Positions 1-64,000 of a stretch of 64,000 nucleotides of DNA are shown here, in pieces. Each line of letters opens with the position of its first letter. Within the stretch, counting starts at the first letter, position 1. The notes below the pieces were generated by a model. The model did not search any database and had not been told where the DNA came from. It saw nothing but the letters and a program-made list of their open reading frames with translations. The position numbers were made by a program, and so were the translations under genes. Source of the stretch: Myxococcota bacterium (GTDB lineage Bacteria > Myxococcota > B64-G9); the NCBI GenBank assembly GCA_041560255.1, contig JBFFBT010000001.1:157-64156 (forward strand), in the 5' to 3' direction.

Positions 1-394
1 TCCCCAGCCGACCCCGCATCCCAAGGCGGTCGACTGTCTCAACTGCCACAAGGCCATACATTACCCAGAAAGGGATTGCTTTACCTGTCACCCAGATGGG
101 TGTCCAAGTTGAGGTGGCAAATACACCAGCGCGTGCCGCTGGTAAGCGAAATATCCAATCTCTACATTTTTCTTATTCTTAATATACCAATACGTTCTGA
201 TTTTACCCGCAAACCTGTTGAGCCTCGTCTTTTTGCCGGTTTTCAGGGTGTACAAGACGCCCGAACGAGTATCTTGAGAGAGTGTCGCCGCCTCCGTTTT
301 CGGAAGAAACGGGAGGAGTAATCCATTATTACGGGTTGGTTGGGTTTTGCCTGCAAAGATTGGGTTTTGTTGCGGGAAGTTTACTCTTGAGGGG

Positions 395-1660
395 CTACTT
401 CTTGGCGCCGCCGGTGGCGTGGCCGTGCAGTTTGACTTCGACTTTTTCTTCCAGGGTGTCGTAGTACTCTTTCAGGATGGCCACAACCTCGGGTTTGGAA
501 AATTCCTTGGGTACTGGTTTGCCTTCGCTCATGAGCTTTCTGAGCATGGTTCCGGATAGCAGCAGCCGGGCTCCGCCTTTGTACTGGCCGTTGTCGTCGA
601 TCTCGGCCTTGCTGTCGTGCGGGCAGGTTTTCATCGATGCCATGGCGCCGCACTCGTAGCAGTAGAAGGTCCAATCCAACGGCAGGGGCTTGAGCTCGAG
701 GGCGCCTTTCGGGATTTGGTGGAAGATCTTCTGCGCATCAAACGGGCCGTAGTAGTCGCCCACACCGGCGTGATCCCTTCCGACGATGAGGTGCGAGCAG
801 CCGTAGTTCTGTCTGAACACCGCGTGCAGCAAAGCCTCCCGGGGGCCGGCGTAGCGCATTTCCATCGGATATCCGCCCTGGATGACTCTTTCCTTGCGGA
901 AGTAGTTGTCGACCAATGCCTGGATGGCTCTTACTCGAGTCTCGGCAGGAATGTCGCCGGGCTTCAGTTTGCCTACCAGTTGGTGGATGTAGACGCCGTC
1001 ACAAACCTCGATGGCGATCCAGGCCAGATAGGCGTGGGAGTTGTGCATGGGGTTTCGAAGCTGCAGCGCGGCCACCGTATCCCATCCACGCTCCTCGAAG
1101 ATCTTGCGGGCTTCGGCCGGACGTTGGTAAATTTCTTTAAACATCTCGGGGTAGTACGATTCGGAAAGCACCTTGACGGGTCCTGCCAGGTTCACGTCGG
1201 CCTGCGACATGACTTTTTGTACGCCCGGGTGGTTTTCATCGGTGGTGGTGAACACTTGCTTGCATTCGTGGGCTTTGTCGATGGTGTACTTTTCGGTTAC
1301 TTTCATGGTGCCCATGATGGCTTCGGTTTCGGTATCCCAGAGGGCGACTTCCTCGTTCTCTTTGATCGAGTCGGCCAGCGCCTTGTCGGCCGATAGGGTG
1401 ATGGGGATGGGCCAAAACAGATTGTTCATGGTCGGCATCGCCATGTTGTCGCAGACGCCTTTCCAATCTTTGCTGCCCATGAATCCATCGAGGGGTGTAA
1501 ATGCGCCGATGCCCAACATGATGAGGTCGGAGGCTTCCCGGGTCGTCATGGGAACCTTTTTGAGTTTTTCCGCTCTCTTGAGCTCGTCGGCTCTTTCTTT
1601 TCCTTCGAGCAAAAGGGGTTTGAGCTCTTTGCTGCCGTGCGGGTTTACCAAATTGCTCAT
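395..1660 (-). CDS. sat: sulfate adenylyltransferase (ATP sulfurylase)
   Basis: Protein begins [20 protein letters not shown] and aligns along its length to dissimilatory Sat ([20 protein letters not shown], HxxH region). Strong SD (GGAGGAAAAACC) sits directly upstream of the ATG at 1660. The ORF-track start at 1834 is an upstream in-frame extension without a convincing RBS. Confidence 0.9.
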
Positions 1661-1707
1661 GGTTTTTCCTCCTTCGTTAAGTGATATGGATATGACGTTT
1701 TGTGCTT

Positions 1708-2814
1708 CTACGATTTGATGGTCATCCTCTCGTGAACCATTGCGAGCGTTCGATAGATGAGGTGTGCAAACTTTGAAAATGGAAACGTAACGAACAAGCT
1801 CAATACCGATGTCAAATGTAAGATGTAGATCCAACTGGCGAGCTCGGGATGCATCAGGTAACGTCCGACTTCGGTCAAAACGCCGGTGATCACCACCATC
1901 AAAACCACCGACAGAAAAAAATTGTCGTAGGCCGTGGCGTTGCCGGCGGGTTTATCCTGGCGCAAGCGATTTTGCAGCACCATGAAGCCACCGACCACCA
2001 GAAACACGGCCGCCACGTTGCCGATGATCTTGAACGGATGCCAAAACGGCAAGGGCAATTCTTCCATCAGAATATACATGGCCACAATGATGAAGGCGGA
2101 AGCCACGGCCGCCAACACAAAGCCCCAAAGCAGCGCAAAGTGGCCCCATTTGCGGGATTTGGCCGTGTCACATTTTCCGAAACGCCCGTGAAAAGCAATA
2201 TCCATGAGAACCGGTATCAGGCTGCCGATAAAAGAACCCTGACGGGGTTTGTCACGACCGATTTGGTTCCAGAATTTGATTGCTCCGGCTCCCGCGGTAA
2301 TGAGGATAAACCCGGTTACGCTGAAAAATACCGCATAAATGAGCCAGTGCGGCACCAGGCGATCATACACCAGCGGTGATTCCGGAATGGTCAAACCATT
2401 TACGGCATACAGGGCCGCCACCCAGAAAAGAAAAGGTATGCCCAGAAGAATCGGCCAAGTTGATTTGGCGTTTCCCACCAACTTTCCCAAGAAACCCGGC
2501 ACGGCGAGTCTTTCGACCGCAAGCGAACGCGCTGCTTGGAGGATGTCTCCAGGTCTGGCGTCCCGCGGGCAATGGGTTGTGCAATCGTTACACTGGTGGC
2601 AAAGCCATAATCCGGGATCGGAAGCCATCCGATCCGAAAGCCCCCATTGGGACCAGAGCATTTGGCGTCTCGGAAAAGGTTGTTCTTCAGGGGCGAGCTT
2701 GCAGACACTGCAACAGGTGGCACACTGAAAACACCTTGTCACCGGAGCCCCGCCGCGATCGTGTAATTTTTTCCGCCATTCGGAAGAGGGAACAATTTCA
2801 AGATGCGAGGCCAT
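1708..2814 (-). CDS. qmoC: quinone-interacting membrane-bound oxidoreductase subunit C (HdrC-like ferredoxin fused to HdrE-like heme-b membrane domain)
   Basis: N-terminal CxxCxxC FeS motifs ([22 protein letters not shown]) are followed by about 6 TM helices. It sits immediately downstream of qmoAB. SD is CAGGAGGAAT before the ATG at 2814. Confidence 0.85.
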
Positions 2815-2842
2815 GTATAATTCCTCCTGTTGAGATCACGTA

Positions 2843-5083
2843 TTAGAATCCCTTATACGGGTTGGGACCCACTTGTTCAATGGTTTCGGCGAAAGCATCG
2901 AGCAACTCCGGGATTCTGTGAAACTCGTTGTGTGACAGCTCGTGGACTTGCACGCGCTCGGACTCCAATGTCAACCTGTCCAGGGTCTCCTGCACGTTGG
3001 TCATCCGGGTTTTGGCGAGCTCAGAGCCGCGGATGTAATGGCATTGGTAATCGTCGCCACTCTTGCATCCGATTAAAATGACACCGTCGATGCCCCGGGA
3101 CAACGAATCTGCGATCCATACTGTATTGACCGCGCCCAAACAACGCACCGGGATGATACGAATCCACGGGTTCCATTGCATGCGTCGGCCGGCTGCCTGA
3201 TCGAGCGCGGGGATCGCGTCATTTTCGCATAACAATGCAATCATTCTGGGCTTTTCTTCATCTTCTTCCGGCACTTCGATAGCTTTTATCATACTGGCGA
3301 CGCTGTCGACCGAATACTCAGGGAACGAAATGATGCGCTCCGGACAAGCCCCCAGACAAATGCCGCATCGCCGGCACCGAAGGGGAAAATACTCCGGGGT
3401 GCCTTTCTTGTCTTCGTTGAGTGTCCCGAAGGGGCATTCCTCGGTGCAGCGTTTGCATTGCGTACAGCGCTGCAAAAAGAAACTCGCGATGGAGGTATCG
3501 CCCGCCCGCGGGTGCACCGCCATACCATGGGTGTTGGCTTCGATGCACTGGACGGCTTTCATGGCCGCACCCCAACCGTCTTCGGATGCCTGGGCGGCGT
3601 CCATGGGCGCTCTGAGGGTGCCGGCTGCATAGATACCCGTCCGCCGGGTCTCGTAAGGAAAGCAGATGTAATGCGAGTCCGGAAATGAGTAAGAAAGCAC
3701 TGGCATATCGGGACCTTGCCTGTAATGCAGGTTCAAAATCTCGGTGCCTTCGTGATGGATGTTCTTGGCTTCGATTTTCTTGGCTTCTTCCACCTGGGTG
3801 GCAGATTCGTTTTTGTTGATCCGCACCCGGGCGTCTTGAAGCTCTCGGATGGCTTCTCCGTCGGCTGATACCGGGACCATACCGGTGGCCAGCACCACCA
3901 TGTCGGCCTCCAGGGAGACTTGCTCTCCCAGTAGGCTGTTTTGCATTTGAATCCGTAGCTTGTCGCCGTCCAGGGTCTCGACACTTTCGACTTCGCCGCG
4001 GGTAAACATGCAACCGGTTTTCTCCTGCACACTCGCGTAAAAATGCTCGAGCTGGCCCGGAGCGCGAAAATCCCGGTACATGACGGCGCATTCCACTTGT
4101 GGGTGGCTGGCATGCAGGGTCGCCACTTGCTTGAGTGTAGTTGCACAGCATTCACCGGAGCAATAGCGCAAGTGTTTTTCATCCCGGGAGCCGGCGCATT
4201 GTATAAAAACCACTCTGCCCGGAAGGGGGGTTTTCAGACCTCCCTGAGACATGAGGTCTTCGAGCTCATGCGAAGTGATGACCCGGGGTGATTTTCCGTA
4301 TCCCAAATGAGACAGCTTGTCGGCGTCATAGGGTTTGGCTCCGGTTGCTTGGATGACGGCGCCGGCCTTGAAGTTTTCTTCACCGGAGGCGGTTTGCACC
4401 ACAACATCAAATTGACCCGGTTGACCTTGGATGGATTTGATTTTCGATCCTTTGAAAATCTTGATGGTCTTATGATCTTCGACTTCGGCGACGATGTCAG
4501 CCAGATTGTTGGGATGCGGGCTGTCGTATGGGGGTTTTTCCGGGACCAGGGTTTTGACTCGATTGAGATAACCTCCCAATTTGGCTTGTTTTTCCACCAA
4601 AACCACGGGATGTCCCATGCCTGCTGCAGCCCTGGCGGCTTGTAAACCGGCAAGTCCTGCTCCTACGACCAACACGGTTCGGTCGATGGTCTCTTGGGAT
4701 GCAGCCGGAAGCTCGTTTTTGGCGATACGCGCCAAACCCATCTTGAGGAGATCTTCGGCCAGCATCTGCGTATCTTCGTCGTTGGGTTTGTGGGTCCAGG
4801 CGACTTGTTCCCGCAGGCACACTCTCTCCATCGAGATTTTTAGCGGATTCACTCGAAACTCTTCGGTTTTCTCCCGGTGCGAGCAAGCGGCGATACACAG
4901 ACCGTTCAGGCCGTCGTTTTCGACGGCATTGTGTATTAAATTGATACCTTCCTCAGAGCACAGGCAAGGATGGTTCGCGAAAAACTTCGCGCCGCGTTCC
5001 TTGGCCAGCTCTTCGATGTTTTCGGTATTGATGGCTGCGCCGATCTCACAACCGGTACACAGGAACAATCCAACCTTGTCCAT
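2843..5083 (-). CDS. qmoB: quinone-interacting membrane-bound oxidoreductase subunit B (HdrA-like flavoprotein with MvhD-like C-terminus)
   Basis: Contains an FAD-binding GxGxxG (VLVVGAGLAGLQAARAA), multiple Cys clusters, a C-terminal MvhD-like domain, and an HdrA-type insertion. About 746 aa, typical of QmoB. The start overlaps the qmoA stop (GTGATG). Confidence 0.85.
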   Translation of the reverse strand: MDKVGLFLCTGCEIGAAINTENIEELAKERGAKFFANHPCLCSEEGINLIHNAVENDGLNGLCIAACSHREKTEEFRVNPLKISMERVCLREQVAWTHKPNDEDTQMLAEDLLKMGLARIAKNELPAASQETIDRTVLVVGAGLAGLQAARAAAGMGHPVVLVEKQAKLGGYLNRVKTLVPEKPPYDSPHPNNLADIVAEVEDHKTIKIFKGSKIKSIQGQPGQFDVVVQTASGEENFKAGAVIQATGAKPYDADKLSHLGYGKSPRVITSHELEDLMSQGGLKTPLPGRVVFIQCAGSRDEKHLRYCSGECCATTLKQVATLHASHPQVECAVMYRDFRAPGQLEHFYASVQEKTGCMFTRGEVESVETLDGDKLRIQMQNSLLGEQVSLEADMVVLATGMVPVSADGEAIRELQDARVRINKNESATQVEEAKKIEAKNIHHEGTEILNLHYRQGPDMPVLSYSFPDSHYICFPYETRRTGIYAAGTLRAPMDAAQASEDGWGAAMKAVQCIEANTHGMAVHPRAGDTSIASFFLQRCTQCKRCTEECPFGTLNEDKKGTPEYFPLRCRRCGICLGACPERIISFPEYSVDSVASMIKAIEVPEEDEEKPRMIALLCENDAIPALDQAAGRRMQWNPWIRIIPVRCLGAVNTVWIADSLSRGIDGVILIGCKSGDDYQCHYIRGSELAKTRMTNVQETLDRLTLESERVQVHELSHNEFHRIPELLDAFAETIEQVGPNPYKGF

Positions 5084-6345
5084 CACAAACCTCCTTGAGA
5101 ACCTTGGGCAACACAGGCTTTGGCAGCAGCCCCGGTTGCGTCTCTCACAGATGCGGCCACATCCTCAGGTCTTCTGGTCACGCCCGCGACGAAGATCTTT
5201 TTATCCGGATTGTCCAATCCGAAGCCATCAGAATCTTTTGGAAGATCGAAAACCTTCATATCGTCCTTGAGGTTGGGCACCATGCCGGTAGCCAACACAA
5301 CCAAGTCGGCGTCGGCCTCAATCAATTTTCCGGCTTCGACGTCTTCGACTTTCAACTTGAGAGAGTTGTTTTGGGTCTCGATTGCCCCCACTTTACCTTT
5401 GATCATCTTAACGCCTTCCATACCGGCGACTTTCAACAGCAGGTCTTCATTGCGGCCGGGTGTTCGGCGATCAATGTAATAGATGGTTACTTCGCTTTCG
5501 GGGATTTGCTCGCGTACATACGTGGCTTGTTTGAGAGATGCCAGGCAACATACCCCCGAGCAGTAAGGCAAATGGTTGACGTCCCGGGAGCCTGCGCACT
5601 GCACAAAGGCCACTTTTTTAGGAGGCTGTCCGTCTGAAGGTCTCAGGATTTTTCCTGCGGTGGGTCCCGCTTTGACTGCCAACCTCTCCATGTGGGCGTT
5701 CGATATGACATCCGAGAGCTTTCCCGCTCCCAAGTTGGTGAGGTTTTGGAGCGGATAGGGTTTCCATCCGGTTGCCACGACTACGGCCGAGACCGCCAAA
5801 GTCTCCTCGGTCGGTTGGGCGTTGAGATCCACGGCATTGTACTTGCAAGCACCTGCGACGGCGTCAAGATCGGATTGCGGGCAGGCTGCTTTGTCCAGTA
5901 CATACTGTTTGGGCCAGGCATCCTTGTGGTACAATCTGGCCGCTGGGACTTGGCTTAGACCCAGGTTGACCGGATCAGGCACTTTAGTGGTACACACCTT
6001 TTCGCATTCTCCACAAGCCGTACAGTTGTCGTTGATGTACTGTGGCTTGCGGGTTAATGTTACCTGCCAGCCTTGAGCGTCGGCCGACGCTTTTGTAACT
6101 TGAGTCTGTGTCAGCACGCGAATGCGCGGGTTGCGCTCGATTCTTTTGATGTTGATCTCCATCCCACAGGTGGGAGGGCAGAGCTTGGGGAAGTATTGGA
6201 AGTTGCGCACGACCCGCCCTCCGATGGAAGGCTCGCTTTCGAGCAAGATTACTTCCCGGCCGGCCTCGGCTGCCTCAATAGCGGCGGTAACTCCGGCGAT
6301 GCCCGCGCCCACGACCAAAAGCGGGTGTTTTGCGGTTGCATTCAT
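5083..6345 (-). CDS. qmoA: quinone-interacting membrane-bound oxidoreductase subunit A (HdrA-like flavoprotein)
   Basis: Contains MNATAKHPLLVVGAGIAGVTAAIEAAEAG (FAD GxGxxG) and HdrA-like Cys motifs. About 420 aa. SD is GAGGAGAGAACC before the ATG at 6345. The ORF-track start at 6423 is an unlikely upstream extension. Confidence 0.85.
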   Translation of the reverse strand: MNATAKHPLLVVGAGIAGVTAAIEAAEAGREVILLESEPSIGGRVVRNFQYFPKLCPPTCGMEINIKRIERNPRIRVLTQTQVTKASADAQGWQVTLTRKPQYINDNCTACGECEKVCTTKVPDPVNLGLSQVPAARLYHKDAWPKQYVLDKAACPQSDLDAVAGACKYNAVDLNAQPTEETLAVSAVVVATGWKPYPLQNLTNLGAGKLSDVISNAHMERLAVKAGPTAGKILRPSDGQPPKKVAFVQCAGSRDVNHLPYCSGVCCLASLKQATYVREQIPESEVTIYYIDRRTPGRNEDLLLKVAGMEGVKMIKGKVGAIETQNNSLKLKVEDVEAGKLIEADADLVVLATGMVPNLKDDMKVFDLPKDSDGFGLDNPDKKIFVAGVTRRPEDVAASVRDATGAAAKACVAQGSQGGL

Positions 6346-7151
6346 GGTTCTCTCCTCGTTTTGGTGGAGGCGGGGTTGCGCGCCACCAAAGTGGGTTCTG
6401 CAAATAGGGCGAAACGCAACCAACGAAAGGCAAATTGAAGCAAGGCCGTATCGTCGGTGCGCATTTTTTCAATGATTTCCGGTTCGAGATCAAACCTGTC
6501 CAAAAAACTCGATTCGAAGACAAATTGGCGAAACTTGTCCAAGTTGTAGCAAGCCATATGGAACATTTCGATGCGTTTTGGATCCAGTTGACGCCCGCCG
6601 ATGAACCAGGGATGTGACACGATTTCGGTATATCCGGATTCGATTTCTTCCTGCTCGGGTACTTTCTGGTTGTTACGGTAACTCTCCACCGTCCAAGTCT
6701 GTTTTTCAGCATGACCCCGGCAAAAAGAATCCTGAAAGAGAAAATAGAGCGGTTTGGGGGTTTCACCTGCACGAGCCGGGGGGATCGCCATCCCCAGCGG
6801 ATACATGCGACACGACCAAGGTCTGCTGTCGTAGACCGTGCAGCCGTCTTCGCCGACGAACGGACAGGTTTTTTTCTCGTTGTCGCTCATGCGTAACAGT
6901 ACCACCGGCAAGTGGAGATCTTTGGTAATGGGCATCAGTGTGTGTCGATCCAAAAAGCTGTCGGTGGATAGGCCCACTCGTCTCGATAAGCGCAGCACAT
7001 CCAAGGGAGTCAGAAAGATATTGATGTCCGCACAGCAATCGGTAAAGCAGGGTATTTTAGAATGACATGCAAAACAAAAGGATTCGTCGGGCTTGACTTG
7101 CTTTTTATCTCTCAACGCGTAGGGGAGCGTATTTGGTTTATTATCGGTCAT
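6342..7151 (-). CDS. YkgJ/UPF0153-family CxxCxxCC putative Fe/Zn-binding protein, translationally coupled to qmoA
   Basis: Motif FCFACHSKIPCFTDCC (CxxCx5Cx3CC) is typical of the PF03692 family. There is a 4-bp overlap with the qmoA start. SD-like GAAGGA lies upstream. Confidence 0.6.
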   Translation of the reverse strand: MTDNKPNTLPYALRDKKQVKPDESFCFACHSKIPCFTDCCADINIFLTPLDVLRLSRRVGLSTDSFLDRHTLMPITKDLHLPVVLLRMSDNEKKTCPFVGEDGCTVYDSRPWSCRMYPLGMAIPPARAGETPKPLYFLFQDSFCRGHAEKQTWTVESYRNNQKVPEQEEIESGYTEIVSHPWFIGGRQLDPKRIEMFHMACYNLDKFRQFVFESSFLDRFDLEPEIIEKMRTDDTALLQFAFRWLRFALFAEPTLVARNPASTKTRREP

Positions 7152-7161
7152 GGCGTATCAG

Positions 7162-7452
7162 CTATCCTTCGTCTTCCAGGAGACGGTCAATGATTGCGGT
7201 TTCCGACCATACCGGCAAGGGCGAAGAGCTTTTTGTGTCCGGATTTGTCACCCTGTAACGATAGGACGCTTTGAGCTTGTACTTTTCCCACATCCAATCC
7301 CAGCCTTGTTGGTAATATGAACAGTTGTTGTTGAAACAGGCCCACTGAGGGGTTTGATCCCATCCCGTACCATCCGGCATCTCGAAGGCTTTGAGAGGGT
7401 GATGACAATGTGGGCAAGTAAGATCTACACTATTTGGTTTTAACGTTTGCAT
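7162..7452 (-). CDS. small Trp-rich Cys4 (zinc-ribbon-like) hypothetical protein between aprA and qmoA
   Basis: 96-aa ORF with CPHC ... CFNNNC. Sits in the same orientation between aprA and the YkgJ-like gene. Weak RBS. No family recognised. Confidence 0.45.
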   Translation of the reverse strand: MQTLKPNSVDLTCPHCHHPLKAFEMPDGTGWDQTPQWACFNNNCSYYQQGWDWMWEKYKLKASYRYRVTNPDTKSSSPLPVWSETAIIDRLLEDEG

Positions 7453-7466
7453 CGGCTCAATGTGAA

Positions 7467-7545
7467 CAAACCCCAGACACCCGAAAGGTATCTGGGGTTT
7501 GTTCTGGTGCCTCCATTCAACGAGCGCCTAAAGAGGCGCTGGTTT
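7467..7545 (-). terminator. two stem-loops in the 100-nt aprA-downstream spacer (candidate partial terminator / RNA-stabilising structure)
   Basis: First: 15-bp inverted repeat caaaccccagacacc / ggtatctggggtttg (7467-7501), loop cgaaa. Second: agcgcc-taaaga-ggcgct (7523-7540). No clean U-tract, so partial termination or a processing site is more likely than a strong terminator. Confidence 0.4.
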
Positions 7546-7553
7546 CTCTACAA

Positions 7554-9425
7554 TTAGAAGATCTTCTTGACGGGAATCTTTTTCAGTTCCCATTCTTCGG
7601 TTTTGGGATCGATCCGGCAGTTGACAAACACGTTCCAGTTGTCGTTGTCCATCTTGGGCTTGTCGGAGCGGAAATAGTATCCCGGCCACCGGGTTTCTTC
7701 CCTGTACAGCATCGATCGCACATGGGCTTCGGCCTGATACATGCGGTGTGTGTTTTCCCAGCAGCGCATCAAGTCGTGCAGATCGGTGGCGGCCAATTTT
7801 TGGCTGTCTTCTTTCAACAGGGTCAGAAGCTCCAAGGCTTTTTCGAGGTTTTTCTGAGATGTCGTAAATTGAGCGGTCACACCGCCGGCATACTCGTCCA
7901 TGCACTTTTGCAGCCGCTGCATAAACGGGCGCCACAGGATGTAGTTCGGGTTGACGTCGATCTGGGTGGTCTTGTCTTTGTTTTCTTCGAACGTCTTGAG
8001 CGGCTGTAGAGCTTCTTCCTTGAGCTTTTCGATCTCGGCGCTGTTGTAGTTGTAGTTCGGTTTTTCTTTCAAGATGTAGCGGATGGCTGCCTTGCCTGCG
8101 ATTCGACCTTCGGCGTGGGAGCCGGAGGAGAACTTGTGGCTGGAAGCGCCCGATGCATCGCCGGCGCAGAACATGCCCTTTATGGTGGACATGTTGTCAT
8201 AACCCCAGAAATATTCAGGCGGGGAGATGTCTTCGGAGCCGCTGACCCAAGCGCCCGACGCGCCCGAATGAGAGCCGATGAAATACGGCTCGGCGGCGGC
8301 GATCTCGGAAGCTTTTTCTTCCGGCTGAATATCGCTGGCTGCCCACAGGATGGCTTGGGAGATGGTCATATCCAAGAAATCTTCCCATGCTTCGGCTTCG
8401 AGCTCTTTCAGTTTCTTTTTGGCGGCTTTCTCGTCGCCCGCGCTCTCGGCGATCTTTTTGATGGCTTCTTCGGTGCGCATATAGATGGGAGCTTTGCCTT
8501 CCATCACGTCCAACATCATGAGGTAGTTTCTCAGGTTGGCAGGCACCGGTTTCACCAGGCCGTAAGGGGCCCAGTTTTCGAGCTCGGGCTTGCGGGTTTC
8601 CATGTAGGACTCGCCGAGCGCGTTGGTCGCACGGGATTTGAACAACAAGAACCACGCACCCACCGGACCGTAAGCGTCTTTGAACCGCACCGGAATGAAG
8701 CGGACTTCCTGGCAGGTCATCTCGGCGCCGGCTTTGAGGGTAAAGTAGGCCGAGGCACCCGAGTTGAAAGGAGGATACCATGCACGGCCCGCGCCTTCGC
8801 CGGAAGACCGCGGCTTGAACACGCCGACAGCTCCGCCCATGCTTACCAGGGTGGCTTTCGCTTTGAAAATGTAAAATTTGTTTTCACGGATGGAAAATCC
8901 GATCGCTCCGGAGCACTTGTCGCCATCCAACAAGGGACCGGTGATGAAAACACGCTCATAGATGTTTTCGGTGCCCAACGCGTTTTTGGCCGCTTCGGCA
9001 ACGACGACTTTGTAAGATTCGCCGTTGATCATCAGCTGCCAGCGTCCTTCGTGGACATAGTTGCCTTCTTTGTCTTTCCAGATCGGCAATCCCCATTTCT
9101 CAAACAAGTGAACGGAGGAATCCACGTGCCGGGCGATGTTGGCAACCAAGTCTTCACGGGTGATGCCCATCAAGTCGTTGCGGACATAATCCACATAATC
9201 TTTGATCGTGTTTTCGCCGTCTTTCAACCCAACGTACTGGTTGATAGCCGAGAGTCCCATTGCTACTGCGCCGGAACGATCCATGGCGGCTTTGTCAACC
9301 AACGTAACCTTCAGTCCGTTCTTCTTTGCCCAGTAAGCGGCTTCCCCAGCGGCGCCGCAGGCCGCCATACCGCCACCGAGGATAAGAAGATCAGTTGTGA
9401 CCTCTACGGTTTCGAAGTTAGCCAT
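7554..9425 (-). CDS. aprA: adenylylsulfate (APS) reductase alpha subunit
   Basis: MANFETVEVTTDLLILGGGMAACGAAGEAAYWA (FAD site) shows end-to-end similarity to AprA. Strong SD AAGGGAGGAGACAGAT before the ATG at 9425. The upstream extension to 9455 would overlap aprB. Confidence 0.9.
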   Translation of the reverse strand: MANFETVEVTTDLLILGGGMAACGAAGEAAYWAKKNGLKVTLVDKAAMDRSGAVAMGLSAINQYVGLKDGENTIKDYVDYVRNDLMGITREDLVANIARHVDSSVHLFEKWGLPIWKDKEGNYVHEGRWQLMINGESYKVVVAEAAKNALGTENIYERVFITGPLLDGDKCSGAIGFSIRENKFYIFKAKATLVSMGGAVGVFKPRSSGEGAGRAWYPPFNSGASAYFTLKAGAEMTCQEVRFIPVRFKDAYGPVGAWFLLFKSRATNALGESYMETRKPELENWAPYGLVKPVPANLRNYLMMLDVMEGKAPIYMRTEEAIKKIAESAGDEKAAKKKLKELEAEAWEDFLDMTISQAILWAASDIQPEEKASEIAAAEPYFIGSHSGASGAWVSGSEDISPPEYFWGYDNMSTIKGMFCAGDASGASSHKFSSGSHAEGRIAGKAAIRYILKEKPNYNYNSAEIEKLKEEALQPLKTFEENKDKTTQIDVNPNYILWRPFMQRLQKCMDEYAGGVTAQFTTSQKNLEKALELLTLLKEDSQKLAATDLHDLMRCWENTHRMYQAEAHVRSMLYREETRWPGYYFRSDKPKMDNDNWNVFVNCRIDPKTEEWELKKIPVKKIF

Positions 9426-9439
9426 ATCTGTCTCCTCCC

Positions 9440-9877
9440 TTACTTCTTGGTCCATACTTCAGGTGTTCCACAAGATGCCGGTTCGGTATACAGAGCAGGA
9501 CTGTTGATATCCGGCTCGTTGGCCCAACCGCCCGCAGGCTCCGCTTTGCCTTCCGGGGTTGTACGGATGGGGAACTTGAAGCGTTTCACTTGGCCACTGC
9601 GGAATTTCACCGTCCACATGATGTTGTCGGTCGAGCGCATGGGTACGACGGAAGCGCCCATGGGGACGAAATCGGCGTAACCGCGCACATCGACAGCCTG
9701 GGTCGGGCAAATCTTGACACAGTTGTAGCATTCCCAGCATTGGGAAGGATCGCGGTTGAAAGCCTTCATCTTGTCCTTGTCGAGAACCATCAAATCATTG
9801 GGACAGATGTACTGGCAGGCGGTCTTGTCGAGCGCCTTGCACCCGTCACACTTATCCGGGTTTACAAAACTTGGCAT
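9440..9877 (-). CDS. aprB: adenylylsulfate reductase beta subunit (2x[4Fe-4S])
   Basis: MPSFVNPDKCDGCKALDKTACQYICPNDLM ... CWECYNCVKICP ... KRFKFPIRTTPEG is a textbook AprB. SD is CCAAGGAGGTGACGA. Confidence 0.9.
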   Translation of the reverse strand: MPSFVNPDKCDGCKALDKTACQYICPNDLMVLDKDKMKAFNRDPSQCWECYNCVKICPTQAVDVRGYADFVPMGASVVPMRSTDNIMWTVKFRSGQVKRFKFPIRTTPEGKAEPAGGWANEPDINSPALYTEPASCGTPEVWTKK

Positions 9878-10116
9878 TCGTCACCTCCTTGGCCTATTCG
9901 GCCAATTTGCACGTTGGGGTTGTGTTTCAAAGTTCAACCGTTTGAACGACTTATGAAGCCACTTCATCGGTACCTCTTACTGCCACCCTCTTTTGGGAAA
10001 CCCATGATCCCTCTCTTTGCAGGCGAGCTAAGTTACTCAGCAGTAAAGAAATATGTCAAGGTGAAAATTTAGATGGTGACGATAAATGGATTTGATGGTT
10101 ATTTGGTGGACTGTGG
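9878..10116 (-). promoter_or_regulatory. aprBA leader/promoter region with GTTCAAccgtTTGAAC palindrome (about 9933-9948)
   Basis: 240-bp non-coding region upstream of aprB, downstream of the LysR gene. Contains a 6-4-6 palindrome and AT-rich stretches. Promoter elements were not resolved. Confidence 0.35.
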
Positions 10117-11061
10117 TTATATTTCCAGGCAACCTTTCCAGCGCGAGGCCTGCAGGTGAAGCTCCTCGACAAATGCTGCAGTGGCCCGATTGGTTTCAAA
10201 TTGTTTCCATGTAACCAAAGCGATACGGCGAAACAGCGGCGGACCCACTTCGATGCGTGCAAGCCGGCCGAGCGGTTTGTTTTCCTTCCCACAGGCCACA
10301 TCTGGGCTGGTTACCATGTCGGGTAAAAAGGCGACTCCCAGGCCTACCTGCACCATTTTCTTTACCGTCTCTACATTATCGGTCGAGACGACCGGCTCTA
10401 CGCTCACGCCCATCCGGGCCAAATGCTCTTGGATCAGCTTACCGGTCGGATTCTCGGAGGACAGGGATACAAACTGCAGTCCCTTGAGCTCGCTGGGTCG
10501 GATTCGCTGGCGGCTGAAAAAAGGATGTGATCTTCCGCAGACCAAAGAGACTTTTTCCTCGATGATGTTTTCCTGGCGCAATCTACGGTCCGAGCGCGGA
10601 TTGGCCACCAATGCCATATCGATCCGATCCGAAAGCAGCGCATCGATGATCTCGTTCGAATGACGGTACAAAACCATGGGCCGAATGTCTGTGAACCTTT
10701 CGCGCATGCTCCATAGTATTTGGGGTAAGAAATAGATGCCCACGCTGTTGACGGTACCTATACGGATTTCTCCAGTGACACCGTCGGTCATCTCTTCGAC
10801 CGATCTTCGGGCCTTACGCACCATTTCCATGATATCGCGTGCGTATTGCGCCAATACCCGGCCGGACGAGGTCGCGCTCACTCCACTGGGCCTACGGTTG
10901 AGAAGACAGGTACCCAACTCTTCTTCAAGTTGTTTGATTTGATAGGAAAGCGCCGGTTGGGTTATTCGCAGTCGGGTGGTGGCCCGGTTGAAACCACCCT
11001 CTTCGACTACCGCTAAAAAACAACGTAATTGATGTAATTCCACGTGTCCGTCCTTGTTCAT
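10117..11061 (-). CDS. LysR-family transcriptional regulator
   Basis: N-terminal HTH VELHQLRCFLAVVEEGGFNRATTRLRITQPALSYQIKQLEEELG, followed by a LysR substrate-binding domain. The start is likely the ATG at 11061 (MNKDGH...). ATG 11103 and TTG 11106 are alternatives. Confidence 0.8.
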   Translation of the reverse strand: MNKDGHVELHQLRCFLAVVEEGGFNRATTRLRITQPALSYQIKQLEEELGTCLLNRRPSGVSATSSGRVLAQYARDIMEMVRKARRSVEEMTDGVTGEIRIGTVNSVGIYFLPQILWSMRERFTDIRPMVLYRHSNEIIDALLSDRIDMALVANPRSDRRLRQENIIEEKVSLVCGRSHPFFSRQRIRPSELKGLQFVSLSSENPTGKLIQEHLARMGVSVEPVVSTDNVETVKKMVQVGLGVAFLPDMVTSPDVACGKENKPLGRLARIEVGPPLFRRIALVTWKQFETNRATAAFVEELHLQASRWKGCLEI

Positions 11062-11495
11062 GCATCCGGTTTCGTATACCGGCGGATTAAATCGGTCGCT
11101 CATCAAAGTTATCTATAAGGAGCCACCAAAATAGTTTATACATAACTGCCATAATTTAATGAGTTGTCAAGGAATTTCGGAATCAATTGTAAAAAAGACG
11201 TCTTTTTTTTAAAATATATTTAAATGTTTTTCATTAATATAATTACGACAGAACGGCATTTTTATGAATTCATGAATGTTCTTTCCCCTCGATCTGTGCT
11301 CTTTCGGGACATATCAATTTGGTTTATCCCTATGATATAAATTTTATCTTTGACATCGACCTCTTTAAATGGAATAGATTTGTGCTCACAGCGAGGCCCG
11401 TATATTTGAATTATAAAAAGTGCTTATTTATCAAAGAGTTGCAGTAAACCTTGTTTGTGAAGTCTCATCAAATTGCAGCGGCGAAAGGAGCTATC
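11062..11495. promoter_or_regulatory. AT-rich divergent promoter region between LysR gene and dsrA
   Basis: About 430 bp of low-GC non-coding sequence (runs of A/T, TTTAAATGTTTTTCATTAATATAATTA) lies between divergent genes. It is the expected location of the dsrABD promoter and of LysR autoregulation sites. Confidence 0.5.
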
Positions 11496-12677
11496 ATGGT
11501 CAAGTTGAGAGAAACACCCAAAGTGGATGAATTGCTAAAAGGTCCATGGCCGAGCTTCGTGAAGGAGATTAAAAAAAGTGCGGTATCGAAACCAGCTGCG
11601 AACGATTTGCTCGGCGTGCTGGAACGCTCCTACACTGAAAGAATCGGCCACTGGAAACACGGCGGTATCGTGGGGGTCATGGGATATGGCGGAGGAGTTA
11701 TCGGGCGGTACAACGATCTCCCCGAAGAGTTCCCGGACGTAGCCCATTTTCATACCATCCGAGTCAATCAACCCGCCGGTTGGTTCTACACTTCCGATAC
11801 CATCCGCAAAGTATGCGATATTTGGGATAAGTATGGTTCGGGCATCACCAATATGCATGGATCCACCGGAGATATGGTGCTTTTGGGATGCAATACGGAT
11901 GCCTTGGAGCCGATCTTTTCGGAGCTGACCGCCATCGGATACGACTTGGGCGGATCGGGTTCGGACTTGCGGACCCCCAGCTGTTGCTGTGGCGAGGCCA
12001 GATGCGAGTGGGCATGTTATGACACCATGGCGCTGACCCACGAATTGACGATGCATTTTCAGGATGAGCTCCACCGGCCGGCTTTTCCGTATAAATACAA
12101 AATCAAATCCGCAGGTTGTCCCAACGACTGTGTGGCCTCCATTGCGCGGGCGGATATGTCGATTATCGGAACCTGGCGTGACGGCATCCAGATGGACCAA
12201 GCGGAAGTCGCGAAATACGCATCGGCCGGCGCGTTTGACATGCAGAAGGATGTTGTCGATCGTTGCCCGACCAAGTGCATGAGCTGGGACGGTAAAAAGC
12301 TTGCCATTGACAACGAGAATTGTGTCAAATGTATGCATTGTATCAATGTCATGCCCAAGGCGCTCGCTCCCGGAAAAGACCGCGGTGCAGCGATCCTCAT
12401 CGGAGCCAAGGCTCCCATCATCGGTGGTGCTTTGTTGTCTTCGGTCGTCGTGCCGTTTTTGAAGATCGAAGAGCCTTATGAGGATGTCAAGGAGCTGTGT
12501 GAGGCCATCTGGGATCTTTGGGGTGAGCACGGTAAAAATCGTGAGCGTGTGGGTGAGTTTATTCAGCGCATCGGCATGGGGAACTTCCTCGAGCAAATCG
12601 GCCTGGAGCCGATTCCCGAGATGGTTGTGCATCCTCGCACCAATCCATATATTTTCTTTGAACTCGGAGAGGAATAA
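11496..12677 (+). CDS. dsrA: dissimilatory sulfite reductase alpha subunit
   Basis: [22 protein letters not shown], siroheme/FeS Cys motifs ([20 protein letters not shown]), and the ferredoxin insert [12 protein letters not shown]. Strong SD AAAGGAGCTATC before the ATG at 11496. Confidence 0.92.
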
Positions 12678-12725
12678 CAGAATCGTCATTGAGTAAAACG
12701 ACTCGAATAAACGGAGGATATTCAC

Positions 12726-13808
12726 ATGCCAGTCGCGAAAGACAGAAAAACCGATATCGGCCCCCCTCATTATGAAAATTTCTTGCCGCCGGTCATTAAA
12801 AAGAATTACGGCAAGTGGAAGTACCACGAGATTGTCAAGCCCGGCGTGTTGATGCATGTCGGTGAGTCGGGTGACAAGCTTTGGTCCGTAAGGGCCGCTA
12901 CCCCCAGGCTTGCCAGCATTGAAACCCTGCGTCTTTTTGCGGACATCGCAGATGAGTTTGCAGACGGCTACATGCGCTGGACCAGCCGCAACAATATTGA
13001 GTTTTTGATCTCTGACGGGTCCAAGGTCGATCCGTGTATCGCCAAGCTGAAAAAAGAAGGTTATCCGGTCGGTGGAATCGGTCCGTCCATTACCAACATC
13101 GTGCATACCCAAGGATGGGTTCATTGTCACTCGGCCGCCACCGATGCTTCCGGTGTGGTCAAGGCCATCATGGATGACTTGTTCCCCTATTTCGAGGACA
13201 TGAAACTCCCTGGAAAGCTCCGGATCGCTTTTGCCTGTTGTCTGAATATGTGCGGTGCGGTGCATTGTTCGGACATCGCGGTATTGGGCGTACATCGAAG
13301 GGCTCCCGATATCAAACATGATCTCATGGCGAAGCAGTGCGAGATTCCTTCTACTGTCGCTGCATGTCCGACCGGCGCGATCCGGCCCAAGACAATAGAC
13401 GGGCATCAATCCGTCGAGGTTATTCAAGAGCAGTGCATGTATTGCGCCAACTGCTATACCGTATGTCCGGCCATGACCCTCAACGATCCCAATACGGACG
13501 GAATATCGATTTGGGTGGGTGGCAAGGTCAGCCAGGCACGTCACGAGCCCATGTTCTCCAAGTTGGCTATTCCTTTTATCCCCAACAATCCTCCCCGCTG
13601 GCCCGAAGTGGTCACGGCGGTCAAGAAGATTGTCGAAGTGTATGCCGCCAACGCGCGCCCATTCGAGCGCATGGGTGAATGGATCGAGCGGGTAGGTTGG
13701 CCGAAGTTCTTCGAGCTGACCGATATTCCGTTTACAAAGTATCATATTGATGACTTCACGCATGCAGGAGAGACGTTCAAACGTTCCATCCATTTCCGGC
13801 AGCGGTAG
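12726..13808 (+). CDS. dsrB: dissimilatory sulfite reductase beta subunit
   Basis: [57 protein letters not shown] align closely with DsrB. Confidence 0.92.
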
Positions 13809-13817
13809 GAGAAGGTT

Positions 13818-14051
13818 ATGGAAAGTGTCGAAAAAGTAGCCGAAGCGATGTACCAGATGGTCAAGGAATATCATGGCAAGAAAAACCTCAAGGCTCTCGA
13901 CCTCACCAAAGCCATGATCGAGAAATACGGAGAGGACAACTGCGATAAAAAGTTGTGTAAGCAGGCCATCCGGCAGTTGATCGATTCCGGGCGTTGTACG
14001 TATTCGTATGTTGGTGGAAGCTATATCGTTCTTCCGCCGGACAGCAAGTAA
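13818..14051 (+). CDS. dsrD: DsrD (small winged-helix protein of reductive dsr operons)
   Basis: 77 aa, sited immediately after dsrB. Carries the conserved C-terminal YSY..GG motif (CTYSYVGGSYIVLPP). Confidence 0.85.
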   Translation: MESVEKVAEAMYQMVKEYHGKKNLKALDLTKAMIEKYGEDNCDKKLCKQAIRQLIDSGRCTYSYVGGSYIVLPPDSK

Positions 14052-14064
14052 CGACATAAGTCAT

Positions 14065-14106
14065 CCCGGGGAGGATTACATTTCGAAGATTGTACTCCTC
14101 CCCGGG
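14065..14106 (+). terminator. GC-rich hairpin downstream of dsrD (candidate intra-operon attenuator/terminator)
   Basis: Perfect 11-bp inverted repeat cccggggagga ... tcctccccggg with a 20-nt loop, 14 nt after the dsrD stop. No clear U-tract. Confidence 0.4.
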
Positions 14107-14228
14107 AATTATCATGTAAGAAAAGAACGCGCCGATCTTTTACTCCGGATGGGAGTGGACGGGCTTATCATAAATATAATAATTCGTTTGATGTATGTGA
14201 AGCATTTGGCCGCGAAAGGTGGATTAGC

Positions 14229-15911
14229 ATGGCGCTACTGAAAAAAAAGGCAAGTAAACCTCTAGTGGTAAGAGGGACCGGAGGAGGGGGTGGATCGGTA
14301 TCTTCTCTCCGACCCAACCAGGTCATGAAGGCGGTTCCTTGTGTAACAAACTGTCCCAGCGGCAATCAGATTCGATTGTGGGTCGGTACGATCGCCCAAA
14401 GGGACAAAGCCGGGCTCGGCGAGGAAGAAGCCTACCAGCGTGCCTGGCAGATATTGGTCTCGACCAACCCATTCCCGGCAGTCATGGGCCGGGTGTGCCC
14501 CCATCCGTGTGAGCCGAATTGCAACCGGGAAGCCAAAGACGGGGCCGTAGCCATCAATGCGGTTGAGCGTTTCATCGGGGATTGGGCCATCGAAAAAAAG
14601 CTGTCTTTGAGCAAGCTGCCCGATGTCGAGCCGAAATCCGACTCCATCGGAGTGATCGGGGCAGGACCCGCGGGGCTTTCTTTCGCGTATCAGATGGCGC
14701 GGCGGGGTTATCCGGTTACAGTGTATGAAAAAACCAGCAAGGCCGGCGGAATGTTGTTGTGGGGTATCCCGTTCTACCGCCTGCCGGAAGCTGTGTTGGA
14801 GGCCGAAATTCGGCGTATCCTCGACCTGGGCGTGGAGCTGAAACTGAACACGACGGTGGGCAAGGATATCAAAGTTGCCGATCTCAAAGCCAAGCATAAG
14901 CTGCTTTTCCTCGGGATTGGCGCCGACAAGGGTAGACTCATGCGCATTCCGGGTGAGGAAGGCGGCAATGTATGGACCGGCACGGATTATCTTTTCAGGG
15001 TCAACAACGGCGAAAAGGTGGATGTGGGCAAGCAGGTAGTGGTTATCGGAGGAGGCGACACGGCCATTGACGCCGCGCGCGCGGCTCGCAGAGCCGGGGC
15101 CGAGGTGACCATACTCTATCGTCGTACCCGGGATGAAATGCCCGCCATCGACAGTGAGATCGAAGACGCACTAAAAGAAAAAGTGAAAATCGAGTACCTG
15201 GCGGCTCCCTTGGAAGTGAAACGCTCGGACGGTAAGGTCGCGGCTCTGGTGGTGCAGAAAATGGAGCTCGGAGAACCGGATTCGTCCGGTAGGCGCAGGC
15301 CTGTACCGATTGAAGGCTCCACCTACGAGGTGGCTGCCGATACGATCGTTGCGGCGATTTCACAGGAGCCGAATTGGGATCCGTTGGAAGGTTTACGGCC
15401 CGATGAAAAGTGGCTCAAGGCGGATAAGCATGGCAAGGTGCGTGATGGTTTGTATACGGGTGGAGATGCGTTGACCCTGGGTCTTGCGACCATCGCGATC
15501 GGTCAGGGCAGAGCCGCCGCCGAGGCTGCGCACGCCGAATTGCAAGGTCAGCAGCCGTCGCGCAAGCCCGAGCTTCCGGTCATTACCAAAGATAAGATGC
15601 GTTTGGATCTTTATGATCCCAAAGAGAGAACCAAAAGAGCACACCGGCCGGCCGAGGAGTGGCTTTCCAAACCCAATGACGAAATCGATTTGGGTATCGA
15701 CAACCAGCAGTTTTTGGAAGAAGTCGGGCGTTGTTTCTCTTGCGGCCTGTGTTTTGGGTGTGAACGTTGTTGGATGTTTTGCACGCCGTCCTGTTTCAAA
15801 AAAGTGGATGGCGCGGGTCCGGGAAATTATTACACCATCAAGTTGGATACCTGTGATGGATGTAAAAAGTGCGCGGACGAATGTCCCTGCGGTTTTTTAG
15901 AAATGGTGTAA
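14229..15911 (+). CDS. dsrL: DsrL-like NAD(P)H:acceptor oxidoreductase (GltD-family iron-sulfur flavoprotein with C-terminal 2x[4Fe-4S] ferredoxin domain)
   Basis: N-terminal GltD-type Cys clusters (CVTNCPSGN, CPHPCEPNC), FAD motif VIGAGPAGLSFAY, NAD(P) motif VVVIGGGDTAIDAAR, and a C-terminal CFSCGLCFGCERC ... CDGCKKCADECPC. This domain order matches DsrL and not NfnB/SudA. Good SD. Confidence 0.6.
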   Translation: MALLKKKASKPLVVRGTGGGGGSVSSLRPNQVMKAVPCVTNCPSGNQIRLWVGTIAQRDKAGLGEEEAYQRAWQILVSTNPFPAVMGRVCPHPCEPNCNREAKDGAVAINAVERFIGDWAIEKKLSLSKLPDVEPKSDSIGVIGAGPAGLSFAYQMARRGYPVTVYEKTSKAGGMLLWGIPFYRLPEAVLEAEIRRILDLGVELKLNTTVGKDIKVADLKAKHKLLFLGIGADKGRLMRIPGEEGGNVWTGTDYLFRVNNGEKVDVGKQVVVIGGGDTAIDAARAARRAGAEVTILYRRTRDEMPAIDSEIEDALKEKVKIEYLAAPLEVKRSDGKVAALVVQKMELGEPDSSGRRRPVPIEGSTYEVAADTIVAAISQEPNWDPLEGLRPDEKWLKADKHGKVRDGLYTGGDALTLGLATIAIGQGRAAAEAAHAELQGQQPSRKPELPVITKDKMRLDLYDPKERTKRAHRPAEEWLSKPNDEIDLGIDNQQFLEEVGRCFSCGLCFGCERCWMFCTPSCFKKVDGAGPGNYYTIKLDTCDGCKKCADECPCGFLEMV

Positions 15912-15923
15912 CCATCGGCTTTT

Positions 15924-18020
15924 TTGGGATTGGCGGGCGCATTGCCTAGAGTGGTCATTGCTGCTCTTGCCGGAGACGCCGGCAAGACGTTGGTTAGCCT
16001 GGGTTTGGTGCGGGCTTGGCACAACCGGGGTCAAAAGGTGGCTCCCTATAAGAAGGGACCGGACTATATTGACGCAGCCTGGTTGGGGTCGGCCGCCCAA
16101 TGCCCGGCGTATAACTTGGACAGTTTCATGATGTCCGAGCAAGCCATCTTGGGTTCACTTCAAAGAGCGGAAAAAAAAGCCGCCATTACCGTCATAGAAG
16201 GTAATCGGGGCTTGTTCGATGGGCTGGATGCACAAGGATCGCATTCTACTGCTCAGTTGGCCAAGTTGACCAAAACGCCGCTCGTATTGGTTGTCAATGC
16301 CGCCAAATCCACTCGTACGATTGCCGCATTGGCATTGGGATGCAAATCCATGGATCCCGAGCTTGACATCGCAGGCGTCATCATCAACAACTTGGCGACC
16401 AGGAGACAAGAAGAGATCATTCGGACAAGTTTGCGGGATGCAACCGGCCTGGAAGTGGTCGGATGCATTCCCAAGCTCACGGATCAAAGGCTCTGGAGCC
16501 GCCATTTGGGACTGCTGACCCATTCGGAGCATCCTACTTCGGTTGAAGTACTCGAGCGGTTGGCCGGGATTGCCGAACGCTACTTGGATTTGTCTCAGAT
16601 CCTCAAAGTCGCCCAGGCGGCTCCCGCGCTGTCCGGTATGAATACGCACATGCAGGACGAGCCTACCCAAAGGGATAGCGCTCATGCAGATACGAGTGGG
16701 CTCAAAAGGGTTCGCATCGCGGTGTTGAAGGATCCGGCTTTTTCTTTTTATTATCCTGAAAACCTCGAACAACTCGGCAAACAGGGCGCCGAGCTGGTGT
16801 ATACATCGCCGCTTTCCGACAAGGGATTTCCGGATGTACATGCCGTGTATGCGGGTGGTGGTTTTCCGGAAGTGTATGCCGCAGCCCTTTCGGCCAACCG
16901 GACGTACCGAACCGATCTGAGCGATAGAATCCGCCAGGGGCTGCCTGTATGGGCAGAGTGCGGTGGGTTGATGTACTTGTCCAAATCGTTGGTGGATGCG
17001 GGGGTTGTCTTTCCCATGGTAGGGGCTCTGGGTGTGGTCTGCGAGCAGACGCCCAAACCCAAAGGTCACGGATATGTCAAGCTTCGGGTCGATGGAGAGA
17101 ATCCGTTTTTCCCTGCCGGAACCGAGGTGAAAGGCCACGAGTTTCACTATTCGTTCATACGGGATGGACTCGAAAAAGCCGATACGGCGTTTTTGGTCGA
17201 ACGGGGAGTCGGCTTGGGAAACGGCCGGGATGGTATCGTTGCCGGTAATGTGTTGGCCACCTATACCCATGTTCACGCGCTGGGATTGCCCGAGTGGAGC
17301 CGGGCTCTGGTGGACGCGGCCGAAGGCCGGGGCTGCCTCGAGCAATTCGTAAAGGCGGCATCCGGATCGGCCTTTGGGAAGAGACGCTCCGTGCCCCGGG
17401 CAACCGGACTTACCGAGCATCGCCTCGAGAGGCTGCGAAGCAGTATGGCTCAGAGCGCGGACTTGATTGCCAAGTCCGAAAGAGTACGGTTCCCCTACAC
17501 GGGACCGAAGCTCATTGCGCCGGACGAGGAAGGCGGACCGAGAAATCTGCGCGAGCGAATCGAACGTTTGGTGGAAAAGAATGACGTGGATGGTTTGCGT
17601 GGATTGGTGGCCCGGCAAGCTCGGGCGGTTCGGTATCTGGTGGGGTTTTCATATCAGCGGGATGACGACAAAAGAAAAACAGCGGTCGAGGCGATTGCTC
17701 TGGCCGGCGGTTACCATCCCGATCTGGTGAAAAATATCATCCGCCGTTTGGTATGGGCTATGAACGACGAATCCGGCACCAACGCGCAGACGGCGCCGCA
17801 AGTGCTTCGGGCGGTGTCCGAGAAACATCCTGAGCTTTTGTTGCCGATGGTTCCAGATTTGGTGAGATTATGTGACGACGACAATCTGCGGCCGGGACTT
17901 TTATCTACATTAAAAAACATACAAGACAGTTTCCCCGGCCGGGTTGACGATCAAGTTGGAAATGTGTTGAATCATGATGTGCCAAAAGGAGTGAGCCGTG
18001 AAGCCGGCGATCAAATATAG
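15924..18020 (+). CDS. dsrN: cobyrinic acid a,c-diamide synthase-like siroheme amidase (DsrN) with about 230-aa C-terminal extension of unknown function
   Basis: The CbiA/CobB N-terminal P-loop region (IAALAGDAGKTLVSLGL) and the glutamine amidotransferase domain occupy about residues 1-460. A further roughly 230 aa follow with no recognised family. The start is ambiguous (TTG 15924 or GTG 15951). Confidence 0.7.
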   Translation: MGLAGALPRVVIAALAGDAGKTLVSLGLVRAWHNRGQKVAPYKKGPDYIDAAWLGSAAQCPAYNLDSFMMSEQAILGSLQRAEKKAAITVIEGNRGLFDGLDAQGSHSTAQLAKLTKTPLVLVVNAAKSTRTIAALALGCKSMDPELDIAGVIINNLATRRQEEIIRTSLRDATGLEVVGCIPKLTDQRLWSRHLGLLTHSEHPTSVEVLERLAGIAERYLDLSQILKVAQAAPALSGMNTHMQDEPTQRDSAHADTSGLKRVRIAVLKDPAFSFYYPENLEQLGKQGAELVYTSPLSDKGFPDVHAVYAGGGFPEVYAAALSANRTYRTDLSDRIRQGLPVWAECGGLMYLSKSLVDAGVVFPMVGALGVVCEQTPKPKGHGYVKLRVDGENPFFPAGTEVKGHEFHYSFIRDGLEKADTAFLVERGVGLGNGRDGIVAGNVLATYTHVHALGLPEWSRALVDAAEGRGCLEQFVKAASGSAFGKRRSVPRATGLTEHRLERLRSSMAQSADLIAKSERVRFPYTGPKLIAPDEEGGPRNLRERIERLVEKNDVDGLRGLVARQARAVRYLVGFSYQRDDDKRKTAVEAIALAGGYHPDLVKNIIRRLVWAMNDESGTNAQTAPQVLRAVSEKHPELLLPMVPDLVRLCDDDNLRPGLLSTLKNIQDSFPGRVDDQVGNVLNHDVPKGVSREAGDQI

Positions 18021-18564
18021 TCCTGAAAAAATCAAAGAATTACGCGGTAAAGTAGACGCCGAACCAAATTCGGTCGATGCGCACAACCACCTGGGCCTGG
18101 CTCTCTATCGAAACGGAGCTCTCAAAGAAGCCGCCAAGCTTCTCAGGCGGGCGGTGGAGTTGGACGCGGATTGCGCGGAGGCCTGGGTCAATCTGGGTGG
18201 TATCTTATTGTCTGCCTGGGATTTTCAGGGCTGTGTCGACGCCAATGCCAAAGCCGCCGATCTTCGGCCCGATCTGATGCAGGCGCATTATAACCGGGGG
18301 CTTGGATATATGTACTTGGGTGATGCGGGCAATATGGTTACATGCTTCGAACGGGTGCTTGATCTCGATCCCAAAAACCCTGGTGGTCATTATCATTTAG
18401 CGGTAGCTTTACTTGCGGTCGGCGACTGCGCTTCGGCTCGTGAAAGCCTTGATCGTGCCATGCAGCTGGGTTTCAACCCCGAGCCCGATTTTATCAAAGC
18501 GTTGGAGAAGCATAAAAACAGACAAGATGGTTCAGCGACCATCCCAACAACACACCAATCTTAA
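17998..18564 (+). CDS. TPR-repeat protein
   Basis: TPR-like helical repeats (AHNHLGLALYRNGALKEAAKLLRRAVELD ... AHYNRGLGYMYLGD). GTG start with a good SD. Overlaps the dsrN end by 23 nt. Confidence 0.6.
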   Translation: MKPAIKYSPEKIKELRGKVDAEPNSVDAHNHLGLALYRNGALKEAAKLLRRAVELDADCAEAWVNLGGILLSAWDFQGCVDANAKAADLRPDLMQAHYNRGLGYMYLGDAGNMVTCFERVLDLDPKNPGGHYHLAVALLAVGDCASARESLDRAMQLGFNPEPDFIKALEKHKNRQDGSATIPTTHQS

Positions 18565-18578
18565 GAGGAGGAAGTACT

Positions 18579-18896
18579 ATGGCGCATATAGACGTTGAGG
18601 GTGTACAGATTGAAATCGACGAGGACGGATTCATTCAAGAGCCGGATAAATGGAATCAGGGTGTTGCGGCGGCTTTGGGAAAGGGCGAAGGCGTCGATAA
18701 CTTGACCGACGACCATTGGAAAGTGGTAAATTTCCTTCGCGAGTATTATCTTGAGTTCGGTGTGGCTCCCATGATCCGGAAACTATGCAAATCCACCGGA
18801 TTTAAGCTCAATCAGATTTACGAGCTGTTTCCTTCCGGCCCTGCCAAAGGCGCCTGCAAAGTGGCAGGTTTGCCCAAGCCGACCGGTTGCGTATAA
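18579..18896 (+). CDS. dsrC: DsrC (TusE-like sulfur carrier / sulfite reductase gamma subunit)
   Basis: 105 aa. C-terminal arm ...CKVAGLPKPTGCV carries the two conserved Cys of DsrC. Strong SD AAGAGGAGGAAG. Confidence 0.9.
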   Translation: MAHIDVEGVQIEIDEDGFIQEPDKWNQGVAAALGKGEGVDNLTDDHWKVVNFLREYYLEFGVAPMIRKLCKSTGFKLNQIYELFPSGPAKGACKVAGLPKPTGCV

Positions 18897-19017
18897 CGGC
18901 GATTGGCTTGATCCGGGACGGGATCCAATCCAATACGGGTTTTCATGGGTATAGCCCGATGGAGTATTGATCCAAAGCCGCGGTGTCTTTCGGTTTTTGA
19001 CCGAAAAGGAGCGTGGT

Positions 19018-19575
19018 GTGAGCGGTACAATGGAGTATCGAAAGATCCTAATCGAAAAAAAATCCGCCATCCTCGAACGCTGGCGGAAACTTCTGCTGGA
19101 TACCTATTCTCCCGATGCAGCTTCGTTTTATGGAAGCGTCAAGGACAGATTTGCGAATCCGGTCGGAAGTGTTTTTTCTGATGCTACACAGAAACTGTTC
19201 GACCTGTTGTTGAATGAATCGGATCCCGAGCGGATTTGCGCTTGTCTCGAAGAAATGATCAAGATAAGAGCTGTTCAGGATTTTTCACCTTCCCGGGCGG
19301 TTGGTTTCGTCATTCTGCTCAAGCAGGCCGTTTTGGACGTACTGAACGAGCAGAACAAAGAAGTTGATGTTTTGCATCAATTCATCAAGTTTGGGGCCCT
19401 GATCGATCAAGTGAGCTTATTTGCCTTCGATATATATGTAAGCTGCAGAGAGCGAGTGTACCAGCTGAGGGTGAATGAAGTAAAGAGGAGGGTCTCGAGG
19501 GTCTTGAACTGGACGGAATCAACCGATCCGGGAGGTGATCCGGATCCGAAGCGGGATTGTCTCGAGTCGCAATAA
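19018..19575 (+). CDS. hypothetical protein immediately upstream of dsrM (DsrT-position protein)
   Basis: About 185-aa helical protein with no family recognised by eye. A gene at this position (dsrT) precedes dsrMKJOP in many organisms. The start is ambiguous: GTG 19018 has an SD, with ATG 18967 and ATG 19030 as alternatives. Confidence 0.45.
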   Translation: MSGTMEYRKILIEKKSAILERWRKLLLDTYSPDAASFYGSVKDRFANPVGSVFSDATQKLFDLLLNESDPERICACLEEMIKIRAVQDFSPSRAVGFVILLKQAVLDVLNEQNKEVDVLHQFIKFGALIDQVSLFAFDIYVSCRERVYQLRVNEVKRRVSRVLNWTESTDPGGDPDPKRDCLESQ

Positions 19576-19596
19576 CGATCAGCGAGGTTAGGTCAT

Positions 19597-20589
19597 ATGA
19601 AAGTCGCACTATCATTCATCGCAGTCCTCGGCCTGTTTGCGCTGGCCGTGTTGTTGGTGGAATACGCGGGTGCTCATTGGTTTTTTGGTGTCTTGATCCC
19701 CTACATGGCCATCGTATTGTTTTTGGTTGGTATGGTGCATCGGGTTTTGAGCTGGGCCAAGTCGCCGGTGCCATTTCGAATTCCGACTACTTGCGGCCAG
19801 GAAAAGTCATTGCCTTGGATCAAACAGAATAAACTCGACAATCCTTCCAGCCTGATCGGGGTGATAGGCAGAATGGCATTGGAAGTGTTGTTTTTCCGAT
19901 CTTTGTTTCGCAATACCAAGACGGAGATAAAAGAAGGTCCCCGAGTGGTCCACGGTTCGAACAAGTGGTTGTGGTTGGGTGGATTGGTATTTCACTACAC
20001 TTTTTTGATCATCTTTTTAAGACATCTTAGGTTTTTCACCGAGCCGGTGCCTGGATTTGTAACATTTTTAGAAAGTTTGGACGGCTTTTTCCAAATGGGT
20101 GTACCGGTGTTGTTTTTGACCAGCTTTCTTTTTTTGGCTGCGGTCGGTTATCTGTTTCTCAGACGTGTTCTGTCTCCCCAGCTACGCTACATCACGTTGG
20201 CCAATGACTATTTCCCGTTGTTTTTGCTGTTGGGCATCGGATGCACGGGAGTGTTACTCAGGCACTTTATGAAAACAGATGTTGTCGGCATCAAGGAGCT
20301 CGGCTTGGGGCTCTTGAGCTTCAACCCGGTAGCGCCTGCGGATGTCGACAGCCTATTTTATGGTCACTTGTTTTTGGTTTGTTTGTTGATAGGTTATTTC
20401 CCTTTCGGCAAGCTCGCTCACGCTGCGGGTGTGTTCATGAGCCCTACCCGAAATCTCGCCAACAACAACAGGATGGTTCGCCATGTCAATCCTTGGGATT
20501 ATCCGGTCAAGGTGCACACCTATGAAGAATACGAGGATGATTTCAGAGATAAAATGAAGGCGGCCGGAATCCCGGTGGATAAGGAGTAG
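19597..20589 (+). CDS. dsrM: DsrM (NarI/HdrE-like di-heme b membrane subunit)
   Basis: About 6 TM helices with conserved His. Its position opens the dsrMKJOP block. Confidence 0.8.
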   Translation: MKVALSFIAVLGLFALAVLLVEYAGAHWFFGVLIPYMAIVLFLVGMVHRVLSWAKSPVPFRIPTTCGQEKSLPWIKQNKLDNPSSLIGVIGRMALEVLFFRSLFRNTKTEIKEGPRVVHGSNKWLWLGGLVFHYTFLIIFLRHLRFFTEPVPGFVTFLESLDGFFQMGVPVLFLTSFLFLAAVGYLFLRRVLSPQLRYITLANDYFPLFLLLGIGCTGVLLRHFMKTDVVGIKELGLGLLSFNPVAPADVDSLFYGHLFLVCLLIGYFPFGKLAHAAGVFMSPTRNLANNNRMVRHVNPWDYPVKVHTYEEYEDDFRDKMKAAGIPVDKE

Positions 20590-20591
20590 CC

Positions 20592-22277
20592 ATGACTGAG
20601 GCAAAACCAGATCAGATGGAGTTTTATCAGCACGATCAGATGTCGAAAGTGGATTTTTGTCCTCCCAAGACGGGCTGGATGGATACACCCGCGGATTTCA
20701 GACCCGGCAGTTGGATTTATCCGGGCAAAGCCCGGCATCTCGAGTATCTGGATCTTCCCAACCCAAGAGAATGGTCCCCGACGGATGCAGACTGGAAGCT
20801 GCCTGAAAACTGGAAACAGATCGTTTTGGAAGGCATTCGGGAGAGACTCAGTAAGTTTCGCACCTTTAAGATCTTTATGGATATCTGTGTGCGTTGTGGG
20901 GCGTGCGCCGATAAATGTCATTTCTTCATAGGTGGTGGTGATCCGAAAAACATGCCGGTGCTTCGGGCGGAGCTTTTGCGATCTATTTATCGAAAAGACT
21001 TCACCATGTTGGGCAAGGTTTTCGGCAAGCTCGCGGGTGGAAGAGAGCTGACCTACGATGTCATCAAGGAGTGGTTCTATTATTTCTTTCAGTGCACGGA
21101 GTGCCGCCGTTGCTCGGTGTTTTGCCCTTACGGCATCGATACCGCCGAGATCACCATGATTGGAAGAGAGCTGCTCGGCTTGCTGGGTATCTACGTGAAT
21201 TGGATCATCGAGCCGGTGGCAAACTGCTTCAGAACCGGTAACCACCTCGGCATACAACCCCACGGCCTCAAGGATACTTTGGAGTTTTTTGCCGAAGACA
21301 TCGAGGAATCGACCGGGATCAGCATCGATATACCCATCAACAAAAAGGGTGCCGAAGTATTGTTTGTCACGCCGTCGGGTGATTTCTTGGCGGATCCGGG
21401 TACGTTTACCTGTATGGGGTACATGGCCCTGTTTCATGAAATCGGGTTGGACTACACTTGGAGCACATATGCTTCCGAGGGCGGCAATTTCGGGTTGTTC
21501 ACGTCTCACGAGGTCATCAAAAGGCTCAACGCAAAAATATATGCCGAGGCCAAAAGGTTGGGCGTGAAGTGGATCTTGGGAGGTGAGTGCGGTCACATGT
21601 GGCGCGTATTGCACCAATATATGGATACAGTCAGCGGTCCGGCTGATTTTCTGGAAGTTCCCAAGTCACCCATAACCGGTACGGTGTTCGAAAACGCCAA
21701 GTCGACCAAGATGATACATATCGTCGAGTTTACCGCCGATTTGATCAAACACGGCAAGTTGAAGCTTCGCCCGGAACGCAATGATCACATCAGGGTAACG
21801 TATCATGATTCCTGCAACCCGGCCAGGGCGGCGGGGATTTTGGAAGAGCCGAGGTACATACTCAAAAACGTATGCAACCACTTCTACGAAATGCCAGAAA
21901 ACACCATTCGTGAGCAGACCTTTTGTTGTGGAGGCGGCGCGGGGCTGGGAACCGACGAAAACATGGAAATGCGTCTTCGAGGTGGTCTACCCCGGGGAAA
22001 TGCAGTGAAGTTTGTACAAGACAAGTTCGGGGTCAACCAGTTGGCGGCCATGTGTGCCATCGATCGGGCCACCTTGGTTACCGTGTGTGATTATTGGGCC
22101 CCCGGAGTAGCCGTCACCGGTATTCATGAGTTGGTGGCCAACGCCATGATCATGAAAGGCGAGAAAGAGCGGGAGGTCGACTTCCGCTTGGAGCCGCAAC
22201 CTCATTGGAGCTCCGGAGCGACGCAGGCTGCGGGTGAAAAGAAGAACGGGGCAGCGGAGGACCCTAGCAATGCATGA
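20592..22277 (+). CDS. dsrK: DsrK (HdrD-like catalytic FeS subunit with CCG domains)
   Basis: CVRCGACADKC and CTECRRCSVFCP ferredoxin motifs plus CCG-type Cys motifs (CNPARA..., FCCGGGAG). SD is GGATAAGGAG. Confidence 0.85.
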   Translation: MTEAKPDQMEFYQHDQMSKVDFCPPKTGWMDTPADFRPGSWIYPGKARHLEYLDLPNPREWSPTDADWKLPENWKQIVLEGIRERLSKFRTFKIFMDICVRCGACADKCHFFIGGGDPKNMPVLRAELLRSIYRKDFTMLGKVFGKLAGGRELTYDVIKEWFYYFFQCTECRRCSVFCPYGIDTAEITMIGRELLGLLGIYVNWIIEPVANCFRTGNHLGIQPHGLKDTLEFFAEDIEESTGISIDIPINKKGAEVLFVTPSGDFLADPGTFTCMGYMALFHEIGLDYTWSTYASEGGNFGLFTSHEVIKRLNAKIYAEAKRLGVKWILGGECGHMWRVLHQYMDTVSGPADFLEVPKSPITGTVFENAKSTKMIHIVEFTADLIKHGKLKLRPERNDHIRVTYHDSCNPARAAGILEEPRYILKNVCNHFYEMPENTIREQTFCCGGGAGLGTDENMEMRLRGGLPRGNAVKFVQDKFGVNQLAAMCAIDRATLVTVCDYWAPGVAVTGIHELVANAMIMKGEKEREVDFRLEPQPHWSSGATQAAGEKKNGAAEDPSNA

Positions 22278-22653
22278 TGCTGGCAAAGTGATCCTAGGAC
22301 TGGGCATTTTTCTGGCTTTGGTCACGTTTCCCATTTGGTTTACCGTGGCCACGGGTAACTACGGTTATACTCCCGAGCTTCAAATGCCCGAAGGCTATAC
22401 ACAATGTGTCGAGTCAAAAGAGTACATGACCTCCTGGCACATGGACTTGCTCGATCAATGGCGGGATGAAGTGGTTCGCGAGGGCAAGCGTTACTACGTT
22501 TCGAAAACGTATGGCGATAAGCACGAGATGAGCCTGACCAAAAACTGCATGAAATGTCACAACGACAAGGCGCAATTTTGTGACAAATGCCACAATTATT
22601 TGGGTGTCGAGCCGTATTGTTGGGATTGCCACATCGAGCCCGAAGGGAACTGA
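22270..22653 (+). CDS. dsrJ: DsrJ (periplasmic triheme cytochrome c)
   Basis: Three CxxCH motifs (CMKCH, CDKCH, CWDCH) and an N-terminal TM/signal anchor. Start at ATG 22270 with SD GGAGG. The longer ORF-track start at 22234 overlaps dsrK. Confidence 0.8.
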   Translation: MHDAGKVILGLGIFLALVTFPIWFTVATGNYGYTPELQMPEGYTQCVESKEYMTSWHMDLLDQWRDEVVREGKRYYVSKTYGDKHEMSLTKNCMKCHNDKAQFCDKCHNYLGVEPYCWDCHIEPEGN

Positions 22654-22656
22654 GCC

Positions 22657-23448
22657 ATGGACGACAGCAGAAGAAACTTTCTCAAGGTTGCGGGTTGCTC
22701 ATTGTTGGGGGCTGCCTGGGGTGTGCCTATAGTCCGTGCAGTGAGTAAGAGTTTTACAACCGAGGCGGCGCCCGAAGCATTACGTGCCAAACAATGGGCC
22801 ATGGTGGTGGATTTGAAAAGCTGTGAGCGTGATGACATACGGGCCGCTGCGGCCGAGGCGTGCCACCGTGAGCACAATGTGCCGTCCATCAAAGACGTCG
22901 AAGACGAGGTCAAATGGATCTGGAGTGAGGACTACGCGCATACCTTCCCCACCGAGATGCATACGTATACAGACGTTGCGTTGAGAAAAAAGCCGGTATT
23001 GGTTCTGTGCAATCATTGCGAACGGCCGCCTTGCGTGCGGGTATGTCCAACCCAGGCGACCTGGAGACGAGCGGACGGAATCGTGATGATGGATATGCAT
23101 CGCTGCATTGGATGCCGATATTGCATGGTGGCTTGCCCGTATGGATCCCGCAGCTTCAACTTCAAAGAGCCCTGGAGCACAGAAGAGCGAAAAAAATTGA
23201 GCTCGGATTTTCCAACTCGGTGCAAAGGGGTAGTGGAAAAGTGCAATTTCTGCGCGGAACGGCTGGCTCTTGGAAAACCTCCTGCGTGCGTCGAAGCGGT
23301 CAGACAATTGCCGGACGCCGAAGAAGCTCTCGTTTTCGGCGATTTGGGCGATTCGAGCTCGCAGGTATCCATGTTGCTGCGTACCCGCCACGGCATCCGA
23401 AGAAAACCCAACCTGGGCACCGGTCCCCAGGTGTACTATCTGGTGTGA
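22657..23448 (+). CDS. dsrO: DsrO (periplasmic 4x[4Fe-4S] ferredoxin-like subunit, Tat signal)
   Basis: RRNFLKVAG Tat motif. Multiple CxxCxxCxxxCP motifs (CNHCERPPCVRVCP, CIGCRYCMVACP, CNFCAERL). Confidence 0.85.
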   Translation: MDDSRRNFLKVAGCSLLGAAWGVPIVRAVSKSFTTEAAPEALRAKQWAMVVDLKSCERDDIRAAAAEACHREHNVPSIKDVEDEVKWIWSEDYAHTFPTEMHTYTDVALRKKPVLVLCNHCERPPCVRVCPTQATWRRADGIVMMDMHRCIGCRYCMVACPYGSRSFNFKEPWSTEERKKLSSDFPTRCKGVVEKCNFCAERLALGKPPACVEAVRQLPDAEEALVFGDLGDSSSQVSMLLRTRHGIRRKPNLGTGPQVYYLV

Positions 23449-23455
23449 GGTCATC

Positions 23456-24613
23456 ATGTTGGAGAATGCACTGCGTGGTGGTAAACGATATTGGAGCCTG
23501 CTGGCTCTTTGGTCGGCCCTGATTGTCGTGGGCGTTGTCGCATATTTGGTGCAGTACAATCGCGGGTTGACTGTCACCGGATTGAGCCGGGATGTGCCCT
23601 GGGGTTTTTATATCGCCCAGTTGACATTTCTGGTGGGAGTGGCGGCGTCGGCGGTCATGGTGGTGCTGCCGTATTATCTGCATAACTTCAAAGCCTTCGG
23701 AAAAATGGTCATCTTGGGAGAGTTTTTGGCCATCTCGGCGGTGGTCATGTGCATGTTGTTTGTATTCGTCGATATGGGTCAACCCATGCGGGTGCTCAAT
23801 GTCGTGTTGCATCCAACCCTCAACTCATTGATGTTTTGGGACTTGACGGTGCTTTCCGGTTACCTGCTTCTCAATCTCGTCATAGCTTGGGTGACCTTCG
23901 GCGCCGAGAGAAAATCGATAGCTCCTCCCAAGTGGATCAAGCCTATCATCATATTATCCATTCCTTGGGCGGTAAGCATTCATACCGTGACGGCTTTCTT
24001 GTACTCAGGGTTGGAAGCTCGTCCGTTTTGGATGACCGCCATACTGGCTCCCCGGTTTTTGGCGTCGGCTTTTGCCTCCGGACCCAGCTTGCTCATCATC
24101 CTGGCGCTCATTGTAAGGCGCTACACCAAGTTCGATCCGGGCAAAGAAGCCATTCAGGCCTTGGCCAAGATCGTGACATATGCTATGACGGTGAATATCT
24201 TTTTCGTCATGGTCGAGATGTTTACGGGTTTGTACAGCGATATCCCGGAACACACCCACCATTTTCAGTACCTGTTTTTCGGGCTGCACGGCAAGAACGC
24301 GCTGGTGCCATGGATGTGGACTTCGCAGTTGTTGGCCCTGACGGCAGCCGTTTTGTTGATGTTTCCGGGCGTACGCCGAAATGAAGGTTTCCTGCCGGTG
24401 ATTTGCCTGGCTGTCATTGTCGCCATTTGGATTGAAAAAGGCCTGGGCATGGTCGTCACCGGTTTCATCCCGTCTCCCATGGAGAAAGTCATAGAGTACA
24501 ATCCAACCCTTCTCGAAGGTTTGATTACTGTGGGCGGGTACGGCATCGGATTTTTCATCCTGACCGTGTTGTATAAAATTGCAATATCCATCCGGGAAAA
24601 ACTCGAGCAGTAA
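23456..24613 (+). CDS. dsrP: DsrP (NrfD/PsrC-like integral membrane quinone-interacting subunit)
   Basis: About 10 TM helices. Sits directly after dsrO. The in-frame upstream extension to 23270 lies inside dsrO and is rejected. Confidence 0.8.
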   Translation: MLENALRGGKRYWSLLALWSALIVVGVVAYLVQYNRGLTVTGLSRDVPWGFYIAQLTFLVGVAASAVMVVLPYYLHNFKAFGKMVILGEFLAISAVVMCMLFVFVDMGQPMRVLNVVLHPTLNSLMFWDLTVLSGYLLLNLVIAWVTFGAERKSIAPPKWIKPIIILSIPWAVSIHTVTAFLYSGLEARPFWMTAILAPRFLASAFASGPSLLIILALIVRRYTKFDPGKEAIQALAKIVTYAMTVNIFFVMVEMFTGLYSDIPEHTHHFQYLFFGLHGKNALVPWMWTSQLLALTAAVLLMFPGVRRNEGFLPVICLAVIVAIWIEKGLGMVVTGFIPSPMEKVIEYNPTLLEGLITVGGYGIGFFILTVLYKIAISIREKLEQ

Positions 24614-24662
24614 AAACACCTCCTGTCGGTTTGTACCACACGAAAATTCAGGGAAAGCTATC

Positions 24663-26366
24663 TTGAAAAACGGGGAAAAAAAAGTTGTTATTGTGGGAGC
24701 GTCTGCTGCCGGACTTCGGTGCGCGGCCAGGCTCGTCAGGCTGAACCCCTCTTTCCGGGTAACCGTTGTAGAAAAAAGTGATGTGTATTCTTATGCCGCC
24801 TGCGGTCTTCCGTATGTGTTGTCCGGGGATATCGAAGATATCTTGATGCTACGAAAAAGCAAGGACGGCATGCTGCGAGACAGCGGATACTTCAGCTCGG
24901 TCAAAGGTGTCGAGGTGCTCGCCGGATGGAACGCAACCCGGATCGACAAGCAAAAGAAACAATTGCACATTCAACAACAAACCGATCTTCGCACGCTTGA
25001 CTACGACGGGCTCGTGTTGGCCACCGGAGCGCGGGCCAAACGTCTGCCTGGTTTGCCGGTACATCCGCGGGTTCGTACCTTTCATACGTACGAAGATGTC
25101 CGCCCGTTGACCGAGGATCTGGCCCACGGTCGAATAAAATCAGTAGCCGTCATCGGTGCGGGTCTGGTAGGTCTGGAGCTTACCGAAGCGTTTACGGCCA
25201 TGTGGGGAGCCGAAGTAACCCTGTTGGAGGCCGGCTCGCATCCCTTGCCGTTCAGCGTGGACTGTGAAGTGGGCGGTTTGGTCGGAAAGGTGCTTGCGGA
25301 TCAAGGCGTTGCATGTGTTTTCGATTGCCGGGTCGAGCGTCTCGAGGCTCATGACGGGGGTGTGAGGATCGGTTTACCCACCGGCACGATCGAGGTGGAT
25401 GCCGTGATTGCAGCCTTAGGAGTATCCGCGAATGTGGATTTGGCTGCCGAAGCCGGCATTCGATTGGGCCGAAGCGGTGCGGTTGCGGTGGATTCGGATT
25501 TTCGCACTTCAGAGAACGACATTTGGGCTTGCGGTGATTGCATTGAGCAGGTGCATGCCTTGAGAAAGGATCCGGTTTGTATGCCGCTAGGCTCATTGGC
25601 CAATCGGCAAGGCAGAACCTTGGCCAACCTGCTGTCCGGCAGAAAGGATCGTTTTCCCCCCATCGTGGGTGCGACGGCGGTCAAGATTTTCGATTGGAAT
25701 CTGGCGACAGTTGGAATCAACCGACAGGCGGCCGAGCAAGAAGGCTTACAAACCCGCAGCGCATGGGTGTCTATGCAGGATACTGCCGATTATTGGCCCG
25801 AGGTCAAAAACATATTTATTCAGATGCTTTACTCACCCGAATCCGAAAGGGTGTTGGGAGTGCAGGCAGTGGGTGAAGGCGAGGTCGTAAAGCGCATCGA
25901 CGTGGCTGCTCAATTGTTGGCAAACCAAGCGGTGCTTGAGGATTTTGCCCACATCGAACATGCCTACGCGCCACCCTATGCCCCCGCATTGGAGCCGCTG
26001 GCAGTGGCCGCCATGGCGGCGTTGAACCAGCAAGACGGGGTGGAAGGTTTGTCTCCACTTTGTGACCTGCAAGCGTATGATTTGTTGGATGTCAGGCATG
26101 CATCGGAGGTTGAGAGCATGCCGGTTGGGTCCCAAGCCCCGCCCCTGCACGTGCCCCAACACGAAATCAAAAACCGCATTGCCGAGATTGAAAACGCTCA
26201 TTCTTCGAATGATCGAACCAAACCCTGGATGGTGTTGTGTGCCCGAGGGGCTCGATCGGCCGAAGTTGCGCGTGGACTTGTTGGCAGAGGACTCGAGGCG
26301 TGCTATCTGGGTGGTGGATTGATTTGGCGGCGCTTGGCAAGCAAAGAGTCCGGCGAAGACTCCTAA
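24663..26366 (+). CDS. CoA-disulfide reductase / NAD(P)H persulfide reductase-like flavoprotein fused to C-terminal rhodanese domain
   Basis: Redox-active Cys in SYAACGLPYV, two Rossmann GxGxxG motifs (VVIVGASAAG, VAVIGAGLVG), and a C-terminal rhodanese active-site loop CARGARS. The start is uncertain (TTG 24663 preferred, ATG 24579 overlaps dsrP). Confidence 0.7.
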   Translation: MKNGEKKVVIVGASAAGLRCAARLVRLNPSFRVTVVEKSDVYSYAACGLPYVLSGDIEDILMLRKSKDGMLRDSGYFSSVKGVEVLAGWNATRIDKQKKQLHIQQQTDLRTLDYDGLVLATGARAKRLPGLPVHPRVRTFHTYEDVRPLTEDLAHGRIKSVAVIGAGLVGLELTEAFTAMWGAEVTLLEAGSHPLPFSVDCEVGGLVGKVLADQGVACVFDCRVERLEAHDGGVRIGLPTGTIEVDAVIAALGVSANVDLAAEAGIRLGRSGAVAVDSDFRTSENDIWACGDCIEQVHALRKDPVCMPLGSLANRQGRTLANLLSGRKDRFPPIVGATAVKIFDWNLATVGINRQAAEQEGLQTRSAWVSMQDTADYWPEVKNIFIQMLYSPESERVLGVQAVGEGEVVKRIDVAAQLLANQAVLEDFAHIEHAYAPPYAPALEPLAVAAMAALNQQDGVEGLSPLCDLQAYDLLDVRHASEVESMPVGSQAPPLHVPQHEIKNRIAEIENAHSSNDRTKPWMVLCARGARSAEVARGLVGRGLEACYLGGGLIWRRLASKESGEDS

Positions 26367-26381
26367 AAGACGGGTAAAATC

Positions 26382-28163
26382 ATGTATCCAGTTATGTTGC
26401 AGTTGAAAGGACGCCGCTGCCTGGTGGTGGGTGGAGGAGGCGTCGCGTTGCGTAAGGTGCAAGGGTTGCTCCAAGAAGGCGCGCAAGTGGTGGTGGTATC
26501 GCCGAAGCCGCTCGATACTTTGCTTGCCATGTCGAGTCAGGGTAGGTTGAGGCTCGAACTGCGCACTTATCGTCCCGGCGAGGTGGCGGACTATGTTTTG
26601 GTTTTTGCCGCCACCGACGATCGGGAAGTAAACCAAGCCGTTTATCAAGACGCTGAAGCCCACGGCGTATGGGCCAATGTTGCCGACGATCCTGAGTTGT
26701 GCTCGTTTCATTTGCCTTCGCGGGTGCGCAGGGGCGCTTTGCAGTTGGCTGTCGGCTCAGCCGGGCAGGCTCCGTTCGCCGTAAGAAGAATGCGTCAGAT
26801 GTTGGAACGTAAATTTGGTCCCGAGTGGGCCGAGTGGGCCGATGCGGCCGCCAGGTTTCGAGCTTCGGTCATCAGTGCCGGTCGTCCTCGCGCCGATCAA
26901 GAAGCCATGTACGACGCATTTTTCTCGCAGACCATCGATCCTATGAGTCTCAAGGCGCGTGTGCCCTCGGCGTCTGAAGAAAGAGAGTGGTTGGCTTTGA
27001 CATCCTGTCAATCCGAGTTTGGTGATGATGAGGAAATCTGCCACCAGACCAGCGCATCTCATGACAGTCGGAAAGGATTTGTGTCGTTGGTGGGAGCGGG
27101 TCCGGGAGATCCTGGATTGCTTACGTTGCGGGCTCGACAGAGGTTGATGCGCGCCGATGTGGTGGTGTACGACAATTTGGCTTTGCCGGCGCTGCCGTGT
27201 GATTTGCCGGAAAAAACCGAGCTTCATTGTGTGGGCAAACAGGCCGGTCATCATCCAGTCCCCCAGCACGAAATCAACGCCATGCTGCTTCGGCTTGCAG
27301 ATCAAGGCAAAAGGGTGGTCAGGCTCAAGGGAGGTGACCCGTTTGTGTTCGGTCGGGGAGGCGAAGAAGCCGAGGCTTTGGCCAAGGCGGGTATCGCCTT
27401 TGAAGTGGTGCCGGCGGTGACCGCCGGGGTGGCGGTGCCCAGCTACGCCGGTATCCCCATCACCCACCGGCAGGAAGTGGTCCGAGTGACTTTTGTCACT
27501 GCGCACGAAAGTGAGAAGACCGACGGCCCGCAGGTGCGCTGGGATTTGCTGGGGCAGGATCCCCACGCTACTCTAATAGGCTACATGGGAGTAACCAGCT
27601 TGCCGCAAGTGGTGGAGCGATTGTTGCAGGCCGGCATGGATCCAAATACTCCGGCTGCTATGATTGAAAGGGGCACTACCGCCCACCAACGCTCGGTGAT
27701 ATCCAGTCTGTCCGATCTACCCAATGCGATCAAAAAAGCCGGAATGCGCCCACCGGGACTCTTTGTCATCGGCCCTACCGTCCGGCATGCCGGACGGCTG
27801 GATTGGTATGGCGGCAGACCTCTGGCTGGTCAGCGGCTTGCGATCATGGAGCCGTCCGGAAGCCTGGGCGGGCATCTGGAGGAAAACGGAGCCCAACTGG
27901 TGGAAGTATCCTATCCTTTGAGCCAAGCCGCCCGGGTGGTTATCGGCGCCATGCCTATCACCGGATGCGTGCTTCGGACCGAAAGCGAAGTCGAAGCGCT
28001 CGACGAAGAGCGTATCTCGACGGACTGGGGACCCGATGTCGTGGCATGGTGCCTGAGCAAGGAAGCCGCCGTGCGGGCGCGTGCATTGGGGTGGCCGATC
28101 GTAAAAGAATTTGCTATACTTCCCACACCTGAACAGGTCGTGCTCGCCATGCAATCGGCTTAA
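26382..28163 (+). CDS. multifunctional siroheme synthase (precorrin-2 dehydrogenase/ferrochelatase domain + uroporphyrinogen-III C-methyltransferase + HemD-like C-terminal domain)
   Basis: N-terminal CysG-N/SirC Rossmann (LVVGGGGVALRKVQGLLQEGAQVVVVSP). Central SAM methyltransferase (VGAGPGDPGLLTLRA, GGDPFVFGRGGEE). C-terminal roughly 170 aa is HemD-like. Confidence 0.8.
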   Translation: MYPVMLQLKGRRCLVVGGGGVALRKVQGLLQEGAQVVVVSPKPLDTLLAMSSQGRLRLELRTYRPGEVADYVLVFAATDDREVNQAVYQDAEAHGVWANVADDPELCSFHLPSRVRRGALQLAVGSAGQAPFAVRRMRQMLERKFGPEWAEWADAAARFRASVISAGRPRADQEAMYDAFFSQTIDPMSLKARVPSASEEREWLALTSCQSEFGDDEEICHQTSASHDSRKGFVSLVGAGPGDPGLLTLRARQRLMRADVVVYDNLALPALPCDLPEKTELHCVGKQAGHHPVPQHEINAMLLRLADQGKRVVRLKGGDPFVFGRGGEEAEALAKAGIAFEVVPAVTAGVAVPSYAGIPITHRQEVVRVTFVTAHESEKTDGPQVRWDLLGQDPHATLIGYMGVTSLPQVVERLLQAGMDPNTPAAMIERGTTAHQRSVISSLSDLPNAIKKAGMRPPGLFVIGPTVRHAGRLDWYGGRPLAGQRLAIMEPSGSLGGHLEENGAQLVEVSYPLSQAARVVIGAMPITGCVLRTESEVEALDEERISTDWGPDVVAWCLSKEAAVRARALGWPIVKEFAILPTPEQVVLAMQSA

Positions 28164-28219
28164 TCAAAGCTGGTTGGGGCCGGGCGCCTTTTGGCAAGAA
28201 CATACCAAGGAGTGCAGAC

Positions 28220-30619
28220 ATGAAAAGAGTTTTGCCGGTATTTCTGGCGGGGGTGTTGTCGACGGTTTTTTCTGCTTGCCCTGAGCATTCGAGCACCAGC
28301 TGTCCACTTGGATATTCGGAATGCGGCGATAAATGCGTGGATCTGGACACAGACGCAAAAAACTGCGGCGCCTGTAAAAAAGCTTGCGATACCAGCGAAG
28401 TATGTGTCACTTCGAGCTGTGAGCTGAACTGTCCTCCCGGACTGGAAAAGTGTGATGATTCTTGTGTCAACATACATTATGATCCCAAGCACTGTGGTGC
28501 TTGCAACAAAGCTTGTCAAATGGGCGAAGTGTGTCTGGAAGGATGTGTGGCTTTTTGCGCTCCCGGAGAAACCATTTGTGATGGAGCCTGTGTCAATCTC
28601 GACGATAACCCGAGCTACTGCGGTGACTGCGATACAACCTGTGGGGATGAGCAACTTTGTCGAGACGGAGGTTGTTTCGGATATCCCAACGGTTTTGCCG
28701 CCAAAGACGACTGGGGCGAGATCTGGGATGGGCTGCAACGATCGGCCAAGACCTGGGAAGAGGCCGATAAAACCTGCAAATCTTTGGGAGGCAGGTTGCC
28801 GACAGTGACCGAGCTGTATCGAAACAACGCCGCCACCGGCACCAGCAACATCGCGTCTCCCAGCGATGTCTCTACCTTGTGGACCCTGATCGTCTCGCAC
28901 GTGCAACAGCCAGGCCGGGTTTCTGTAAGCTTGAGCGACGGAAAAATCGAGTACCATCCGGAGTCGGATGCGCTGTCCTTTCGCTGTGTGTGGCCGGATA
29001 TCATCCGGGAGGAGTTTTCGGGCGACGCATGTTACGGCCCTCCGGGGGCCGAGTGTCGTCCCAATGGGTATTTTTGGAACGTGGATGCCTATGACAGACC
29101 GGCTCTGAGCTACCCCGCCGCACAACACGAATGTAACTTTTACTATGCGTCCATCCCCAGAGCGCGGGACTTACAAGAGATCGCCCAAAGAGGCATGGCC
29201 AACCCGACGAATCAGTGGCTTTGGACGTCGAGCGGCAAGTATTGGTACAGCGGTGGGTATGGTGTCGCGGTCGCCAAGGTACAATCCAACCCGCAACCCA
29301 ACTGGGATTATGATCACAACACGAGCAGCGGCAGCTACTCTTGGGGTCATGCTCAAAGAAACTTTCGATGTATTGGAAAAAAATCCAAAGAGATTGGAAA
29401 CCTCCCGTCCGATCCGGCCTGCCAGCATGATGCCTGTTTCACAATAACACAAAGAAGATCCCGCCTGATTGCGGACAACAAAGATCGCCCGGCTGCCGAT
29501 TGGGCCCAGGCGGCCGAGACCTGCCGGAAGCTGGGTGGATCGCTCCCGAGCTTTGACGAAATCGGAGATCTGATCCAAGCGGGCTGGGAAAACGGATCGG
29601 ATGCCTGGATGTGGGCCGGCCAGCCTGTGTATTGGTCTGATGGAACCAATGGTCATTATGGAACCTGGTTGTACAAATGGTCCGGCAAGGGCGGCCTCAA
29701 CTGGTTTCCCATCAATGGAAACGGCGCCTATTTTGCGGGCATCGCGGTAACCCCATCCGCTACCCAGCGAATCTACCGCTGTATATGGCACGAGACCTTT
29801 GAGGATGTATCAGACCCTGGCCAGTGCGGTCCGGGAGAAAACCGTGTGTTTGACGCGGACGGCTTTGCGTGCAAGGCGGTTGTCAAGGGTACTTCGTGCG
29901 ATACGAACGGAGCCAACTGCAAAGCCCATCCGGGAGGCAAGGAGTATCTCGATGCTTGGCATAACGCTTGGGACTTGAGTCATCGCGAGCAAAGGACATA
30001 TCTTGATGCCAAAAAAGTGTGCGAAAGCATCAACGGTCGTTTGCCGACCGCCTCCGAGCTGTCTCGGCTGGTGGCAGCGGAAAACCCGACGGACTATTTA
30101 TGGACCTTGGTGCCTTCTTACCAGGATGATCATCACATTGTGGTGCGACTGTCGGACGGAGGGATATCCGCCACCAACATCTCATCGGATACCAAACATT
30201 ACTTCAGATGTATCTGGCCGGCATCCAAGGGGGATGTCTTCAGCGGTTCCGCCTGTCACGGTGATGCCTTAGCGCCTTGTTTTCAAACCCTTTTGGGTCG
30301 CTACACCGTGGACCAGCAGGATCGCCTCCCGCTACCCAACGCCGCGGCAGCCTGGGAGTGTGCCTTTTACGGAGGTAGGCTTCCGGATATGGACGACTTT
30401 GCAAGCCTGGTGCACGCCGGTGCTCCAAATGGGTCGAACAATTGGCAATGGCTCTCGGTGCCTGCCTACTGGCATTCCGCAAATTGGGGTTTGTTTTTAG
30501 GTCGATGGGAGGGGAAGGGCCTAGAGACTTGGAAGTTTGACTATTCTGGTTGGGGTTCGCTGTGCCAGGAATCAGACAACAGAGCTTTCAGATGTATATA
30601 TTCTGATATGTTGGAGTAA
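28220..30619 (+). CDS. secreted lipoprotein with four myxo-type Cys-rich repeats followed by four C-type lectin-like domains
   Basis: Signal peptide plus lipobox (VFSAC). Repeats CGDKCVDLDTDAKNCGACKKAC and similar. Four copies of the CTLD signature W(E/A)xA...C...GGRLP(T/S)..EL....W......FRC(I/V)W. Confidence 0.7.
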   Translation: MKRVLPVFLAGVLSTVFSACPEHSSTSCPLGYSECGDKCVDLDTDAKNCGACKKACDTSEVCVTSSCELNCPPGLEKCDDSCVNIHYDPKHCGACNKACQMGEVCLEGCVAFCAPGETICDGACVNLDDNPSYCGDCDTTCGDEQLCRDGGCFGYPNGFAAKDDWGEIWDGLQRSAKTWEEADKTCKSLGGRLPTVTELYRNNAATGTSNIASPSDVSTLWTLIVSHVQQPGRVSVSLSDGKIEYHPESDALSFRCVWPDIIREEFSGDACYGPPGAECRPNGYFWNVDAYDRPALSYPAAQHECNFYYASIPRARDLQEIAQRGMANPTNQWLWTSSGKYWYSGGYGVAVAKVQSNPQPNWDYDHNTSSGSYSWGHAQRNFRCIGKKSKEIGNLPSDPACQHDACFTITQRRSRLIADNKDRPAADWAQAAETCRKLGGSLPSFDEIGDLIQAGWENGSDAWMWAGQPVYWSDGTNGHYGTWLYKWSGKGGLNWFPINGNGAYFAGIAVTPSATQRIYRCIWHETFEDVSDPGQCGPGENRVFDADGFACKAVVKGTSCDTNGANCKAHPGGKEYLDAWHNAWDLSHREQRTYLDAKKVCESINGRLPTASELSRLVAAENPTDYLWTLVPSYQDDHHIVVRLSDGGISATNISSDTKHYFRCIWPASKGDVFSGSACHGDALAPCFQTLLGRYTVDQQDRLPLPNAAAAWECAFYGGRLPDMDDFASLVHAGAPNGSNNWQWLSVPAYWHSANWGLFLGRWEGKGLETWKFDYSGWGSLCQESDNRAFRCIYSDMLE

Positions 30620-30723
30620 GGACTTCCTTCTCAAGATGCTTTCGCGTCGTTTTAATGGAGCATAAGATCAAAATCGTCATCCTGGAGATGTGTAGAACCA
30701 GGATCCAGTAATGATCAAACCGC

Positions 30724-31074
30724 TTAGAGAGAGTCGTATAAGTCGTTCCAGAGAGGATTGTTTTTTTCAATCAGAGCGATTTTCCAAGCACGTTTCCAAT
30801 GTTTGAGTTTATTCTCGCGAGCAATGGCATATGATGCGCTTTGGTGCAGTACAAAATACACCAATTTGTGTACAGCATATTTTTTGGTGAATCCATCAGC
30901 TGTACTGTTTCTGTGGTTCCAACATCGTTTGGCCAGATCGGAAGTTACGCCTATGGAAAGAAGCTTTTTCGCCTCATAAGCACCGACGCTGGAATATGTT
31001 CGTTGGAAAATGCAAAATGTGTTGTTGAGGCAGGCAAAGATTATTTGTTTTGCATCAAAAACGACCAGCCTCAT
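30724..31074 (-). CDS. GIY-YIG nuclease superfamily protein (N-terminus possibly disrupted)
   Basis: C-terminal two-thirds matches the small GIY-YIG family (IGVTSDLAKRCWNHRN ... KKYAVHKLVYF ... IARENKLKHWKRAWKIALIE). The N-terminal motif is degenerate and abuts the transposase fragment. Confidence 0.55.
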   Translation of the reverse strand: MRLVVFDAKQIIFACLNNTFCIFQRTYSSVGAYEAKKLLSIGVTSDLAKRCWNHRNSTADGFTKKYAVHKLVYFVLHQSASYAIARENKLKHWKRAWKIALIEKNNPLWNDLYDSL

Positions 31075-31231
31075 AGCCGAAGCAAAGCGCATTCTTGAAA
31101 ACAAGCAAGAAGTGTTGGCTGAGACTGTAGACATCGTAGGCAAATACCAGGTAATTCGACGTCTGTACCTGACCGAAGTAATGGCAAATTATTTACTCGC
31201 CAGTTGCATAAAATGCCGTCATCCTGGATAG
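30841..31231 (+). pseudogene. frameshifted fragment of an ISAs1/IS4-like (H-repeat type) DDE transposase
   Basis: LISTDAGICSLENAKCVVEAGKDYLFCIKNDQP resembles the ...DAMGCQ...I....G.DYLLALKGNQ region of ISAs1-family transposases. Only about 60 aa survive, continuing in another frame (31010-31231). Confidence 0.45.
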
Positions 31232-31565
31232 ATTCTATCCAGGATCCATTGTTAAAATTATAGATTCTGGCTTAAAGCATGCAAGAATGACATTGTTTCC
31301 AAAAGCCACAAAAAGTTAAATCCCGGCTCAATCAAATATATGCACACAGTTTGTTGTAGTCAGCTAATTTCGTGCGCCCTCAATACGTCGTTATATGCAA
31401 CGTTGGGGTATACTCAATACAACAGGGTAAAAATTGGATCTTGTGTCAGAAATACCTTCGAACAATCCAATACCCATATAGAAGGCCTATGAACCCCAAC
31501 CTGGTTGTACGATAGGGATTTTGGTGGGTGGGGCCCCATACTTCAGGAATGACGAGGAGGTTGCC

Positions 31566-33404
31566 ATGGAATACATTTTCAAAAGCATGTTGTGTGGACG
31601 CCTATGTGGTGATTGTTTGGAGCCATTATCGCAAGTGGATGTGCTTTTGTACCGGGTTCGAGACAAGAGACGGGTGGCCGCTTTGGCGACGGCGAATCCG
31701 AAAGAAACTTTTGCCATATTGGACGACAAGGCCGTCAAGGCCAAAGCCGATGCCTTGTTGGCGCAAGCCCGCACAGACGATTCGGGGCGCTGTGAGCTTG
31801 TACTGGGTGAGAACCCTAAATACGAGGGGGAGGCTTTTGAGGTGGATGTGCGGTTGAGCCGGATTGCGGGAGTTGCGAATGATGAGAAAAATTCTTTCAA
31901 ACCGGTTCAGTTTACATTGACCACCCTCCAGCCCCAATGGCGGCAAACCAACCATGGATGGGCGGCGGCCTGGAAGTATTGCCTGCCGCAACGTTTTTGG
32001 TGTGCCATACGGGCTCTTTTCGACGCTTGGGTCATATGTGGAAGGATTGTGGATTGCGAAACCCAGGCGCCGGTTCCGGGGGTGAAAGTCACGGCGTATG
32101 ACGCCGATTGGATTCAGGATGATGTCCTAGGCTCGGCGATGACAGACGGCAACGGGTATTTCAGGATCAATTACCAATCGATCGATTTTCGACAAACGCC
32201 TTTATCTCCTCCGATCTTTTGGGAAATGGTTGGTGGACCGGATGTGTATTTCAAGATCGAGACACTGGGCGGCACGGTCTTGCTGGAAGAACCGCGTTCG
32301 CGAGGACGTCAGGGCGACAGAGAAAACATCGGTCATTGTTTTTGTGTAGGCCTATGCGTCAAAGACGTGGTGGATATATATGAGCAACCACAATTTACGC
32401 ATGTTGGCGATTTCAACATCTCGGCAGACATCGATCCGATCAGTGGACTCACCAACAAGTCCAAAGCCGGCCATGGTGGACCAAATTACGGATTTTTTCA
32501 TTCGCTCAAGCTTCGAGGTTATTGCCCCAAGACATTACCTGCAGATCCTACCAAGCCCATGCATTATCGCTTCTTGTATATCGATCCGGATACCGCTATC
32601 GAAACACCGGTGACCGGAAACCTGGTAGGCGAGGTTGTCTTGGGCGCCAGGATCGTTCCTTGGGATCAATTCGGAGTGGGGGTACAACCGACCTACCAAG
32701 ACATCATCATCAAGGGCACCGGTGCGGTTTCTCCCGCAGACAGTAATCCGACTCCACCGGTCGTACCTCCGGGAACCCCCTGGGGACCAGTCCCTCCCCA
32801 TATTCTCGTGCCTGACATCCAGGGATGGGTCCGGGTCGATCAAAAAGCCTTGGATGGAGGATTTTACGGGTCGCTGCTTCGGATCGTAACCAACAAGATT
32901 TCTTCCTTGATAGGTGGAAACGCACCGGTTCCGGGCGCGGGAAACAATCCGGCCGGGGTTGCGGTAAACGGCAAGATCTTGACCCTGATATATGAGACTG
33001 CAACGGATCCATCCGATCCGACGACCCATAACCGTCAAATGTTACAGGCCAGATTGTTGGTCAACAACTGGATCGAGGTGAGAGAATTAGGGATACAACA
33101 ATTTATCAGCGGCAGCTCGGGCAGTTGCACGCCTTTGTCCACTGACTTGGATATTTTGCACACTGCCGATCATCAATTGTTACATAGTTGGAGCATGAGC
33201 ATCACCAGCGCTGCCGGCATCCCCGGCGGTGCGCCTGTGTTGCCCGGTGGATCGGGTCCCAGAGGTGGGTTCGGCGTCCATCATCTGGATATCTCGAGTT
33301 GGCCGAGTTGTTCCTATCAGTTGCGCCTGCACACACGCCGGGCACTTACCGATGGTGAAATCGATGATGACACGAATGACACTCTGATCACATTTTGTCT
33401 GTAA
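31566..33404 (+). CDS. large hypothetical protein with a carboxypeptidase-regulatory-like (transthyretin-fold) domain
   Basis: Strong SD GACGAGGAGG before the ATG at 31566. Segment GRIVDCETQAPVPGVKVTAYDADW...TDGNGYFRI fits the CarbopepD_reg-like pattern. The rest is Gly/Pro-rich with no recognised family. Confidence 0.5.
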   Translation: MEYIFKSMLCGRLCGDCLEPLSQVDVLLYRVRDKRRVAALATANPKETFAILDDKAVKAKADALLAQARTDDSGRCELVLGENPKYEGEAFEVDVRLSRIAGVANDEKNSFKPVQFTLTTLQPQWRQTNHGWAAAWKYCLPQRFWCAIRALFDAWVICGRIVDCETQAPVPGVKVTAYDADWIQDDVLGSAMTDGNGYFRINYQSIDFRQTPLSPPIFWEMVGGPDVYFKIETLGGTVLLEEPRSRGRQGDRENIGHCFCVGLCVKDVVDIYEQPQFTHVGDFNISADIDPISGLTNKSKAGHGGPNYGFFHSLKLRGYCPKTLPADPTKPMHYRFLYIDPDTAIETPVTGNLVGEVVLGARIVPWDQFGVGVQPTYQDIIIKGTGAVSPADSNPTPPVVPPGTPWGPVPPHILVPDIQGWVRVDQKALDGGFYGSLLRIVTNKISSLIGGNAPVPGAGNNPAGVAVNGKILTLIYETATDPSDPTTHNRQMLQARLLVNNWIEVRELGIQQFISGSSGSCTPLSTDLDILHTADHQLLHSWSMSITSAAGIPGGAPVLPGGSGPRGGFGVHHLDISSWPSCSYQLRLHTRRALTDGEIDDDTNDTLITFCL

Positions 33405-33581
33405 GCTCGAGAGAGATTTTCTTACTTGTCTCCAATGCCTCTACATCGTGGCTCATGCAGTCGTGTGCGAACTGAAAATCGAGTAAATATGAGCTTGTCC
33501 CCCGTGCGCGCGAAGCGCAGGTGGTTTCGAGAGTCTTCCAATCAGATCCATCGGATTTCTCCCACATGCATCTATCTCGGA

Positions 33582-36443
33582 TCAATTTCTGAGTTGCTCG
33601 ATCTGGTTTTGGATTTTGATGGTCCAGTCGGTTTGACCGGTCGAGCCTGCCAAGCGCAGAGCTTTTTCAAAATGCATGCCGGCTTTGGAACGATCGCCCT
33701 GGACCATCAATGCCCGGGCCAGATTGTAATGGGCGAGCATGGCCTCGGGCGCCAGTTGGACTGCTTGGGTCAGGTGAAAAACAGCCCTGTCGGTTTGTTG
33801 TTTTTCAAGTTGGATGACTCCCAGGTTGATGTGTGCGTCGATGTTGTCCGGATCGAGCTGGATGGTTTTTTCGAAATAGTCCAGGGCTTCATCGAGTTTT
33901 CCCCGGCCGGCTAGGACAAATCCCATCTGAAGGTTGATCTCGGGATCCCAGTCGTTCCATGAGAGGGCTTGGGAGAGCAGGGTTATGTCTTTTGTGGTGA
34001 CGGAACGCTGGAACAAATAGGTCGCCATGATCTCGCCCAAGTTGTGTTTTCGAATTTCCTCGGCTTTGTTCAGGTCGTTCTCATCGATTTCTTGGAGGCT
34101 GCCGGCTTGCAAGGGGCTCAAGTGCCGATGGATGATTGCCAGGATGTCTTGAGGAGATCGGATTTGTTGGTGTCTTGCGGTGGCATACTCGAGGGATGGA
34201 AGCGTATCGGTGTAGATGGTTGCCCCGCGTGTCATCTCGGCAAGCTTTTGACTGTTGCTCAAGAAACCGGCTAGGACGACATGGGGTTGGTTGAGCCAAA
34301 ACCTCGGCCCGCCCCAGTATGCGTACTTCAGATCTTCGAAAACGGCTCGGTTTTCATCCAGCAGTCCGAGCCGGTTTTTTGTCAAAACGGGTTCCCGATC
34401 GACCGATCCCATCAACAAAAGCTCGTAGGTGTTATAATACAACACGCTTTTTGGAAATACCTCGAGAAAGCTCGCGATGACGTTTTGAAATTGTTGGGGA
34501 TCGAGAAATCCGATGGGTACAAATTGCGCAACCATACCGGCCGGGGCGAGCTTGGTTCGGATGTTTCGATAAAAATCTATGGTGTAGAAAGAACTCAAGC
34601 CGGGTCTGAACACCTGGCCGACCTCGATAGATATGATGTCGTAGGTTTTGTCGGTGTGGCTGAGGTAATTTCGGCCGTCTTCGATGATGAAGTGCGCCCT
34701 CGGATCTTGCATCCATCTGGAATCAAAATGTCTTTCGAGCAAAACCAGCAACTCCCGTTCAATCTCGATGCAGTCCAATCTCTCGATGGGATAGAGTAGA
34801 AACCGGCTGGCGGTCTGTCCGACTCCCAAACCCACCACCGCGATATTCTTGGGATTGGAATGCAAAAGCATGGGAATATGGGCCGCCATGATTTGGTGGC
34901 TCTTGCGATCCTGTCCTTGCCAGAGTCGATCGATTTTGAGTAATGTTTGGTTGCCGGCGCGTACCACCGCGAGGTGGGAGCGCAGGCCTTCACGAAATTC
35001 GACCAGATTTCCTTCTGCGGCCAGATAATCTTTGGGAAGTTGGGTATCCAGGATCGAAGGTATGAAATACCAACACAACGCACATGCCGCCAGGACCGGG
35101 ATCTTTCGTATCAATCGGGTGTCTCGATCCAACCACAACCAGGCGATGGCGCCTATGGCGACGCTCATGCCGGTGGAGAGCAACAAGGATGCCTGCAGGC
35201 CCAGTCCCGGAACCACCAAAAAGCCCAAAAGGAGCGAGCCGAGGATGCCGCCCAGAGTGTTGATGGCGGTCATTTTTCCGACCTGGACTCCGGCGAGCTT
35301 GGGAGTATCCAAAACCATGCGGATGGCCAGTGGATAGGACATGCCGGAAAGCAGCGAGGGTACCAATAAAACAGCGAGAAATATCTTGATTTGACTTGCG
35401 GCCTGTTGGGTGTCGGTAAGATCTTTCCAACTGTCGGCCGGCAGAAGCAAGACAATTAATATGCTCATCCCGGTCAGAAGGTGCACGGAGCCGAACAACA
35501 GTGCCCGCCGTCGGGTGCGATCTGTAAATATAGCCGCTATCAAACTGCCTACAACGATGCCGATGAGTGTAATGGCCAGGGTCAATGTGTAGGTAAAAAC
35601 CGTGTTATGGATGATAAGGGAAAAAAACCGGGTCCAAATGATTTCGTTGCCCAAAGCCACAAATCCAGATAGAAAAAACAATATCCCGACCAAAAAAATC
35701 CGGGTGTGCTGATGCCTTTGGTCGAGCCGATCGAGTTGCTTTTTCAGGTGGATCTTTGGGGATGGATTTTCCGATATTGTTGGTGTCCGCAGGTTGGTTT
35801 GGATCCGAAGAACAGCCAGACCGATCAATATATTTACGGCTCCACCCAACCAAATGGTTTGATCGACTCCGATGGTCGGTATCAAAAAATAACCACAAAA
35901 CAGACAGCCGATCGCAGCGCCGAATGTATTGATGCCGTAAAGTAGGCCCACGGAAAATGTGATTTTGGATTCCTGTCTCACGTATTGTTTGCAAAACAAA
36001 GGTAAGGTGCCTCCCATCAGCAGACAAGGCGGCAGGAGCAATCCGGCCACAATCACCAGGCGGCCGATCGAAAGCAGCTCGAAGTGGTTTTCGAGCCAGG
36101 GATAAAATAAACCAAACAGACCTTCGCCCAAATCGAAACCGATTGGGTTTACCAAGGCCAAGCCGCCCACCAAGATCTCCAACCACGCATAGACTTTGAG
36201 AGGGCGGGTGATTTTTTGGGAGTAGTTGCCGAAAATATAGCTGCCGAGGGCCAGTCCGCCGAAAAAGACCGCCAACACGGTGCTGATGGCTAATGTGGTC
36301 GATCCCAAGGATACCGAAGCTTTACGGATCCAGCAGATCTCGTAAACCAGCCCGACGAAACCAGAGAGAAAAAAACAGCAAACAGCCAATATATCTTGTT
36401 TTTTTAGAATGTTAAGCATGGGATTGGGGGTTGATTTCGACAT
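33582..36443 (-). CDS. polytopic membrane protein fused to spermidine/spermine synthase-like domain and C-terminal TPR repeats
   Basis: About 12 N-terminal TM helices, a central aminopropyltransferase-like fold (VVGLGVGQTASRF ... DIISIEV), and C-terminal TPRs (AHINLGVIQLEKQQTDRAVFHLTQAVQL). Confidence 0.65.
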   Translation of the reverse strand: MSKSTPNPMLNILKKQDILAVCCFFLSGFVGLVYEICWIRKASVSLGSTTLAISTVLAVFFGGLALGSYIFGNYSQKITRPLKVYAWLEILVGGLALVNPIGFDLGEGLFGLFYPWLENHFELLSIGRLVIVAGLLLPPCLLMGGTLPLFCKQYVRQESKITFSVGLLYGINTFGAAIGCLFCGYFLIPTIGVDQTIWLGGAVNILIGLAVLRIQTNLRTPTISENPSPKIHLKKQLDRLDQRHQHTRIFLVGILFFLSGFVALGNEIIWTRFFSLIIHNTVFTYTLTLAITLIGIVVGSLIAAIFTDRTRRRALLFGSVHLLTGMSILIVLLLPADSWKDLTDTQQAASQIKIFLAVLLVPSLLSGMSYPLAIRMVLDTPKLAGVQVGKMTAINTLGGILGSLLLGFLVVPGLGLQASLLLSTGMSVAIGAIAWLWLDRDTRLIRKIPVLAACALCWYFIPSILDTQLPKDYLAAEGNLVEFREGLRSHLAVVRAGNQTLLKIDRLWQGQDRKSHQIMAAHIPMLLHSNPKNIAVVGLGVGQTASRFLLYPIERLDCIEIERELLVLLERHFDSRWMQDPRAHFIIEDGRNYLSHTDKTYDIISIEVGQVFRPGLSSFYTIDFYRNIRTKLAPAGMVAQFVPIGFLDPQQFQNVIASFLEVFPKSVLYYNTYELLLMGSVDREPVLTKNRLGLLDENRAVFEDLKYAYWGGPRFWLNQPHVVLAGFLSNSQKLAEMTRGATIYTDTLPSLEYATARHQQIRSPQDILAIIHRHLSPLQAGSLQEIDENDLNKAEEIRKHNLGEIMATYLFQRSVTTKDITLLSQALSWNDWDPEINLQMGFVLAGRGKLDEALDYFEKTIQLDPDNIDAHINLGVIQLEKQQTDRAVFHLTQAVQLAPEAMLAHYNLARALMVQGDRSKAGMHFEKALRLAGSTGQTDWTIKIQNQIEQLRN

Positions 36444-36563
36444 GGGGCCATATCCTACGATCTGGATGAATAAAAATCCATACGAATATGGCGACTACCC
36501 CCGGTATCATGAAAAAGTCGCTCGATACGAAAATCGGTTTGTCTTTGCGATCTGGCCTGAAAA

Positions 36564-37988
36564 TCAACGGATCCGATCTCTTTTATCTTTGTAGTGCTCG
36601 GGATACAGTTGGGATGCGCATTGCGGGCAGAGCGTATGGGTGAAGGTGGCCTTCGAGTGGTTTTGGATGTATTTTTCCACTTGTTCCCAGTTGCCTTTTT
36701 CGTCACGAATCTTGAAACATTGCGCGCAAATGGGTAGCAGACCCTGCAGGGTTTTGATATTGGCTAAGGCTTCTTGGAGCCTATCGATGAGGCTTCTGCG
36801 TTCATGTTCTCTGCGCAGGCGCTTGGAAATATCGTAACCGATGGAAAGCAGTCCGATGGTGTTTCCATCGGTATCCTTGAGGGCTTTTTCCCACCATTCG
36901 ATGTGCAGCTTGCGTCCGTCTTTACATCGGATCTCGTTGACATTGCCTTGATTTTGGATGTTCGACAATGCGTTTGTGAATCTTGTTATGACCTTCAAGG
37001 TGTCTTGGTGAGGTAGAAATGTATCGAACCAATTTCGGCCGATGATTTCATCGGCTCGGTATCCGGTTAGGTTTTCGAAAAACGGATTCACTTTGATGAT
37101 TCGGCCGATCTTATCCAATACCAAGATGATGGTTTGGGCGGTTTCTATAATGCCGTCTGCAAAATCTTTTTGTCTTTTGTAAGACTGCTCGCTGGATTTC
37201 AGTTCGCGCAGCAACAAGCCGTAAGGCTTTTCGAGCGCCGTGGTAACAATGGCTTTGTAGAGAAAGTAAAACGACAGTATCTTCAATCCGTGACCGATGT
37301 AATTGACCGGATCGAATACCGATACGTACAGAGTTACGGCAAACTCGGAGAAGATGGTCATGGTTATCGACAGGATCAACCATTTTTGTACATCTTTTTC
37401 AAACAACGTGGGTTTCTTTCCAAGGGCGAAGATCGAATACAGCAACAAAGCACAAATACAATACTCGGTCAGTCTCTTGAAAGTGGTGATACCGGATGTG
37501 GGGTTATAGGCTTCGGGAAAAATTTCAAACGGCCAAACCATGAAACCCAGAAACCCGGACAAGATCAAGTAGGCCGAAAACAAAAGTGTGACGTTGATTT
37601 TCCGTCCGGCCAGAAGGGCGGCAGTGAAAAACGTGAGGCCTTCCAGCGCGCGCGCAAGCAGCCAAAACTGGATGGATTGATTGAATTCGAGCTCTCCTTT
37701 AAAAGGGCTCATGTCTTTATGCGACAGGGTGTGTAAAAGATCGAAGACCGCGATAAAAAGACAAGCAATGCCGATTTGCTTGAGAAAATGATTTTCAATG
37801 AACTTTCGAGTGTTCCACACTATGACGAATATGCTGCATGCTACAATGATCGAGAAGAACTCTGCGATGGTATGAAGCAGGAAGTGATTGTCGGCTGCAA
37901 AGATCAGCAGGATGGATGCAGTCAACAAGCCTGCCAGCAGAGGAAAATACCTGCCGGATTGATCCAAGCTTTTCATTCGGGCCCCCAT
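36564..37988 (-). CDS. 7TM-receptor / PAS sensor protein with Cys-rich C-terminal LPICAxC...CPxC module (no kinase or cyclase output domain)
   Basis: N-terminal about 7 TM helices, a PAS domain (ILVLDKIGRIIKVNPFFENLTGYRADEIIGRNWFDTF), and a conserved C-terminal GLLPICAQCFKIRDEKGNWEQVEKYIQNH....HTLCPQC. Confidence 0.6.
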   Translation of the reverse strand: MGARMKSLDQSGRYFPLLAGLLTASILLIFAADNHFLLHTIAEFFSIIVACSIFVIVWNTRKFIENHFLKQIGIACLFIAVFDLLHTLSHKDMSPFKGELEFNQSIQFWLLARALEGLTFFTAALLAGRKINVTLLFSAYLILSGFLGFMVWPFEIFPEAYNPTSGITTFKRLTEYCICALLLYSIFALGKKPTLFEKDVQKWLILSITMTIFSEFAVTLYVSVFDPVNYIGHGLKILSFYFLYKAIVTTALEKPYGLLLRELKSSEQSYKRQKDFADGIIETAQTIILVLDKIGRIIKVNPFFENLTGYRADEIIGRNWFDTFLPHQDTLKVITRFTNALSNIQNQGNVNEIRCKDGRKLHIEWWEKALKDTDGNTIGLLSIGYDISKRLRREHERRSLIDRLQEALANIKTLQGLLPICAQCFKIRDEKGNWEQVEKYIQNHSKATFTHTLCPQCASQLYPEHYKDKRDRIR

Positions 37989-38199
37989 GACATCGGGTTG
38001 CTTTCCCCCCCGGTCCGAAGCATTGGTCGTATATGCGGTCTGCCGGCCATGTTTTGTTCGATCGATGCGGTGTATTAAGAAAAAAACCGCTCGACCGACA
38101 GGACATCGCGCCAGCTCAACCCCCGTGTTTTAACTGACCGTGCTTACCAGTGTAACTAGAAATCTTAGAAAAAGCAACTTGTTGGGGCGAAAAACGATC

Positions 38200-39729
38200 T
38201 CATTGATTTTGCAGATTGCCGACTTCGGATTCGACCGCATCGAGGATTTGTGCGGATTGGACGACCTCTTTCATCTTGGTGTGATCGGGGTACAAGGGCC
38301 GGTCCTCGCCCAAGTGCTCGACATGTTCTCTTACGATTTTATGGGCGACGGAGACACCCCGGCCATGCTCGAATTCGCGGAAGTCCAATGCTTGGGCCGC
38401 ACCCATGAACTCAATTCCCATTACACCATAGGCGTTGTCCAGAATTTGGTGGTTTTTGATCGAAGTGTTCATTCCCATCGAAACGAAATCTTCTTGGTCG
38501 GCGGCGGCCGGTATGGATTGAATGGAAGCGGGCGCCGACAGGATGCGTTGTTCGACGATGAGAGAGTCGGCCGTGTACTGTGACAACATCATGCCCGAAA
38601 ACATTCCGGCGCCTTTGGTCAAAAAAGACGGCAATCCCACACTCAAAGCCGGATTGGTCAAGCGGTTGAAGCGCCGCTCAGACAATACACATACCATGGT
38701 CACGGCAGCGCCGACCATGTCCATCGGTAGGCTGACCGGAGTGCCTTGAAAATTGGCACCGGTGAGCGTGAGCCTATCTTCGGGGATGAAGATGGGATTG
38801 TCACCGACTCCGTTGAGCTCACATTCGACTTGCCGAACGGCGTGGGCGACCGCATCGTGGGCGGCGCCGATGACTTGCGGACTCGATCGCATGGAGTAGG
38901 CATCCTGCACCTTGATCTTGAGCTTTCCAGTCTCGAGATCGGAACCCCGAATGCAGGCCATGATGGAGTTGGCGCTGCGTAACGCGCCCGGGAAACCCCG
39001 TACCCGGTGAAGCCGCGGATCATACGGTTTGAGATTGGCCAGCAAAGCTTCCAGGGTCATGGCGCAGGCAATTTCGGCTTGTTTGAGAAATCTGTTGATA
39101 TCATACAGTTGGATGGCCGCCATAGCGGTGAGCAAATTGGATCCGTTGATGGCCGCCAAGCCATCTCTGGCCTTGAGGCCGGGTATGGGGATGCCGGCTT
39201 TTTCCATGGCGGCGCGGCCGGGCAGACGTTGACCGTTCAGGTAGGCTTCGCCTTCACCCATCAATAAAAGCGCGATTTGCGACATCGGGGCCAGATCGCC
39301 GCAGGCACCGACCGATCCTTTTTGACATACTACCGGAGTCACTCCCCGGTTGAGCATCTCGATTAAAGTCAGAGTAATTTCGGGCCGGCAACCCGACATA
39401 CCGTGGGCATGGACATTGATCCGGCCGAGCATGGCGCCGCGTACGTACTCGATGGGCGCCGGATCGCCGATTCCGGCGGCATGGTTGTAAATCAAGTATT
39501 TCTGAAATTGTTCTACTTGTTCGTCGTTCAAAACAACTTCCGAAAACTCGCCGATGCCGGTATTGACCCCGTACATAATTTCGCGAGCTTGGATTTTCTC
39601 CTCCAACATAGAACGACATATCTTGATGCGTTCATGGGCGTTGGGATCGAGCTCGACTTTCTCATTATGTCTCGCGACGGCCACCAGCTTTTCGATGCTC
39701 AAACCCGAACTATTTATGACGATTGTCAT
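38200..39729 (-). CDS. histidine/aromatic amino acid ammonia-lyase family (MIO-dependent) enzyme with Ala-Cys-Gly in place of the canonical Ala-Ser-Gly triad
   Basis: Full-length HAL/PAL-family similarity (GVNTGIGEF, NGSNLLTAMAA, GSVGACGDLAPMSQ). The triad residue is Cys. Confidence 0.75.
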   Translation of the reverse strand: MTIVINSSGLSIEKLVAVARHNEKVELDPNAHERIKICRSMLEEKIQAREIMYGVNTGIGEFSEVVLNDEQVEQFQKYLIYNHAAGIGDPAPIEYVRGAMLGRINVHAHGMSGCRPEITLTLIEMLNRGVTPVVCQKGSVGACGDLAPMSQIALLLMGEGEAYLNGQRLPGRAAMEKAGIPIPGLKARDGLAAINGSNLLTAMAAIQLYDINRFLKQAEIACAMTLEALLANLKPYDPRLHRVRGFPGALRSANSIMACIRGSDLETGKLKIKVQDAYSMRSSPQVIGAAHDAVAHAVRQVECELNGVGDNPIFIPEDRLTLTGANFQGTPVSLPMDMVGAAVTMVCVLSERRFNRLTNPALSVGLPSFLTKGAGMFSGMMLSQYTADSLIVEQRILSAPASIQSIPAAADQEDFVSMGMNTSIKNHQILDNAYGVMGIEFMGAAQALDFREFEHGRGVSVAHKIVREHVEHLGEDRPLYPDHTKMKEVVQSAQILDAVESEVGNLQNQ

Positions 39730-39898
39730 GTCAATGCTCCTTTTGGGGGTAAAAGATCAAAAACCGTTCGTATCGAGTTTGGTCAAGATCCAAGCTTGAA
39801 GTCTTTCGGGTTTCGACCAAAGTTTTTCGGTTTCGGCCTGCATGCCGTCATGATCGTTGGGGTAATGAAACGAATGAATAGAAACGGACGAACGCTTA

Positions 39899-40804
39899 CT
39901 ACTGAAAAGCTTTTCGGTAGGCAGAAGGGCTTGTTCCGTAACGTTTTGAAAAACTGATGGAAAATTGAGACAGAGTCGAAAACCCACATTGCAGCGCAAT
40001 ATCTGTAACCGATTGGGTTGCAGATTGGAGAAGTTTTCTGGCGCGTTCGAGGCGAACCGACAAGAGATACTGCAGAGGGGAGCGACCCAGCTCTTTACGA
40101 AACACCCGGGTGAAATTGGATCGGGACATATGCGCGCATTTTGCCAGGAGTCGAACAGATAGATCCCGGTCGAAATGGGCGTGAATGAGTTCGACCGCCC
40201 GGTTAATCTCCTGCCGGATGGTCTCGCGCTGGTGGGTTTGCTTGAGTCCCAGCATTTTTCGAATGATTTCATGGGTGATTTTTGTAGCCAACGACTCCAG
40301 GACCACTTGTCGGGCGGGTAGTTGGCATTCGAACTCATTCATGAAATCTTTGAGCAAAGCGATCATGCGGGTGTCGAAGGCGAAGGAAACATTTCGAAAG
40401 TTGGAGTCGGATCTGTGATAGTACTGCCATTGCCGCTCAAAAAACTCTTTGTCGATGAAAACCGCGATGTAGCGAAAAATTGAATCGGTGCGCAGTTGAT
40501 GATGTCGTACTCCCGGGTAGAGAGCGTAAAAATTACCCCGTTTGGTGTGAATGGTTTGGTTTTCGATCCTCAATTTGCCTCTATCATCCAAGGCAAAGTC
40601 GAATGAATAGGCTGGATGGGCGTGGAGATGTTTCAATCCCGCCATGCAGGGACCCACCACGGGTACGAGCAGTCCAATGGGATAAGACACGTAACAATCG
40701 ACAAACCGGAGCTGATCCGTATGCACCTCTCCCATCAGTTTTTGGGCTTCCTGCAACCAGCAAGAGCGATTCGACATCGGCGTATGGGTGAGACCTTCCA
40801 ACAT
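39899..40804 (-). CDS. AraC-family transcriptional regulator
   Basis: C-terminal dual HTH (LSVRLLAKCAHMSRSNFTRVFRKELGRSPLQYLLSVRLERARKLL ... DIALQCGFSTLSQFSISFSKRYGTSPSAYR). The start is uncertain (40804 or ATG 40777). Confidence 0.75.
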   Translation of the reverse strand: MLEGLTHTPMSNRSCWLQEAQKLMGEVHTDQLRFVDCYVSYPIGLLVPVVGPCMAGLKHLHAHPAYSFDFALDDRGKLRIENQTIHTKRGNFYALYPGVRHHQLRTDSIFRYIAVFIDKEFFERQWQYYHRSDSNFRNVSFAFDTRMIALLKDFMNEFECQLPARQVVLESLATKITHEIIRKMLGLKQTHQRETIRQEINRAVELIHAHFDRDLSVRLLAKCAHMSRSNFTRVFRKELGRSPLQYLLSVRLERARKLLQSATQSVTDIALQCGFSTLSQFSISFSKRYGTSPSAYRKAFQ

Positions 40805-40990
40805 AAGAATTGAAAATACCTAAAAACCCGACTTTCTGTAAAGCCCCAAAATGCAGGCCGGCAACAAATTCAGCTTTGATGTGTATATTGAAATATGGTC
40901 GAATACACCTGATGTGTCGGGAAAACTTCAATACATCATACGGTTTGCCGTGTTGGAGTGAACGGGCCTGCCGGGACGGAAACGGACGGT

Positions 40991-43900
40991 TTATTGTACA
41001 GTGATGTCGTCGAAAGCCATACCGTCGGTATTGATCCCATAATTGTCGGTTTGTTGAAACTTGACCACGAAAGTATGGGTAAACTCGAGGTCGAATTGAC
41101 TTGCCAGTTGTTGTAGATCGAGCGAAATCTCCGTCCAGGTGGAGCCGGCGCCTACAAGATTATATACTTTGAAAAAGGTCGCACCGCCATTGTTCGAAAT
41201 AAATACGCCGTCTTCAGCATGATTTTCGTCGTTGAACTCCTTCCACCAAAACTTGAGTTGTGCTTGGGTATGATCACTGAGATCGAGCCGCAACCAGGCT
41301 TCATTGATCGAGTAGGTGCCCTTGGAGCCGTCGTCCATGGTCAGATGATACGTGCCGGACTTAGGTGTAAAAGACGGGGTGACTTGGATCCGGCCGAATG
41401 CGGTGGAGCTTTTTGTCGACCAGTATGAATCCAAAGATCCACTTTCAAATCCGGTGCTGTAGGGTAACTTCGCGTAGTGTTCGGGTGCAGGCTGCGGTAC
41501 GGTTACGCTGAGGTCATCGAAAGCCATACCGTCGGTATTGATCCCGTAGTTGTCGGTTTGTTGAAATTGTACCACGAACGTGGCATTGAGCTTGAGGCCG
41601 TTTTCATGAGCCAGTTGATCCAAGTCGAGAGCGATCTCTTTCCAACTCGAGTTTCCCGCCGTAAGGCTGTAAACTTTCGTGAAGGTATTCCCTCCGTTGT
41701 CCGAGATGAATACACCGTCTTCAGCATGACTTTCGTCGTTGAACTCCTTCCACCAAAACGTAAGATCCACTTGTGCCTGGTTGGAAAGATCGAGATACAG
41801 CCTGGCCTGGTTGATGGAATAAGTGCCTTTGGATCCATCGTCCATGGTCAAGTGGTAGGCGCCGCTTTTGGGGCCGTGGTTGGTTGTAAGCAGGACTCGT
41901 CCAAATTGTGTGTCGCTATGTGTTTTCCAGTGCTTGTCCAGAGTGCCGCTCTCAAATCCGGTGGAGTAGGGTATCTTTGCATATGGATTATACGGTACGG
42001 CATGCACCGTCGGGGATGCTTTCGATTCTTCTTGGCTGGAATTCAGTGCGGTAACGTAATAATAATATGATGTGTCGTTGTTCAATCCATTATCCGTATG
42101 GGTGCTTTGGATGACATTTGCGATCGTCGTATAGGGGCCGCCCGGCGCCAAGCCGCGGTATACTTTGTATCCACTCAGGTCTGGCTCTGAGTTGTCCGCC
42201 CAATCCAAACGAATCATGCGGTCGCCGGCCTCGGCTGCCAACTCGGCCGGGGGCTCCGGCGGATTGCTGGTATCAGGATCGCCTCCCGAGACCACCAAGG
42301 CATAATCGGCATCCAGAGAAGGAGTTTCAATATGACCATCTTGAACAATTTCGTCACCCAGCACTTGAATGCGCCAGCTGCCGGATTCGGGGTTTTGGAT
42401 GAAAATATTCTCCACCGTATCGATGGTGTTCGGGTTGCCTGCGGGGCGGGACCAATTTCCTTCGAGCAATCCATGGTTGCCCCAATACACGACGCCGCTC
42501 GGGCTGATGGCTTTCAGCGTCAGATCGTTGATCCGGTGTTGGGCCGCGGATGGGACGCCCGGAGGATCGGCATACACTAAAGTAGCCCTAAGTGGTTGAT
42601 CTCCATGTGTAATAATCGTGTAAGTGTGGACTTGTAAAGGCTCGAGCACGGCGCTTTCATTAATAAGTATCGGAAACCTCCATCCATGTGTCTGGGCGGT
42701 TTCATAGAGGGTCTTTATGTCGGGCACACCCCATCCTTGGTGAGTGCGGGTAAGGTTGTGTTCGGTTCCGCTGAAAGCATAACGATACGCCGAATGAATC
42801 ATGAGCGCCTTGGCCGTGGTAAAATGGGGGCGAAAATCGAAAACGTCTCTACCTTTTCCAGGTCCTCCGTCGAAAATTCCGTCGGCCCACATTTGAAACA
42901 ACAAACCGAACATTCCCGCGGTTGCCGGGGTCGCGCCGCTGGTGCCGCCGAAATTCGCGTAGCGGCTGTCACCGGTATCGTCCGTAGTCCAAATCGTTCC
43001 GTGTTGGTTGGACAAATCGGGTTTGATGCGGCCGTCTTCCGCCGGTCCGATGCTTGCGGATTTCCAGTAATCGTTTGAACGATCACGATCGTCGCTGCCG
43101 TTGTGGATGCCGCCGATCGATACGGCATTTTTGGCCCAGGCTTCCGGGCGGGATCTTCGGGTTCCTTCGTTGCTTTGTGATTGGGTGTAGAGCAAATCCA
43201 GCTCGAAAAGGATTTGATCGATCTCGGCCGAAACAGTCGTATAGCTGGTGGTTTGGGTATGACCCCAACTGGATGTTTGAAATACGCCTCTATGGGGTCC
43301 TTTGGGGTTTACCAATTCGGATGCCTGGGTGTATCTGTCGGTTCTTCCTCCATATTCTTTCAGCTCGATGTACCGGGACGCAAACAAGGGCTGCTCGGCG
43401 TCCGGCAAGAGGCCCCGGGCGGTGGGATCTCCTGTGCCGTTTCCGAATACGATACCATATACCGGAGTTCCGTGGTTGAAGTCCGAGGGGTTGTTCTTTG
43501 TATGGAAAAGCGGGGGGTTTTTCTGAAAATCTTGGTGGGTGTCCCTAAGTCCATCGTCGAAAACCTGACCACGGACGCCTTGGCCTGAGTAACCGGCCAC
43601 GGTTTCGACAAAGTTTGCGCCTTGGAGATCTCGGATATCATCTATGTCATGGCCGGTATCGGTCCAAAGCTCGATATACAGAACTTGGGGGTTTTTGGAA
43701 AGCACAGCCAAAAGCTCCACATCCATTGAAGCCGAAAGCACACGAGTCGGGCCCAGGCAATGCACCTTACCGCCCCGCTCAGTGATTTGGTTTGCAATTG
43801 TGTCCTGCATCCCGTTTTTCAACACCATGATGTTGTATTTTTGTAGGTTTCTAGGTTTTTGCTCTAAAACTTCTTCCAGGCCGTCTTCCAAACGATACAT

Positions 43901-44404
43901 CGGTTCGTACAATCCGACCCAACGGACAAATTCCAGGCGTTCGACGTTTTGCTTGACATACGGGTTCATCAAGACAATCAGGGCTTGATCGGGTAAAGGA
44001 ACTCCAACCTCTGCACCCAACGACGTGAGCCTCTCTTGGTATTGCGCCAAGGCTTGGGTGTAAAATTGCACAATGTAGGCTCTTTTCCCCAGGCTGGTTT
44101 GGGTGGCATGCCGAAGGTGAACCGGGGCTGTAGGTACAGTAACCAGCGGATCGAAAACCGCTTTTTTCAATCTTATTTCATTTCGTTGGGGAAATCTACG
44201 GCTGAATTGCACGCCATCCAGGCTGATTTGGTACGTCGCGTCCGCATGCAAAATGATCCGAACGTCGGATCCGGCAATTTGTATCGATTTGTCGACACCG
44301 AGCCCGCCGCCGGATCCGTATGAGCAAGAGTCAAATAATATTGAGGGGATAAGTAGGAGTACGCCGATTGCAATAGTCTTCATCCTTGTGCTCTGTTTTC
44401 TCAC
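40991..44404 (-). CDS. secreted subtilisin-like (S8) peptidase with fibronectin-III-like region and two tandemly duplicated about 150-aa C-terminal domains
   Basis: Signal peptide. S8 triad motifs (VFDDGL, NHGTPVYG, GGTSGATP). Two C-terminal repeats (PYSTGFESG.LD..W.T.S.T.FGR...T.....KSG.YHLTMDDGSKGTYSIN...DGMAFDD) are about 70% identical, with near-identical DNA at about 41003 and 41513. Confidence 0.7.
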   Translation of the reverse strand: MRKQSTRMKTIAIGVLLLIPSILFDSCSYGSGGGLGVDKSIQIAGSDVRIILHADATYQISLDGVQFSRRFPQRNEIRLKKAVFDPLVTVPTAPVHLRHATQTSLGKRAYIVQFYTQALAQYQERLTSLGAEVGVPLPDQALIVLMNPYVKQNVERLEFVRWVGLYEPMYRLEDGLEEVLEQKPRNLQKYNIMVLKNGMQDTIANQITERGGKVHCLGPTRVLSASMDVELLAVLSKNPQVLYIELWTDTGHDIDDIRDLQGANFVETVAGYSGQGVRGQVFDDGLRDTHQDFQKNPPLFHTKNNPSDFNHGTPVYGIVFGNGTGDPTARGLLPDAEQPLFASRYIELKEYGGRTDRYTQASELVNPKGPHRGVFQTSSWGHTQTTSYTTVSAEIDQILFELDLLYTQSQSNEGTRRSRPEAWAKNAVSIGGIHNGSDDRDRSNDYWKSASIGPAEDGRIKPDLSNQHGTIWTTDDTGDSRYANFGGTSGATPATAGMFGLLFQMWADGIFDGGPGKGRDVFDFRPHFTTAKALMIHSAYRYAFSGTEHNLTRTHQGWGVPDIKTLYETAQTHGWRFPILINESAVLEPLQVHTYTIITHGDQPLRATLVYADPPGVPSAAQHRINDLTLKAISPSGVVYWGNHGLLEGNWSRPAGNPNTIDTVENIFIQNPESGSWRIQVLGDEIVQDGHIETPSLDADYALVVSGGDPDTSNPPEPPAELAAEAGDRMIRLDWADNSEPDLSGYKVYRGLAPGGPYTTIANVIQSTHTDNGLNNDTSYYYYVTALNSSQEESKASPTVHAVPYNPYAKIPYSTGFESGTLDKHWKTHSDTQFGRVLLTTNHGPKSGAYHLTMDDGSKGTYSINQARLYLDLSNQAQVDLTFWWKEFNDESHAEDGVFISDNGGNTFTKVYSLTAGNSSWKEIALDLDQLAHENGLKLNATFVVQFQQTDNYGINTDGMAFDDLSVTVPQPAPEHYAKLPYSTGFESGSLDSYWSTKSSTAFGRIQVTPSFTPKSGTYHLTMDDGSKGTYSINEAWLRLDLSDHTQAQLKFWWKEFNDENHAEDGVFISNNGGATFFKVYNLVGAGSTWTEISLDLQQLASQFDLEFTHTFVVKFQQTDNYGINTDGMAFDDITVQ

Positions 44405-44696
44405 CCCCCTGGTTTCTAAGGCCGCGGTTCGGCGAATTTGACTTTTCCCGATAAGTTGTCAATCAAACTCCGAAGTATTCGCCGATACGCATGAATCTAA
44501 AATAGAAATCAACCACTGTTTTGAGAAGCAATCCTTGCTGTGAAAAACAGCCATACACGCAGTGGTTGTATCTTACACTTTACTAACCGAGAGCCGTTCA
44601 TATATATTCCCTGGTTTGGAAAACAGCTATGGATGTACATGCTGCTTTGGCGCCGGTTTTTGGGATCATCATCGCCCGCGATGCTGCCAGAGCCGG

Positions 44697-44924
44697 CTAT
44701 ATGATATGGATTGATGCGTACTCCACATTGGCTTGAATTAAAATGTTTTCAATGGTTTGGGCTTGATCACCGTCGATCCGGGCGCATACGCCGCAGTCCG
44801 AGCTCAAATGGCGGGGTACGGGTATCAATCTGCAGACGAGTTGTTGATCTTTCAGTACTTTTTCAGCCCTGAACGCATGGTTGCTGGTATGGAATAAGAT
44901 AACTGTATAGGTTGCTGCGTTCAT
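44697..44924 (-). CDS. DUF3343-family small protein (putative sulfur/selenium-metabolism accessory)
   Basis: 75 aa. Pattern VILFHTSNHAFRAEKVLKDQQLVCRLIPVPRHLSSDCGVCARI is typical of DUF3343 proteins found next to cysteine desulfurases. 4-bp overlap with the upstream gene. Confidence 0.55.
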   Translation of the reverse strand: MNAATYTVILFHTSNHAFRAEKVLKDQQLVCRLIPVPRHLSSDCGVCARIDGDQAQTIENILIQANVEYASIHII

Positions 44925-46093
44925 GGTTTGATGCGCGTCAGGTTTGCGACCGCCCGGAGGGCGGTTTCGATGTGATCCATGGTTGTAAACATGCCGGGTG
45001 CAAATCTGACCGTACCTTTGGGGTAGGTACCGATGGTGCGATGGGCCGAGGGCGCACAGTGTAACCCGACCCGGCAGCAGATCTTGTATTGGGTATCCAG
45101 CAAATACCCGGCTTCAGATGGCTGCATGTTGTTGAGGTTGAAGGAGAGTGTCGTGGTCTGCCGATCACTGCGGCCGGGGCCGTAGACGGTTACTCCGTCC
45201 GTGGTTGCCAGGCCGTCTATCAATATTTGGGTCAGTTTTTGGTGGTGTCGGCGGATTTTTGCGACATCCTTTTCTCGAATCCAGTCCACCGCGGCGCAAA
45301 GTCCTGCCAAACCCACTGCATTGAGGGTGCCGCTTTCAAATGCATCCGGTAGATGGCCGGGTTGTTCTTCGCTGGCCGAGTTGCTGCCGGTGCCCCCGCG
45401 TTTCAAGGGTCGCATTGACGTCGCATCGACCCTGTCGCCGATGAGAAGACCGCCGGTTCCAGTCGGGCCGAGGAGCGATTTATGACCGGTAAAGGCCAGG
45501 AGATCGATTTTGTCTGATTTCATATCGATGGGTACGCAGCCGGCGCTTGCGGCCGCATCGACCAGAAAGAGCAGATCGTGCTCTCTGGCGATTCGTCCGA
45601 TCTGTGCAATGGGTTGCAGGGTGCCGACGATGTTGGATGCGTGGCTGGTCGCAATGAGTTTCGTGTTGGGGAGAATTTGCTTTTGAATGTCGGTTGGATC
45701 CACCAATCCGGTTGGATCGCAGGTTACCACACTCAACCTGACGCCGTGATGTTCAAGCCGGCGCAGCGGGCGCATGACGGCGTTGTGCTCCATCGAAGTA
45801 GTGATGATATGATCTCCGGGGTCAACAAGTCCCAGCAGGGCCAAGTTGAGGGCTTCGGTGGCATTGGGTCCGAAAACCACCTTGAGTGGGTCGTCGGCTC
45901 CAAATAGTGTGCATAATGACTCACGGGTTGCGTTGATGATTCGACCTGCCTGGATGGATAGATGGTGGCCCGAACGGCCGGGATTGGCTCCAACGTTGGT
46001 GAGGAAATTCAACATGGCGGATGGAACACACTCGGGTTTGGGCCATGAGGTGGCTGCGTTATCCAGATAAATGCTTTCGGGTTGGTGATGCAT
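44921..46093 (-). CDS. cysteine desulfurase-family aminotransferase class V (PLP-dependent)
   Basis: IYLDNAATSWPKP, the PLP lysine loop FTGHKSLLGPTG, and a C-terminal Cys loop. Confidence 0.75.
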   Translation of the reverse strand: MHHQPESIYLDNAATSWPKPECVPSAMLNFLTNVGANPGRSGHHLSIQAGRIINATRESLCTLFGADDPLKVVFGPNATEALNLALLGLVDPGDHIITTSMEHNAVMRPLRRLEHHGVRLSVVTCDPTGLVDPTDIQKQILPNTKLIATSHASNIVGTLQPIAQIGRIAREHDLLFLVDAAASAGCVPIDMKSDKIDLLAFTGHKSLLGPTGTGGLLIGDRVDATSMRPLKRGGTGSNSASEEQPGHLPDAFESGTLNAVGLAGLCAAVDWIREKDVAKIRRHHQKLTQILIDGLATTDGVTVYGPGRSDRQTTTLSFNLNNMQPSEAGYLLDTQYKICCRVGLHCAPSAHRTIGTYPKGTVRFAPGMFTTMDHIETALRAVANLTRIKP

Positions 46094-46114
46094 CGGACTA
46101 TCTCACGATCAGCT

Positions 46115-46330
46115 CTAAGCTTTTTTTATCATCATCCTATACTCTTCGCCGGCGGGTTGGATCTCGGTTGTAAATCCCAGCGTCTTCGCAATCCGGGTGA
46201 TGTTTTCGCACGCTGTGCCGGAGTCCGCGAGGACTTCGATGACCTCCTCGGGCTCGAGGTTCTCAAGTATGCGTCGCACCTGCAAAACGGGTTCAGGACA
46301 GGCAAGACCGCGAACATCGATGGTTGGCAT
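46115..46330 (-). CDS. TusA-like sulfurtransferase
   Basis: 71 aa. IDVRGLACPEPVLQVRRIL contains the CPxP active-site motif of TusA/YeeD/YedF. Confidence 0.8.
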   Translation of the reverse strand: MPTIDVRGLACPEPVLQVRRILENLEPEEVIEVLADSGTACENITRIAKTLGFTTEIQPAGEEYRMMIKKA

Positions 46331-46351
46331 GGATTGGATGCTCCTTGTGGG

Positions 46352-47452
46352 CTATGTTCTCTGACGCATTGTGGCGCCGACCATTACGCAAAACACGAGA
46401 CCGATGATGACCCCGATCTGTCCGAACAAACCCGGACCGCCTGTTTGGAGTACTCCGGAGCTCAGGCTGTCCGGTACCGCTGCCAGGGTGAAGTTGTGTG
46501 CAAAGGCCGCGCCGGTTATCATTCCCATGACGAATATCGCCGCGTCCTGATCACCTTCACCGGATAAAAACAGTTGCCTGCCCGGACAACCCCCGGCGAG
46601 GATAAATGCCAGACCCGCAAGCACCATCCCGAGGAAATTCCAGATATGATTGCTGTGGGCCACGGGTTGGAGCGTAAAACCAGGTTCGATGCGACCCAGC
46701 GCGAGATTGGCCGACAGCGTTGCCACGATCATGGCTCCAACCCCATAAAGCAGATGAAAATCTTTTAAAAGAACCGCATCCCGGATCGAGCCCATGGTGC
46801 AAAAACGGGAACGCTGGGCTACGAAACCCACCAACAATCCCACCGCCGATGAGATCCATACCGAAGCATGCATCGCGCCGGGCCCTTTGGTGCTTTCAAA
46901 CAGAAAAGTCGGTTTGATAAAAACCAAAAACATTAAACCCAACATCAACGCAGGCATGAGAAATCCCGAGGCTTTGGGGGTTTTCCACGAGCGCCCGAGG
47001 GTGTAGCCGCGTTTGAGAAACCAGCAGCCCGCAGCAATGCCCGCGGTCAGACCCACAAGGCCTAAAACGGCGTTCAGATCACCGCCTGCCAGACGAAGCA
47101 GTGCTCTCCAAGGGCATCCGAGAAACGTAAGCGCTCCAATCATGGAAAATCCACCCAGGACAAAACGGACCAAAGGTTGTGAGCCTCCTCGAGCGCGAAA
47201 CTCGCCAAAGAAAATTGCAGCCGCCATCGCTCCCAAGACAAATCCGGGTATCTCGGGTCGCAGGTATTGAACCACCTCCGTGCGATGCAATCCCAGTGCG
47301 CCGGCGATATCTCTTTCGAAGCACGCCACACACACCCCCATATTGGGAGGATTGCCCAGAATGGGTAAAATGCCTGCGAGCAAACCGATGATGCCGCCTG
47401 AAAATACGATGCCCCGGCGGGAAGCAAAAAAACCAGCGATGCTGACTTTCAT
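46352..47452 (-). CDS. YeeE/YedE-family membrane protein (thiosulfate/selenium transporter-like)
   Basis: About 10 TM helices with conserved Cys-containing loops (GVCVACF, GGCPGRQLF). Paired with the TusA-like gene as in yeeE-yeeD units. Confidence 0.7.
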   Translation of the reverse strand: MKVSIAGFFASRRGIVFSGGIIGLLAGILPILGNPPNMGVCVACFERDIAGALGLHRTEVVQYLRPEIPGFVLGAMAAAIFFGEFRARGGSQPLVRFVLGGFSMIGALTFLGCPWRALLRLAGGDLNAVLGLVGLTAGIAAGCWFLKRGYTLGRSWKTPKASGFLMPALMLGLMFLVFIKPTFLFESTKGPGAMHASVWISSAVGLLVGFVAQRSRFCTMGSIRDAVLLKDFHLLYGVGAMIVATLSANLALGRIEPGFTLQPVAHSNHIWNFLGMVLAGLAFILAGGCPGRQLFLSGEGDQDAAIFVMGMITGAAFAHNFTLAAVPDSLSSGVLQTGGPGLFGQIGVIIGLVFCVMVGATMRQRT

Positions 47453-47562
47453 CTCAACTCCTATAAAGATCTCATCGATCCGCCTGCACTATCCGTCACA
47501 GGCGCAAGACACATAGTATGCACCGATGGAATGTATAGGCAACCACATTTTTGGTAATTTTT

Positions 47563-47713
47563 GGTAACCGTTCACCCGGGGAAGCGGTGACTCATTCGAT
47601 TTCTGCGAGACTCTTAGAGTTTACAAGCTATGAAAAATCGATTACTTGTAAACCCTGCTCCGACAAGTCCTCGTAATCTCAAGAGCCATCACTTCCCCAG
47701 GTGAACGGTTACC
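47563..47713. repeat. 22-bp imperfect inverted repeats (GGTAACCGTTCACCCGGGGAAG / CTTCCCCAGGTGAACGGTTACC) flanking about 107 bp with a nested 9-bp inverted repeat (GTTTACAAG / CTTGTAAAC): MITE-like or structured leader element
   Basis: The element lies in the divergent intergenic region between the YeeE and CapA-like genes. Only one copy occurs in this window. Confidence 0.45.
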
Positions 47714-47752
47714 GATGTGGTATTTTTTGGATTTGTGAGTATAGTGTAGGTC

Positions 47753-50149
47753 TTGGAGCTTTCGATGAGTCTGGTTGAAAAAAAAAGATCCTTTTGGTCA
47801 AAGCTGCTTATTGTGGTCATGAGCCTGGTGGTTGCGGCTTGTTCGGGCGAACCCTCATCCGACGATGACGGGCAGGAGCCCTCTCATCTGCTTGCCTGTC
47901 TGTCCGAATACCACAAGATCGATCTGCACGCGGAAGCAAGCTTGCAGGCCGAGTTGTCGTTCGAGCCCATCCAGAGCGAAAATGATGAGGTATGCTGCGG
48001 CACAGTTGGTTGTCTGTCCCAGATCGAACAGGAGTTTGAGCGCTGGCGACAAGAACCCGTCTCTCTCCTGGGTCAGGTGGTGGACGAGCAGGGCAGAGTG
48101 GTTGCAAATGCGCGTGTATCCATCGCAGATGTAGAGGTAACCACCGATTTTAAAGGGGTTTTTCATGTCACCGTTCCTTCTCGCAAGAATCGGTGGCTGC
48201 GTATCGAAGCCGACGGTTTTCGGTCCCTTCTGCTAGGCGTGCATTTGACCGGAAGCCCTTTTGCGCAATTGCTGCAGTTGGGCCCTTTTGTGTTGCATCG
48301 AAACCATCTGGCGCCCAAAAAATTGTTGTTTGCCGGTGACTTTATGATGGGTCGCAGGTATATGGATCCCCAGGGTCTTTTTGACGAGTTTGAGATTCCG
48401 GTCGATGATCCCTCTGCCTGGATACAGCCTTCAAATCCCGCGCTGGGAAGCCGGAGGGTGGTCTCTTTTGTAAAACCAATATTTGATGCGGCGGATTGGG
48501 CCACCGTCAACCTGGAGACGACCGTGACGCAGCGACCCACCACTCCGGATATGGAGAAAAAACATATTTATTTTACGTTGCCCGGATCTTTGGCTGGATT
48601 GCAGGAGCTGAAAATCAGCCATGTCGGTATGGCCAACAACCATGTTTGTGACTATCAATCCATGGGGTTTCGCGATACTCTCGAGCATTTGAACGGGGCC
48701 GGCATTGCATACTACGGCGCCGGTATGGACAGAATCTCTGCTTTTGGTGCCAGGTATGTAAATGTAGGAGATACATCGCTGGCATTGCTGGCGATGACTT
48801 CGGTGGGACCTGGAGATACGACTTCGTGCGCGGCCGCGGATGATGGTTTTGGGGCAGCGGATTTGAGCGATCTCGATTCGGTTCGAAAGGCCATAGCGCA
48901 TCAACGGCAGGCCGGTCACCTTCCGATTGTGCAACTGCATACCGGGTGGGAGTATACCTATGAGCCGCCTGAAAGCTCGTTGAAGTACATGCATGCCGCG
49001 GCCGACAGCGGGGCCGGTCTGGTGGTTGCGCATCATCCCCACATGGCCCAGGGTTTTTCGATCTATAACGATGTGTTGTTGATGTATTCATTGGGTAATT
49101 TCGTTTTTGATCAGTATCGCAATGAAACCATGTTGTCTTTTGCCGCCGAGGTGAGGTTGAAATCCGGGGTTGTATCGGGAGTGGAAATCATTCCGGTCTT
49201 TGTCGAAGATTACGCTCCCCGGGTGGTTGCCGGTCCGTTGGGTGCGCGTCTCATCAGGCGGCTGGCCGAGTTTTCCGATCCTCCCGGGATTGCGTTGACC
49301 CAGCGCGCCGGACGGGGATGGCTCGATCTTGATCCCTCCATGTCCAAAGCGGTTTCACGCAAGGTGGTATTTCCCGTCAATATCGGATCGGACGGATGGA
49401 GTATCATTGATTTACGAGGTATCGCCGGTCCGGCCGAAAGCCTCGTCAAGATCAATGCGGATCATGCCGGCATCAAGGTGAGAACGGGTCGCGATTTGCT
49501 TCATTTCGGAGATTTTGAAGATAATGATATCGATGAAGATCTTCTCGAGCTGTCTCGCTGGGAGCTTGTAGGCGGCAGTCGCCCTTGCACGTTCGGGATG
49601 CGTGGCGCGGGTGCCTTGTGTCTGCAAACCGATGGCGGCGGCTCTCATGTCTATGCGTCTTCGGCCGATCTGTATGATCAAGTACGCTTGCTTGCTTTTG
49701 CGGATGCTTCGGATCAATTGACGCTCTTTGGGTATTTGCAGGCCACCTGTGCTGATTCGACCAAAGCGCATGTATCGCTGCTTCGGCAGGACGGGAGTGT
49801 TGCCCGCAAGCGTACGTATGAACTGGTTCGAGCCGGTACGCATCCCTGGATTCCTTTTGCCCGGGACATCGATCTCGGGATAGACGACTACGGCCTCGTG
49901 GAAGGCGTCAAAATCGGTTTTCGGTATACCGCTTCTCAGCCCGTGTCGACCGGAAGGGTCGTTCTAGATGATATTGCGGTCATATCTTGGGACGGCAACG
50001 AGCAGGTGGATCCAAAGACAGTGCAATTTGCCGGACAACATGCCAAAGATTTTTTGCGGGTCTCCGGTCCGATCGGATCTCACGAGTTGGAGTTGCATTT
50101 TGATCATTATCCGGCTGCCGTTTGTATGCCGACCGGGCGGATGGATTGA
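47753..50149 (+). CDS. lipoprotein with CapA/PgsA-type metallophosphatase (poly-gamma-glutamate capsule synthesis-like) domain
   Basis: Lipobox (LVVAAC). N-terminal CarbopepD_reg-like region. CapA motifs (LLFAGDFMMGRR, VNLETTVT, ANNHVCDY, YYGAG, LGNFVFDQ). Confidence 0.65.
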   Translation: MELSMSLVEKKRSFWSKLLIVVMSLVVAACSGEPSSDDDGQEPSHLLACLSEYHKIDLHAEASLQAELSFEPIQSENDEVCCGTVGCLSQIEQEFERWRQEPVSLLGQVVDEQGRVVANARVSIADVEVTTDFKGVFHVTVPSRKNRWLRIEADGFRSLLLGVHLTGSPFAQLLQLGPFVLHRNHLAPKKLLFAGDFMMGRRYMDPQGLFDEFEIPVDDPSAWIQPSNPALGSRRVVSFVKPIFDAADWATVNLETTVTQRPTTPDMEKKHIYFTLPGSLAGLQELKISHVGMANNHVCDYQSMGFRDTLEHLNGAGIAYYGAGMDRISAFGARYVNVGDTSLALLAMTSVGPGDTTSCAAADDGFGAADLSDLDSVRKAIAHQRQAGHLPIVQLHTGWEYTYEPPESSLKYMHAAADSGAGLVVAHHPHMAQGFSIYNDVLLMYSLGNFVFDQYRNETMLSFAAEVRLKSGVVSGVEIIPVFVEDYAPRVVAGPLGARLIRRLAEFSDPPGIALTQRAGRGWLDLDPSMSKAVSRKVVFPVNIGSDGWSIIDLRGIAGPAESLVKINADHAGIKVRTGRDLLHFGDFEDNDIDEDLLELSRWELVGGSRPCTFGMRGAGALCLQTDGGGSHVYASSADLYDQVRLLAFADASDQLTLFGYLQATCADSTKAHVSLLRQDGSVARKRTYELVRAGTHPWIPFARDIDLGIDDYGLVEGVKIGFRYTASQPVSTGRVVLDDIAVISWDGNEQVDPKTVQFAGQHAKDFLRVSGPIGSHELELHFDHYPAAVCMPTGRMD

Positions 50150-50300
50150 TACGAGAAATATCCCCTATGTCTGAGATGATTTCGTAAAGAGTTATGCTGA
50201 TCCCGACACCGGCCGGGTGGCATACCTCGAAACCGACGGGATCTATGGCGACAAAAAGATATTTGTCATGAGCATAATACGAGTTTGGGAGCGATGGAAA

Positions 50301-50660
50301 CTATTGTTCGTCCAACCAGCGGGCAATGGCCCTTTCGGTCTTGAAGGGCAGTTGCTCAAATTTGGCGGCCACCCCGGTTTTACCCTCTGCGGATGTCAAA
50401 CGGATGACCCGGCAATCTACCGACAGATAATCTCTTCTGGTTTCAGGATCGAGATTGATGATCAATTCGTCTCCCATCCTGACGGACTTGTCGGTGATGA
50501 AGTAGCATCCTCCGATGCCCAGGTTGCCTGGTTGGATTTCGCTCCATCCATCCGGATGCATGATGTGAAACTGAGTCTCGTAACGGGGTGATTCTCTGCG
50601 GTCCGGAATTTTGGATGCATAACCCGTCTCGATTTCTCCAATTTGGTTTTCCAACTTCAT
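50301..50660 (-). CDS. PilZ-domain c-di-GMP binding protein
   Basis: RRESPRY (RxxxR) and NLGIGGCYF (D/NxSxxG-like) motifs. SD is AAAAGGGGGAAG. Confidence 0.6.
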   Translation of the reverse strand: MKLENQIGEIETGYASKIPDRRESPRYETQFHIMHPDGWSEIQPGNLGIGGCYFITDKSVRMGDELIINLDPETRRDYLSVDCRVIRLTSAEGKTGVAAKFEQLPFKTERAIARWLDEQ

Positions 50661-50913
50661 TTCACTTTCTTCCCCCTTTTTGGTCTTCCAGCGCCAACTG
50701 CCTCTATGATTATCGTGACAGTCGCGTTTATATCGTTTCTTCCCGCAGCACGTTTTTTTTGCCCCCCCGGGCCGGATGCTTCAGGTCAATTCGAAATACA
50801 TGGTTGTTCGAAGTTGCTTGACTGAATTATAGCACGATCGGTAAAAAAAAAGCACAAGTCTTTTTTATTTTCTCGATTTTTTGCTTGCGTCCGGATGCGC
50901 GAGGAGAGCGAAA

Positions 50914-53547
50914 ATGAAAAACCAAACCTATAGAAAAGCGAGAGCCACACTTGGCTTTCTGGCCTTGGTGGCATTTGTGTATGTGGGGGTTCAAATTCTT
51001 GTGGCATACCAGTATGCGGTGCTCTCGGTCCAAACCGAGCAGCAGTTTGAAAATATCGAGACCGAGTCGATCGAAGAACGCAAGAAGCTCGAGGAGGCCA
51101 TTGCTCTGAAGATCGAGAACAACCGCAAGAAGTTTTTTTGGGCAACCTTCATATCCAACATCAGCGCCACCATCGGTATATTGGCGGCATTCGCTGGTAT
51201 TTGGATGGGATTCAGGCAATACCTTCAAGCCCAAGAGAAACATCAGCACGAGCAGGCTCGGGAGAGACGCGATCGGATCGCTACGGATTTGTCGGATTTG
51301 TGGCGGTCGGTCGCTAGTGAAAAACCGGCCGAGCGGGCTGGATGTGTCGCTCGGCTTCAGGATTTGTTGTCGGAGGATAAGGTTGAGTTTCATAAACGGG
51401 CAGTCTCGACTTTAGCCTTGATGGCGCGTATGCACAGGCAGGATGAAGCCTTGCAGGATACGTTGGTGCCGGTGGTGGAGGAATGCGTTCGAAAGTTGCC
51501 GTCCGAGGTGGTTACTTCGGTGTCTTGGCAGCGCACCCGTTTGTATCGAACGAATTTTTCCGGGGCGGTTTTGACGGGCATGGATTTCCGAGACGCTTTT
51601 TTGGAAGAAGCCGATTTTTCCCGCGCGGATTTACGCCGAGCGCGGTTTGACGCCGCTAGACTCAACGGAGCCAATTTCGATTATGCCGTATTGGATGGAG
51701 CGGTGCTCAAGCATGCCGATCTGGCTGGTGCTAGCTTCTGCAATGCAAGCTTGGTAGGGGCGGATATCGGCGATGTGATGCTTCTGGATGCGGATTTCTC
51801 CCAGGCTGATCTGAGGGGGACGGAAAAGAGTTGGGCCGATCTGGACATTACCCAGGCGAAAAACTGGCGTTCGGCCGGAATAGAATCCAAAATGCGGCAG
51901 GATCTGATTGAATCCTATGGGATGGGCCCTCAAAAACCGCGGGTTCTTATGATCATGTGGGAGATGGAGCCGGTTGTGTCGGGGGGAGGTTGGACGGCAG
52001 TGTATCATTTGGTAAAGCAGCTGAGCCGGCATGGAGCTGATTTGACCCTGATCATACCCTGGATGGACTCTCCGATTTCTCGAAGCATCTTCGGTAACGA
52101 GGTCAAGCTTGTGGCCGTGGGGATCGATGCTCAAGAACCGATAGCGACTCAGTATGCCGGTTGCCCGGCCGAGAGATACGGCGGCGGATCACCCATTTAC
52201 GCGGGATTGGATTACGCATCCGGATATGGGAGCGGCAGGTATACGACATCCAAGACCTTATCGGCGACCGATTTGGTCAATCGATTTACCGAAAAAGCGC
52301 TTGCATGGCTCCAAGCTGAAAGACCTCGGTTTGATGTGATTCACGCCCATGATTGGCTGTCGTTTCCTGCCGCCGGATTGATGGCCGAACGTTTGAAAAT
52401 ACCCTGGGTGGCGCACTTTCATTCCATTGAAGCGGATCGAAGAAAAATACCCACCGATTGGATTGCACGAATCGAAGCCCAGGCATGCCGGAATGCAAAC
52501 ACTGTGGTCGCTGTAAGTCGGGTGACTCGTGACAGGTTGGTGTCAATCTACGGCGCATCCGTCGAGGATGTCGTGGTGGTACCCAACTGTTTGTCGGATC
52601 AGCCGGCAACCTGGGAGCGTATCAATAATCCGGATCCCGGCTGGGTGGTTTTTGTGGGCAGAAGATGTTGGCAAAAGGGATCTGACTTGTTCATTCATAT
52701 TGCCAGAGCGGTCCAACGCATGAGGCCGCAGACCAGATTTGCCATGTTTGGAAAGGACGCTTCTGGTGAGGGCTTCTTATATGATCACGGTGCGGGCCGC
52801 AGCGGCCGGCTCGCAAGCACTCCGGAGTTGGTGCATGCCACCCACATCCGGCAACCCGATCTGTATCTCGAGCCGTTCGGACAGGATGAAATGAGCCAGG
52901 GTGTGCAGATGATCTCCCAAATACGAGCGATCGAGTATCAACCTCCGGGAATGATATCCCAAATTGATTTCCCTGAGGGCATGGATGAGCAATCCGCCAA
53001 ATGGTTGTTGCTCTCCATGGGAGCTGCGTTGTTTGAGCAGGGCCCGCAGAGTGGTTTTACCCATATGGCTGTCTTGCAGGATCATGGCAGAGGTAGACCT
53101 CCCGTGTGGGGATTTTTGGTGTATGCCCCTGCCTTGAGACAGTTGCCTGGAAAGCATTTTGAGGAGCCGATATCCGTCCATCCGTTCACGCCTTGGCCCG
53201 CGAGAAAATCGGTATTCAGCAATGCTTCGATCCTGGTGGCCCCGTCGCGGCACGAGCCTTTCGGCATGCAGGTGTTGGAGGCCATGCAACAAGGCGTGCC
53301 GGTCATGGTCAGTCAAAACGCCGGAGTCTGCGAAGTCGCAAAGTCGGTCATTTGCATCGATCCTTTAGACGTATCTCAAACCGCCGAAAAAATCGTCGGA
53401 TTGCTCGCAGATGCCGATGCTTGGCAGAAACAAGTCCGAGTGCAGCGGGCGGAAATCGCGGGTTACGCGGATAGGGGGTATGAAAAGATCATGATGGATG
53501 TGTGGCTCGAGCCTGGGAGTAAAGTAGGGGATGCAGGTCTCCCTTGA
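50914..53547 (+). CDS. membrane-anchored pentapeptide-repeat protein fused to a GT-B glycosyltransferase (glycogen/starch synthase-like)
   Basis: N-terminal TM helix plus coiled-coil. Tandem pentapeptide repeats follow (ADFSRADLRRARFDAARLNGANFDYAVLDGAVLKHADLAGASF...). The GT-B domain has SGGGWTAVYHL and an EPFGMQVLEAMQQGVPV signature. SD is GAGGAGAGCGAAA before the ATG at 50914. Confidence 0.7.
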   Translation: MKNQTYRKARATLGFLALVAFVYVGVQILVAYQYAVLSVQTEQQFENIETESIEERKKLEEAIALKIENNRKKFFWATFISNISATIGILAAFAGIWMGFRQYLQAQEKHQHEQARERRDRIATDLSDLWRSVASEKPAERAGCVARLQDLLSEDKVEFHKRAVSTLALMARMHRQDEALQDTLVPVVEECVRKLPSEVVTSVSWQRTRLYRTNFSGAVLTGMDFRDAFLEEADFSRADLRRARFDAARLNGANFDYAVLDGAVLKHADLAGASFCNASLVGADIGDVMLLDADFSQADLRGTEKSWADLDITQAKNWRSAGIESKMRQDLIESYGMGPQKPRVLMIMWEMEPVVSGGGWTAVYHLVKQLSRHGADLTLIIPWMDSPISRSIFGNEVKLVAVGIDAQEPIATQYAGCPAERYGGGSPIYAGLDYASGYGSGRYTTSKTLSATDLVNRFTEKALAWLQAERPRFDVIHAHDWLSFPAAGLMAERLKIPWVAHFHSIEADRRKIPTDWIARIEAQACRNANTVVAVSRVTRDRLVSIYGASVEDVVVVPNCLSDQPATWERINNPDPGWVVFVGRRCWQKGSDLFIHIARAVQRMRPQTRFAMFGKDASGEGFLYDHGAGRSGRLASTPELVHATHIRQPDLYLEPFGQDEMSQGVQMISQIRAIEYQPPGMISQIDFPEGMDEQSAKWLLLSMGAALFEQGPQSGFTHMAVLQDHGRGRPPVWGFLVYAPALRQLPGKHFEEPISVHPFTPWPARKSVFSNASILVAPSRHEPFGMQVLEAMQQGVPVMVSQNAGVCEVAKSVICIDPLDVSQTAEKIVGLLADADAWQKQVRVQRAEIAGYADRGYEKIMMDVWLEPGSKVGDAGLP

Positions 53548-53704
53548 TCTCAATTTGGGGTTGATTCCCGCGGGACTTTCTCTACAATAGGCAGATCGGC
53601 GGCAGGGAATGCATGAAATGCCGCATGGTATGATGGAGAAGGAGCCCACCCTGCCTACAAGAAACTTCGCGCATGCAAGGAGCGCATCATCAAAAGGAGG
53701 AGTC

Positions 53705-54244
53705 ATGAAACCGGTTTTGGGCATGTTGTGCGTATGCGGTATGTTGTTGATTGGATTCTCGGCTTGTAAACGTTCGGATACCGAATCCAAACCCCAAGAG
53801 ACCACCCAAAAAGAGACGGCGGTGAAATCCGAGCCGACTGATGAAGCCGATCAACTCGAAGCGGACAAACCTGCCGCCATACCGGCCCCTTCGGATGTAG
53901 CTGCCATCCCCGAGGATGCCGAGCGCACCGACTCGGGTATTGGATCAAAAGTTTTGGAAAAAGGCAGTGGAGGTAAACATCCGACCGCAACGAGCCGAGT
54001 CAAGGTTCACTATTCGGGCTGGACCACCGATGGAAAGATGTTCGACAGTTCGGTGATGCGGGGTCAACCAGCGGTATTTCCTTTGGATCGCGTAATCCCT
54101 GGATGGACCGAGGGGGTTCAATTGATGGTGACGGGGGAAAAACGCAGGTTTTGGATTCCCGAGGAGCTGGCTTACAAGGGACGCCCGGGAGCTCCTGCAG
54201 GAATGCTGGTTTTCGATGTGGAGCTGATCGAAATCCTTGAATGA
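53705..54244 (+). CDS. FKBP-type peptidyl-prolyl cis-trans isomerase lipoprotein
   Basis: Lipobox GFSAC. C-terminal FKBP domain (VKVHYSGWTTDGKMFDSS ... FPLDRVIPGWTEGVQLM ... LVFDVELIEI). Strong SD AAAAGGAGGAGTC. Confidence 0.85.
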   Translation: MKPVLGMLCVCGMLLIGFSACKRSDTESKPQETTQKETAVKSEPTDEADQLEADKPAAIPAPSDVAAIPEDAERTDSGIGSKVLEKGSGGKHPTATSRVKVHYSGWTTDGKMFDSSVMRGQPAVFPLDRVIPGWTEGVQLMVTGEKRRFWIPEELAYKGRPGAPAGMLVFDVELIEILE

Positions 54245-54546
54245 TCCGAGCTTCGAATCCCTGAGCTGGAATTGACTTTTTTTCCTTCAGCGGTTTGATT
54301 CCGCGTCAATCTCGCAAAATACGGTTTGTGAAGGCCGATTTCAAATTTTAGTCGGAAAGTTTGTGGGGATCTTCCCTACAGTTTTATATATACTGTTATT
54401 ATTGAAAAATATTGGGATATGTTTATCAAAAATCGTGATTCAATTGGTACAGTTTCATTTAAAATGTGATATAAGCACAGTTTGCCGGGAAGAACAGTCG
54501 TCCGGGGAGTCATGCCAGGGTTGAATTGGATGATACAGGGGAAAGT

Positions 54547-54855
54547 ATGAAAGAGGTCGATCTTGCCAATATTAAAACGGAGCTGACGGAAGCCAAGGTA
54601 GCCATCAATCAAGTGGGTAACGCTTTGACGGTGGCGGCTGAGAGAATTCATGAGATACAGCAAGAATTGTACGAACGACGCGTGAATCAACGCTACCAAG
54701 ATGGAGAAATTGCTGATTTGACCCGAAGGGTCGTGCTTGTAGAAAAGCAGATTTCTCATCTCGTCAATCAACTGGAAAAACTCATGAGCCAAAAAGAGTA
54801 TGGCGCATCGCTGGTTGCTTTTGAAGAATCTCTCGAAGATCCGGACAACTTTTAA
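54547..54855 (+). CDS. small coiled-coil hypothetical protein
   Basis: About 100-aa helical/heptad-rich sequence. Preceded by an AT-rich promoter-like region (54245-54525). No family recognised. Confidence 0.4.
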   Translation: MKEVDLANIKTELTEAKVAINQVGNALTVAAERIHEIQQELYERRVNQRYQDGEIADLTRRVVLVEKQISHLVNQLEKLMSQKEYGASLVAFEESLEDPDNF

Positions 54856-54900
54856 GATCGTGATGATGATACCTGGCTGGTCGAGATCGAAGTTGCCGTG

Positions 54901-55590
54901 ATGGAACAAGTGGAGCTGGTTTCTCTGTTTCTTTTGGGCCTAATTGGAACGGGTCATTGTTTGGGCATGTGTGGACCTCTCGTGTTGGCCTTGCCTGTAA
55001 GATCGGGTAAAATCAGCGGACATGTATTTTATCATCTGGGACGCATCTGCACCTACCTGCTCACCGGCTCACTGCTGGGAACTGTCGGATCGGGACTCAA
55101 AGAGGCTGCCTCGTCACAAAGCTTTCAAGCGCCGACGGGTTTTTTATGGGCTCAGATGGTTTTATCCCTGTTGGCTTCATCGGTTATGCTCGGCTTCGGC
55201 CTCATTCGGTTGGGAGTGGTGGCTGAACCTGCTTGGATGTCCGGCGCCACCCCTGCCAAGCTGCCGGGATTTGCCCGGATTCAAAAGAAGGTCTGGGTGG
55301 AAAGACGGGAGCGTGCCATCTTTTGGTTTGGTGTGTTGCTGGGTTTTCTGCCCTGCGGTCTTTCGTGGGGTGTCTTTGCCAAGAGTTTGGCGACCGGAAG
55401 CGTTTTTTGGGGGGCCATGGCGGCGCTTGCGTTCGGTTTGGGCACGTTGCCGGGATTGTTGCTTCTTGGCGGCGGACTTGGAAGCTGGATGCAGCGATAC
55501 CGGGCTTGGTCGGATCTTGTGTCCGGCCTCATGATGGTGGGCATGTCGATATCGACCGCCATGCAGGCAATCCGGCCTTGGTTGCAGTGA
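54901..55590 (+). CDS. DsbD_2/CcdA-like polytopic membrane protein with HCxxMCGP motif
   Basis: GTGHCLGMCGPLVLALP in the first TM helix and a second Cys pair (FLPCGLSWG). Six TM helices. Confidence 0.55.
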   Translation: MEQVELVSLFLLGLIGTGHCLGMCGPLVLALPVRSGKISGHVFYHLGRICTYLLTGSLLGTVGSGLKEAASSQSFQAPTGFLWAQMVLSLLASSVMLGFGLIRLGVVAEPAWMSGATPAKLPGFARIQKKVWVERRERAIFWFGVLLGFLPCGLSWGVFAKSLATGSVFWGAMAALAFGLGTLPGLLLLGGGLGSWMQRYRAWSDLVSGLMMVGMSISTAMQAIRPWLQ

Positions 55591-55783
55591 GATCATATTT
55601 ATCGCGGCAGGGTGTTTTCGTTCTCTTGACTCATTTGCTCGTGCCAGATACACTTTGTTAGGCAGGTGGTGGATCATACAGTAGATATCTTTTTGGCGCT
55701 GCAGGCATTCTGCAAAGCGCCGAAAGGGAAGCTGTTGTATAAACTTAAGAATAGGCCCTAACAACCCGCAGGGAGTGTGCGAC

Positions 55784-56443
55784 ATGGACTTAGTAGGTTT
55801 TATTGGGCAGTTCAATCCATTTTCTCGAAGCGGTGTTTGGATGTTTCTCATTTTGTTGGTGTCGGTTTTTACCTTGACCCTGATCATCGAAAGAGCCTAT
55901 GCGCTTTGGTTTCGCTTTCGGATAGACGCGCCGCAAATATTGGGGCGGGTTTTGTCTTTTGTGGACGCGAACAACTACAGCCGGGCTATCGAAGTGTGCA
56001 ACGCCCAAAAGGATCACCCGGTGTATACAGTGCTCAAATCCGGTTTACTCAAGGCCAACCGGTCGGATTTGGAGATACGCAGAGCCCTCGAGCACACCAC
56101 CATGAAGATCGGCCCGCAAGTGCAAAAGCGTACGCACTATTTGGCCACATTGGCGAACGTGGCCACACTTTTGGGTCTTTTGGGCACCATATTCGGTCTG
56201 ATTATGGCATTTGAAGGCTTGGAAATGGCTTCCGCCGCCAAGAAGCAGGAGGTCTTGGCCAGAGGTATTTCGCTGGCCATGCAGACCACGGCATTCGGAC
56301 TCATTGTAGCCATCCCGACCAGTATTGCGCATGCGGTGCTCAGCTCGAAGCAAAATGCGTTGATGGATACCATAGAAGACAGCGCCATGACCTTGTTTTC
56401 TCATCTGTCATCGAAAAACCGCATGGGCGCCATCAATCAGTAA
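55784..56443 (+). CDS. MotA/TolQ/ExbB-family proton channel (AglR-like)
   Basis: Three TM helices with the conserved C-terminal helix pair (LATLANVATLLGLLGTIFGLIMAF ... AMQTTAFGLIVAIP). SD is GGGAG before the ATG at 55784. Confidence 0.8.
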   Translation: MDLVGFIGQFNPFSRSGVWMFLILLVSVFTLTLIIERAYALWFRFRIDAPQILGRVLSFVDANNYSRAIEVCNAQKDHPVYTVLKSGLLKANRSDLEIRRALEHTTMKIGPQVQKRTHYLATLANVATLLGLLGTIFGLIMAFEGLEMASAAKKQEVLARGISLAMQTTAFGLIVAIPTSIAHAVLSSKQNALMDTIEDSAMTLFSHLSSKNRMGAINQ

Positions 56444-56596
56444 ACCGGGAGTCCGCCGGGTTGACCAAACTCCATTGCAGGCTTTATGTTTTGTCATGGA
56501 GGCCTAGATGAATTTTTATGTTGTACAACTGATGATGTGGTTTGCGTTATTTGAGTACATATCGTTTTGAAGCGGTGACGAGTTGGGAGACCGAGC

Positions 56597-57112
56597 ATGC
56601 GTAGAAGAGTGTCGGATTCTGGTCCCGTGCAGCTGAACATGGTGCCTGTCATGAACCTGTTTTTGGCTATGATTCCGTTTCTACTCATGTGCGCTGCGTT
56701 TTTTCAAGTATCGGTGATAAATGCCTCGGTGCCGGCGCTTTCCGAAGGTGAGGAAAAAGAAGATCAACCGGGCGCCGAAGAAGATCGAAAAATAACCCTC
56801 AACCTGCAAATCACCAAGCAAGGTTTCAGTTTGACTGCATCGGGTGATCTTTCGGAAGAAGAGCTCAAGAAAATCGGCGGAGTTATTGCCAAGCAAGGGG
56901 ATGAATACGACTTTGAAAAACTGTCCGATCATGTGAAGAAGGTGCACGATAAGTACAAAAAGAGCGACACCATTATCATACTGCCCGAGAAGGACATACT
57001 CTACGATACGATTGTCAAGTCCATGGATGCAACCCGCGAGCGCGTATTGGACAAGCGTCAGGATGTGAGAGAGTATCTGTTTACCAACGCAGTGGTGTCG
57101 TCGATTCTTTGA
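56597..57112 (+). CDS. ExbD/TolR-family protein (AglQ/AglS-like) 1
   Basis: LNMVPVMNLFLAMIPFLLMCAAFF single TM anchor, followed by a periplasmic domain. Confidence 0.75.
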   Translation: MRRRVSDSGPVQLNMVPVMNLFLAMIPFLLMCAAFFQVSVINASVPALSEGEEKEDQPGAEEDRKITLNLQITKQGFSLTASGDLSEEELKKIGGVIAKQGDEYDFEKLSDHVKKVHDKYKKSDTIIILPEKDILYDTIVKSMDATRERVLDKRQDVREYLFTNAVVSSIL

Positions 57113-57299
57113 TGGTGGTCCGATCTTTGGCTGAAAGCGGTTGTTTTCCTATGGAGGCCAGGGTGGAAGTCTTTGAGAAACAAGTGATTATAGAACAATA
57201 GAGGTGGTCATACGAGCTTTGGGTAGGCGGACTACATTGGATTGAAGCCCTTTATCGGGTTGTGACGAAACGGGCCCTAAGACCGGCGGGAATACCAAG

Positions 57300-57785
57300 A
57301 TGCGAAGAGCGGCACGGCACAGTCAGCAACATATGAATCTCAATCTAACCTCCATGATGGACATGTTCACCATTATTTTGGTGTTCTTGTTGTTCAGCTT
57401 TTCAAATCAGGATCAAAACCTGAAGTTGGATCCGGACATCATGCTGCCCGATTCGTCTGCGATGATTGAGTTCAAGTGGGCCATCAATATATATCTGTCG
57501 GAAACCGAATTGAAAGTCGAGGGAGCCACCCTTGCCAAAGTCAGGGATGGTAAGTTGACCGATGTCAAGGTGGACCAGGAGAAAAAACGAGTATTGCCTT
57601 TGTACAATCTTTTGAAGAAATATCGTGAGACCGAATCACAGGAAAAAACCAATCCCACTGCGGACGAAACCGTCATCAGCTTTCAAGCGGACAAAAAGTT
57701 GCCCTTTGACGTTATCGATTTTGTCATGAAAACTGCTGCGCAGGCAGGATATCCCAACTTTCGCTTCGTGGTGTTGAAAAAGTGA
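57300..57785 (+). CDS. ExbD/TolR-family protein (AglQ/AglS-like) 2
   Basis: NLTSMMDMFTIILVFLLFSF anchor. A second paralog follows the first. Confidence 0.7.
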   Translation: MRRAARHSQQHMNLNLTSMMDMFTIILVFLLFSFSNQDQNLKLDPDIMLPDSSAMIEFKWAINIYLSETELKVEGATLAKVRDGKLTDVKVDQEKKRVLPLYNLLKKYRETESQEKTNPTADETVISFQADKKLPFDVIDFVMKTAAQAGYPNFRFVVLKK

Positions 57786-57795
57786 AAGGAGGTGG

Positions 57796-58248
57796 GTGTT
57801 GATGTTGGTCCTATCTGGTTTGTTGGTGGCAGCCCTTTTGGCGGGTCATGGAGATACGGACAAGCGTGTTTCGGATTTTGGTCCGCGGGGTGAGAAAGTA
57901 TTTTCAAAGATATGTGTAAAGGACGGTATTCGAGTCGCGCGAAAGCGAGTTCGCTCGAAGAAGAAGCCTCGGACTCGAGCCGTAAGGGCCAGAAAATCTA
58001 CTCCCAAGCCTACTGCCCGTCCGACGCCTGTGCCTACATCCCAATCCGGTGAGTTGAACGTTCCTTTGGGATCGAGCCTGGGTCGAACAACCCGGATCGA
58101 GTTCGATGCGCAACTCATCAAGGGTCAAACCACCAAGGCCGGCGAGGTTCAGATTTTGGAGCGTAAGGATGTGGCGCTTACGAGTATGGTGAAAAGAAGA
58201 ACCAGTTTTCGAGAGGAAATCATTCAAACCGTTTTCCCCGATAAATAA
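57796..58248 (+). CDS. membrane-anchored basic/Pro-rich protein (possible TonB/TolA-like energy-transducer partner)
   Basis: N-terminal TM helix, a Lys/Arg/Pro-rich spacer (KKKPRTRAVRARKSTPKPTARPTPVPT), and a small C-terminal domain. The assignment rests on context after the ExbB-ExbD-ExbD genes only. Confidence 0.35.
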   Translation: MLMLVLSGLLVAALLAGHGDTDKRVSDFGPRGEKVFSKICVKDGIRVARKRVRSKKKPRTRAVRARKSTPKPTARPTPVPTSQSGELNVPLGSSLGRTTRIEFDAQLIKGQTTKAGEVQILERKDVALTSMVKRRTSFREEIIQTVFPDK

Positions 58249-58286
58249 GTAGTGGTTGGATAAAAGTTGCATGGCAGGGAGAAATC

Positions 58287-60728
58287 ATGTCGGCCAAGAC
58301 GTCCAGCAACGATGAAAATGCGGTATTGCAGGTTTTTATATTTAAAGAGGGGCAATTTTGGGGCAGCGAATGTTATGCCCAAAATATCATTGTGGTCGGC
58401 AGAAGCTCGGACATCGATCTTGAGCTCGATGAGGATGTTATCTCGCGCAAACATGCTCGGTTGACGATTGAAGATGATGCCATTCGGGTAGAAGACCTGG
58501 ACAGCGCAAACGGAACCTATGTCAACGGCGAGCCGGTGCATGACTGTAAAATAAGCAGCTTGGATGAAGTGTCCATCGGCTCTTTCAACTTGAAATTCAA
58601 ATTGCTCGGAAAGCGCAAATCCAAGCCGAAATTTGACGAGCACACCGTGGTATCCGGGAAGAAGCTGGTTGTGGACGAAGAGTTTACCGAGGTTGTATCT
58701 CCCGAAGAGCTGATGCAGGAGCAGAAAAAATCCAAACAGGCCGAGGAACATAGATTACCTCCGAAAGAATCAGAGTCTCCAATCGGTAGGTTTTTTGGAA
58801 AAAAAGACAAGAGCTCGAAATCCCGCAGGGAGGATTCGTCCAAACCTAGGCCGCAATCCGAACCCAAGCTGCCCGCATTACCCGACGAGAAGGATCCGGC
58901 TATACGACAGAAAGTTGCAAAATCCCAAACGTCACCACCTACATTGCCGGTCGAGCGCATCGAAGCCTTGCCGGTTGTGCCGGCAGAACCGCCCCAACTG
59001 GTATCCCCTTCGGGTACCCGGCAAATCCGCAGGCAGACTGAAGAAGCACCTCTCAAGGTGGAACGTCGCAGCGTGAAATCCGAGGAGTCGGGTTCCGATT
59101 TGAGCCCACCCGGCGGTGCGCAAGCTTCCAGGCAAGCCGGATTGGCCGAGATTCTTTTCGATAAGCATGCTTTAAAGCCGGATGTAACGGGCCGTGAAAT
59201 GGACGCCGATGCTTGGATCGAAGCCGCGGAAGATGATGATGAGGTGTTGGTCGAAGAGTATCAAAAAGACTTTGTAGAGCCTTTTTCTTTGTTGAACAAC
59301 CTTATTCGGGAAAACTTCTCCAAGCCGCATGTAGCCGTGGAAGATGCAATGGTTGTCGAGGTCATCAGTTACAATCGGGACAAGTGTGTATTGGGATATG
59401 ACCAAGTATCGCGAGGGAGCCGTTTCCGGACCGGAAATCCCAAGAAGGAGTTGGCACGCTTCAAACGCTCGGGTGATTGCAGGGTGATCATTACGGATGA
59501 AATGACCGGAGGCATTGTTGCAGGGGGTCGAACCATTAAAGTCGATGATGTCAAGACGCATGACAATCGGATTTCGAAACGGAGAGCCGATCGATATGCA
59601 TATCATTTGAGTCGGGGTGACTATGCCAATATCATTTTGAAAGACGGTGGGGGATATTTCATTCGGTTTACTCAGCCTCCCCGTATTCCGAAACCGGCGC
59701 GGAAGTGGAAACTGGATCCGTTTTCTCTCAAAATCCTCGGCTCGGTTTTTCTGGCCCATTGGATCATGATCGTGATTTTGGGATTGTTCAGCAAGCAAGT
59801 GGTGGCTGCCAACCAGACGGATATTGATCGGTTTGTGAAGTTTGCCGTGAAAGATCTCGCGCTGGAAGTGCAGGAAGAAGAGCCCGAGATCCCTCTGGAT
59901 CAATTGCCGGAGCCCGAAAAACCCGCAGTGGCACCTACGCCCCAAGAAGCGCCGAAGGAGATCAAGGAAGAACCACCCAAACCTTCAAAAGAAGTGAAAA
60001 AGACCCCGCCTCGGTCCAAACGCAGAAACAACCGATCACGACAGCGGGGCGATGGCGGAGGCGGCGCCGACAAGTCGTCCGGCGATGGAGGCGGCGGTGT
60101 GGGCATGATGGCTGCATTGGGTAACCTGTCGCAGAGAAAATCCTCTCAAAATATCGTAGCTGCGGTATCCAACATCGATGCAGTCCGTTCGCCCGGAGGG
60201 CGTTCTCGCTACAAGCTGTCAGGCGTCGTCACCAAGCTTCCGACCTCCAATGTCGTTGTATCCCAGGGCCATGGCGTGGGTGTGAAGGCGGGGGTGGACT
60301 TGTTGCGGGGTGGAAAGGGTCGCGGCGGTTTGGCCGGCTTGGGGCCTGGAGCCATCGGCGGCGGAAAAGCAGGAAAGCGGGCCGTGGGAGGAGTGGTGTT
60401 CGAGGCTCCCAAAAGGCGTATGACGGTGCGGGGTCATCTGAGTCGAGAAGCCATCGCCGAAGTTGTCAAGAAACACCTTCGAGAGATCCAATATTGTTAT
60501 GAAAAAAACCTGCTTCTCAATCCCAAGCTGGCCGGCAAGCTCATCATGGAGTGGACCATCACAACTTCGGGTGCGGTGAGCCTGGTGAAGACGGCCCAAA
60601 GCTCCATGAATTCTCCGGCGGTCGCTTTGTGTATCAGCGGTAAAATTAAACAATGGAAGTTTCCCCAACCCAAAGGTGGTATCGTTGTGGTGACGTATCC
60701 GTTCATTTTCAACTCCATCGGTTTTTGA
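58287..60728 (+). CDS. FHA-domain protein with central TM segment and AgmX/PglI-type TonB-C-like C-terminal domain (GltG/NfsG-like)
   Basis: N-terminal FHA (IIVVGRSSDIDLELDEDVISRKHARLTIEDDAIRVEDLDSANGTYVNGEPV). A TM helix at about residue 500. Gly-rich linker. C-terminal EIQYCYEKNLLLNPKLAGKLIMEWTITTSGAV ... CISGKIKQWKFPQPKGGIVVVTYPFIF matches the AgmX/PglI C-terminal domain pattern. Confidence 0.65.
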   Translation: MSAKTSSNDENAVLQVFIFKEGQFWGSECYAQNIIVVGRSSDIDLELDEDVISRKHARLTIEDDAIRVEDLDSANGTYVNGEPVHDCKISSLDEVSIGSFNLKFKLLGKRKSKPKFDEHTVVSGKKLVVDEEFTEVVSPEELMQEQKKSKQAEEHRLPPKESESPIGRFFGKKDKSSKSRREDSSKPRPQSEPKLPALPDEKDPAIRQKVAKSQTSPPTLPVERIEALPVVPAEPPQLVSPSGTRQIRRQTEEAPLKVERRSVKSEESGSDLSPPGGAQASRQAGLAEILFDKHALKPDVTGREMDADAWIEAAEDDDEVLVEEYQKDFVEPFSLLNNLIRENFSKPHVAVEDAMVVEVISYNRDKCVLGYDQVSRGSRFRTGNPKKELARFKRSGDCRVIITDEMTGGIVAGGRTIKVDDVKTHDNRISKRRADRYAYHLSRGDYANIILKDGGGYFIRFTQPPRIPKPARKWKLDPFSLKILGSVFLAHWIMIVILGLFSKQVVAANQTDIDRFVKFAVKDLALEVQEEEPEIPLDQLPEPEKPAVAPTPQEAPKEIKEEPPKPSKEVKKTPPRSKRRNNRSRQRGDGGGGADKSSGDGGGGVGMMAALGNLSQRKSSQNIVAAVSNIDAVRSPGGRSRYKLSGVVTKLPTSNVVVSQGHGVGVKAGVDLLRGGKGRGGLAGLGPGAIGGGKAGKRAVGGVVFEAPKRRMTVRGHLSREAIAEVVKKHLREIQYCYEKNLLLNPKLAGKLIMEWTITTSGAVSLVKTAQSSMNSPAVALCISGKIKQWKFPQPKGGIVVVTYPFIFNSIGF

Positions 60729-60756
60729 TGGGATACTTTGAGAGAGGGAGGTCCAG

Positions 60757-61443
60757 GTGAGTCCTGTTACCAAGGGCAAGTCCCGATATATATTGGCGCT
60801 GGTTGTTTTTTTGGGATGGTTGGAAGTTTGTCCGGCCTATGCCGAGCAATCCGGTCAGGATTATGGAAAGGTCTACGCCATCCAAGAAAAGCCGTTCATC
60901 ATGAACCATGAAATCAGCTTGTCCATGGCGTTTTTACCCTTGGATGCCTTCTACAAATACATGGTTGTCTCCGGACACTATACCGCGCATTTTGATGATT
61001 TTTGGGCTTGGGAGGTGGTGCATTTGTCCTGGGCCACTTTGGCTCTCGATACGGGATTGAAAAAAGAGCTCAATGACCGATGGGGTATTACCGCCATGGA
61101 TACGCCCCGGCTCGAGTATTTTCTCGACAGCAACCTGATGATCAAACCCTTGACCGGTAAAATGGTTCTTTTTGATGATTGGCTCATCAACATGGAGAGC
61201 TTTGTTTTGGTGGGATTGGGCGCCCAGCGGTTTGAGTCGGGGGCTTGGTATCCTGCCATGGATGCAGGGATTGGAATGCGGGTTTTTATGAGTAATACGT
61301 TGTCTATCCGGGTCGAAGCGCGCGAGTATGTCTACATGGCGGATTCGAAAGTCGACAGTGTTTTGTATTTTGGAGCTTCGCTCTGCTACAACGCTTTTGC
61401 CGGCGAGCAGCGTTTGGGCGAGAGGTTGGAGGTTGGACCATGA
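60757..61443 (+). CDS. outer-membrane beta-barrel protein (GltA/GltB / NfsA/NfsB-like), paralog 1
   Basis: Signal peptide, alternating beta-strand pattern, and a C-terminal aromatic residue. GTG start with SD GGGAGG. Confidence 0.55.
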   Translation: MSPVTKGKSRYILALVVFLGWLEVCPAYAEQSGQDYGKVYAIQEKPFIMNHEISLSMAFLPLDAFYKYMVVSGHYTAHFDDFWAWEVVHLSWATLALDTGLKKELNDRWGITAMDTPRLEYFLDSNLMIKPLTGKMVLFDDWLINMESFVLVGLGAQRFESGAWYPAMDAGIGMRVFMSNTLSIRVEAREYVYMADSKVDSVLYFGASLCYNAFAGEQRLGERLEVGP

Positions 61444-62132
61444 GATCGTCGACTCGGCTGGCTGCCGGAGTGGTGATGTTGATCGGGTGGCTGGGCTCCC
61501 TTGTGACCGCATCCGCCGAGGATCAAGACACCTATCGGGAGGAAAGCGCTTACGGACCCATTCAGGAACATATCTATAAGATGGATCATGAGATATCCAT
61601 CGGATGGGCCTATTTGCCGTTGGATCCTTACTACAAGGGTTACGGAGCTCAATTGGCGTATACCATCCATTTCAATCCGTTCATCGCGCTCGAGTTGTTT
61701 CGAGTGGGTTGGTCATACAACGTGGATACGGAGCTCAAAACCAAAATCATCGATACCGCCCCCGAGGTTTCCTTGGCCGAGTTTCCTGCGGTGGTGTTTT
61801 TTGAAAACACGAATCTATTATTCAAGCTGTTTTACGGTAAGCAATCATTTACCAACCGCACGGTGGTGCATTTTGAAATTTTTGCCACCCTGGGTGCGGC
61901 CTTTCTTTTCCGTAATCCCTATCCGATTTGGGAGGGCGACTTGGACAATGCCCGCTACGAATTTGGGGTCAACGGCGGATTTGGAGTCAGGTTTTGGTTC
62001 AACCCGACTTGGTCGATTCGTATCGATTTGCGCGATACGGTAACCTTGCTTTCTTTGAATCAGGGCGTCGACGATGAAAGCTGGTTGGATAACTCGGCCA
62101 TGATCGGCTTGTCTCTGGCATTCAACCTATGA
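61440..62132 (+). CDS. outer-membrane beta-barrel protein (GltA/GltB / NfsA/NfsB-like), paralog 2
   Basis: Paralogous to the preceding ORF (shared YKMDHEIS.GWAYLPLD.YYK and ...GVNGGFG.RFW.....IR.D motifs). 4-bp ATGA overlap with paralog 1. Confidence 0.55.
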   Translation: MRSSTRLAAGVVMLIGWLGSLVTASAEDQDTYREESAYGPIQEHIYKMDHEISIGWAYLPLDPYYKGYGAQLAYTIHFNPFIALELFRVGWSYNVDTELKTKIIDTAPEVSLAEFPAVVFFENTNLLFKLFYGKQSFTNRTVVHFEIFATLGAAFLFRNPYPIWEGDLDNARYEFGVNGGFGVRFWFNPTWSIRIDLRDTVTLLSLNQGVDDESWLDNSAMIGLSLAFNL

Positions 62133-62144
62133 GGTGATAGCACG

Positions 62145-63701
62145 ATGGGCTCTCAAACGGTGAAATCGTTGGTGGCCGTGGCGATCCTGCTGGTTATGGG
62201 TATTGACGGATCATCAGAGGCGCGCAGGCGAAAAATCATAAGCCGACCCGAGATCGTCGAAACGCAGGATTCGAAGCAAAACGAGCCGGGCGCCGTCAGC
62301 GATATCCAAGGAATTGGGCGGGGTGATACCGCGGTGGGACCGCAGATCTTCGATCGGGGTGTGGAGCTGTTTTACCAGAACAACCATATCAATGCGGCCG
62401 CGTTTCTGTGGGCTTACATGGTGGGCAACCCGCCCGGGGCCGACAGATACGAGTATGCCGAGTTTTTCTTCGCTCGTTGTATGGAGGCGCTGGGATTCAC
62501 CCAGGCGGCCATGGAGTATTATTTCAATGTGGCCAAAAACCGCACCAGTCCGGAATTGTTGCCGGATGCCTTACAGTCCATAGAAAATCTCAGCCGCCGG
62601 GTGCCGATCGATCAGGAAATGATCTATATGGATCTGATCTATGACTCAACGTTTGGGTATCTCAGCGGAGAATTGACGGATTTTGTCGAGTATATTAAAG
62701 GTTGGCTGGATTACCGCAACGGCTCCATCAAATGGGGGCAACGTCATTTCAGCCATATACGACCCGGATCATACTATGATTATAAAGCCAAATATGTGCA
62801 GGCCGTCTACGAGTTGGTCAAGCACAATGACGAAGAAGCGCTGAAATCTTTCGAACAAATCCTCGCGTCGGATGTCGAGCAAACCGATGTGATCAATGCA
62901 TCCCGTCAAAGTATTGCACGGCTTTTGTTCGAGCAGCGCAAATATGAGAAAGCCTATGAAATGTATGAGACCATCGATGCGCCGATTGAAAAACAGGCTT
63001 CGGTGTTTCTCGAAGAAGCTTGGACCAAATATTTCCAGAAGGACTACCGACGGTCCATGGGATTGTTGTATGCGCTCGAAGCGCCGGCGTTTTATCGATA
63101 TTTCAATCCCGAAAAATTTCTCATCAAGGCATTGATCTACCAAAATTTGTGTCATTACAATGTCGCAAAAGACGCTGTTGCGGAGTTTCGCGACGAGTAT
63201 TCCGAGGCAATCGCTTCGATTTATGATCGACTGGATTTGACGCATAATAGCGTCATCTTGGACGCCGCATTGCAGGATCCCTCCATAAAGGAATTGGAGC
63301 AGTTTCAATCCAGATTGGTTACCGAGCTGGGTCGATTGGATGACTTTGAAAAATATTGGATCCAAAATCGCATGCTCGAACATCTCAAAAGAATATACGA
63401 GCTGAAGAGACAACAGGTCGATCAGGCAATCCGGGCACGAATTGAGCCGGCCGTGAGGAAAGTCGCTGAGAGGCTTCTCGAGTACGAAGAACAGATGAAC
63501 ATTCTCGAGTACGAGATAGGTTTGTCCATTTACAAGCGAATTAAAGGAGCTCCTTCCATTGCAACGAAAGAAAAACAAACCATTCCATACTCCGACAAGC
63601 GGGTATACTACGAATTCGATGGTGAGTTTTGGAGCGATGAGCTGCACGACTTGCGGTTTTTCATCGAAGATCGCTGCTTTGGCGAAGAACGTTGGGAGTA
63701 G
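62145..63701 (+). CDS. TPR-like helical repeat protein with signal peptide (GltC/GltE/NfsC-like candidate)
   Basis: N-terminal signal sequence followed by TPR-like repeats throughout. Confidence 0.5.
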   Translation: MGSQTVKSLVAVAILLVMGIDGSSEARRRKIISRPEIVETQDSKQNEPGAVSDIQGIGRGDTAVGPQIFDRGVELFYQNNHINAAAFLWAYMVGNPPGADRYEYAEFFFARCMEALGFTQAAMEYYFNVAKNRTSPELLPDALQSIENLSRRVPIDQEMIYMDLIYDSTFGYLSGELTDFVEYIKGWLDYRNGSIKWGQRHFSHIRPGSYYDYKAKYVQAVYELVKHNDEEALKSFEQILASDVEQTDVINASRQSIARLLFEQRKYEKAYEMYETIDAPIEKQASVFLEEAWTKYFQKDYRRSMGLLYALEAPAFYRYFNPEKFLIKALIYQNLCHYNVAKDAVAEFRDEYSEAIASIYDRLDLTHNSVILDAALQDPSIKELEQFQSRLVTELGRLDDFEKYWIQNRMLEHLKRIYELKRQQVDQAIRARIEPAVRKVAERLLEYEEQMNILEYEIGLSIYKRIKGAPSIATKEKQTIPYSDKRVYYEFDGEFWSDELHDLRFFIEDRCFGEERWE

Positions 63702-63719
63702 GAACAGGTTGGGAAAACC

Positions 63720-64000
63720 ATGAGAACCATACATCATAAAATCGTTGTTGGTATGTTTTTGGTGATCGTATCCCCTTTGGCTTGGAGTTTTTCACTGGTC
63801 GATCAAGCTCAGGAACAAGCCGAATTTGTCGAGGGTCTCAAGCGGGACATCATCAAGGTAGATCACACCATCAATGTGACCAAGGAGCACATTAAAAAGT
63901 CGAAAGGCGCTGTATTTTTACCGGATATCATATTTCGATTGGCGGAGCTGTATGTAGAAAAGTCCCGATTGGTATATTATCTGGCAGTAGAAACCCAAGG
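63720..64000 (+). CDS. partial ORF (5' end only), signal-anchored, TPR-like
   Basis: Start at ATG 63720. N-terminal hydrophobic segment (IVVGMFLVIVSPLAW). Runs off the window end. Confidence 0.35.
   Translation, partial: MRTIHHKIVVGMFLVIVSPLAWSFSLVDQAQEQAEFVEGLKRDIIKVDHTINVTKEHIKKSKGAVFLPDIIFRLAELYVEKSRLVYYLAVETQ

Follow-up and report, generated by a model that had tools for sequence, protein, structure and literature searches.

A CoADR-RHD/Npsr-type flavoprotein fixed behind dsrP is a probable persulfide reductase serving the Dsr system

The exit of sulfur from the DsrAB/DsrC cycle is still debated, as is what makes a DsrL-containing 'reductive-type' cluster reduce, oxidise or disproportionate sulfur. 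In published analyses (Flieder et al.), no known enzymes tell these sulfur metabolisms apart from genomes alone. Here, a 64,000-nucleotide stretch of DNA from a Myxococcota bacterium (the window) raises a related question: what does an intact flavoprotein gene of the CoADR-RHD/Npsr type do 49 nt past dsrP and 15 nt ahead of a CysG-type siroheme synthase gene (Table 1)? A persulfide reductase closing the dsrMKJOP unit of lineages abundant in sediment and soil would be a candidate, open to cloning, for the missing sulfane-sulfur step, and a dsr-linked CoADR-RHD may double as a genomic marker.

The first-pass annotation had described a CoA-disulfide-reductase-family flavoprotein with a C-terminal rhodanese domain, located between dsrP and siroheme synthase. 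The family and domain are borne out by the sequence, the motifs and the predicted fold, and the location is confirmed by matches to NF045798 upstream and NF007922 downstream. The reading frame extends without interruption from TTG 24579 to the stop codon at 26364-26366. Translation from TTG 24663 retains the first Rossmann β-strand (KKVVIVGAS; strand 7-11 in the AlphaFold2 model), and an independent gene call (P0121, 567 aa) begins at this codon. In the public record of the identical protein (P0001, 557 aa), the start lies 10 codons further on and the strand is truncated.

Table 1. Features of the flavoprotein gene and of the surrounding dsr array, in window coordinates (A1, alignment of 32 homologues)
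Feature	Position	Strand	Basis
Remaining dsr array, dsrA and dsrB through the dsrT-like gene	11451..19575	+	
dsrD	13818-14051	+	
dsrL-2-type gene, YRR motif	14229-15911	+	
dsrN with C-terminal DVU0298-type domain	15924-18020	+	
TPR protein	17998-18564	+	
dsrC	18579-18896	+	
dsrT-like RsbRD_N protein	18967-19575	+	
dsrM	19597-20589	+	Pfam/NCBIfam
dsrK	20592-22277	+	Pfam/NCBIfam
dsrJ	22234-22653	+	Pfam/NCBIfam
dsrO	22657-23448	+	Pfam/NCBIfam
dsrP	~23456-24613 (true start ~23456)	+	NF045798, 461 bits vs cutoff 350
AGGGA ribosome-binding site, 8 nt before TTG 24663	24650..24654	+	read from sequence
CoADR-RHD/Npsr-type flavoprotein gene (567 aa)	24663..26366	+	ORF, translation, 6pfz homology, AlphaFold2/Foldseek
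FAD-binding Rossmann motif G12-A-S14-A-A-G17	24696..24713	+	G12, S14, G17 invariant in A1; Pyr_redox_2
SYAACGLPY motif	24789-24815	+	translation check
Redox-active Cys47 codon in SYAACGLPY	24801..24803	+	invariant in A1; aligns with Af Cys42
Residues 65-71, counterpart of AfNpsr 'lid' loop 60-66	24855..24875	+	mapping; loop in PMC7969121
NAD-binding motif G165-A-G167-x-x-G170 through Glu189 (end of β-2)	25155..25229	+	Pyr_redox 160-234
Dimerisation domain, residues 339-443	25677..25991	+	Pyr_redox_dim (PF02852), E=1e-11, Pfam
C-terminal rhodanese domain, ~residues 455-560	26025..26342	+	alignment to 6pfz, 8a56, 3icr, 3nta; 3gk5
Rhodanese active-site loop C526-A-R-G-A-R531-S (CARGARS)	26238..26258	+	translation; Cys526 aligns with Af Cys519
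CysG-type siroheme synthase (DsrV/DsrW-like)	26382..28163	+	NF007922, 442 bits vs cutoff 400

In Pfam, Pyr_redox_2 (PF07992; E=2e-54) covers residues 6-295 and Pyr_redox (PF00070; E=5e-15) residues 160-234. Together with the dimerisation domain, these describe the pyridine-nucleotide disulfide oxidoreductase fold, which Foldseek also returns. The rhodanese assignment rests on structure and full-length homology, because PF00581 scores only 13.3 bits in the C-terminal 127 aa (E=0.11; cutoff 22.2). Pfam detects this domain in typical CoADR-RHD members and misses it in the dsr-linked clade described below. Three lines of evidence identify it here: alignment by phmmer, at full length, with CoADR-RHD structures 6pfz, 8a56, 3icr and 3nta; weak matches between the C-terminal 113 aa and single-domain rhodaneses (3gk5, E=0.006); and superposition of the AlphaFold2 model on 6pfz over 553 columns with an rmsd of 1.8 Å. 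The protein ends in a rhodanese domain of ~100 aa with a catalytic cysteine, Cys526, although the domain stays under the Pfam threshold.

The best solved relative is the Archaeoglobus fulgidus persulfide reductase (AfNpsr; 6PFZ), which phmmer aligns with residues 7-553 (E=7e-94). The AlphaFold2 model (pLDDT 92.5) superposes on it at full length with a TM of 0.91/0.95 in Foldseek; 8a56, 3icr and 3nta are the next matches, and TM ranges from 0.87 to 0.91 across all four. The comparison with solved CoADR-RHD/Npsr structures that had been proposed at the outset yields full-length homology to each of the four.

Two narrower labels were considered and rejected. Against the CoA-disulfide reductase models TIGR03385 and NF007123, the protein scores 310 bits (cutoff 578.8) and 275 bits (cutoff 458), respectively. 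Against NF046103, for H2O-forming NADH oxidase/NADH peroxidase, it scores 167 bits (cutoff 600), and a rhodanese domain is present. Scores against the MerA equivalogs of NCBIfam are also far under cutoff. Because the CoADR, Nox and MerA equivalogs all fall this far below cutoff, the flavoprotein is filed under neither CoA-disulfide reductase nor NADH oxidase; its relationship to CoADR does not justify annotation as one.

The active-site residues can be read against AfNpsr. The two proteins share length class and domain order, are 33-35% identical (Foldseek), and correspond at Cys42/Cys47, Cys519/Cys526 and the NADH-selecting Glu183/Glu189 (Af/window protein). Cys47 is the single redox cysteine on the flavin side, as Cys42 is in the A. 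fulgidus and E. faecalis enzymes and Cys43 in the S. loihica enzyme. Glu183 of AfNpsr is the residue said to exclude NADPH (PMC7969121). The rhodanese loop is of the six-residue C-x4-R type. Cys47, Glu189, Cys526, Gly529 and Arg531 are invariant in the 32 homologues of alignment A1, and Cys526 is at least 90% conserved both in the dsr-linked group and in the distant CoADR-RHD group. The first-pass annotation had made its reading depend on conservation of the CARGARS cysteine; since Cys526, Gly529 and Arg531 are invariant, the reading survives on this point.

The CoA pocket carries a further resemblance. AfNpsr has an extra lid loop over this pocket that bacterial enzymes lack, according to PMC7969121, and the window protein has its counterpart. 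Within this loop, G69 is invariant in A1, and 30 of 36 other CoADR-RHDs are gapped at positions 64 and 69 of the region. E. faecalis CoAPR (8A56), B. anthracis CoADR-RHD (3ICR/3ICT) and Shewanella loihica Npsr (3NTA) share the fold and the two catalytic cysteines, but are 27-29% identical, lack the lid loop and are encoded in different gene contexts.

The 'swinging pantetheine arm' mechanism is established for the E. faecalis, B. anthracis and Shewanella enzymes (PMC9405070). Modelled on E. faecalis CoAPR and on the Npsr enzymes of Shewanella and Archaeoglobus, the reaction of the window protein would involve: uptake of sulfane sulfur by the rhodanese Cys526 as a persulfide; attack on this persulfide by the thiol of a tightly bound CoA, with the resulting CoA-SSH swinging across to the flavin site in the partner protomer; attack on CoA-SSH by Cys47, yielding H2S and a Cys47-S-S-CoA mixed disulfide; and reduction of this disulfide by FADH2, which NADH would regenerate. 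Arg26 on helix α-1, conserved to at least 90% in dsr-linked and other CoADR-RHDs alike, and the lid loop lend indirect support to a CoA arm between Cys47 and Cys526. From the enzymology of the homologues, the predicted activity is NAD(P)H-dependent reduction of persulfides or polysulfide and not of simple disulfides. The authors of the AfNpsr study take the lid to favour small substrates (PMC7969121), and a lid of this type would not fit easily with a protein such as DsrC as the substrate.

The gene neighbourhood points to a tie between this predicted chemistry and the Dsr system. The window also encodes sat, qmoABC and aprBA, and its DsrC has both C-terminal cysteines. The ~125-aa C-terminal extension of the siroheme synthase has no Pfam match. 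A YeeE/YedE-type sulfur transporter gene lies beside a TusA gene ~20 kb downstream of the flavoprotein gene. An Rfam scan of the window returned no matches. Between positions 18000 and 31500, promoter-like sites are rarer than in shuffled sequence, and the same scan finds no terminator-like site between dsrP and the flavoprotein gene. The short same-strand gaps and the absent terminator are suggestive of co-transcription with the dsr genes; a weak promoter-like match at 24552-24579, inside the end of dsrP, leaves separate transcription from dsrP conceivable.

Conservation of this arrangement is extensive. In all 24 loci among the matches listed whose homologue is at least 41% identical, the gene belongs to the same dsr cluster and is read from the same strand. 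It directly follows dsrP in 22 of the 24, with a gap of -4 to 182 nt, and insertions of 3.7 and 9.7 kb interrupt the adjacency in the other two (L011 and L081). The order of dsrMKJOP is identical in all related loci. These loci span several phyla and include Thermoanaerobaculia and Ca. Sulfomarinibacteraceae; the dsr clusters closest to that of the window come from an unclassified MAG (L001, L034) and a Myxococcota MAG (L002). The position in dsr clusters is thus conserved across lineages, as would be the case for an accessory Dsr component. In contrast, dsrMKJOP adjoins none of the ~139 loci of distant homologues among the matches listed; these relatives occur in unrelated contexts, such as beside selB or a Se/S-carrier gene.

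The 49 clade sequences, all from MAGs or metagenomes, are monophyletic in a neighbour-joining tree and carry clade-specific residues, among them S14, L18, A46, W181 and W368. A metagenome scan for an extended group resembling L018 (A2) added at least 79 outgroup loci and at least one further core-clade locus (L088); the outer limit of dsr linkage is set by L018 alone. Identity correlations of the flavoprotein in a mirror-tree comparison (r=0.59 with DsrK, 0.40 with DsrP, 0.28 with DsrM) are moderate to weak, and are compatible with co-inheritance without being strong evidence for it. As judged from gene order, the clade appears to be a constant part of the dsr(T)MKJOP unit in dsr clusters that carry DsrD and a DsrL-2-type flavoprotein. 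Its location behind the dsr membrane-complex genes throughout the clade makes it likely that the protein is an overlooked part of the sulfite-respiration pathway. The functional tie to the dsr array that the first-pass annotation had suggested is strengthened by the 24 clade loci, by the absence of linkage in distant relatives and by a gene fusion in Firmicutes discussed below.

AfNpsr lies outside this clade and lacks its signature residues S14, A46, W181, W368, W378, H433 and A533. Its host is likewise a sulfate reducer, but the archaeal gene is not reported as dsr-linked in PMC7969121, whose authors describe its role as a puzzle and could not explain an active Npsr in Archaeoglobus; the dsr-linked clade would offer an answer to this puzzle. 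The literature searched, in which subscription journals are thinly covered, holds no description of an association between CoADR-RHD and dsr clusters. The supplements of Hausmann 2018 do not mention the flavoprotein gene, and the cluster figure of Flieder et al. shows non-dsr genes without discussing them. The dsrP-linked synteny of the clade and the Firmicutes fusion of CoADR-RHD with sulfite reductase are new here.

Together, the structural and genomic data indicate that the product is probably a cytoplasmic, homodimeric persulfide (sulfane-sulfur) reductase of the CoADR-RHD/Npsr type that contains FAD and prefers NADH, and that belongs to a distinct clade fixed in the dsr unit and serving the Dsr system. 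Synteny and the independent gene fusion suggest that it would clear or turn over zero-valent sulfur arising at DsrAB/DsrC; candidate sources are a DsrC persulfide or trisulfide, and thiosulfate and polysulfide by-products. This would provide a soluble, NADH-linked route for the final release of sulfide beside the quinol-linked DsrMKJOP. To our knowledge, classical sulfate reducers do without a CoADR-RHD gene, so the gene is not essential to Dsr chemistry.

The same gene contexts bear on two accounts in which the dsr neighbourhood has no mechanistic meaning. In the first, the enzyme detoxifies reactive sulfur, maintains CoA redox state or acts as an NADH oxidase against oxygen, and lies among the dsr genes for co-regulation only, with no link to DsrAB, DsrC or DsrK. 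NADH oxidase activity is described for AfNpsr, and a role in protection or housekeeping is proposed for it (PMC7969121), enterococcal CoAPR is a sulfide-stress enzyme controlled by the CstR repressor (PMC9405070), and distant relatives do occur in unrelated contexts. Against this, neither a dsr-only clade nor one precise place in the operon, kept in 22 of 24 loci from different phyla, would be expected of a housekeeping gene, the independent fusion to sulfite reductase argues for direct coupling, and the scores are far under the CoA-disulfide reductase and NADH oxidase equivalog cutoffs; we consider the account improbable. In the second, the enzyme is a stand-alone terminal reductase for S0 or polysulfide respiration, as proposed for Shewanella Npsr, in a locus that is a sulfur-metabolism island and nothing more. 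The family is defined by polysulfide/persulfide reductase activity and correlates with S0 reduction (PMC7969121), and sulfur respiration is predicted for Ca. Sulfomarinibacter. Oxidation of NADH by a soluble enzyme conserves no energy alone, however, and the strict tie to dsrP and the sulfite reductase fusion are left unexplained; A. fulgidus, with its active Npsr, cannot respire S0 (PMC7969121). A respiratory role of this kind is very unlikely.

If the enzyme is a persulfide reductase within the Dsr system, its direction and its partners can be considered against the other proteins of the cluster. Like DsrL-2, it is a soluble pyridine-nucleotide-dependent flavoprotein of the same dsr clusters, and the window encodes both. 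The DsrL-2 of the window is recognised by the YRR motif criterion of PMC7596348. DsrL belongs with the iron-sulfur flavoproteins resembling NfnB/GltD; it prefers NADPH and donates electrons to DsrAB. The window flavoprotein, in contrast, has no Fe-S clusters, carries an NADH-type Glu189 and is predicted to work through cysteine/persulfide chemistry. The Rhd-TusA-DsrEFH relay of sulfur oxidisers with a Dsr pathway offers a second comparison, as there too a rhodanese cysteine is the entry point for sulfane sulfur to or from DsrC. The relay proteins only carry sulfur, while the rhodanese of the window is fused to a reductase that would destroy the persulfide and is accompanied by no DsrE/TusA fold in the same protein.

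An oxidative role would replace this relay. Here, Cys526 persulfide formed from sulfide and NAD+, or from imported zero-valent sulfur, would be loaded onto DsrC, and DsrMKJOP/DsrAB, Apr and Sat would then oxidise the sulfur, in organisms where reductive-type Dsr runs backwards or sulfur is disproportionated. The S0/H2S and NAD+/NADH couples are close in potential. Clade clusters contain DsrL, a protein first known from sulfur oxidisers, and a disproportionating lifestyle has been put forward for Ca. Sulfomarinibacter, a member of Ca. Sulfomarinibacteraceae; several of the dsr-linked loci come from this bacterial family. The characterised CoADR-RHD/Npsr enzymes all work reductively, however (PMC7969121; PMC9405070), and the DsrD and YRR-motif DsrL-2 of the window are both associated with reductive-type DsrAB. 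TusA is encoded in the window regardless, and the rhodanese domain would have to dock DsrC. Oxidative loading is accordingly a poor prospect. As the two couples lie so close, the flavoenzyme in its reductive role could also run the reductive branch of sulfur disproportionation.

An independent link between CoADR-RHD and sulfite reductase comes from gut Firmicutes. In Blautia, Pseudoflavonifractor and Clostridium, a distant CoADR-RHD and an Fsr/Dsr-like siroheme sulfite reductase are encoded in one ORF (~860 aa) or by adjacent genes. The best 120 database matches to the fusion are all full-length, some of them from complete genomes, and the sulfite reductase part keeps intact Cys motifs. As in the dsr-linked clade, which makes the pairing at operon level, a CoADR-RHD with both catalytic cysteines is coupled to a siroheme sulfite reductase. 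The CoADR-RHD part differs in being ~30-33% identical and outside the clade, and it is paired with one Fsr-type domain (7np8, E=3e-35) and not with DsrAB/DsrC/DsrMKJOP. A tentative generalisation is that CoADR-RHD could be an unrecognised catalytic partner of siroheme sulfite reductases, releasing sulfide in an NADH-dependent manner from a zero-valent sulfur intermediate (DsrC trisulfide or persulfide, or an enzyme-bound equivalent). If so, bacteria of the DsrL-2 type would gain a fully soluble, NAD(P)H-driven sulfite/thiosulfate reduction parallel to DsrMKJOP, and gut Firmicutes would have fixed this partnership on their own, by joining CoADR-RHD and sulfite reductase in a single polypeptide.

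The fusion also bears on a more specific version of the persulfide-reductase explanation, in which the protein is a cytoplasmic NADH-dependent thiosulfate reductase. The rhodanese would take the sulfane sulfur and free sulfite for DsrAB, the CoADR module would reduce the Cys526 persulfide to H2S, and thiosulfate formed as a by-product of DsrAB would be recycled as well. The Firmicutes polypeptide would hold all activities for conversion of thiosulfate to two sulfides, and rhodaneses, here with a C-x4-R type loop, are thiosulfate sulfurtransferases by definition. For Ruegeria, a rhodanese has been proposed to feed thiosulfate into a Dsr pathway, but the rhodanese knockout there has no phenotype; a YeeE/YedE-type transporter and TusA are encoded in the window, but their cluster does not adjoin the flavoprotein gene. 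The host of AfNpsr is a thiosulfate reducer, although thiosulfate is not among the AfNpsr substrates described in the available sections of PMC7969121. NADH-driven cleavage of thiosulfate is, moreover, uphill and dependent on removal of sulfite. On balance, this version is rather unlikely.

The Firmicutes fusion is annotated in databases only as 'FAD-dependent oxidoreductase'; in Blautia and its relatives it may represent an enzyme that makes hydrogen sulfide in the human gut and has so far been overlooked.

The gene under study lies in a plus-strand open frame running, by translation of the window, from 24579 to the stop at 26364-26366. Within this frame, an AGGGA ribosome-binding site is found 8 nt upstream of TTG 24663, and dsrP ends at 24613. 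The identical public protein (P0001, 557 aa) is called from GTG 24693 (Val11), ten codons downstream, with loss of the first Rossmann β-strand; an independent gene call (P0121) starts at 24663. Together with the AGGGA site, homologue alignments and a predicted strand at residues 7-11 favour TTG 24663, the start chosen in the first-pass annotation. In the 567-aa product, Pfam identifies Pyr_redox_2 (E=2e-54), Pyr_redox and Pyr_redox_dim.

Pfam alone would indicate no rhodanese domain: PF00581 reaches 13.3 bits (E=0.11) in the gene product, and none of the best 120 database homologues carries a precomputed PF00581 match. Despite these sub-threshold scores, sequence and model comparisons establish the domain as real. 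Full-length alignments link the protein to the solved CoADR-RHD/Npsr enzymes 6pfz (Archaeoglobus fulgidus AfNpsr), 8a56 (E. faecalis CoAPR), 3icr (B. anthracis) and 3nta (Shewanella). The match to 6pfz (E=7e-94, residues 7-553) places CARGARS opposite CAIGLRS. The C-terminal 113 aa alone give weak matches to single-domain rhodaneses (3gk5, E=0.006), with VICAHGNRSA facing VLCARGARSA of the gene product. Finally, an AlphaFold2 model from 32 homologues (pLDDT 92.5, pTM 0.91) superposes on 6pfz over 553 columns (rmsd 1.8 Å, TM 0.91/0.95), followed by 8a56, 3icr/3ict and 3nta. Inside the model, confidence is lowest at 371-380 and 431-440, two stretches that contain Y377-W378 and H433-Y435, which we take to be counterparts of the tyrosines contributed by the partner subunit to the CoADR active site. 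These stretches would fit loops ordered only in the CoA-bound dimer.

The first-pass annotation would have been refuted by loss of conservation at the rhodanese Cys, which the alignment does not show: Cys526 is invariant in a 32-sequence alignment (50-63% identity), as are Cys47 (SYAACGLPY), Gly529, Arg531 and Glu189. When the 6pfz sequence is rebuilt from the printed alignment, AfNpsr Cys42, Cys519 and Glu183 correspond to Cys47, Cys526 and Glu189, and the lid loop 60-66 to residues 65-71, with Gly69 kept. In the AfNpsr report, strict NADH use is ascribed to Glu183, and the lid shuts over bound CoA, bacterial structures being without it (PMC7969121). As Glu189 and the lid loop map onto these elements, we predict a 'lidded' window protein with a preference for NADH.

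The gene belongs to a complete dissimilatory sulfate-reduction island. The plus-strand order is: dsrA, dsrB, dsrD, DsrL-like, dsrN, TPR protein, dsrC, DsrT-like RsbRD_N, dsrMKJOP, the gene under study and a CysG-type siroheme synthase. This confirms the observation in the first-pass annotation of a CoADR-family flavoprotein with a C-terminal rhodanese between dsrP and siroheme synthase. The DsrL-like flavoprotein carries the YRR motif, the defining feature of DsrL-2 (PMC7596348), and the C-terminal end of DsrC is CKVAGLPKPTGCV. A promoter/terminator scan around the gene found no terminator-like site between dsrP and the gene, and promoter-like matches were no commoner than in shuffled sequence.

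Several neighbours have features of their own. DsrN, cobyrinic acid a,c-diamide synthase-like, has an extra C-terminal domain of ~150 aa matching the DVU0298 family (E=2e-13, but under the curated cutoff, 50 vs 75 bits); some relatives (L082, L083) encode this part in a small ORF of its own. In most of the related loci covering that region, tblastn finds a counterpart of the TPR-repeat protein (~188 aa) at the same place between dsrN and dsrC, 40-52% identical; this protein may be another unnamed conserved member of such dsr clusters. The siroheme synthase has a C-terminal extension of ~125 aa (residues about 468-593) that has no Pfam match and is also covered by homologues in related loci; judged by eye, the first residues of this extension (PLAGQRLAIMEP) look similar to the uroporphyrinogen-III synthase N-terminus. 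The gene directly after cysG encodes 799 aa; its product has an MXAN_6577-like cysteine-rich domain at the N-terminus, weak lectin or link-domain matches and no obvious relation to sulfur metabolism.

Coordinates of features in the window and in related loci (L numbers)
Feature	Location	Strand
sat, qmoC, qmoB, qmoA, aprA, aprB	window 395-9877	-
LysR regulator	window 10117-11106	-
DsrN	window 15924-18020	+
TPR-repeat protein	window 17998-18564	+
Gene under study	window 24663-26366	+
CysG-type siroheme synthase	window 26382-28163	+
799-aa protein	window 28220-30619	+
Sulfur-trafficking cluster	window 44697-47452	-
Se/S-carrier (DUF3343) protein	window 44697-44924	-
Cysteine desulfurase-like class-V aminotransferase	window 44921-46093	-
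TusA, CPEP motif	window 46115-46330	-
YeeE/YedE-type sulfur transporter	window 46352-47452	-
Glutamyl-tRNA reductase-like gene	L005 9146-10204	
Glutamyl-tRNA reductase-like gene	L013 11599-12666	
Glutamyl-tRNA reductase-like gene	L015 1992-3074	
Glutamyl-tRNA reductase-like gene	L016 11665-12732	
Block between dsrP and CoADR-RHD-cysG	L081 287-9970	
Fused ORF	L044 10010-12589	
Fused ORF	L124 2354-4948	
Fused ORF	L149 about 2597-5188	
Distant CoADR-RHD context, Se/S-carrier or selB	L022 9488-9880	
Distant CoADR-RHD context, Se/S-carrier or selB	L030 6653-8596	
Distant CoADR-RHD context, Se/S-carrier or selB	L036 1179-3095	

The junction with dsrP is conserved. Scanning a single genome for each prokaryotic species gave 80 loci, which were searched by tblastn with the window's Dsr proteins. 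All loci with a homologue at least 41% identical (L001-L018 and the contig-end fragments L034 and L053) sit in the same cluster, ordered dsr(L)N-TPR-C-T-MKJOP, then the gene under study, usually then cysG; dsrMKJOP was nearby in 0 of the 60 loci with a homologue of at most 37% identity. The hosts are Acidobacteriota (Thermoanaerobaculia, Ca. Sulfomarinibacteraceae), a Myxococcota MAG, a 'Pseudomonadota' MAG, a Fibrobacteraceae-labelled MAG and unclassified bacteria. Three further metagenome-assembly homologues behave alike: P0012 and P0112 directly follow dsrP, and in P0005 ~9.7 kb of toxin-antitoxin and other genes part dsrP from the gene-cysG pair. This block, which looks like a recent insertion into an otherwise fixed junction, contains PIN-domain genes, one of them next to a PhdYeFM antitoxin gene, together with an AAA_14/DUF4143 ATPase and unrelated genes. 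Among the matches listed in a metagenome scan were one more core locus (L088) and at least 79 outgroup loci without dsrMKJOP beside the homologue. In total, dsr linkage holds in 24/24 clade loci, all on the same strand, with a dsrP-to-gene gap of -4 to 182 nt in 22 of them.

The link to cysG is looser, often with a hemA-like or other genes in between. In several acidobacterial loci, the intervening gene (~355 aa) is glutamyl-tRNA reductase-like, judged by eye from its TCHRLELY motif; with this gene inserted ahead of cysG, the region 3' of the CoADR-RHD gene would be a tetrapyrrole/siroheme supply module.

In a neighbour-joining tree, 49 clade sequences form one group without intruders, dsr context having been checked for the window and 17 of them, the others being database homologues of similar identity; AfNpsr falls in a sister assemblage. 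Near-invariant in the clade and rare outside are S14, L18, A46, H141, W181, W368, W378, H433, P441, A533, E534 and G550. Among 18,947 relatives drawn from 1.84 billion cluster representatives, the core clade reduces to a few 50%-identity representatives (P0125, P0126, P0129). A looser group (P0128, P0130-P0138) has only S14, L18, A46, W181 and W368 in common with the clade; its sole member of known context, L018, is dsr-linked. Between the protein and DsrK, pairwise identities show a moderate correlation (r=0.59; DsrK vs DsrP, 0.62), weak evidence compatible with inheritance as part of the dsr cluster.

A second association emerges from the outgroup, where weak DsrA/B-like matches lie next to the CoADR gene in five loci. 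Two neighbouring genes encode the parts in L046 and L122; in L044, L124 and L149, from gut and other Firmicutes, they form a single ORF of ~860 aa comprising Pyr_redox_2, Pyr_redox_dim, rhodanese (a Pfam call, 28 bits, in L124 only), NIR_SIR_ferr and NIR_SIR with a ferredoxin insert. The catalytic Cys motifs are intact (redox SYAGCGLPY, rhodanese LLVCxxGKR), as are the siroheme/[4Fe-4S] motif CKGTTC...CPNNC and two CxxCxxC motifs. The C-terminal part is nearest to the F420-dependent sulfite reductase Fsr (7np8, E=3e-35), then DsrB and DsrA; nearest in NCBIfam are AsrC, DsrB and DsrA, all under cutoff. Each of the best 120 database matches is full-length (855-1060 aa), and almost all share 66-92% identity with the query along its entire length. 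Complete Blautia, Pseudoflavonifractor and Clostridium genomes are among them, and the only annotations are 'FAD-dependent oxidoreductase' or 'hypothetical'; a literature search found no paper on the fusion. CoADR-RHD has thus become tied to siroheme sulfite reductase twice, by operon and, independently, by fusion.

Strict operon position, monophyly and fusion together count against housekeeping detoxification or NADH oxidase activity, which we regard as quite improbable, and against stand-alone S0 respiration, which appears more improbable still. In a further reading, the rhodanese cleaves thiosulfate and sulfite is handed to DsrAB; the three-domain fusion makes this attractive, as it would on that view be self-sufficient in converting thiosulfate to sulfide. 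A YeeE/YedE transporter-TusA cluster lies in the window as well; nevertheless, we judge this reading unlikely. That cluster resembles the YedE-TusA-DsrE2 clusters discussed as disproportionation markers; no DsrE2 was seen in it.

The chemistry of the window enzyme probably follows its characterised homologues. In CoAPR, Cys42 and rhodanese Cys508 are both required, only Cys508 is persulfidated in cells, and bound CoA spans the ~27 Å separating them, its pantetheine arm swinging from one to the other in simulations (PMC9405070). In PMC7969121, AfNpsr acts on the persulfides of Cys, GSH and CoA and on polysulfide (kcat/Km ~1e4 per M per s) but not on disulfides, with NADH as the sole electron donor. 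By analogy, the reaction would involve: uptake of sulfane sulfur by Cys526; delivery of the sulfur to Cys47 by CoA-SH; release of H2S; and reduction of the Cys47-S-S-CoA disulfide by FADH2/NADH.

Beyond the enzyme class, we infer function from the conserved synteny and the gene fusion, which support the earlier interpretation that the enzyme may process sulfur intermediates of the DsrAB/DsrC cycle. In the DsrC trisulfide model, by our own count, sulfite to trisulfide takes two electrons, and trisulfide to reduced DsrC and H2S takes four, necessarily via a persulfide or disulfide stage. One two-electron step of this return could fall to an NADH-driven persulfide reductase encoded together with DsrK, or the enzyme could rescue DsrC that carries a persulfide; equally, it could remove thiosulfate or polysulfide by-products. 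A part in the final steps of dissimilatory sulfite reduction, which are still debated, is plausible. The model is that of Santos et al. 2015, as cited in Flieder 2021. Oxidative sulfur loading towards DsrC would supply the 'unknown sulfur transfer mechanism' noted in the literature for peatland acidobacterial clusters, and is rather improbable.

The enzyme family is well known and its class ordinary; its association with dsr appears not to be known. Full-text literature search returned nothing relevant, many subscription papers lying outside it, so that an earlier mention is possible, and the principal publications about such clusters (Hausmann 2018, Flieder 2021, Neukirchen 2023, Loeffler 2020, DiSCo) make no mention of the gene. 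In PMC7969121, the AfNpsr authors treat Npsr in a sulfate reducer as an oddity of unidentified role. The gene is a new, operon-fixed form of an ordinary enzyme class, with a plausible, testable role. Distant CoADR-RHD genes adjoin a Se/S-carrier protein gene in Synergistaceae and selB in Desulfovibrionaceae, a hint that those branches have a selenium or sulfur-carrier function.

Follow-up and report, generated by a model that had tools for sequence, protein, structure and literature searches.

The window, by which we mean the whole 64-kb stretch of DNA that was analysed, contains an intact gene cluster for a proton-driven machine acting across both membranes, a new member of the already known Agl/Glt/Nfs family. 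The identities of its parts, their conserved order, the GltG-type architecture, the TonB-like C-terminal fold and the OMP_myx_plus barrels are what the analysis itself showed. The locus is probably the leading part, nine of eleven genes, of an operon for an envelope-spanning machine of this family powered by the proton motive force; this would be the counterpart of the Myxococcus xanthus G5 cluster, and likelier to serve in adhesin or polymer handling than in gliding. It covers positions 55784-64000, the limits given in the preliminary description, and comprises eight intact genes and the start of a ninth:

55784..56443, + strand: AglR-like channel subunit of the TolQ/ExbB/MotA family, 219 aa (PF01618 MotA_ExbB, 93 bits)
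56597..57112, + strand: first ExbD/TolR paralogue, in the AglQ position, one membrane helix (PF02472, 53 bits)
57300..57785, + strand: second ExbD/TolR paralogue, in the AglS position (PF02472, 55 bits)
57796..58248, + strand: GltF/CglF-like small exported protein, 150 aa, Lys/Arg/Pro-rich (NF033764 CglF)
58287..60728, + strand: GltG-type transducer, 813 aa (FHA PF00498, 60 bits; AgmX/PglI C-terminal NF033768)
60757..61443, + strand: predicted outer-membrane beta-barrel of the GltA/GltB family, paralogue 1 (TIGR04565 OMP_myx_plus, 65.4 bits, cutoff 60)
61440..62132, + strand: predicted outer-membrane beta-barrel of the GltA/GltB family, paralogue 2 (TIGR04565, 63.1 bits, cutoff 60)
62145..63701, + strand: GltC-like periplasmic protein, 518 aa (NF033756 GltC, 51 bits, E = 9e-14, cutoff 450)
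63720..64000, + strand: first 93 residues of a GltD-like TPR protein of ~1100 aa, cut by the window/contig end (contig 64610 nt)

The same proteins were found in the same order in ~15 independent MAG loci, at 44-89% identity, and because both proteins and order recur in this way, we regard the genes as real rather than as chance ORFs. Together with the family profile matches, this conserved row bore out the initial proposal of an Agl/Glt/Nfs-like trans-envelope machine. After the motor genes the intergenic spacing is operon-like (10, 38, 28, -4, 12 and 18 nt). In those ~15 relatives the row runs on through the complete D gene to a coiled-coil protein (X) and a GltE-like TPR protein (E), giving eleven genes in total; the rest of D, as well as X and E, is absent here because the contig ends.

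The front of the row encodes the proton-channel trio that had been predicted, one MotA/TolQ-type protein and two ExbD/TolR-type proteins, as confirmed by the PF01618 match and the two PF02472 matches. The channel gene starts with the ATG at 55784, preceded at a distance of 9 nt by a GGGAG motif, in an ORF that opens at a GTG at 55775. Its product has three hydrophobic segments and is 74-82% identical to that of the row's first gene in most close relatives. The two ExbD paralogues are alike only in the helix region. Such a pair, in the same order, occurs in those Myxococcota loci that contain the motor; of the Bdellovibrionota loci, about half have it, and in the others only one paralogue was detected. 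A conserved membrane Asp is stated for both AglQ and AglS (PMC9389320). Here it was found in the second paralogue, where it is conserved in all loci aligned, but not in the first, which has an Asn in place of the proton-binding residue, at the position aligning with TolR D23 and ExbD D25; this Asn is invariant in the 15 closest loci. Since it is the very change (D28N) that paralyses AglQ (PMC3858216), motor function is not guaranteed, and a natural Asp-to-Asn replacement in one stator subunit bears on the working of heterodimeric 5:2 motors.

Between the second ExbD gene and the GltG-like gene, the place that its counterparts always occupy in the relatives' loci, lies the gene for the 150-aa protein. 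It had been taken for a TonB-like, Pro/Lys-rich anchor, but its features point instead to an exported GltF/CglF-like protein: the N-terminus is hydrophobic, and signal-peptide-like in relatives, and the C-terminal ~60 aa are 64-89% conserved. Its score against NF033764 CglF was 23.7 bits (E = 3.7e-5), which falls short of the 90-bit cutoff, and a relative's protein matches the same model. For the 813-aa protein, the proposed combination of an FHA N-terminus with an AgmX/PglI-type TonB-C domain was upheld by the FHA match of 60 bits, by a score of 114 bits against NF033768 (cutoff 40), and by a predicted fold of the C-terminal domain that matches TonB C-terminal domains. The model originally suggested for this domain, TIGR03901, is in fact MYXO-CTERM, and NF033768 is the correct one. 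From the N-terminus, the protein comprises the FHA domain, an acidic/Pro linker, an FHA-like beta-sandwich, a membrane helix (residues 483-501), a second linker that is Pro/Glu/Lys-rich and then Gly-rich, and the TonB-like C-terminal domain, in agreement with the architecture published for GltG.

The next two genes overlap by 4 bp (ATGA), and their products, both above the TIGR04565 cutoff, are paralogous (27% identity, E = 1e-23), which substantiated the paired outer-membrane barrels noted earlier. The first has a hydrophobic, signal-peptide-like N-terminus, likewise its orthologues, which are present in all related loci; neither predicted barrel matched a PDB sequence. With the C-terminal domain of the 813-aa protein passing the AgmX/PglI model and both outer-membrane proteins passing OMP_myx_plus, neither of the findings named beforehand as speaking against the family assignment was obtained. 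Behind the barrels, at a conserved position, stands the GltC-like 518-aa protein with its hydrophobic N-terminus, whose orthologue in the related locus L004 reached 69 bits against the GltC model (cutoff 450). The 93 residues of the ninth gene align at 79% identity with the N-terminal end of L004's TPR protein, which is 1102 aa long. A TPR scaffold, as had been predicted, is likely for the ninth gene; in the 518-aa protein a Pfam scan found no significant TPR. The D-like protein gave generic TPR/YbgF matches only, and generic TPR models also scored higher than the GltE model for the E-like protein, which was seen in a relative, outside the window. No equivalog-level match was obtained to GltG (196 bits, cutoff 650), GltC (51, cutoff 450), GltE (188 in the relative, cutoff 225) or CglF (23.7, cutoff 90), and since the GltC, GltF and GltG cutoffs were missed, the '-like' names used here stand for family resemblance and not for orthology to a particular Glt protein.

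The motor superfamily, the TonB-like C-terminal fold and the long periplasm-crossing linker are shared with Tol-Pal and Ton, and the row could be read as an ordinary system of this kind, for envelope maintenance or nutrient import; the channel's best generic matches are TolQ and ExbB, and the D-like protein has YbgF-like repeats. However, the equivalog cutoffs for TolQ (72.6/221 bits), TolR (19/127), ExbB (51/206) and ExbD were all missed by wide margins, the channel protein also fell under the MotA cutoff, and TolB, Pal and TonB-dependent receptor genes are absent from the row. Two different ExbD paralogues, expected to form a heterodimeric pair, a transducer with cytoplasmic FHA domains, dedicated barrels, TPR scaffolds, and specific GltG, GltC and OMP_myx_plus matches likewise set it apart, which makes a Tol-Pal or Ton identity extremely improbable.

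Based on the Myxococcus structural model (PMC11761067) and on TolQR/ExbBD biology, we infer how the Agl/Glt/Nfs-type machine may operate. In the inner membrane, five AglR-like subunits would surround a heterodimer of both ExbD paralogues, and proton flow via the sole remaining Asp, that of the second paralogue, would power a stroke, either conformational or rotary. Coupling to this motor would be through the membrane helix of the GltG-like protein, whose FHA-like domain would sit beneath the channel; in two-hybrid assays, AglR interacts with both GltG and NfsG (PMC3169522; PMC3858216). The long linker of the GltG-like protein would cross the peptidoglycan and wrap the GltD-like TPR pillar, where the TonB-like domain would dock. 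The GltF-like protein could then bridge the docked domain to the GltC-like protein, which would hold the pair of GltA/B-like barrels in the outer membrane. Overall, force would be passed on to the cell surface, where a surface component would be moved or remodelled.

For the paralogous Glt-like clusters, known since 2011, no explanation has yet been given. Compared by gene order, protein sizes and the relatives' MtsC neighbour, the cluster is the putative counterpart of M. xanthus G5. In Luciano's supplementary table (PMC3169522), G5 comprises MXAN_1331 (F, 162 aa), MXAN_1330 (G with FHA, 749 aa), MXAN_1329 (B, 246 aa), MXAN_1328 (C, 538 aa) and MXAN_1327 (D, 1089 aa). The order F-G-barrel-C-D is alike here, with sizes of 150, 813, 228-230, 518 and ~1100 aa, respectively. 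The present row differs from G5 in that motor genes are joined to its front, two barrels stand where one is listed, and its relatives also encode a coiled-coil protein and a TPR protein of 670 aa. MtsC is MXAN_1334 (PMC12475490), near G5 (MXAN_1327-1331). MtsC homologues adjoin the cluster in ~12 related loci, and all five complete ones scanned passed the 350-bit equivalog cutoff, at 490-587 bits; none was found anywhere in this 64-kb window. By order, sizes and neighbour the cluster matches Glt (G1/G2) and Nfs (G3) less well than G5, so the earlier statement that it mirrors the gliding and Nfs clusters holds for the family but not for the nearest Myxococcus counterpart. The likeness to G5 and the MtsC neighbour therefore favour a role with an adhesin or polymer: judging from the gene neighbourhood in relatives, handling such a surface component, for cohesion or to organise the surface, is a likelier task for the machine than focal-adhesion gliding. 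The locus and its ~15 relatives represent a compact version of these clusters: the operon includes the motor, and relatives have an adjoining MtsC cohesion gene.

Like the Agl-Glt gliding machinery (AglRQS plus GltA-K and CglB), the row has a homologous motor, barrels of the GltA/B type, putative counterparts of GltC, GltD, GltE (in relatives) and GltF and a transducer with the same five-part architecture. It might be a true gliding (A-motility) motor, the anaerobe gliding with a compact Agl-Glt machine; all seven core parts are present, together with GltA, GltB and GltF homologues, and Bdellovibrio glides with similar expanded core sets without GltH-K (PMC3169522). However, the genes form one operon here and three loci there, the AglQ-position paralogue has Asn for Asp, all equivalog cutoffs were missed, and no homologue of GltH, I, J, K, CglB or AglZ was found among the scanned window ORFs (most of at least 200 aa) or in the relatives' conserved flanks. 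Moreover, the order and the MtsC neighbour fit G5, whose gltD-homologue mutant glides normally, and anaerobic Myxococcota genomes are reported to lack most A-motility-specific genes. We regard gliding as unlikely. The Bdellovibrio expanded core (e.g. Bd1474-1481) also unites the motor with G, F, barrel, C and D at a single locus, and related loci turned up in Bdellovibrionota MAGs; identity is only 21-47%, in the case of G confined mostly to the C-terminal domain, the order and orientation differ, and both ExbD paralogues there keep the Asp.

The resemblance to Nfs (NfsA-H) lies in a single cluster of A-G-type parts without I, J and K modules, with the same motor type (PMC3858216; PMC3169522), and 2-8 kb upstream there are genes for glycosyltransferases and for capsule synthesis (PGA_cap), as might suit a machine spreading a polysaccharide coat in spore or cyst formation. 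However, Nfs uses the AglRQS motor encoded elsewhere, has NfsH and follows the order A-H, whereas here the motor is in the operon, the order is F-G-A-B-C-D, and the scanned window ORFs and relatives' flanks contain no GltH/NfsH homologue. Relatives do not share the upstream polysaccharide genes as neighbours, and sporulation-specific genes are reported to be largely absent from anaerobic Myxococcota; a spore-coat role is very unlikely. The preliminary description had also placed a PilZ gene and a pentapeptide-glycosyltransferase fusion just upstream. Both are present, but the PilZ gene (50301-50660, PF07238, 37 bits) is on the minus strand, 5 kb from the cluster, and neither it nor the pentapeptide/GT4 fusion (50881-53547), nor the intervening FKBP and DsbD_2 genes, stands beside the cluster in any relative examined.

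The cluster comes from an uncultured sulfate reducer, and its relatives carry Myxococcota labels. The sulfate-reducer background that had been named is backed by real genes, aprA, dsrK, qmo and dsrAB lying on the same contig, but the accompanying term "non-myxobacterial" is unsupported, because the informatively labelled relatives (GTDB species representatives) are all labelled Myxococcales, Myxococcota, Kofleriaceae, Bdellovibrionota or Oligoflexia; for the remaining ones the label is no more specific than Deltaproteobacteria, Proteobacteria or bacterium. The relatives additionally have MYXO-CTERM MtsC genes. Earlier work had already described Myxococcota that reduce sulfate (bioRxiv 10.1101/2021.07.06.451402). 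As a speculative extension, which we hold to be unlikely, a sulfate-reducing, probably strictly anaerobic Myxococcota clade would carry a one-operon machine, with motor, transducer, scaffolds and barrels together, that has an asymmetric stator (one proton-binding TolR-like subunit), is near-ancestral to the gliding and spore-coat machines, and may position or tension an MtsC-type cohesion adhesin instead of moving the cell. The machine shares a contig with the dsr, apr and qmo genes, and this physical linkage means that at least one such machine has been kept in sulfate-reducing relatives of myxobacteria, although these are reported to lack most A-motility-specific genes.

We confirmed the gene set which the preliminary description had placed from position 55784 onward as an Agl/Glt/Nfs-like envelope machine. 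It consists of nine ORFs on the + strand, of which eight are complete and the last is cut off by the window end, with intergenic gaps of 153, 187, 10, 38, 28, -4, 12 and 18 nt along the row and a GC content the same as in the remaining window.

Genes of the window cluster.
55784-56443, +, MotA_ExbB channel protein (PF01618, 93 bits)
56597-57112, +, ExbD1, first ExbD family paralogue (53 bits)
57300-57785, +, ExbD2, second ExbD family paralogue (55 bits)
57796-58248, +, GltF-like protein, 150 aa (weak CglF/GltF match, 23.7 bits, E = 3.7e-5)
58287-60728, +, GltG-type transducer, 813 aa (FHA, 60 bits; GltG model, 196 bits, cutoff 650)
60757-61443, +, barrel 1, ~230 aa (TIGR04565 OMP_myx_plus, 65.4 bits, cutoff 60)
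61440-62132, +, barrel 2, ~230 aa (TIGR04565 OMP_myx_plus, 63.1 bits, cutoff 60)
62145-63701, +, GltC-like protein, 518 aa (GltC match, 51 bits, E = 9e-14)
63720 to window end, +, N-terminal 93 residues of a GltD-like protein (79% identity to the start of a relative's 1102-aa TPR protein)

The channel protein falls under all TolQ, ExbB and MotA equivalog cutoffs, and the mutual resemblance of the two ExbD paralogues is confined to the surroundings of the membrane helix. The barrels share 27% identity (E = 1e-23) and their genes an ATGA overlap; a PDB sequence search with the barrel profile gave no match. The spacers at 56444-56596 and 57113-57299 are 153 and 187 nt long, compared with 18-48 nt between the motor genes of the related MAG loci L002 and L004. 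They gave no Rfam match and no meaningful repeats, and their promoter- and terminator-like sites were near shuffled expectation.

Since the window is almost the whole source contig (64610 nt), no downstream genes could be read there, and an exact-protein look-up for its continuation returned nothing beyond one 3.1-kb Logan contig. Close homologues of the 813-aa protein are carried by longer contigs. Scanning GTDB at one genome per species gave 53 loci, and about 15 loci (from the scan and from direct fetching) share the window's row with unchanged order at 44%-89% identity, namely channel, ExbD1, ExbD2, GltF-like, GltG-like, barrel 1, barrel 2, GltC-like, GltD-like, X and a TPR protein. The row of eleven is thus represented in the window by its first nine genes, the remainder being lost at the contig end. 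In the relatives, the GltD-like protein has ~1100 aa with TPR, X is a coiled-coil protein of 166-213 aa, and the last TPR protein (~670 aa) scores 188 bits with the GltE model (cutoff 225) and higher with generic TPR models; a convergent Sua5 gene closes the row in L002 and L004. X (L004 18741-19241; L002 11678-12319) has no family match, lies between the GltD-like and GltE-like genes in all complete relatives, and may be the counterpart of an additional core-complex gene that Luciano et al. mention without naming it.

Three arrangements were found among more distant loci. The first, F-G-barrel-barrel-C-D without the motor, occurs in other Myxococcales and Myxococcota MAGs; the second, channel-ExbD-ExbD-G with a divergent barrel-C-D block, in Bdellovibrionota and Oligoflexia; the third, D-E-channel-ExbD-ExbD-G, is the "core complex" of Luciano et al. 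2011 (PMC3169522). The family has been on record since 2011, as have its paralogues without assigned function and the "expanded core" sets that Bdellovibrio carries at a single locus. Extra GltG-like genes (L007 9920-12037, L014 5193-7418, L020 5711-7750), with no other cluster genes detected nearby, belong to Meg22_46_Bin_104 and Zod_Metabat.807, at one or two copies per MAG.

The transducer scored 114 bits with the AgmX/PglI C-terminal model (cutoff 40). Its modelled residues 690-813 (pLDDT 79) had TonB C-terminal domains as all of the top eleven PDB matches, the best being H. pylori TonB (6sly, E = 9.6e-4). It has one membrane helix at residues 483-501, followed by a Pro/Glu/Lys-rich and then a Gly-rich segment. 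The published five-part layout of M. xanthus GltG is the same, with FHA at 1-114, a central FHA at 190-329, a helix at 330-348, a disordered segment wrapping round GltD, and a TonB-like domain at 544-640 (PMC11761067). The transducer family is large rather than rare: when residues 318-813 were used in an exhaustive HMMER search, 282 clusters (50% identity) were retrieved at E <= 1e-30, many of them covered over the full length. A profile search with the full-length alignment was dominated by FHA-domain proteins and returned no named Myxococcus GltG.

The 150-aa protein had been described as a TonB-like anchor, and we replaced this with a GltF-like reading. Its N-terminus is hydrophobic and orthologues have typical signal peptides, so that cleavage is likely; conservation is restricted to the C-terminal ~60 residues (64-89%), where the CglF/GltF match falls, and the gene always lies between those for ExbD2 and the GltG-like protein. 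The GltF of Myxococcus, mostly disordered, acts in the periplasm as a bridge between the GltG C-terminal domain and GltC.

Beyond the gliding clusters G1, G2 and M1, M. xanthus has the paralogous clusters G3 (nfs), G4 and G5 (Luciano et al., PMC3169522). G5 comprises MXAN_1327 (GltD homologue, 1089 aa), 1328 (GltC, 538 aa), 1329 (GltB, 246 aa), 1330 (GltG with FHA, 749 aa) and 1331 (GltF, 162 aa) (PMC3169522), matching the window in order and in sizes (F 150, G 813, barrels 228/230, C 518, D ~1100), whereas the window-type cluster has its own motor attached. G4 (MXAN_1919-1923) has G and D of similar sizes but lacks F and the barrels and has another order, and nfs is ordered A-H. M. xanthus MtsC is MXAN_1334 (PMC12475490), three genes away from MXAN_1331. 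Independent support comes from the relatives: in L004, L005, L013, L015, L018, L030 and L031 the gene immediately upstream of the row is an MtsC homologue, L002/L017 have an end fragment of one, and in L023, L024, L025 and L051 it stands divergently beside F. Because order and sizes match and MtsC stands beside the relatives' rows, we assigned the window cluster to the G5 type, a comparison of gene order, listed sizes and the relatives' MtsC neighbour rather than of sequences. This conserved MtsC neighbourhood is noteworthy in connecting the MAG clusters with the unexplained G5.

The MtsC homologue, a thrombospondin-type-3-repeat MYXO-CTERM protein, adjoins the cluster in ~12 related loci; none was found anywhere in the 64-kb window. 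All five complete homologues scanned scored 490-587 bits, above the equivalog cutoff of 350 bits (L004 6259-7554; L015 4225-5571; L005 5838-7259; L023 8045-9547, - strand; L051 8113-9855, - strand), and the truncated L013 copy reached 348. In 2007, Zhang et al. reportedly found effects of the mts locus on S-motility and cell cohesion.

Alignment to E. coli TolR and ExbD placed an Asn of ExbD1 (56597-57112) at the TolR D23 / ExbD D25 position, the site of the universally conserved membrane Asp. All of the 15 closest loci (L002, L004, L005, L006, L008, L011, L015-L019, L021, L029-L031) share this Asn, and ExbD2 retains its membrane Asp in all loci. Both paralogues have Asp in the Bdellovibrionota loci and in three Myxococcota loci that are less close; in the core-complex group the first paralogue has Ser or Ala there. 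By gene order the Asn-bearing paralogue occupies the position of AglQ. AglQ and AglS are both described with Asp (PMC9389320), and the D28N change in AglQ paralyses the motor of Myxococcus (PMC3858216). With Asn in ExbD1 and Asp in ExbD2, this stator probably offers just one site for protonation, and the fixation of Asn in one stator subunit is noteworthy.

Beyond the observed set of parts and its conservation, the architecture of the transducer and its TonB-like and FHA-like folds, a mechanism can be proposed from the Myxococcus model and Tol/Ton biology. A channel-protein pentamer would surround an ExbD1-ExbD2 heterodimer, and proton flux via the ExbD2 Asp would drive the transducer helix. 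The transducer linker would cross the wall wrapped round the GltD-like pillar, at which the TonB-like domain would dock; F would bridge from this domain to C, which would hold the paired barrels, and the output would be force at the outer membrane. The N-terminal FHA domain would be expected to have a cytoplasmic partner; in Myxococcus this is GltI (predicted contact), and no GltI was seen here. No gliding-specific modules were seen among the scanned window ORFs (most of those of at least 200 aa) or the relatives' flanks, and the nearest counterpart is G5; on these grounds we prefer a role in handling a surface adhesin or polymer to one in focal-adhesion gliding. An insertion in MXAN_1327 leaves gliding and twitching normal (Luciano et al., PMC3169522). 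Such a cargo is conjectural, with MtsC as the best lead.

Five genes lie upstream of the cluster.

Upstream neighbours.
47753-50149, PGA_cap gene
50301-50660, -, PilZ gene
50881-53547, pentapeptide-GT4 fusion
53609-54244, FKBP gene
54898-55590, DsbD_2 gene

Because no related locus has homologues of these five near the cluster, we do not count them as parts, and PilZ, pentapeptide-GT4, FKBP and DsbD_2 were rejected as candidates. The association formerly drawn with PilZ and the pentapeptide/glycosyltransferase gene is thus dropped. The + strand ORF 50217-50591 was rejected as a PilZ gene.

The window also encodes AprA (906 bits), DsrK (729 bits), an HdrA/QmoB-like protein, siroheme synthase and a DsrN-like amidase. 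Over positions 398-19572 the window is colinear with contig JAUXGL010000071.1 (MAG CSMAG_2928) at 50-89% amino-acid identity, in the order qmoCBA, aprAB, lysR, dsrAB, oxidoreductase, dsrN, dsrC; 398-22300 is a full dissimilatory sulfate-reduction block.

Sulfate-reduction genes.
1708-2814, -, qmoC
2843-5086, -, qmoB
5083-6423, -, qmoA
7554-9455, -, aprA
about 9443-9880, -, aprB
10117-11106, -, lysR
11451-12677, +, dsrA
12726-13808, +, dsrB
14229-15911, oxidoreductase
15924-18020, dsrN-like gene
about 18516-18893, dsrC
20592-22277, dsrK

An 840-aa ORF (11535-14057, - strand) without family match, antisense to dsrA and dsrB, is almost certainly no gene.

CSMAG_2928 has the eleven-gene row too, on a separate contig (L015). 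In the window the row and the sulfate-reduction genes share a single contig, which excludes a binning artefact as the cause of their co-occurrence, and this physical linkage is noteworthy. Of the "non-myxobacterial sulfate-reducer" proposed earlier, the sulfate reducer stands on AprA, DsrK and the dsr/qmo block, and "non-myxobacterial" is not supported by the relatives' labels. All informative labels of related loci are Myxococcales, Myxococcota, Kofleriaceae, Bdellovibrionota or Oligoflexia, the remaining ones being generic (e.g. Deltaproteobacteria, Proteobacteria, bacterium). Further myxobacterial signs are the MYXO-CTERM MtsC genes in relatives and an MXAN_6577-like Cys-rich protein in the window. 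Judging from submitters' labels, the host is probably on the myxobacterial side. AprA was rejected as a taxonomic marker because it is too conserved across phyla (80-84% identity to proteins of many phyla); its gene neighbourhood is more informative than its sequence. Sulfate-reducing Myxococcota have already been described (bioRxiv 10.1101/2021.07.06.451402; 10.64898/2026.07.10.737566).

Elsewhere in the window, the 799-aa protein at 28220-30619 (+) has the MXAN_6577-like Cys-rich N-terminus (115 bits, cutoff 100) as well as Stig1, C-type lectin, Link and Lcl_C matches, and probably binds carbohydrate as a secreted or surface protein. A 1137-aa subtilase (Peptidase_S8; 40991-44404, -) has a weak MAM-domain match and no NCBIfam match. 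The pairing at 44921-47452 (-) of a cysteine desulfurase / SclA-like selenocysteine lyase family protein (453 bits) with a YedE-family putative selenium transporter (475 bits) suggests a selenium-handling module. The 953-aa fusion protein at 33582-36443 (-) joins MFS-like membrane and spermidine-synthase domains to TPR repeats at its C-terminus (NF037959, 105 bits).
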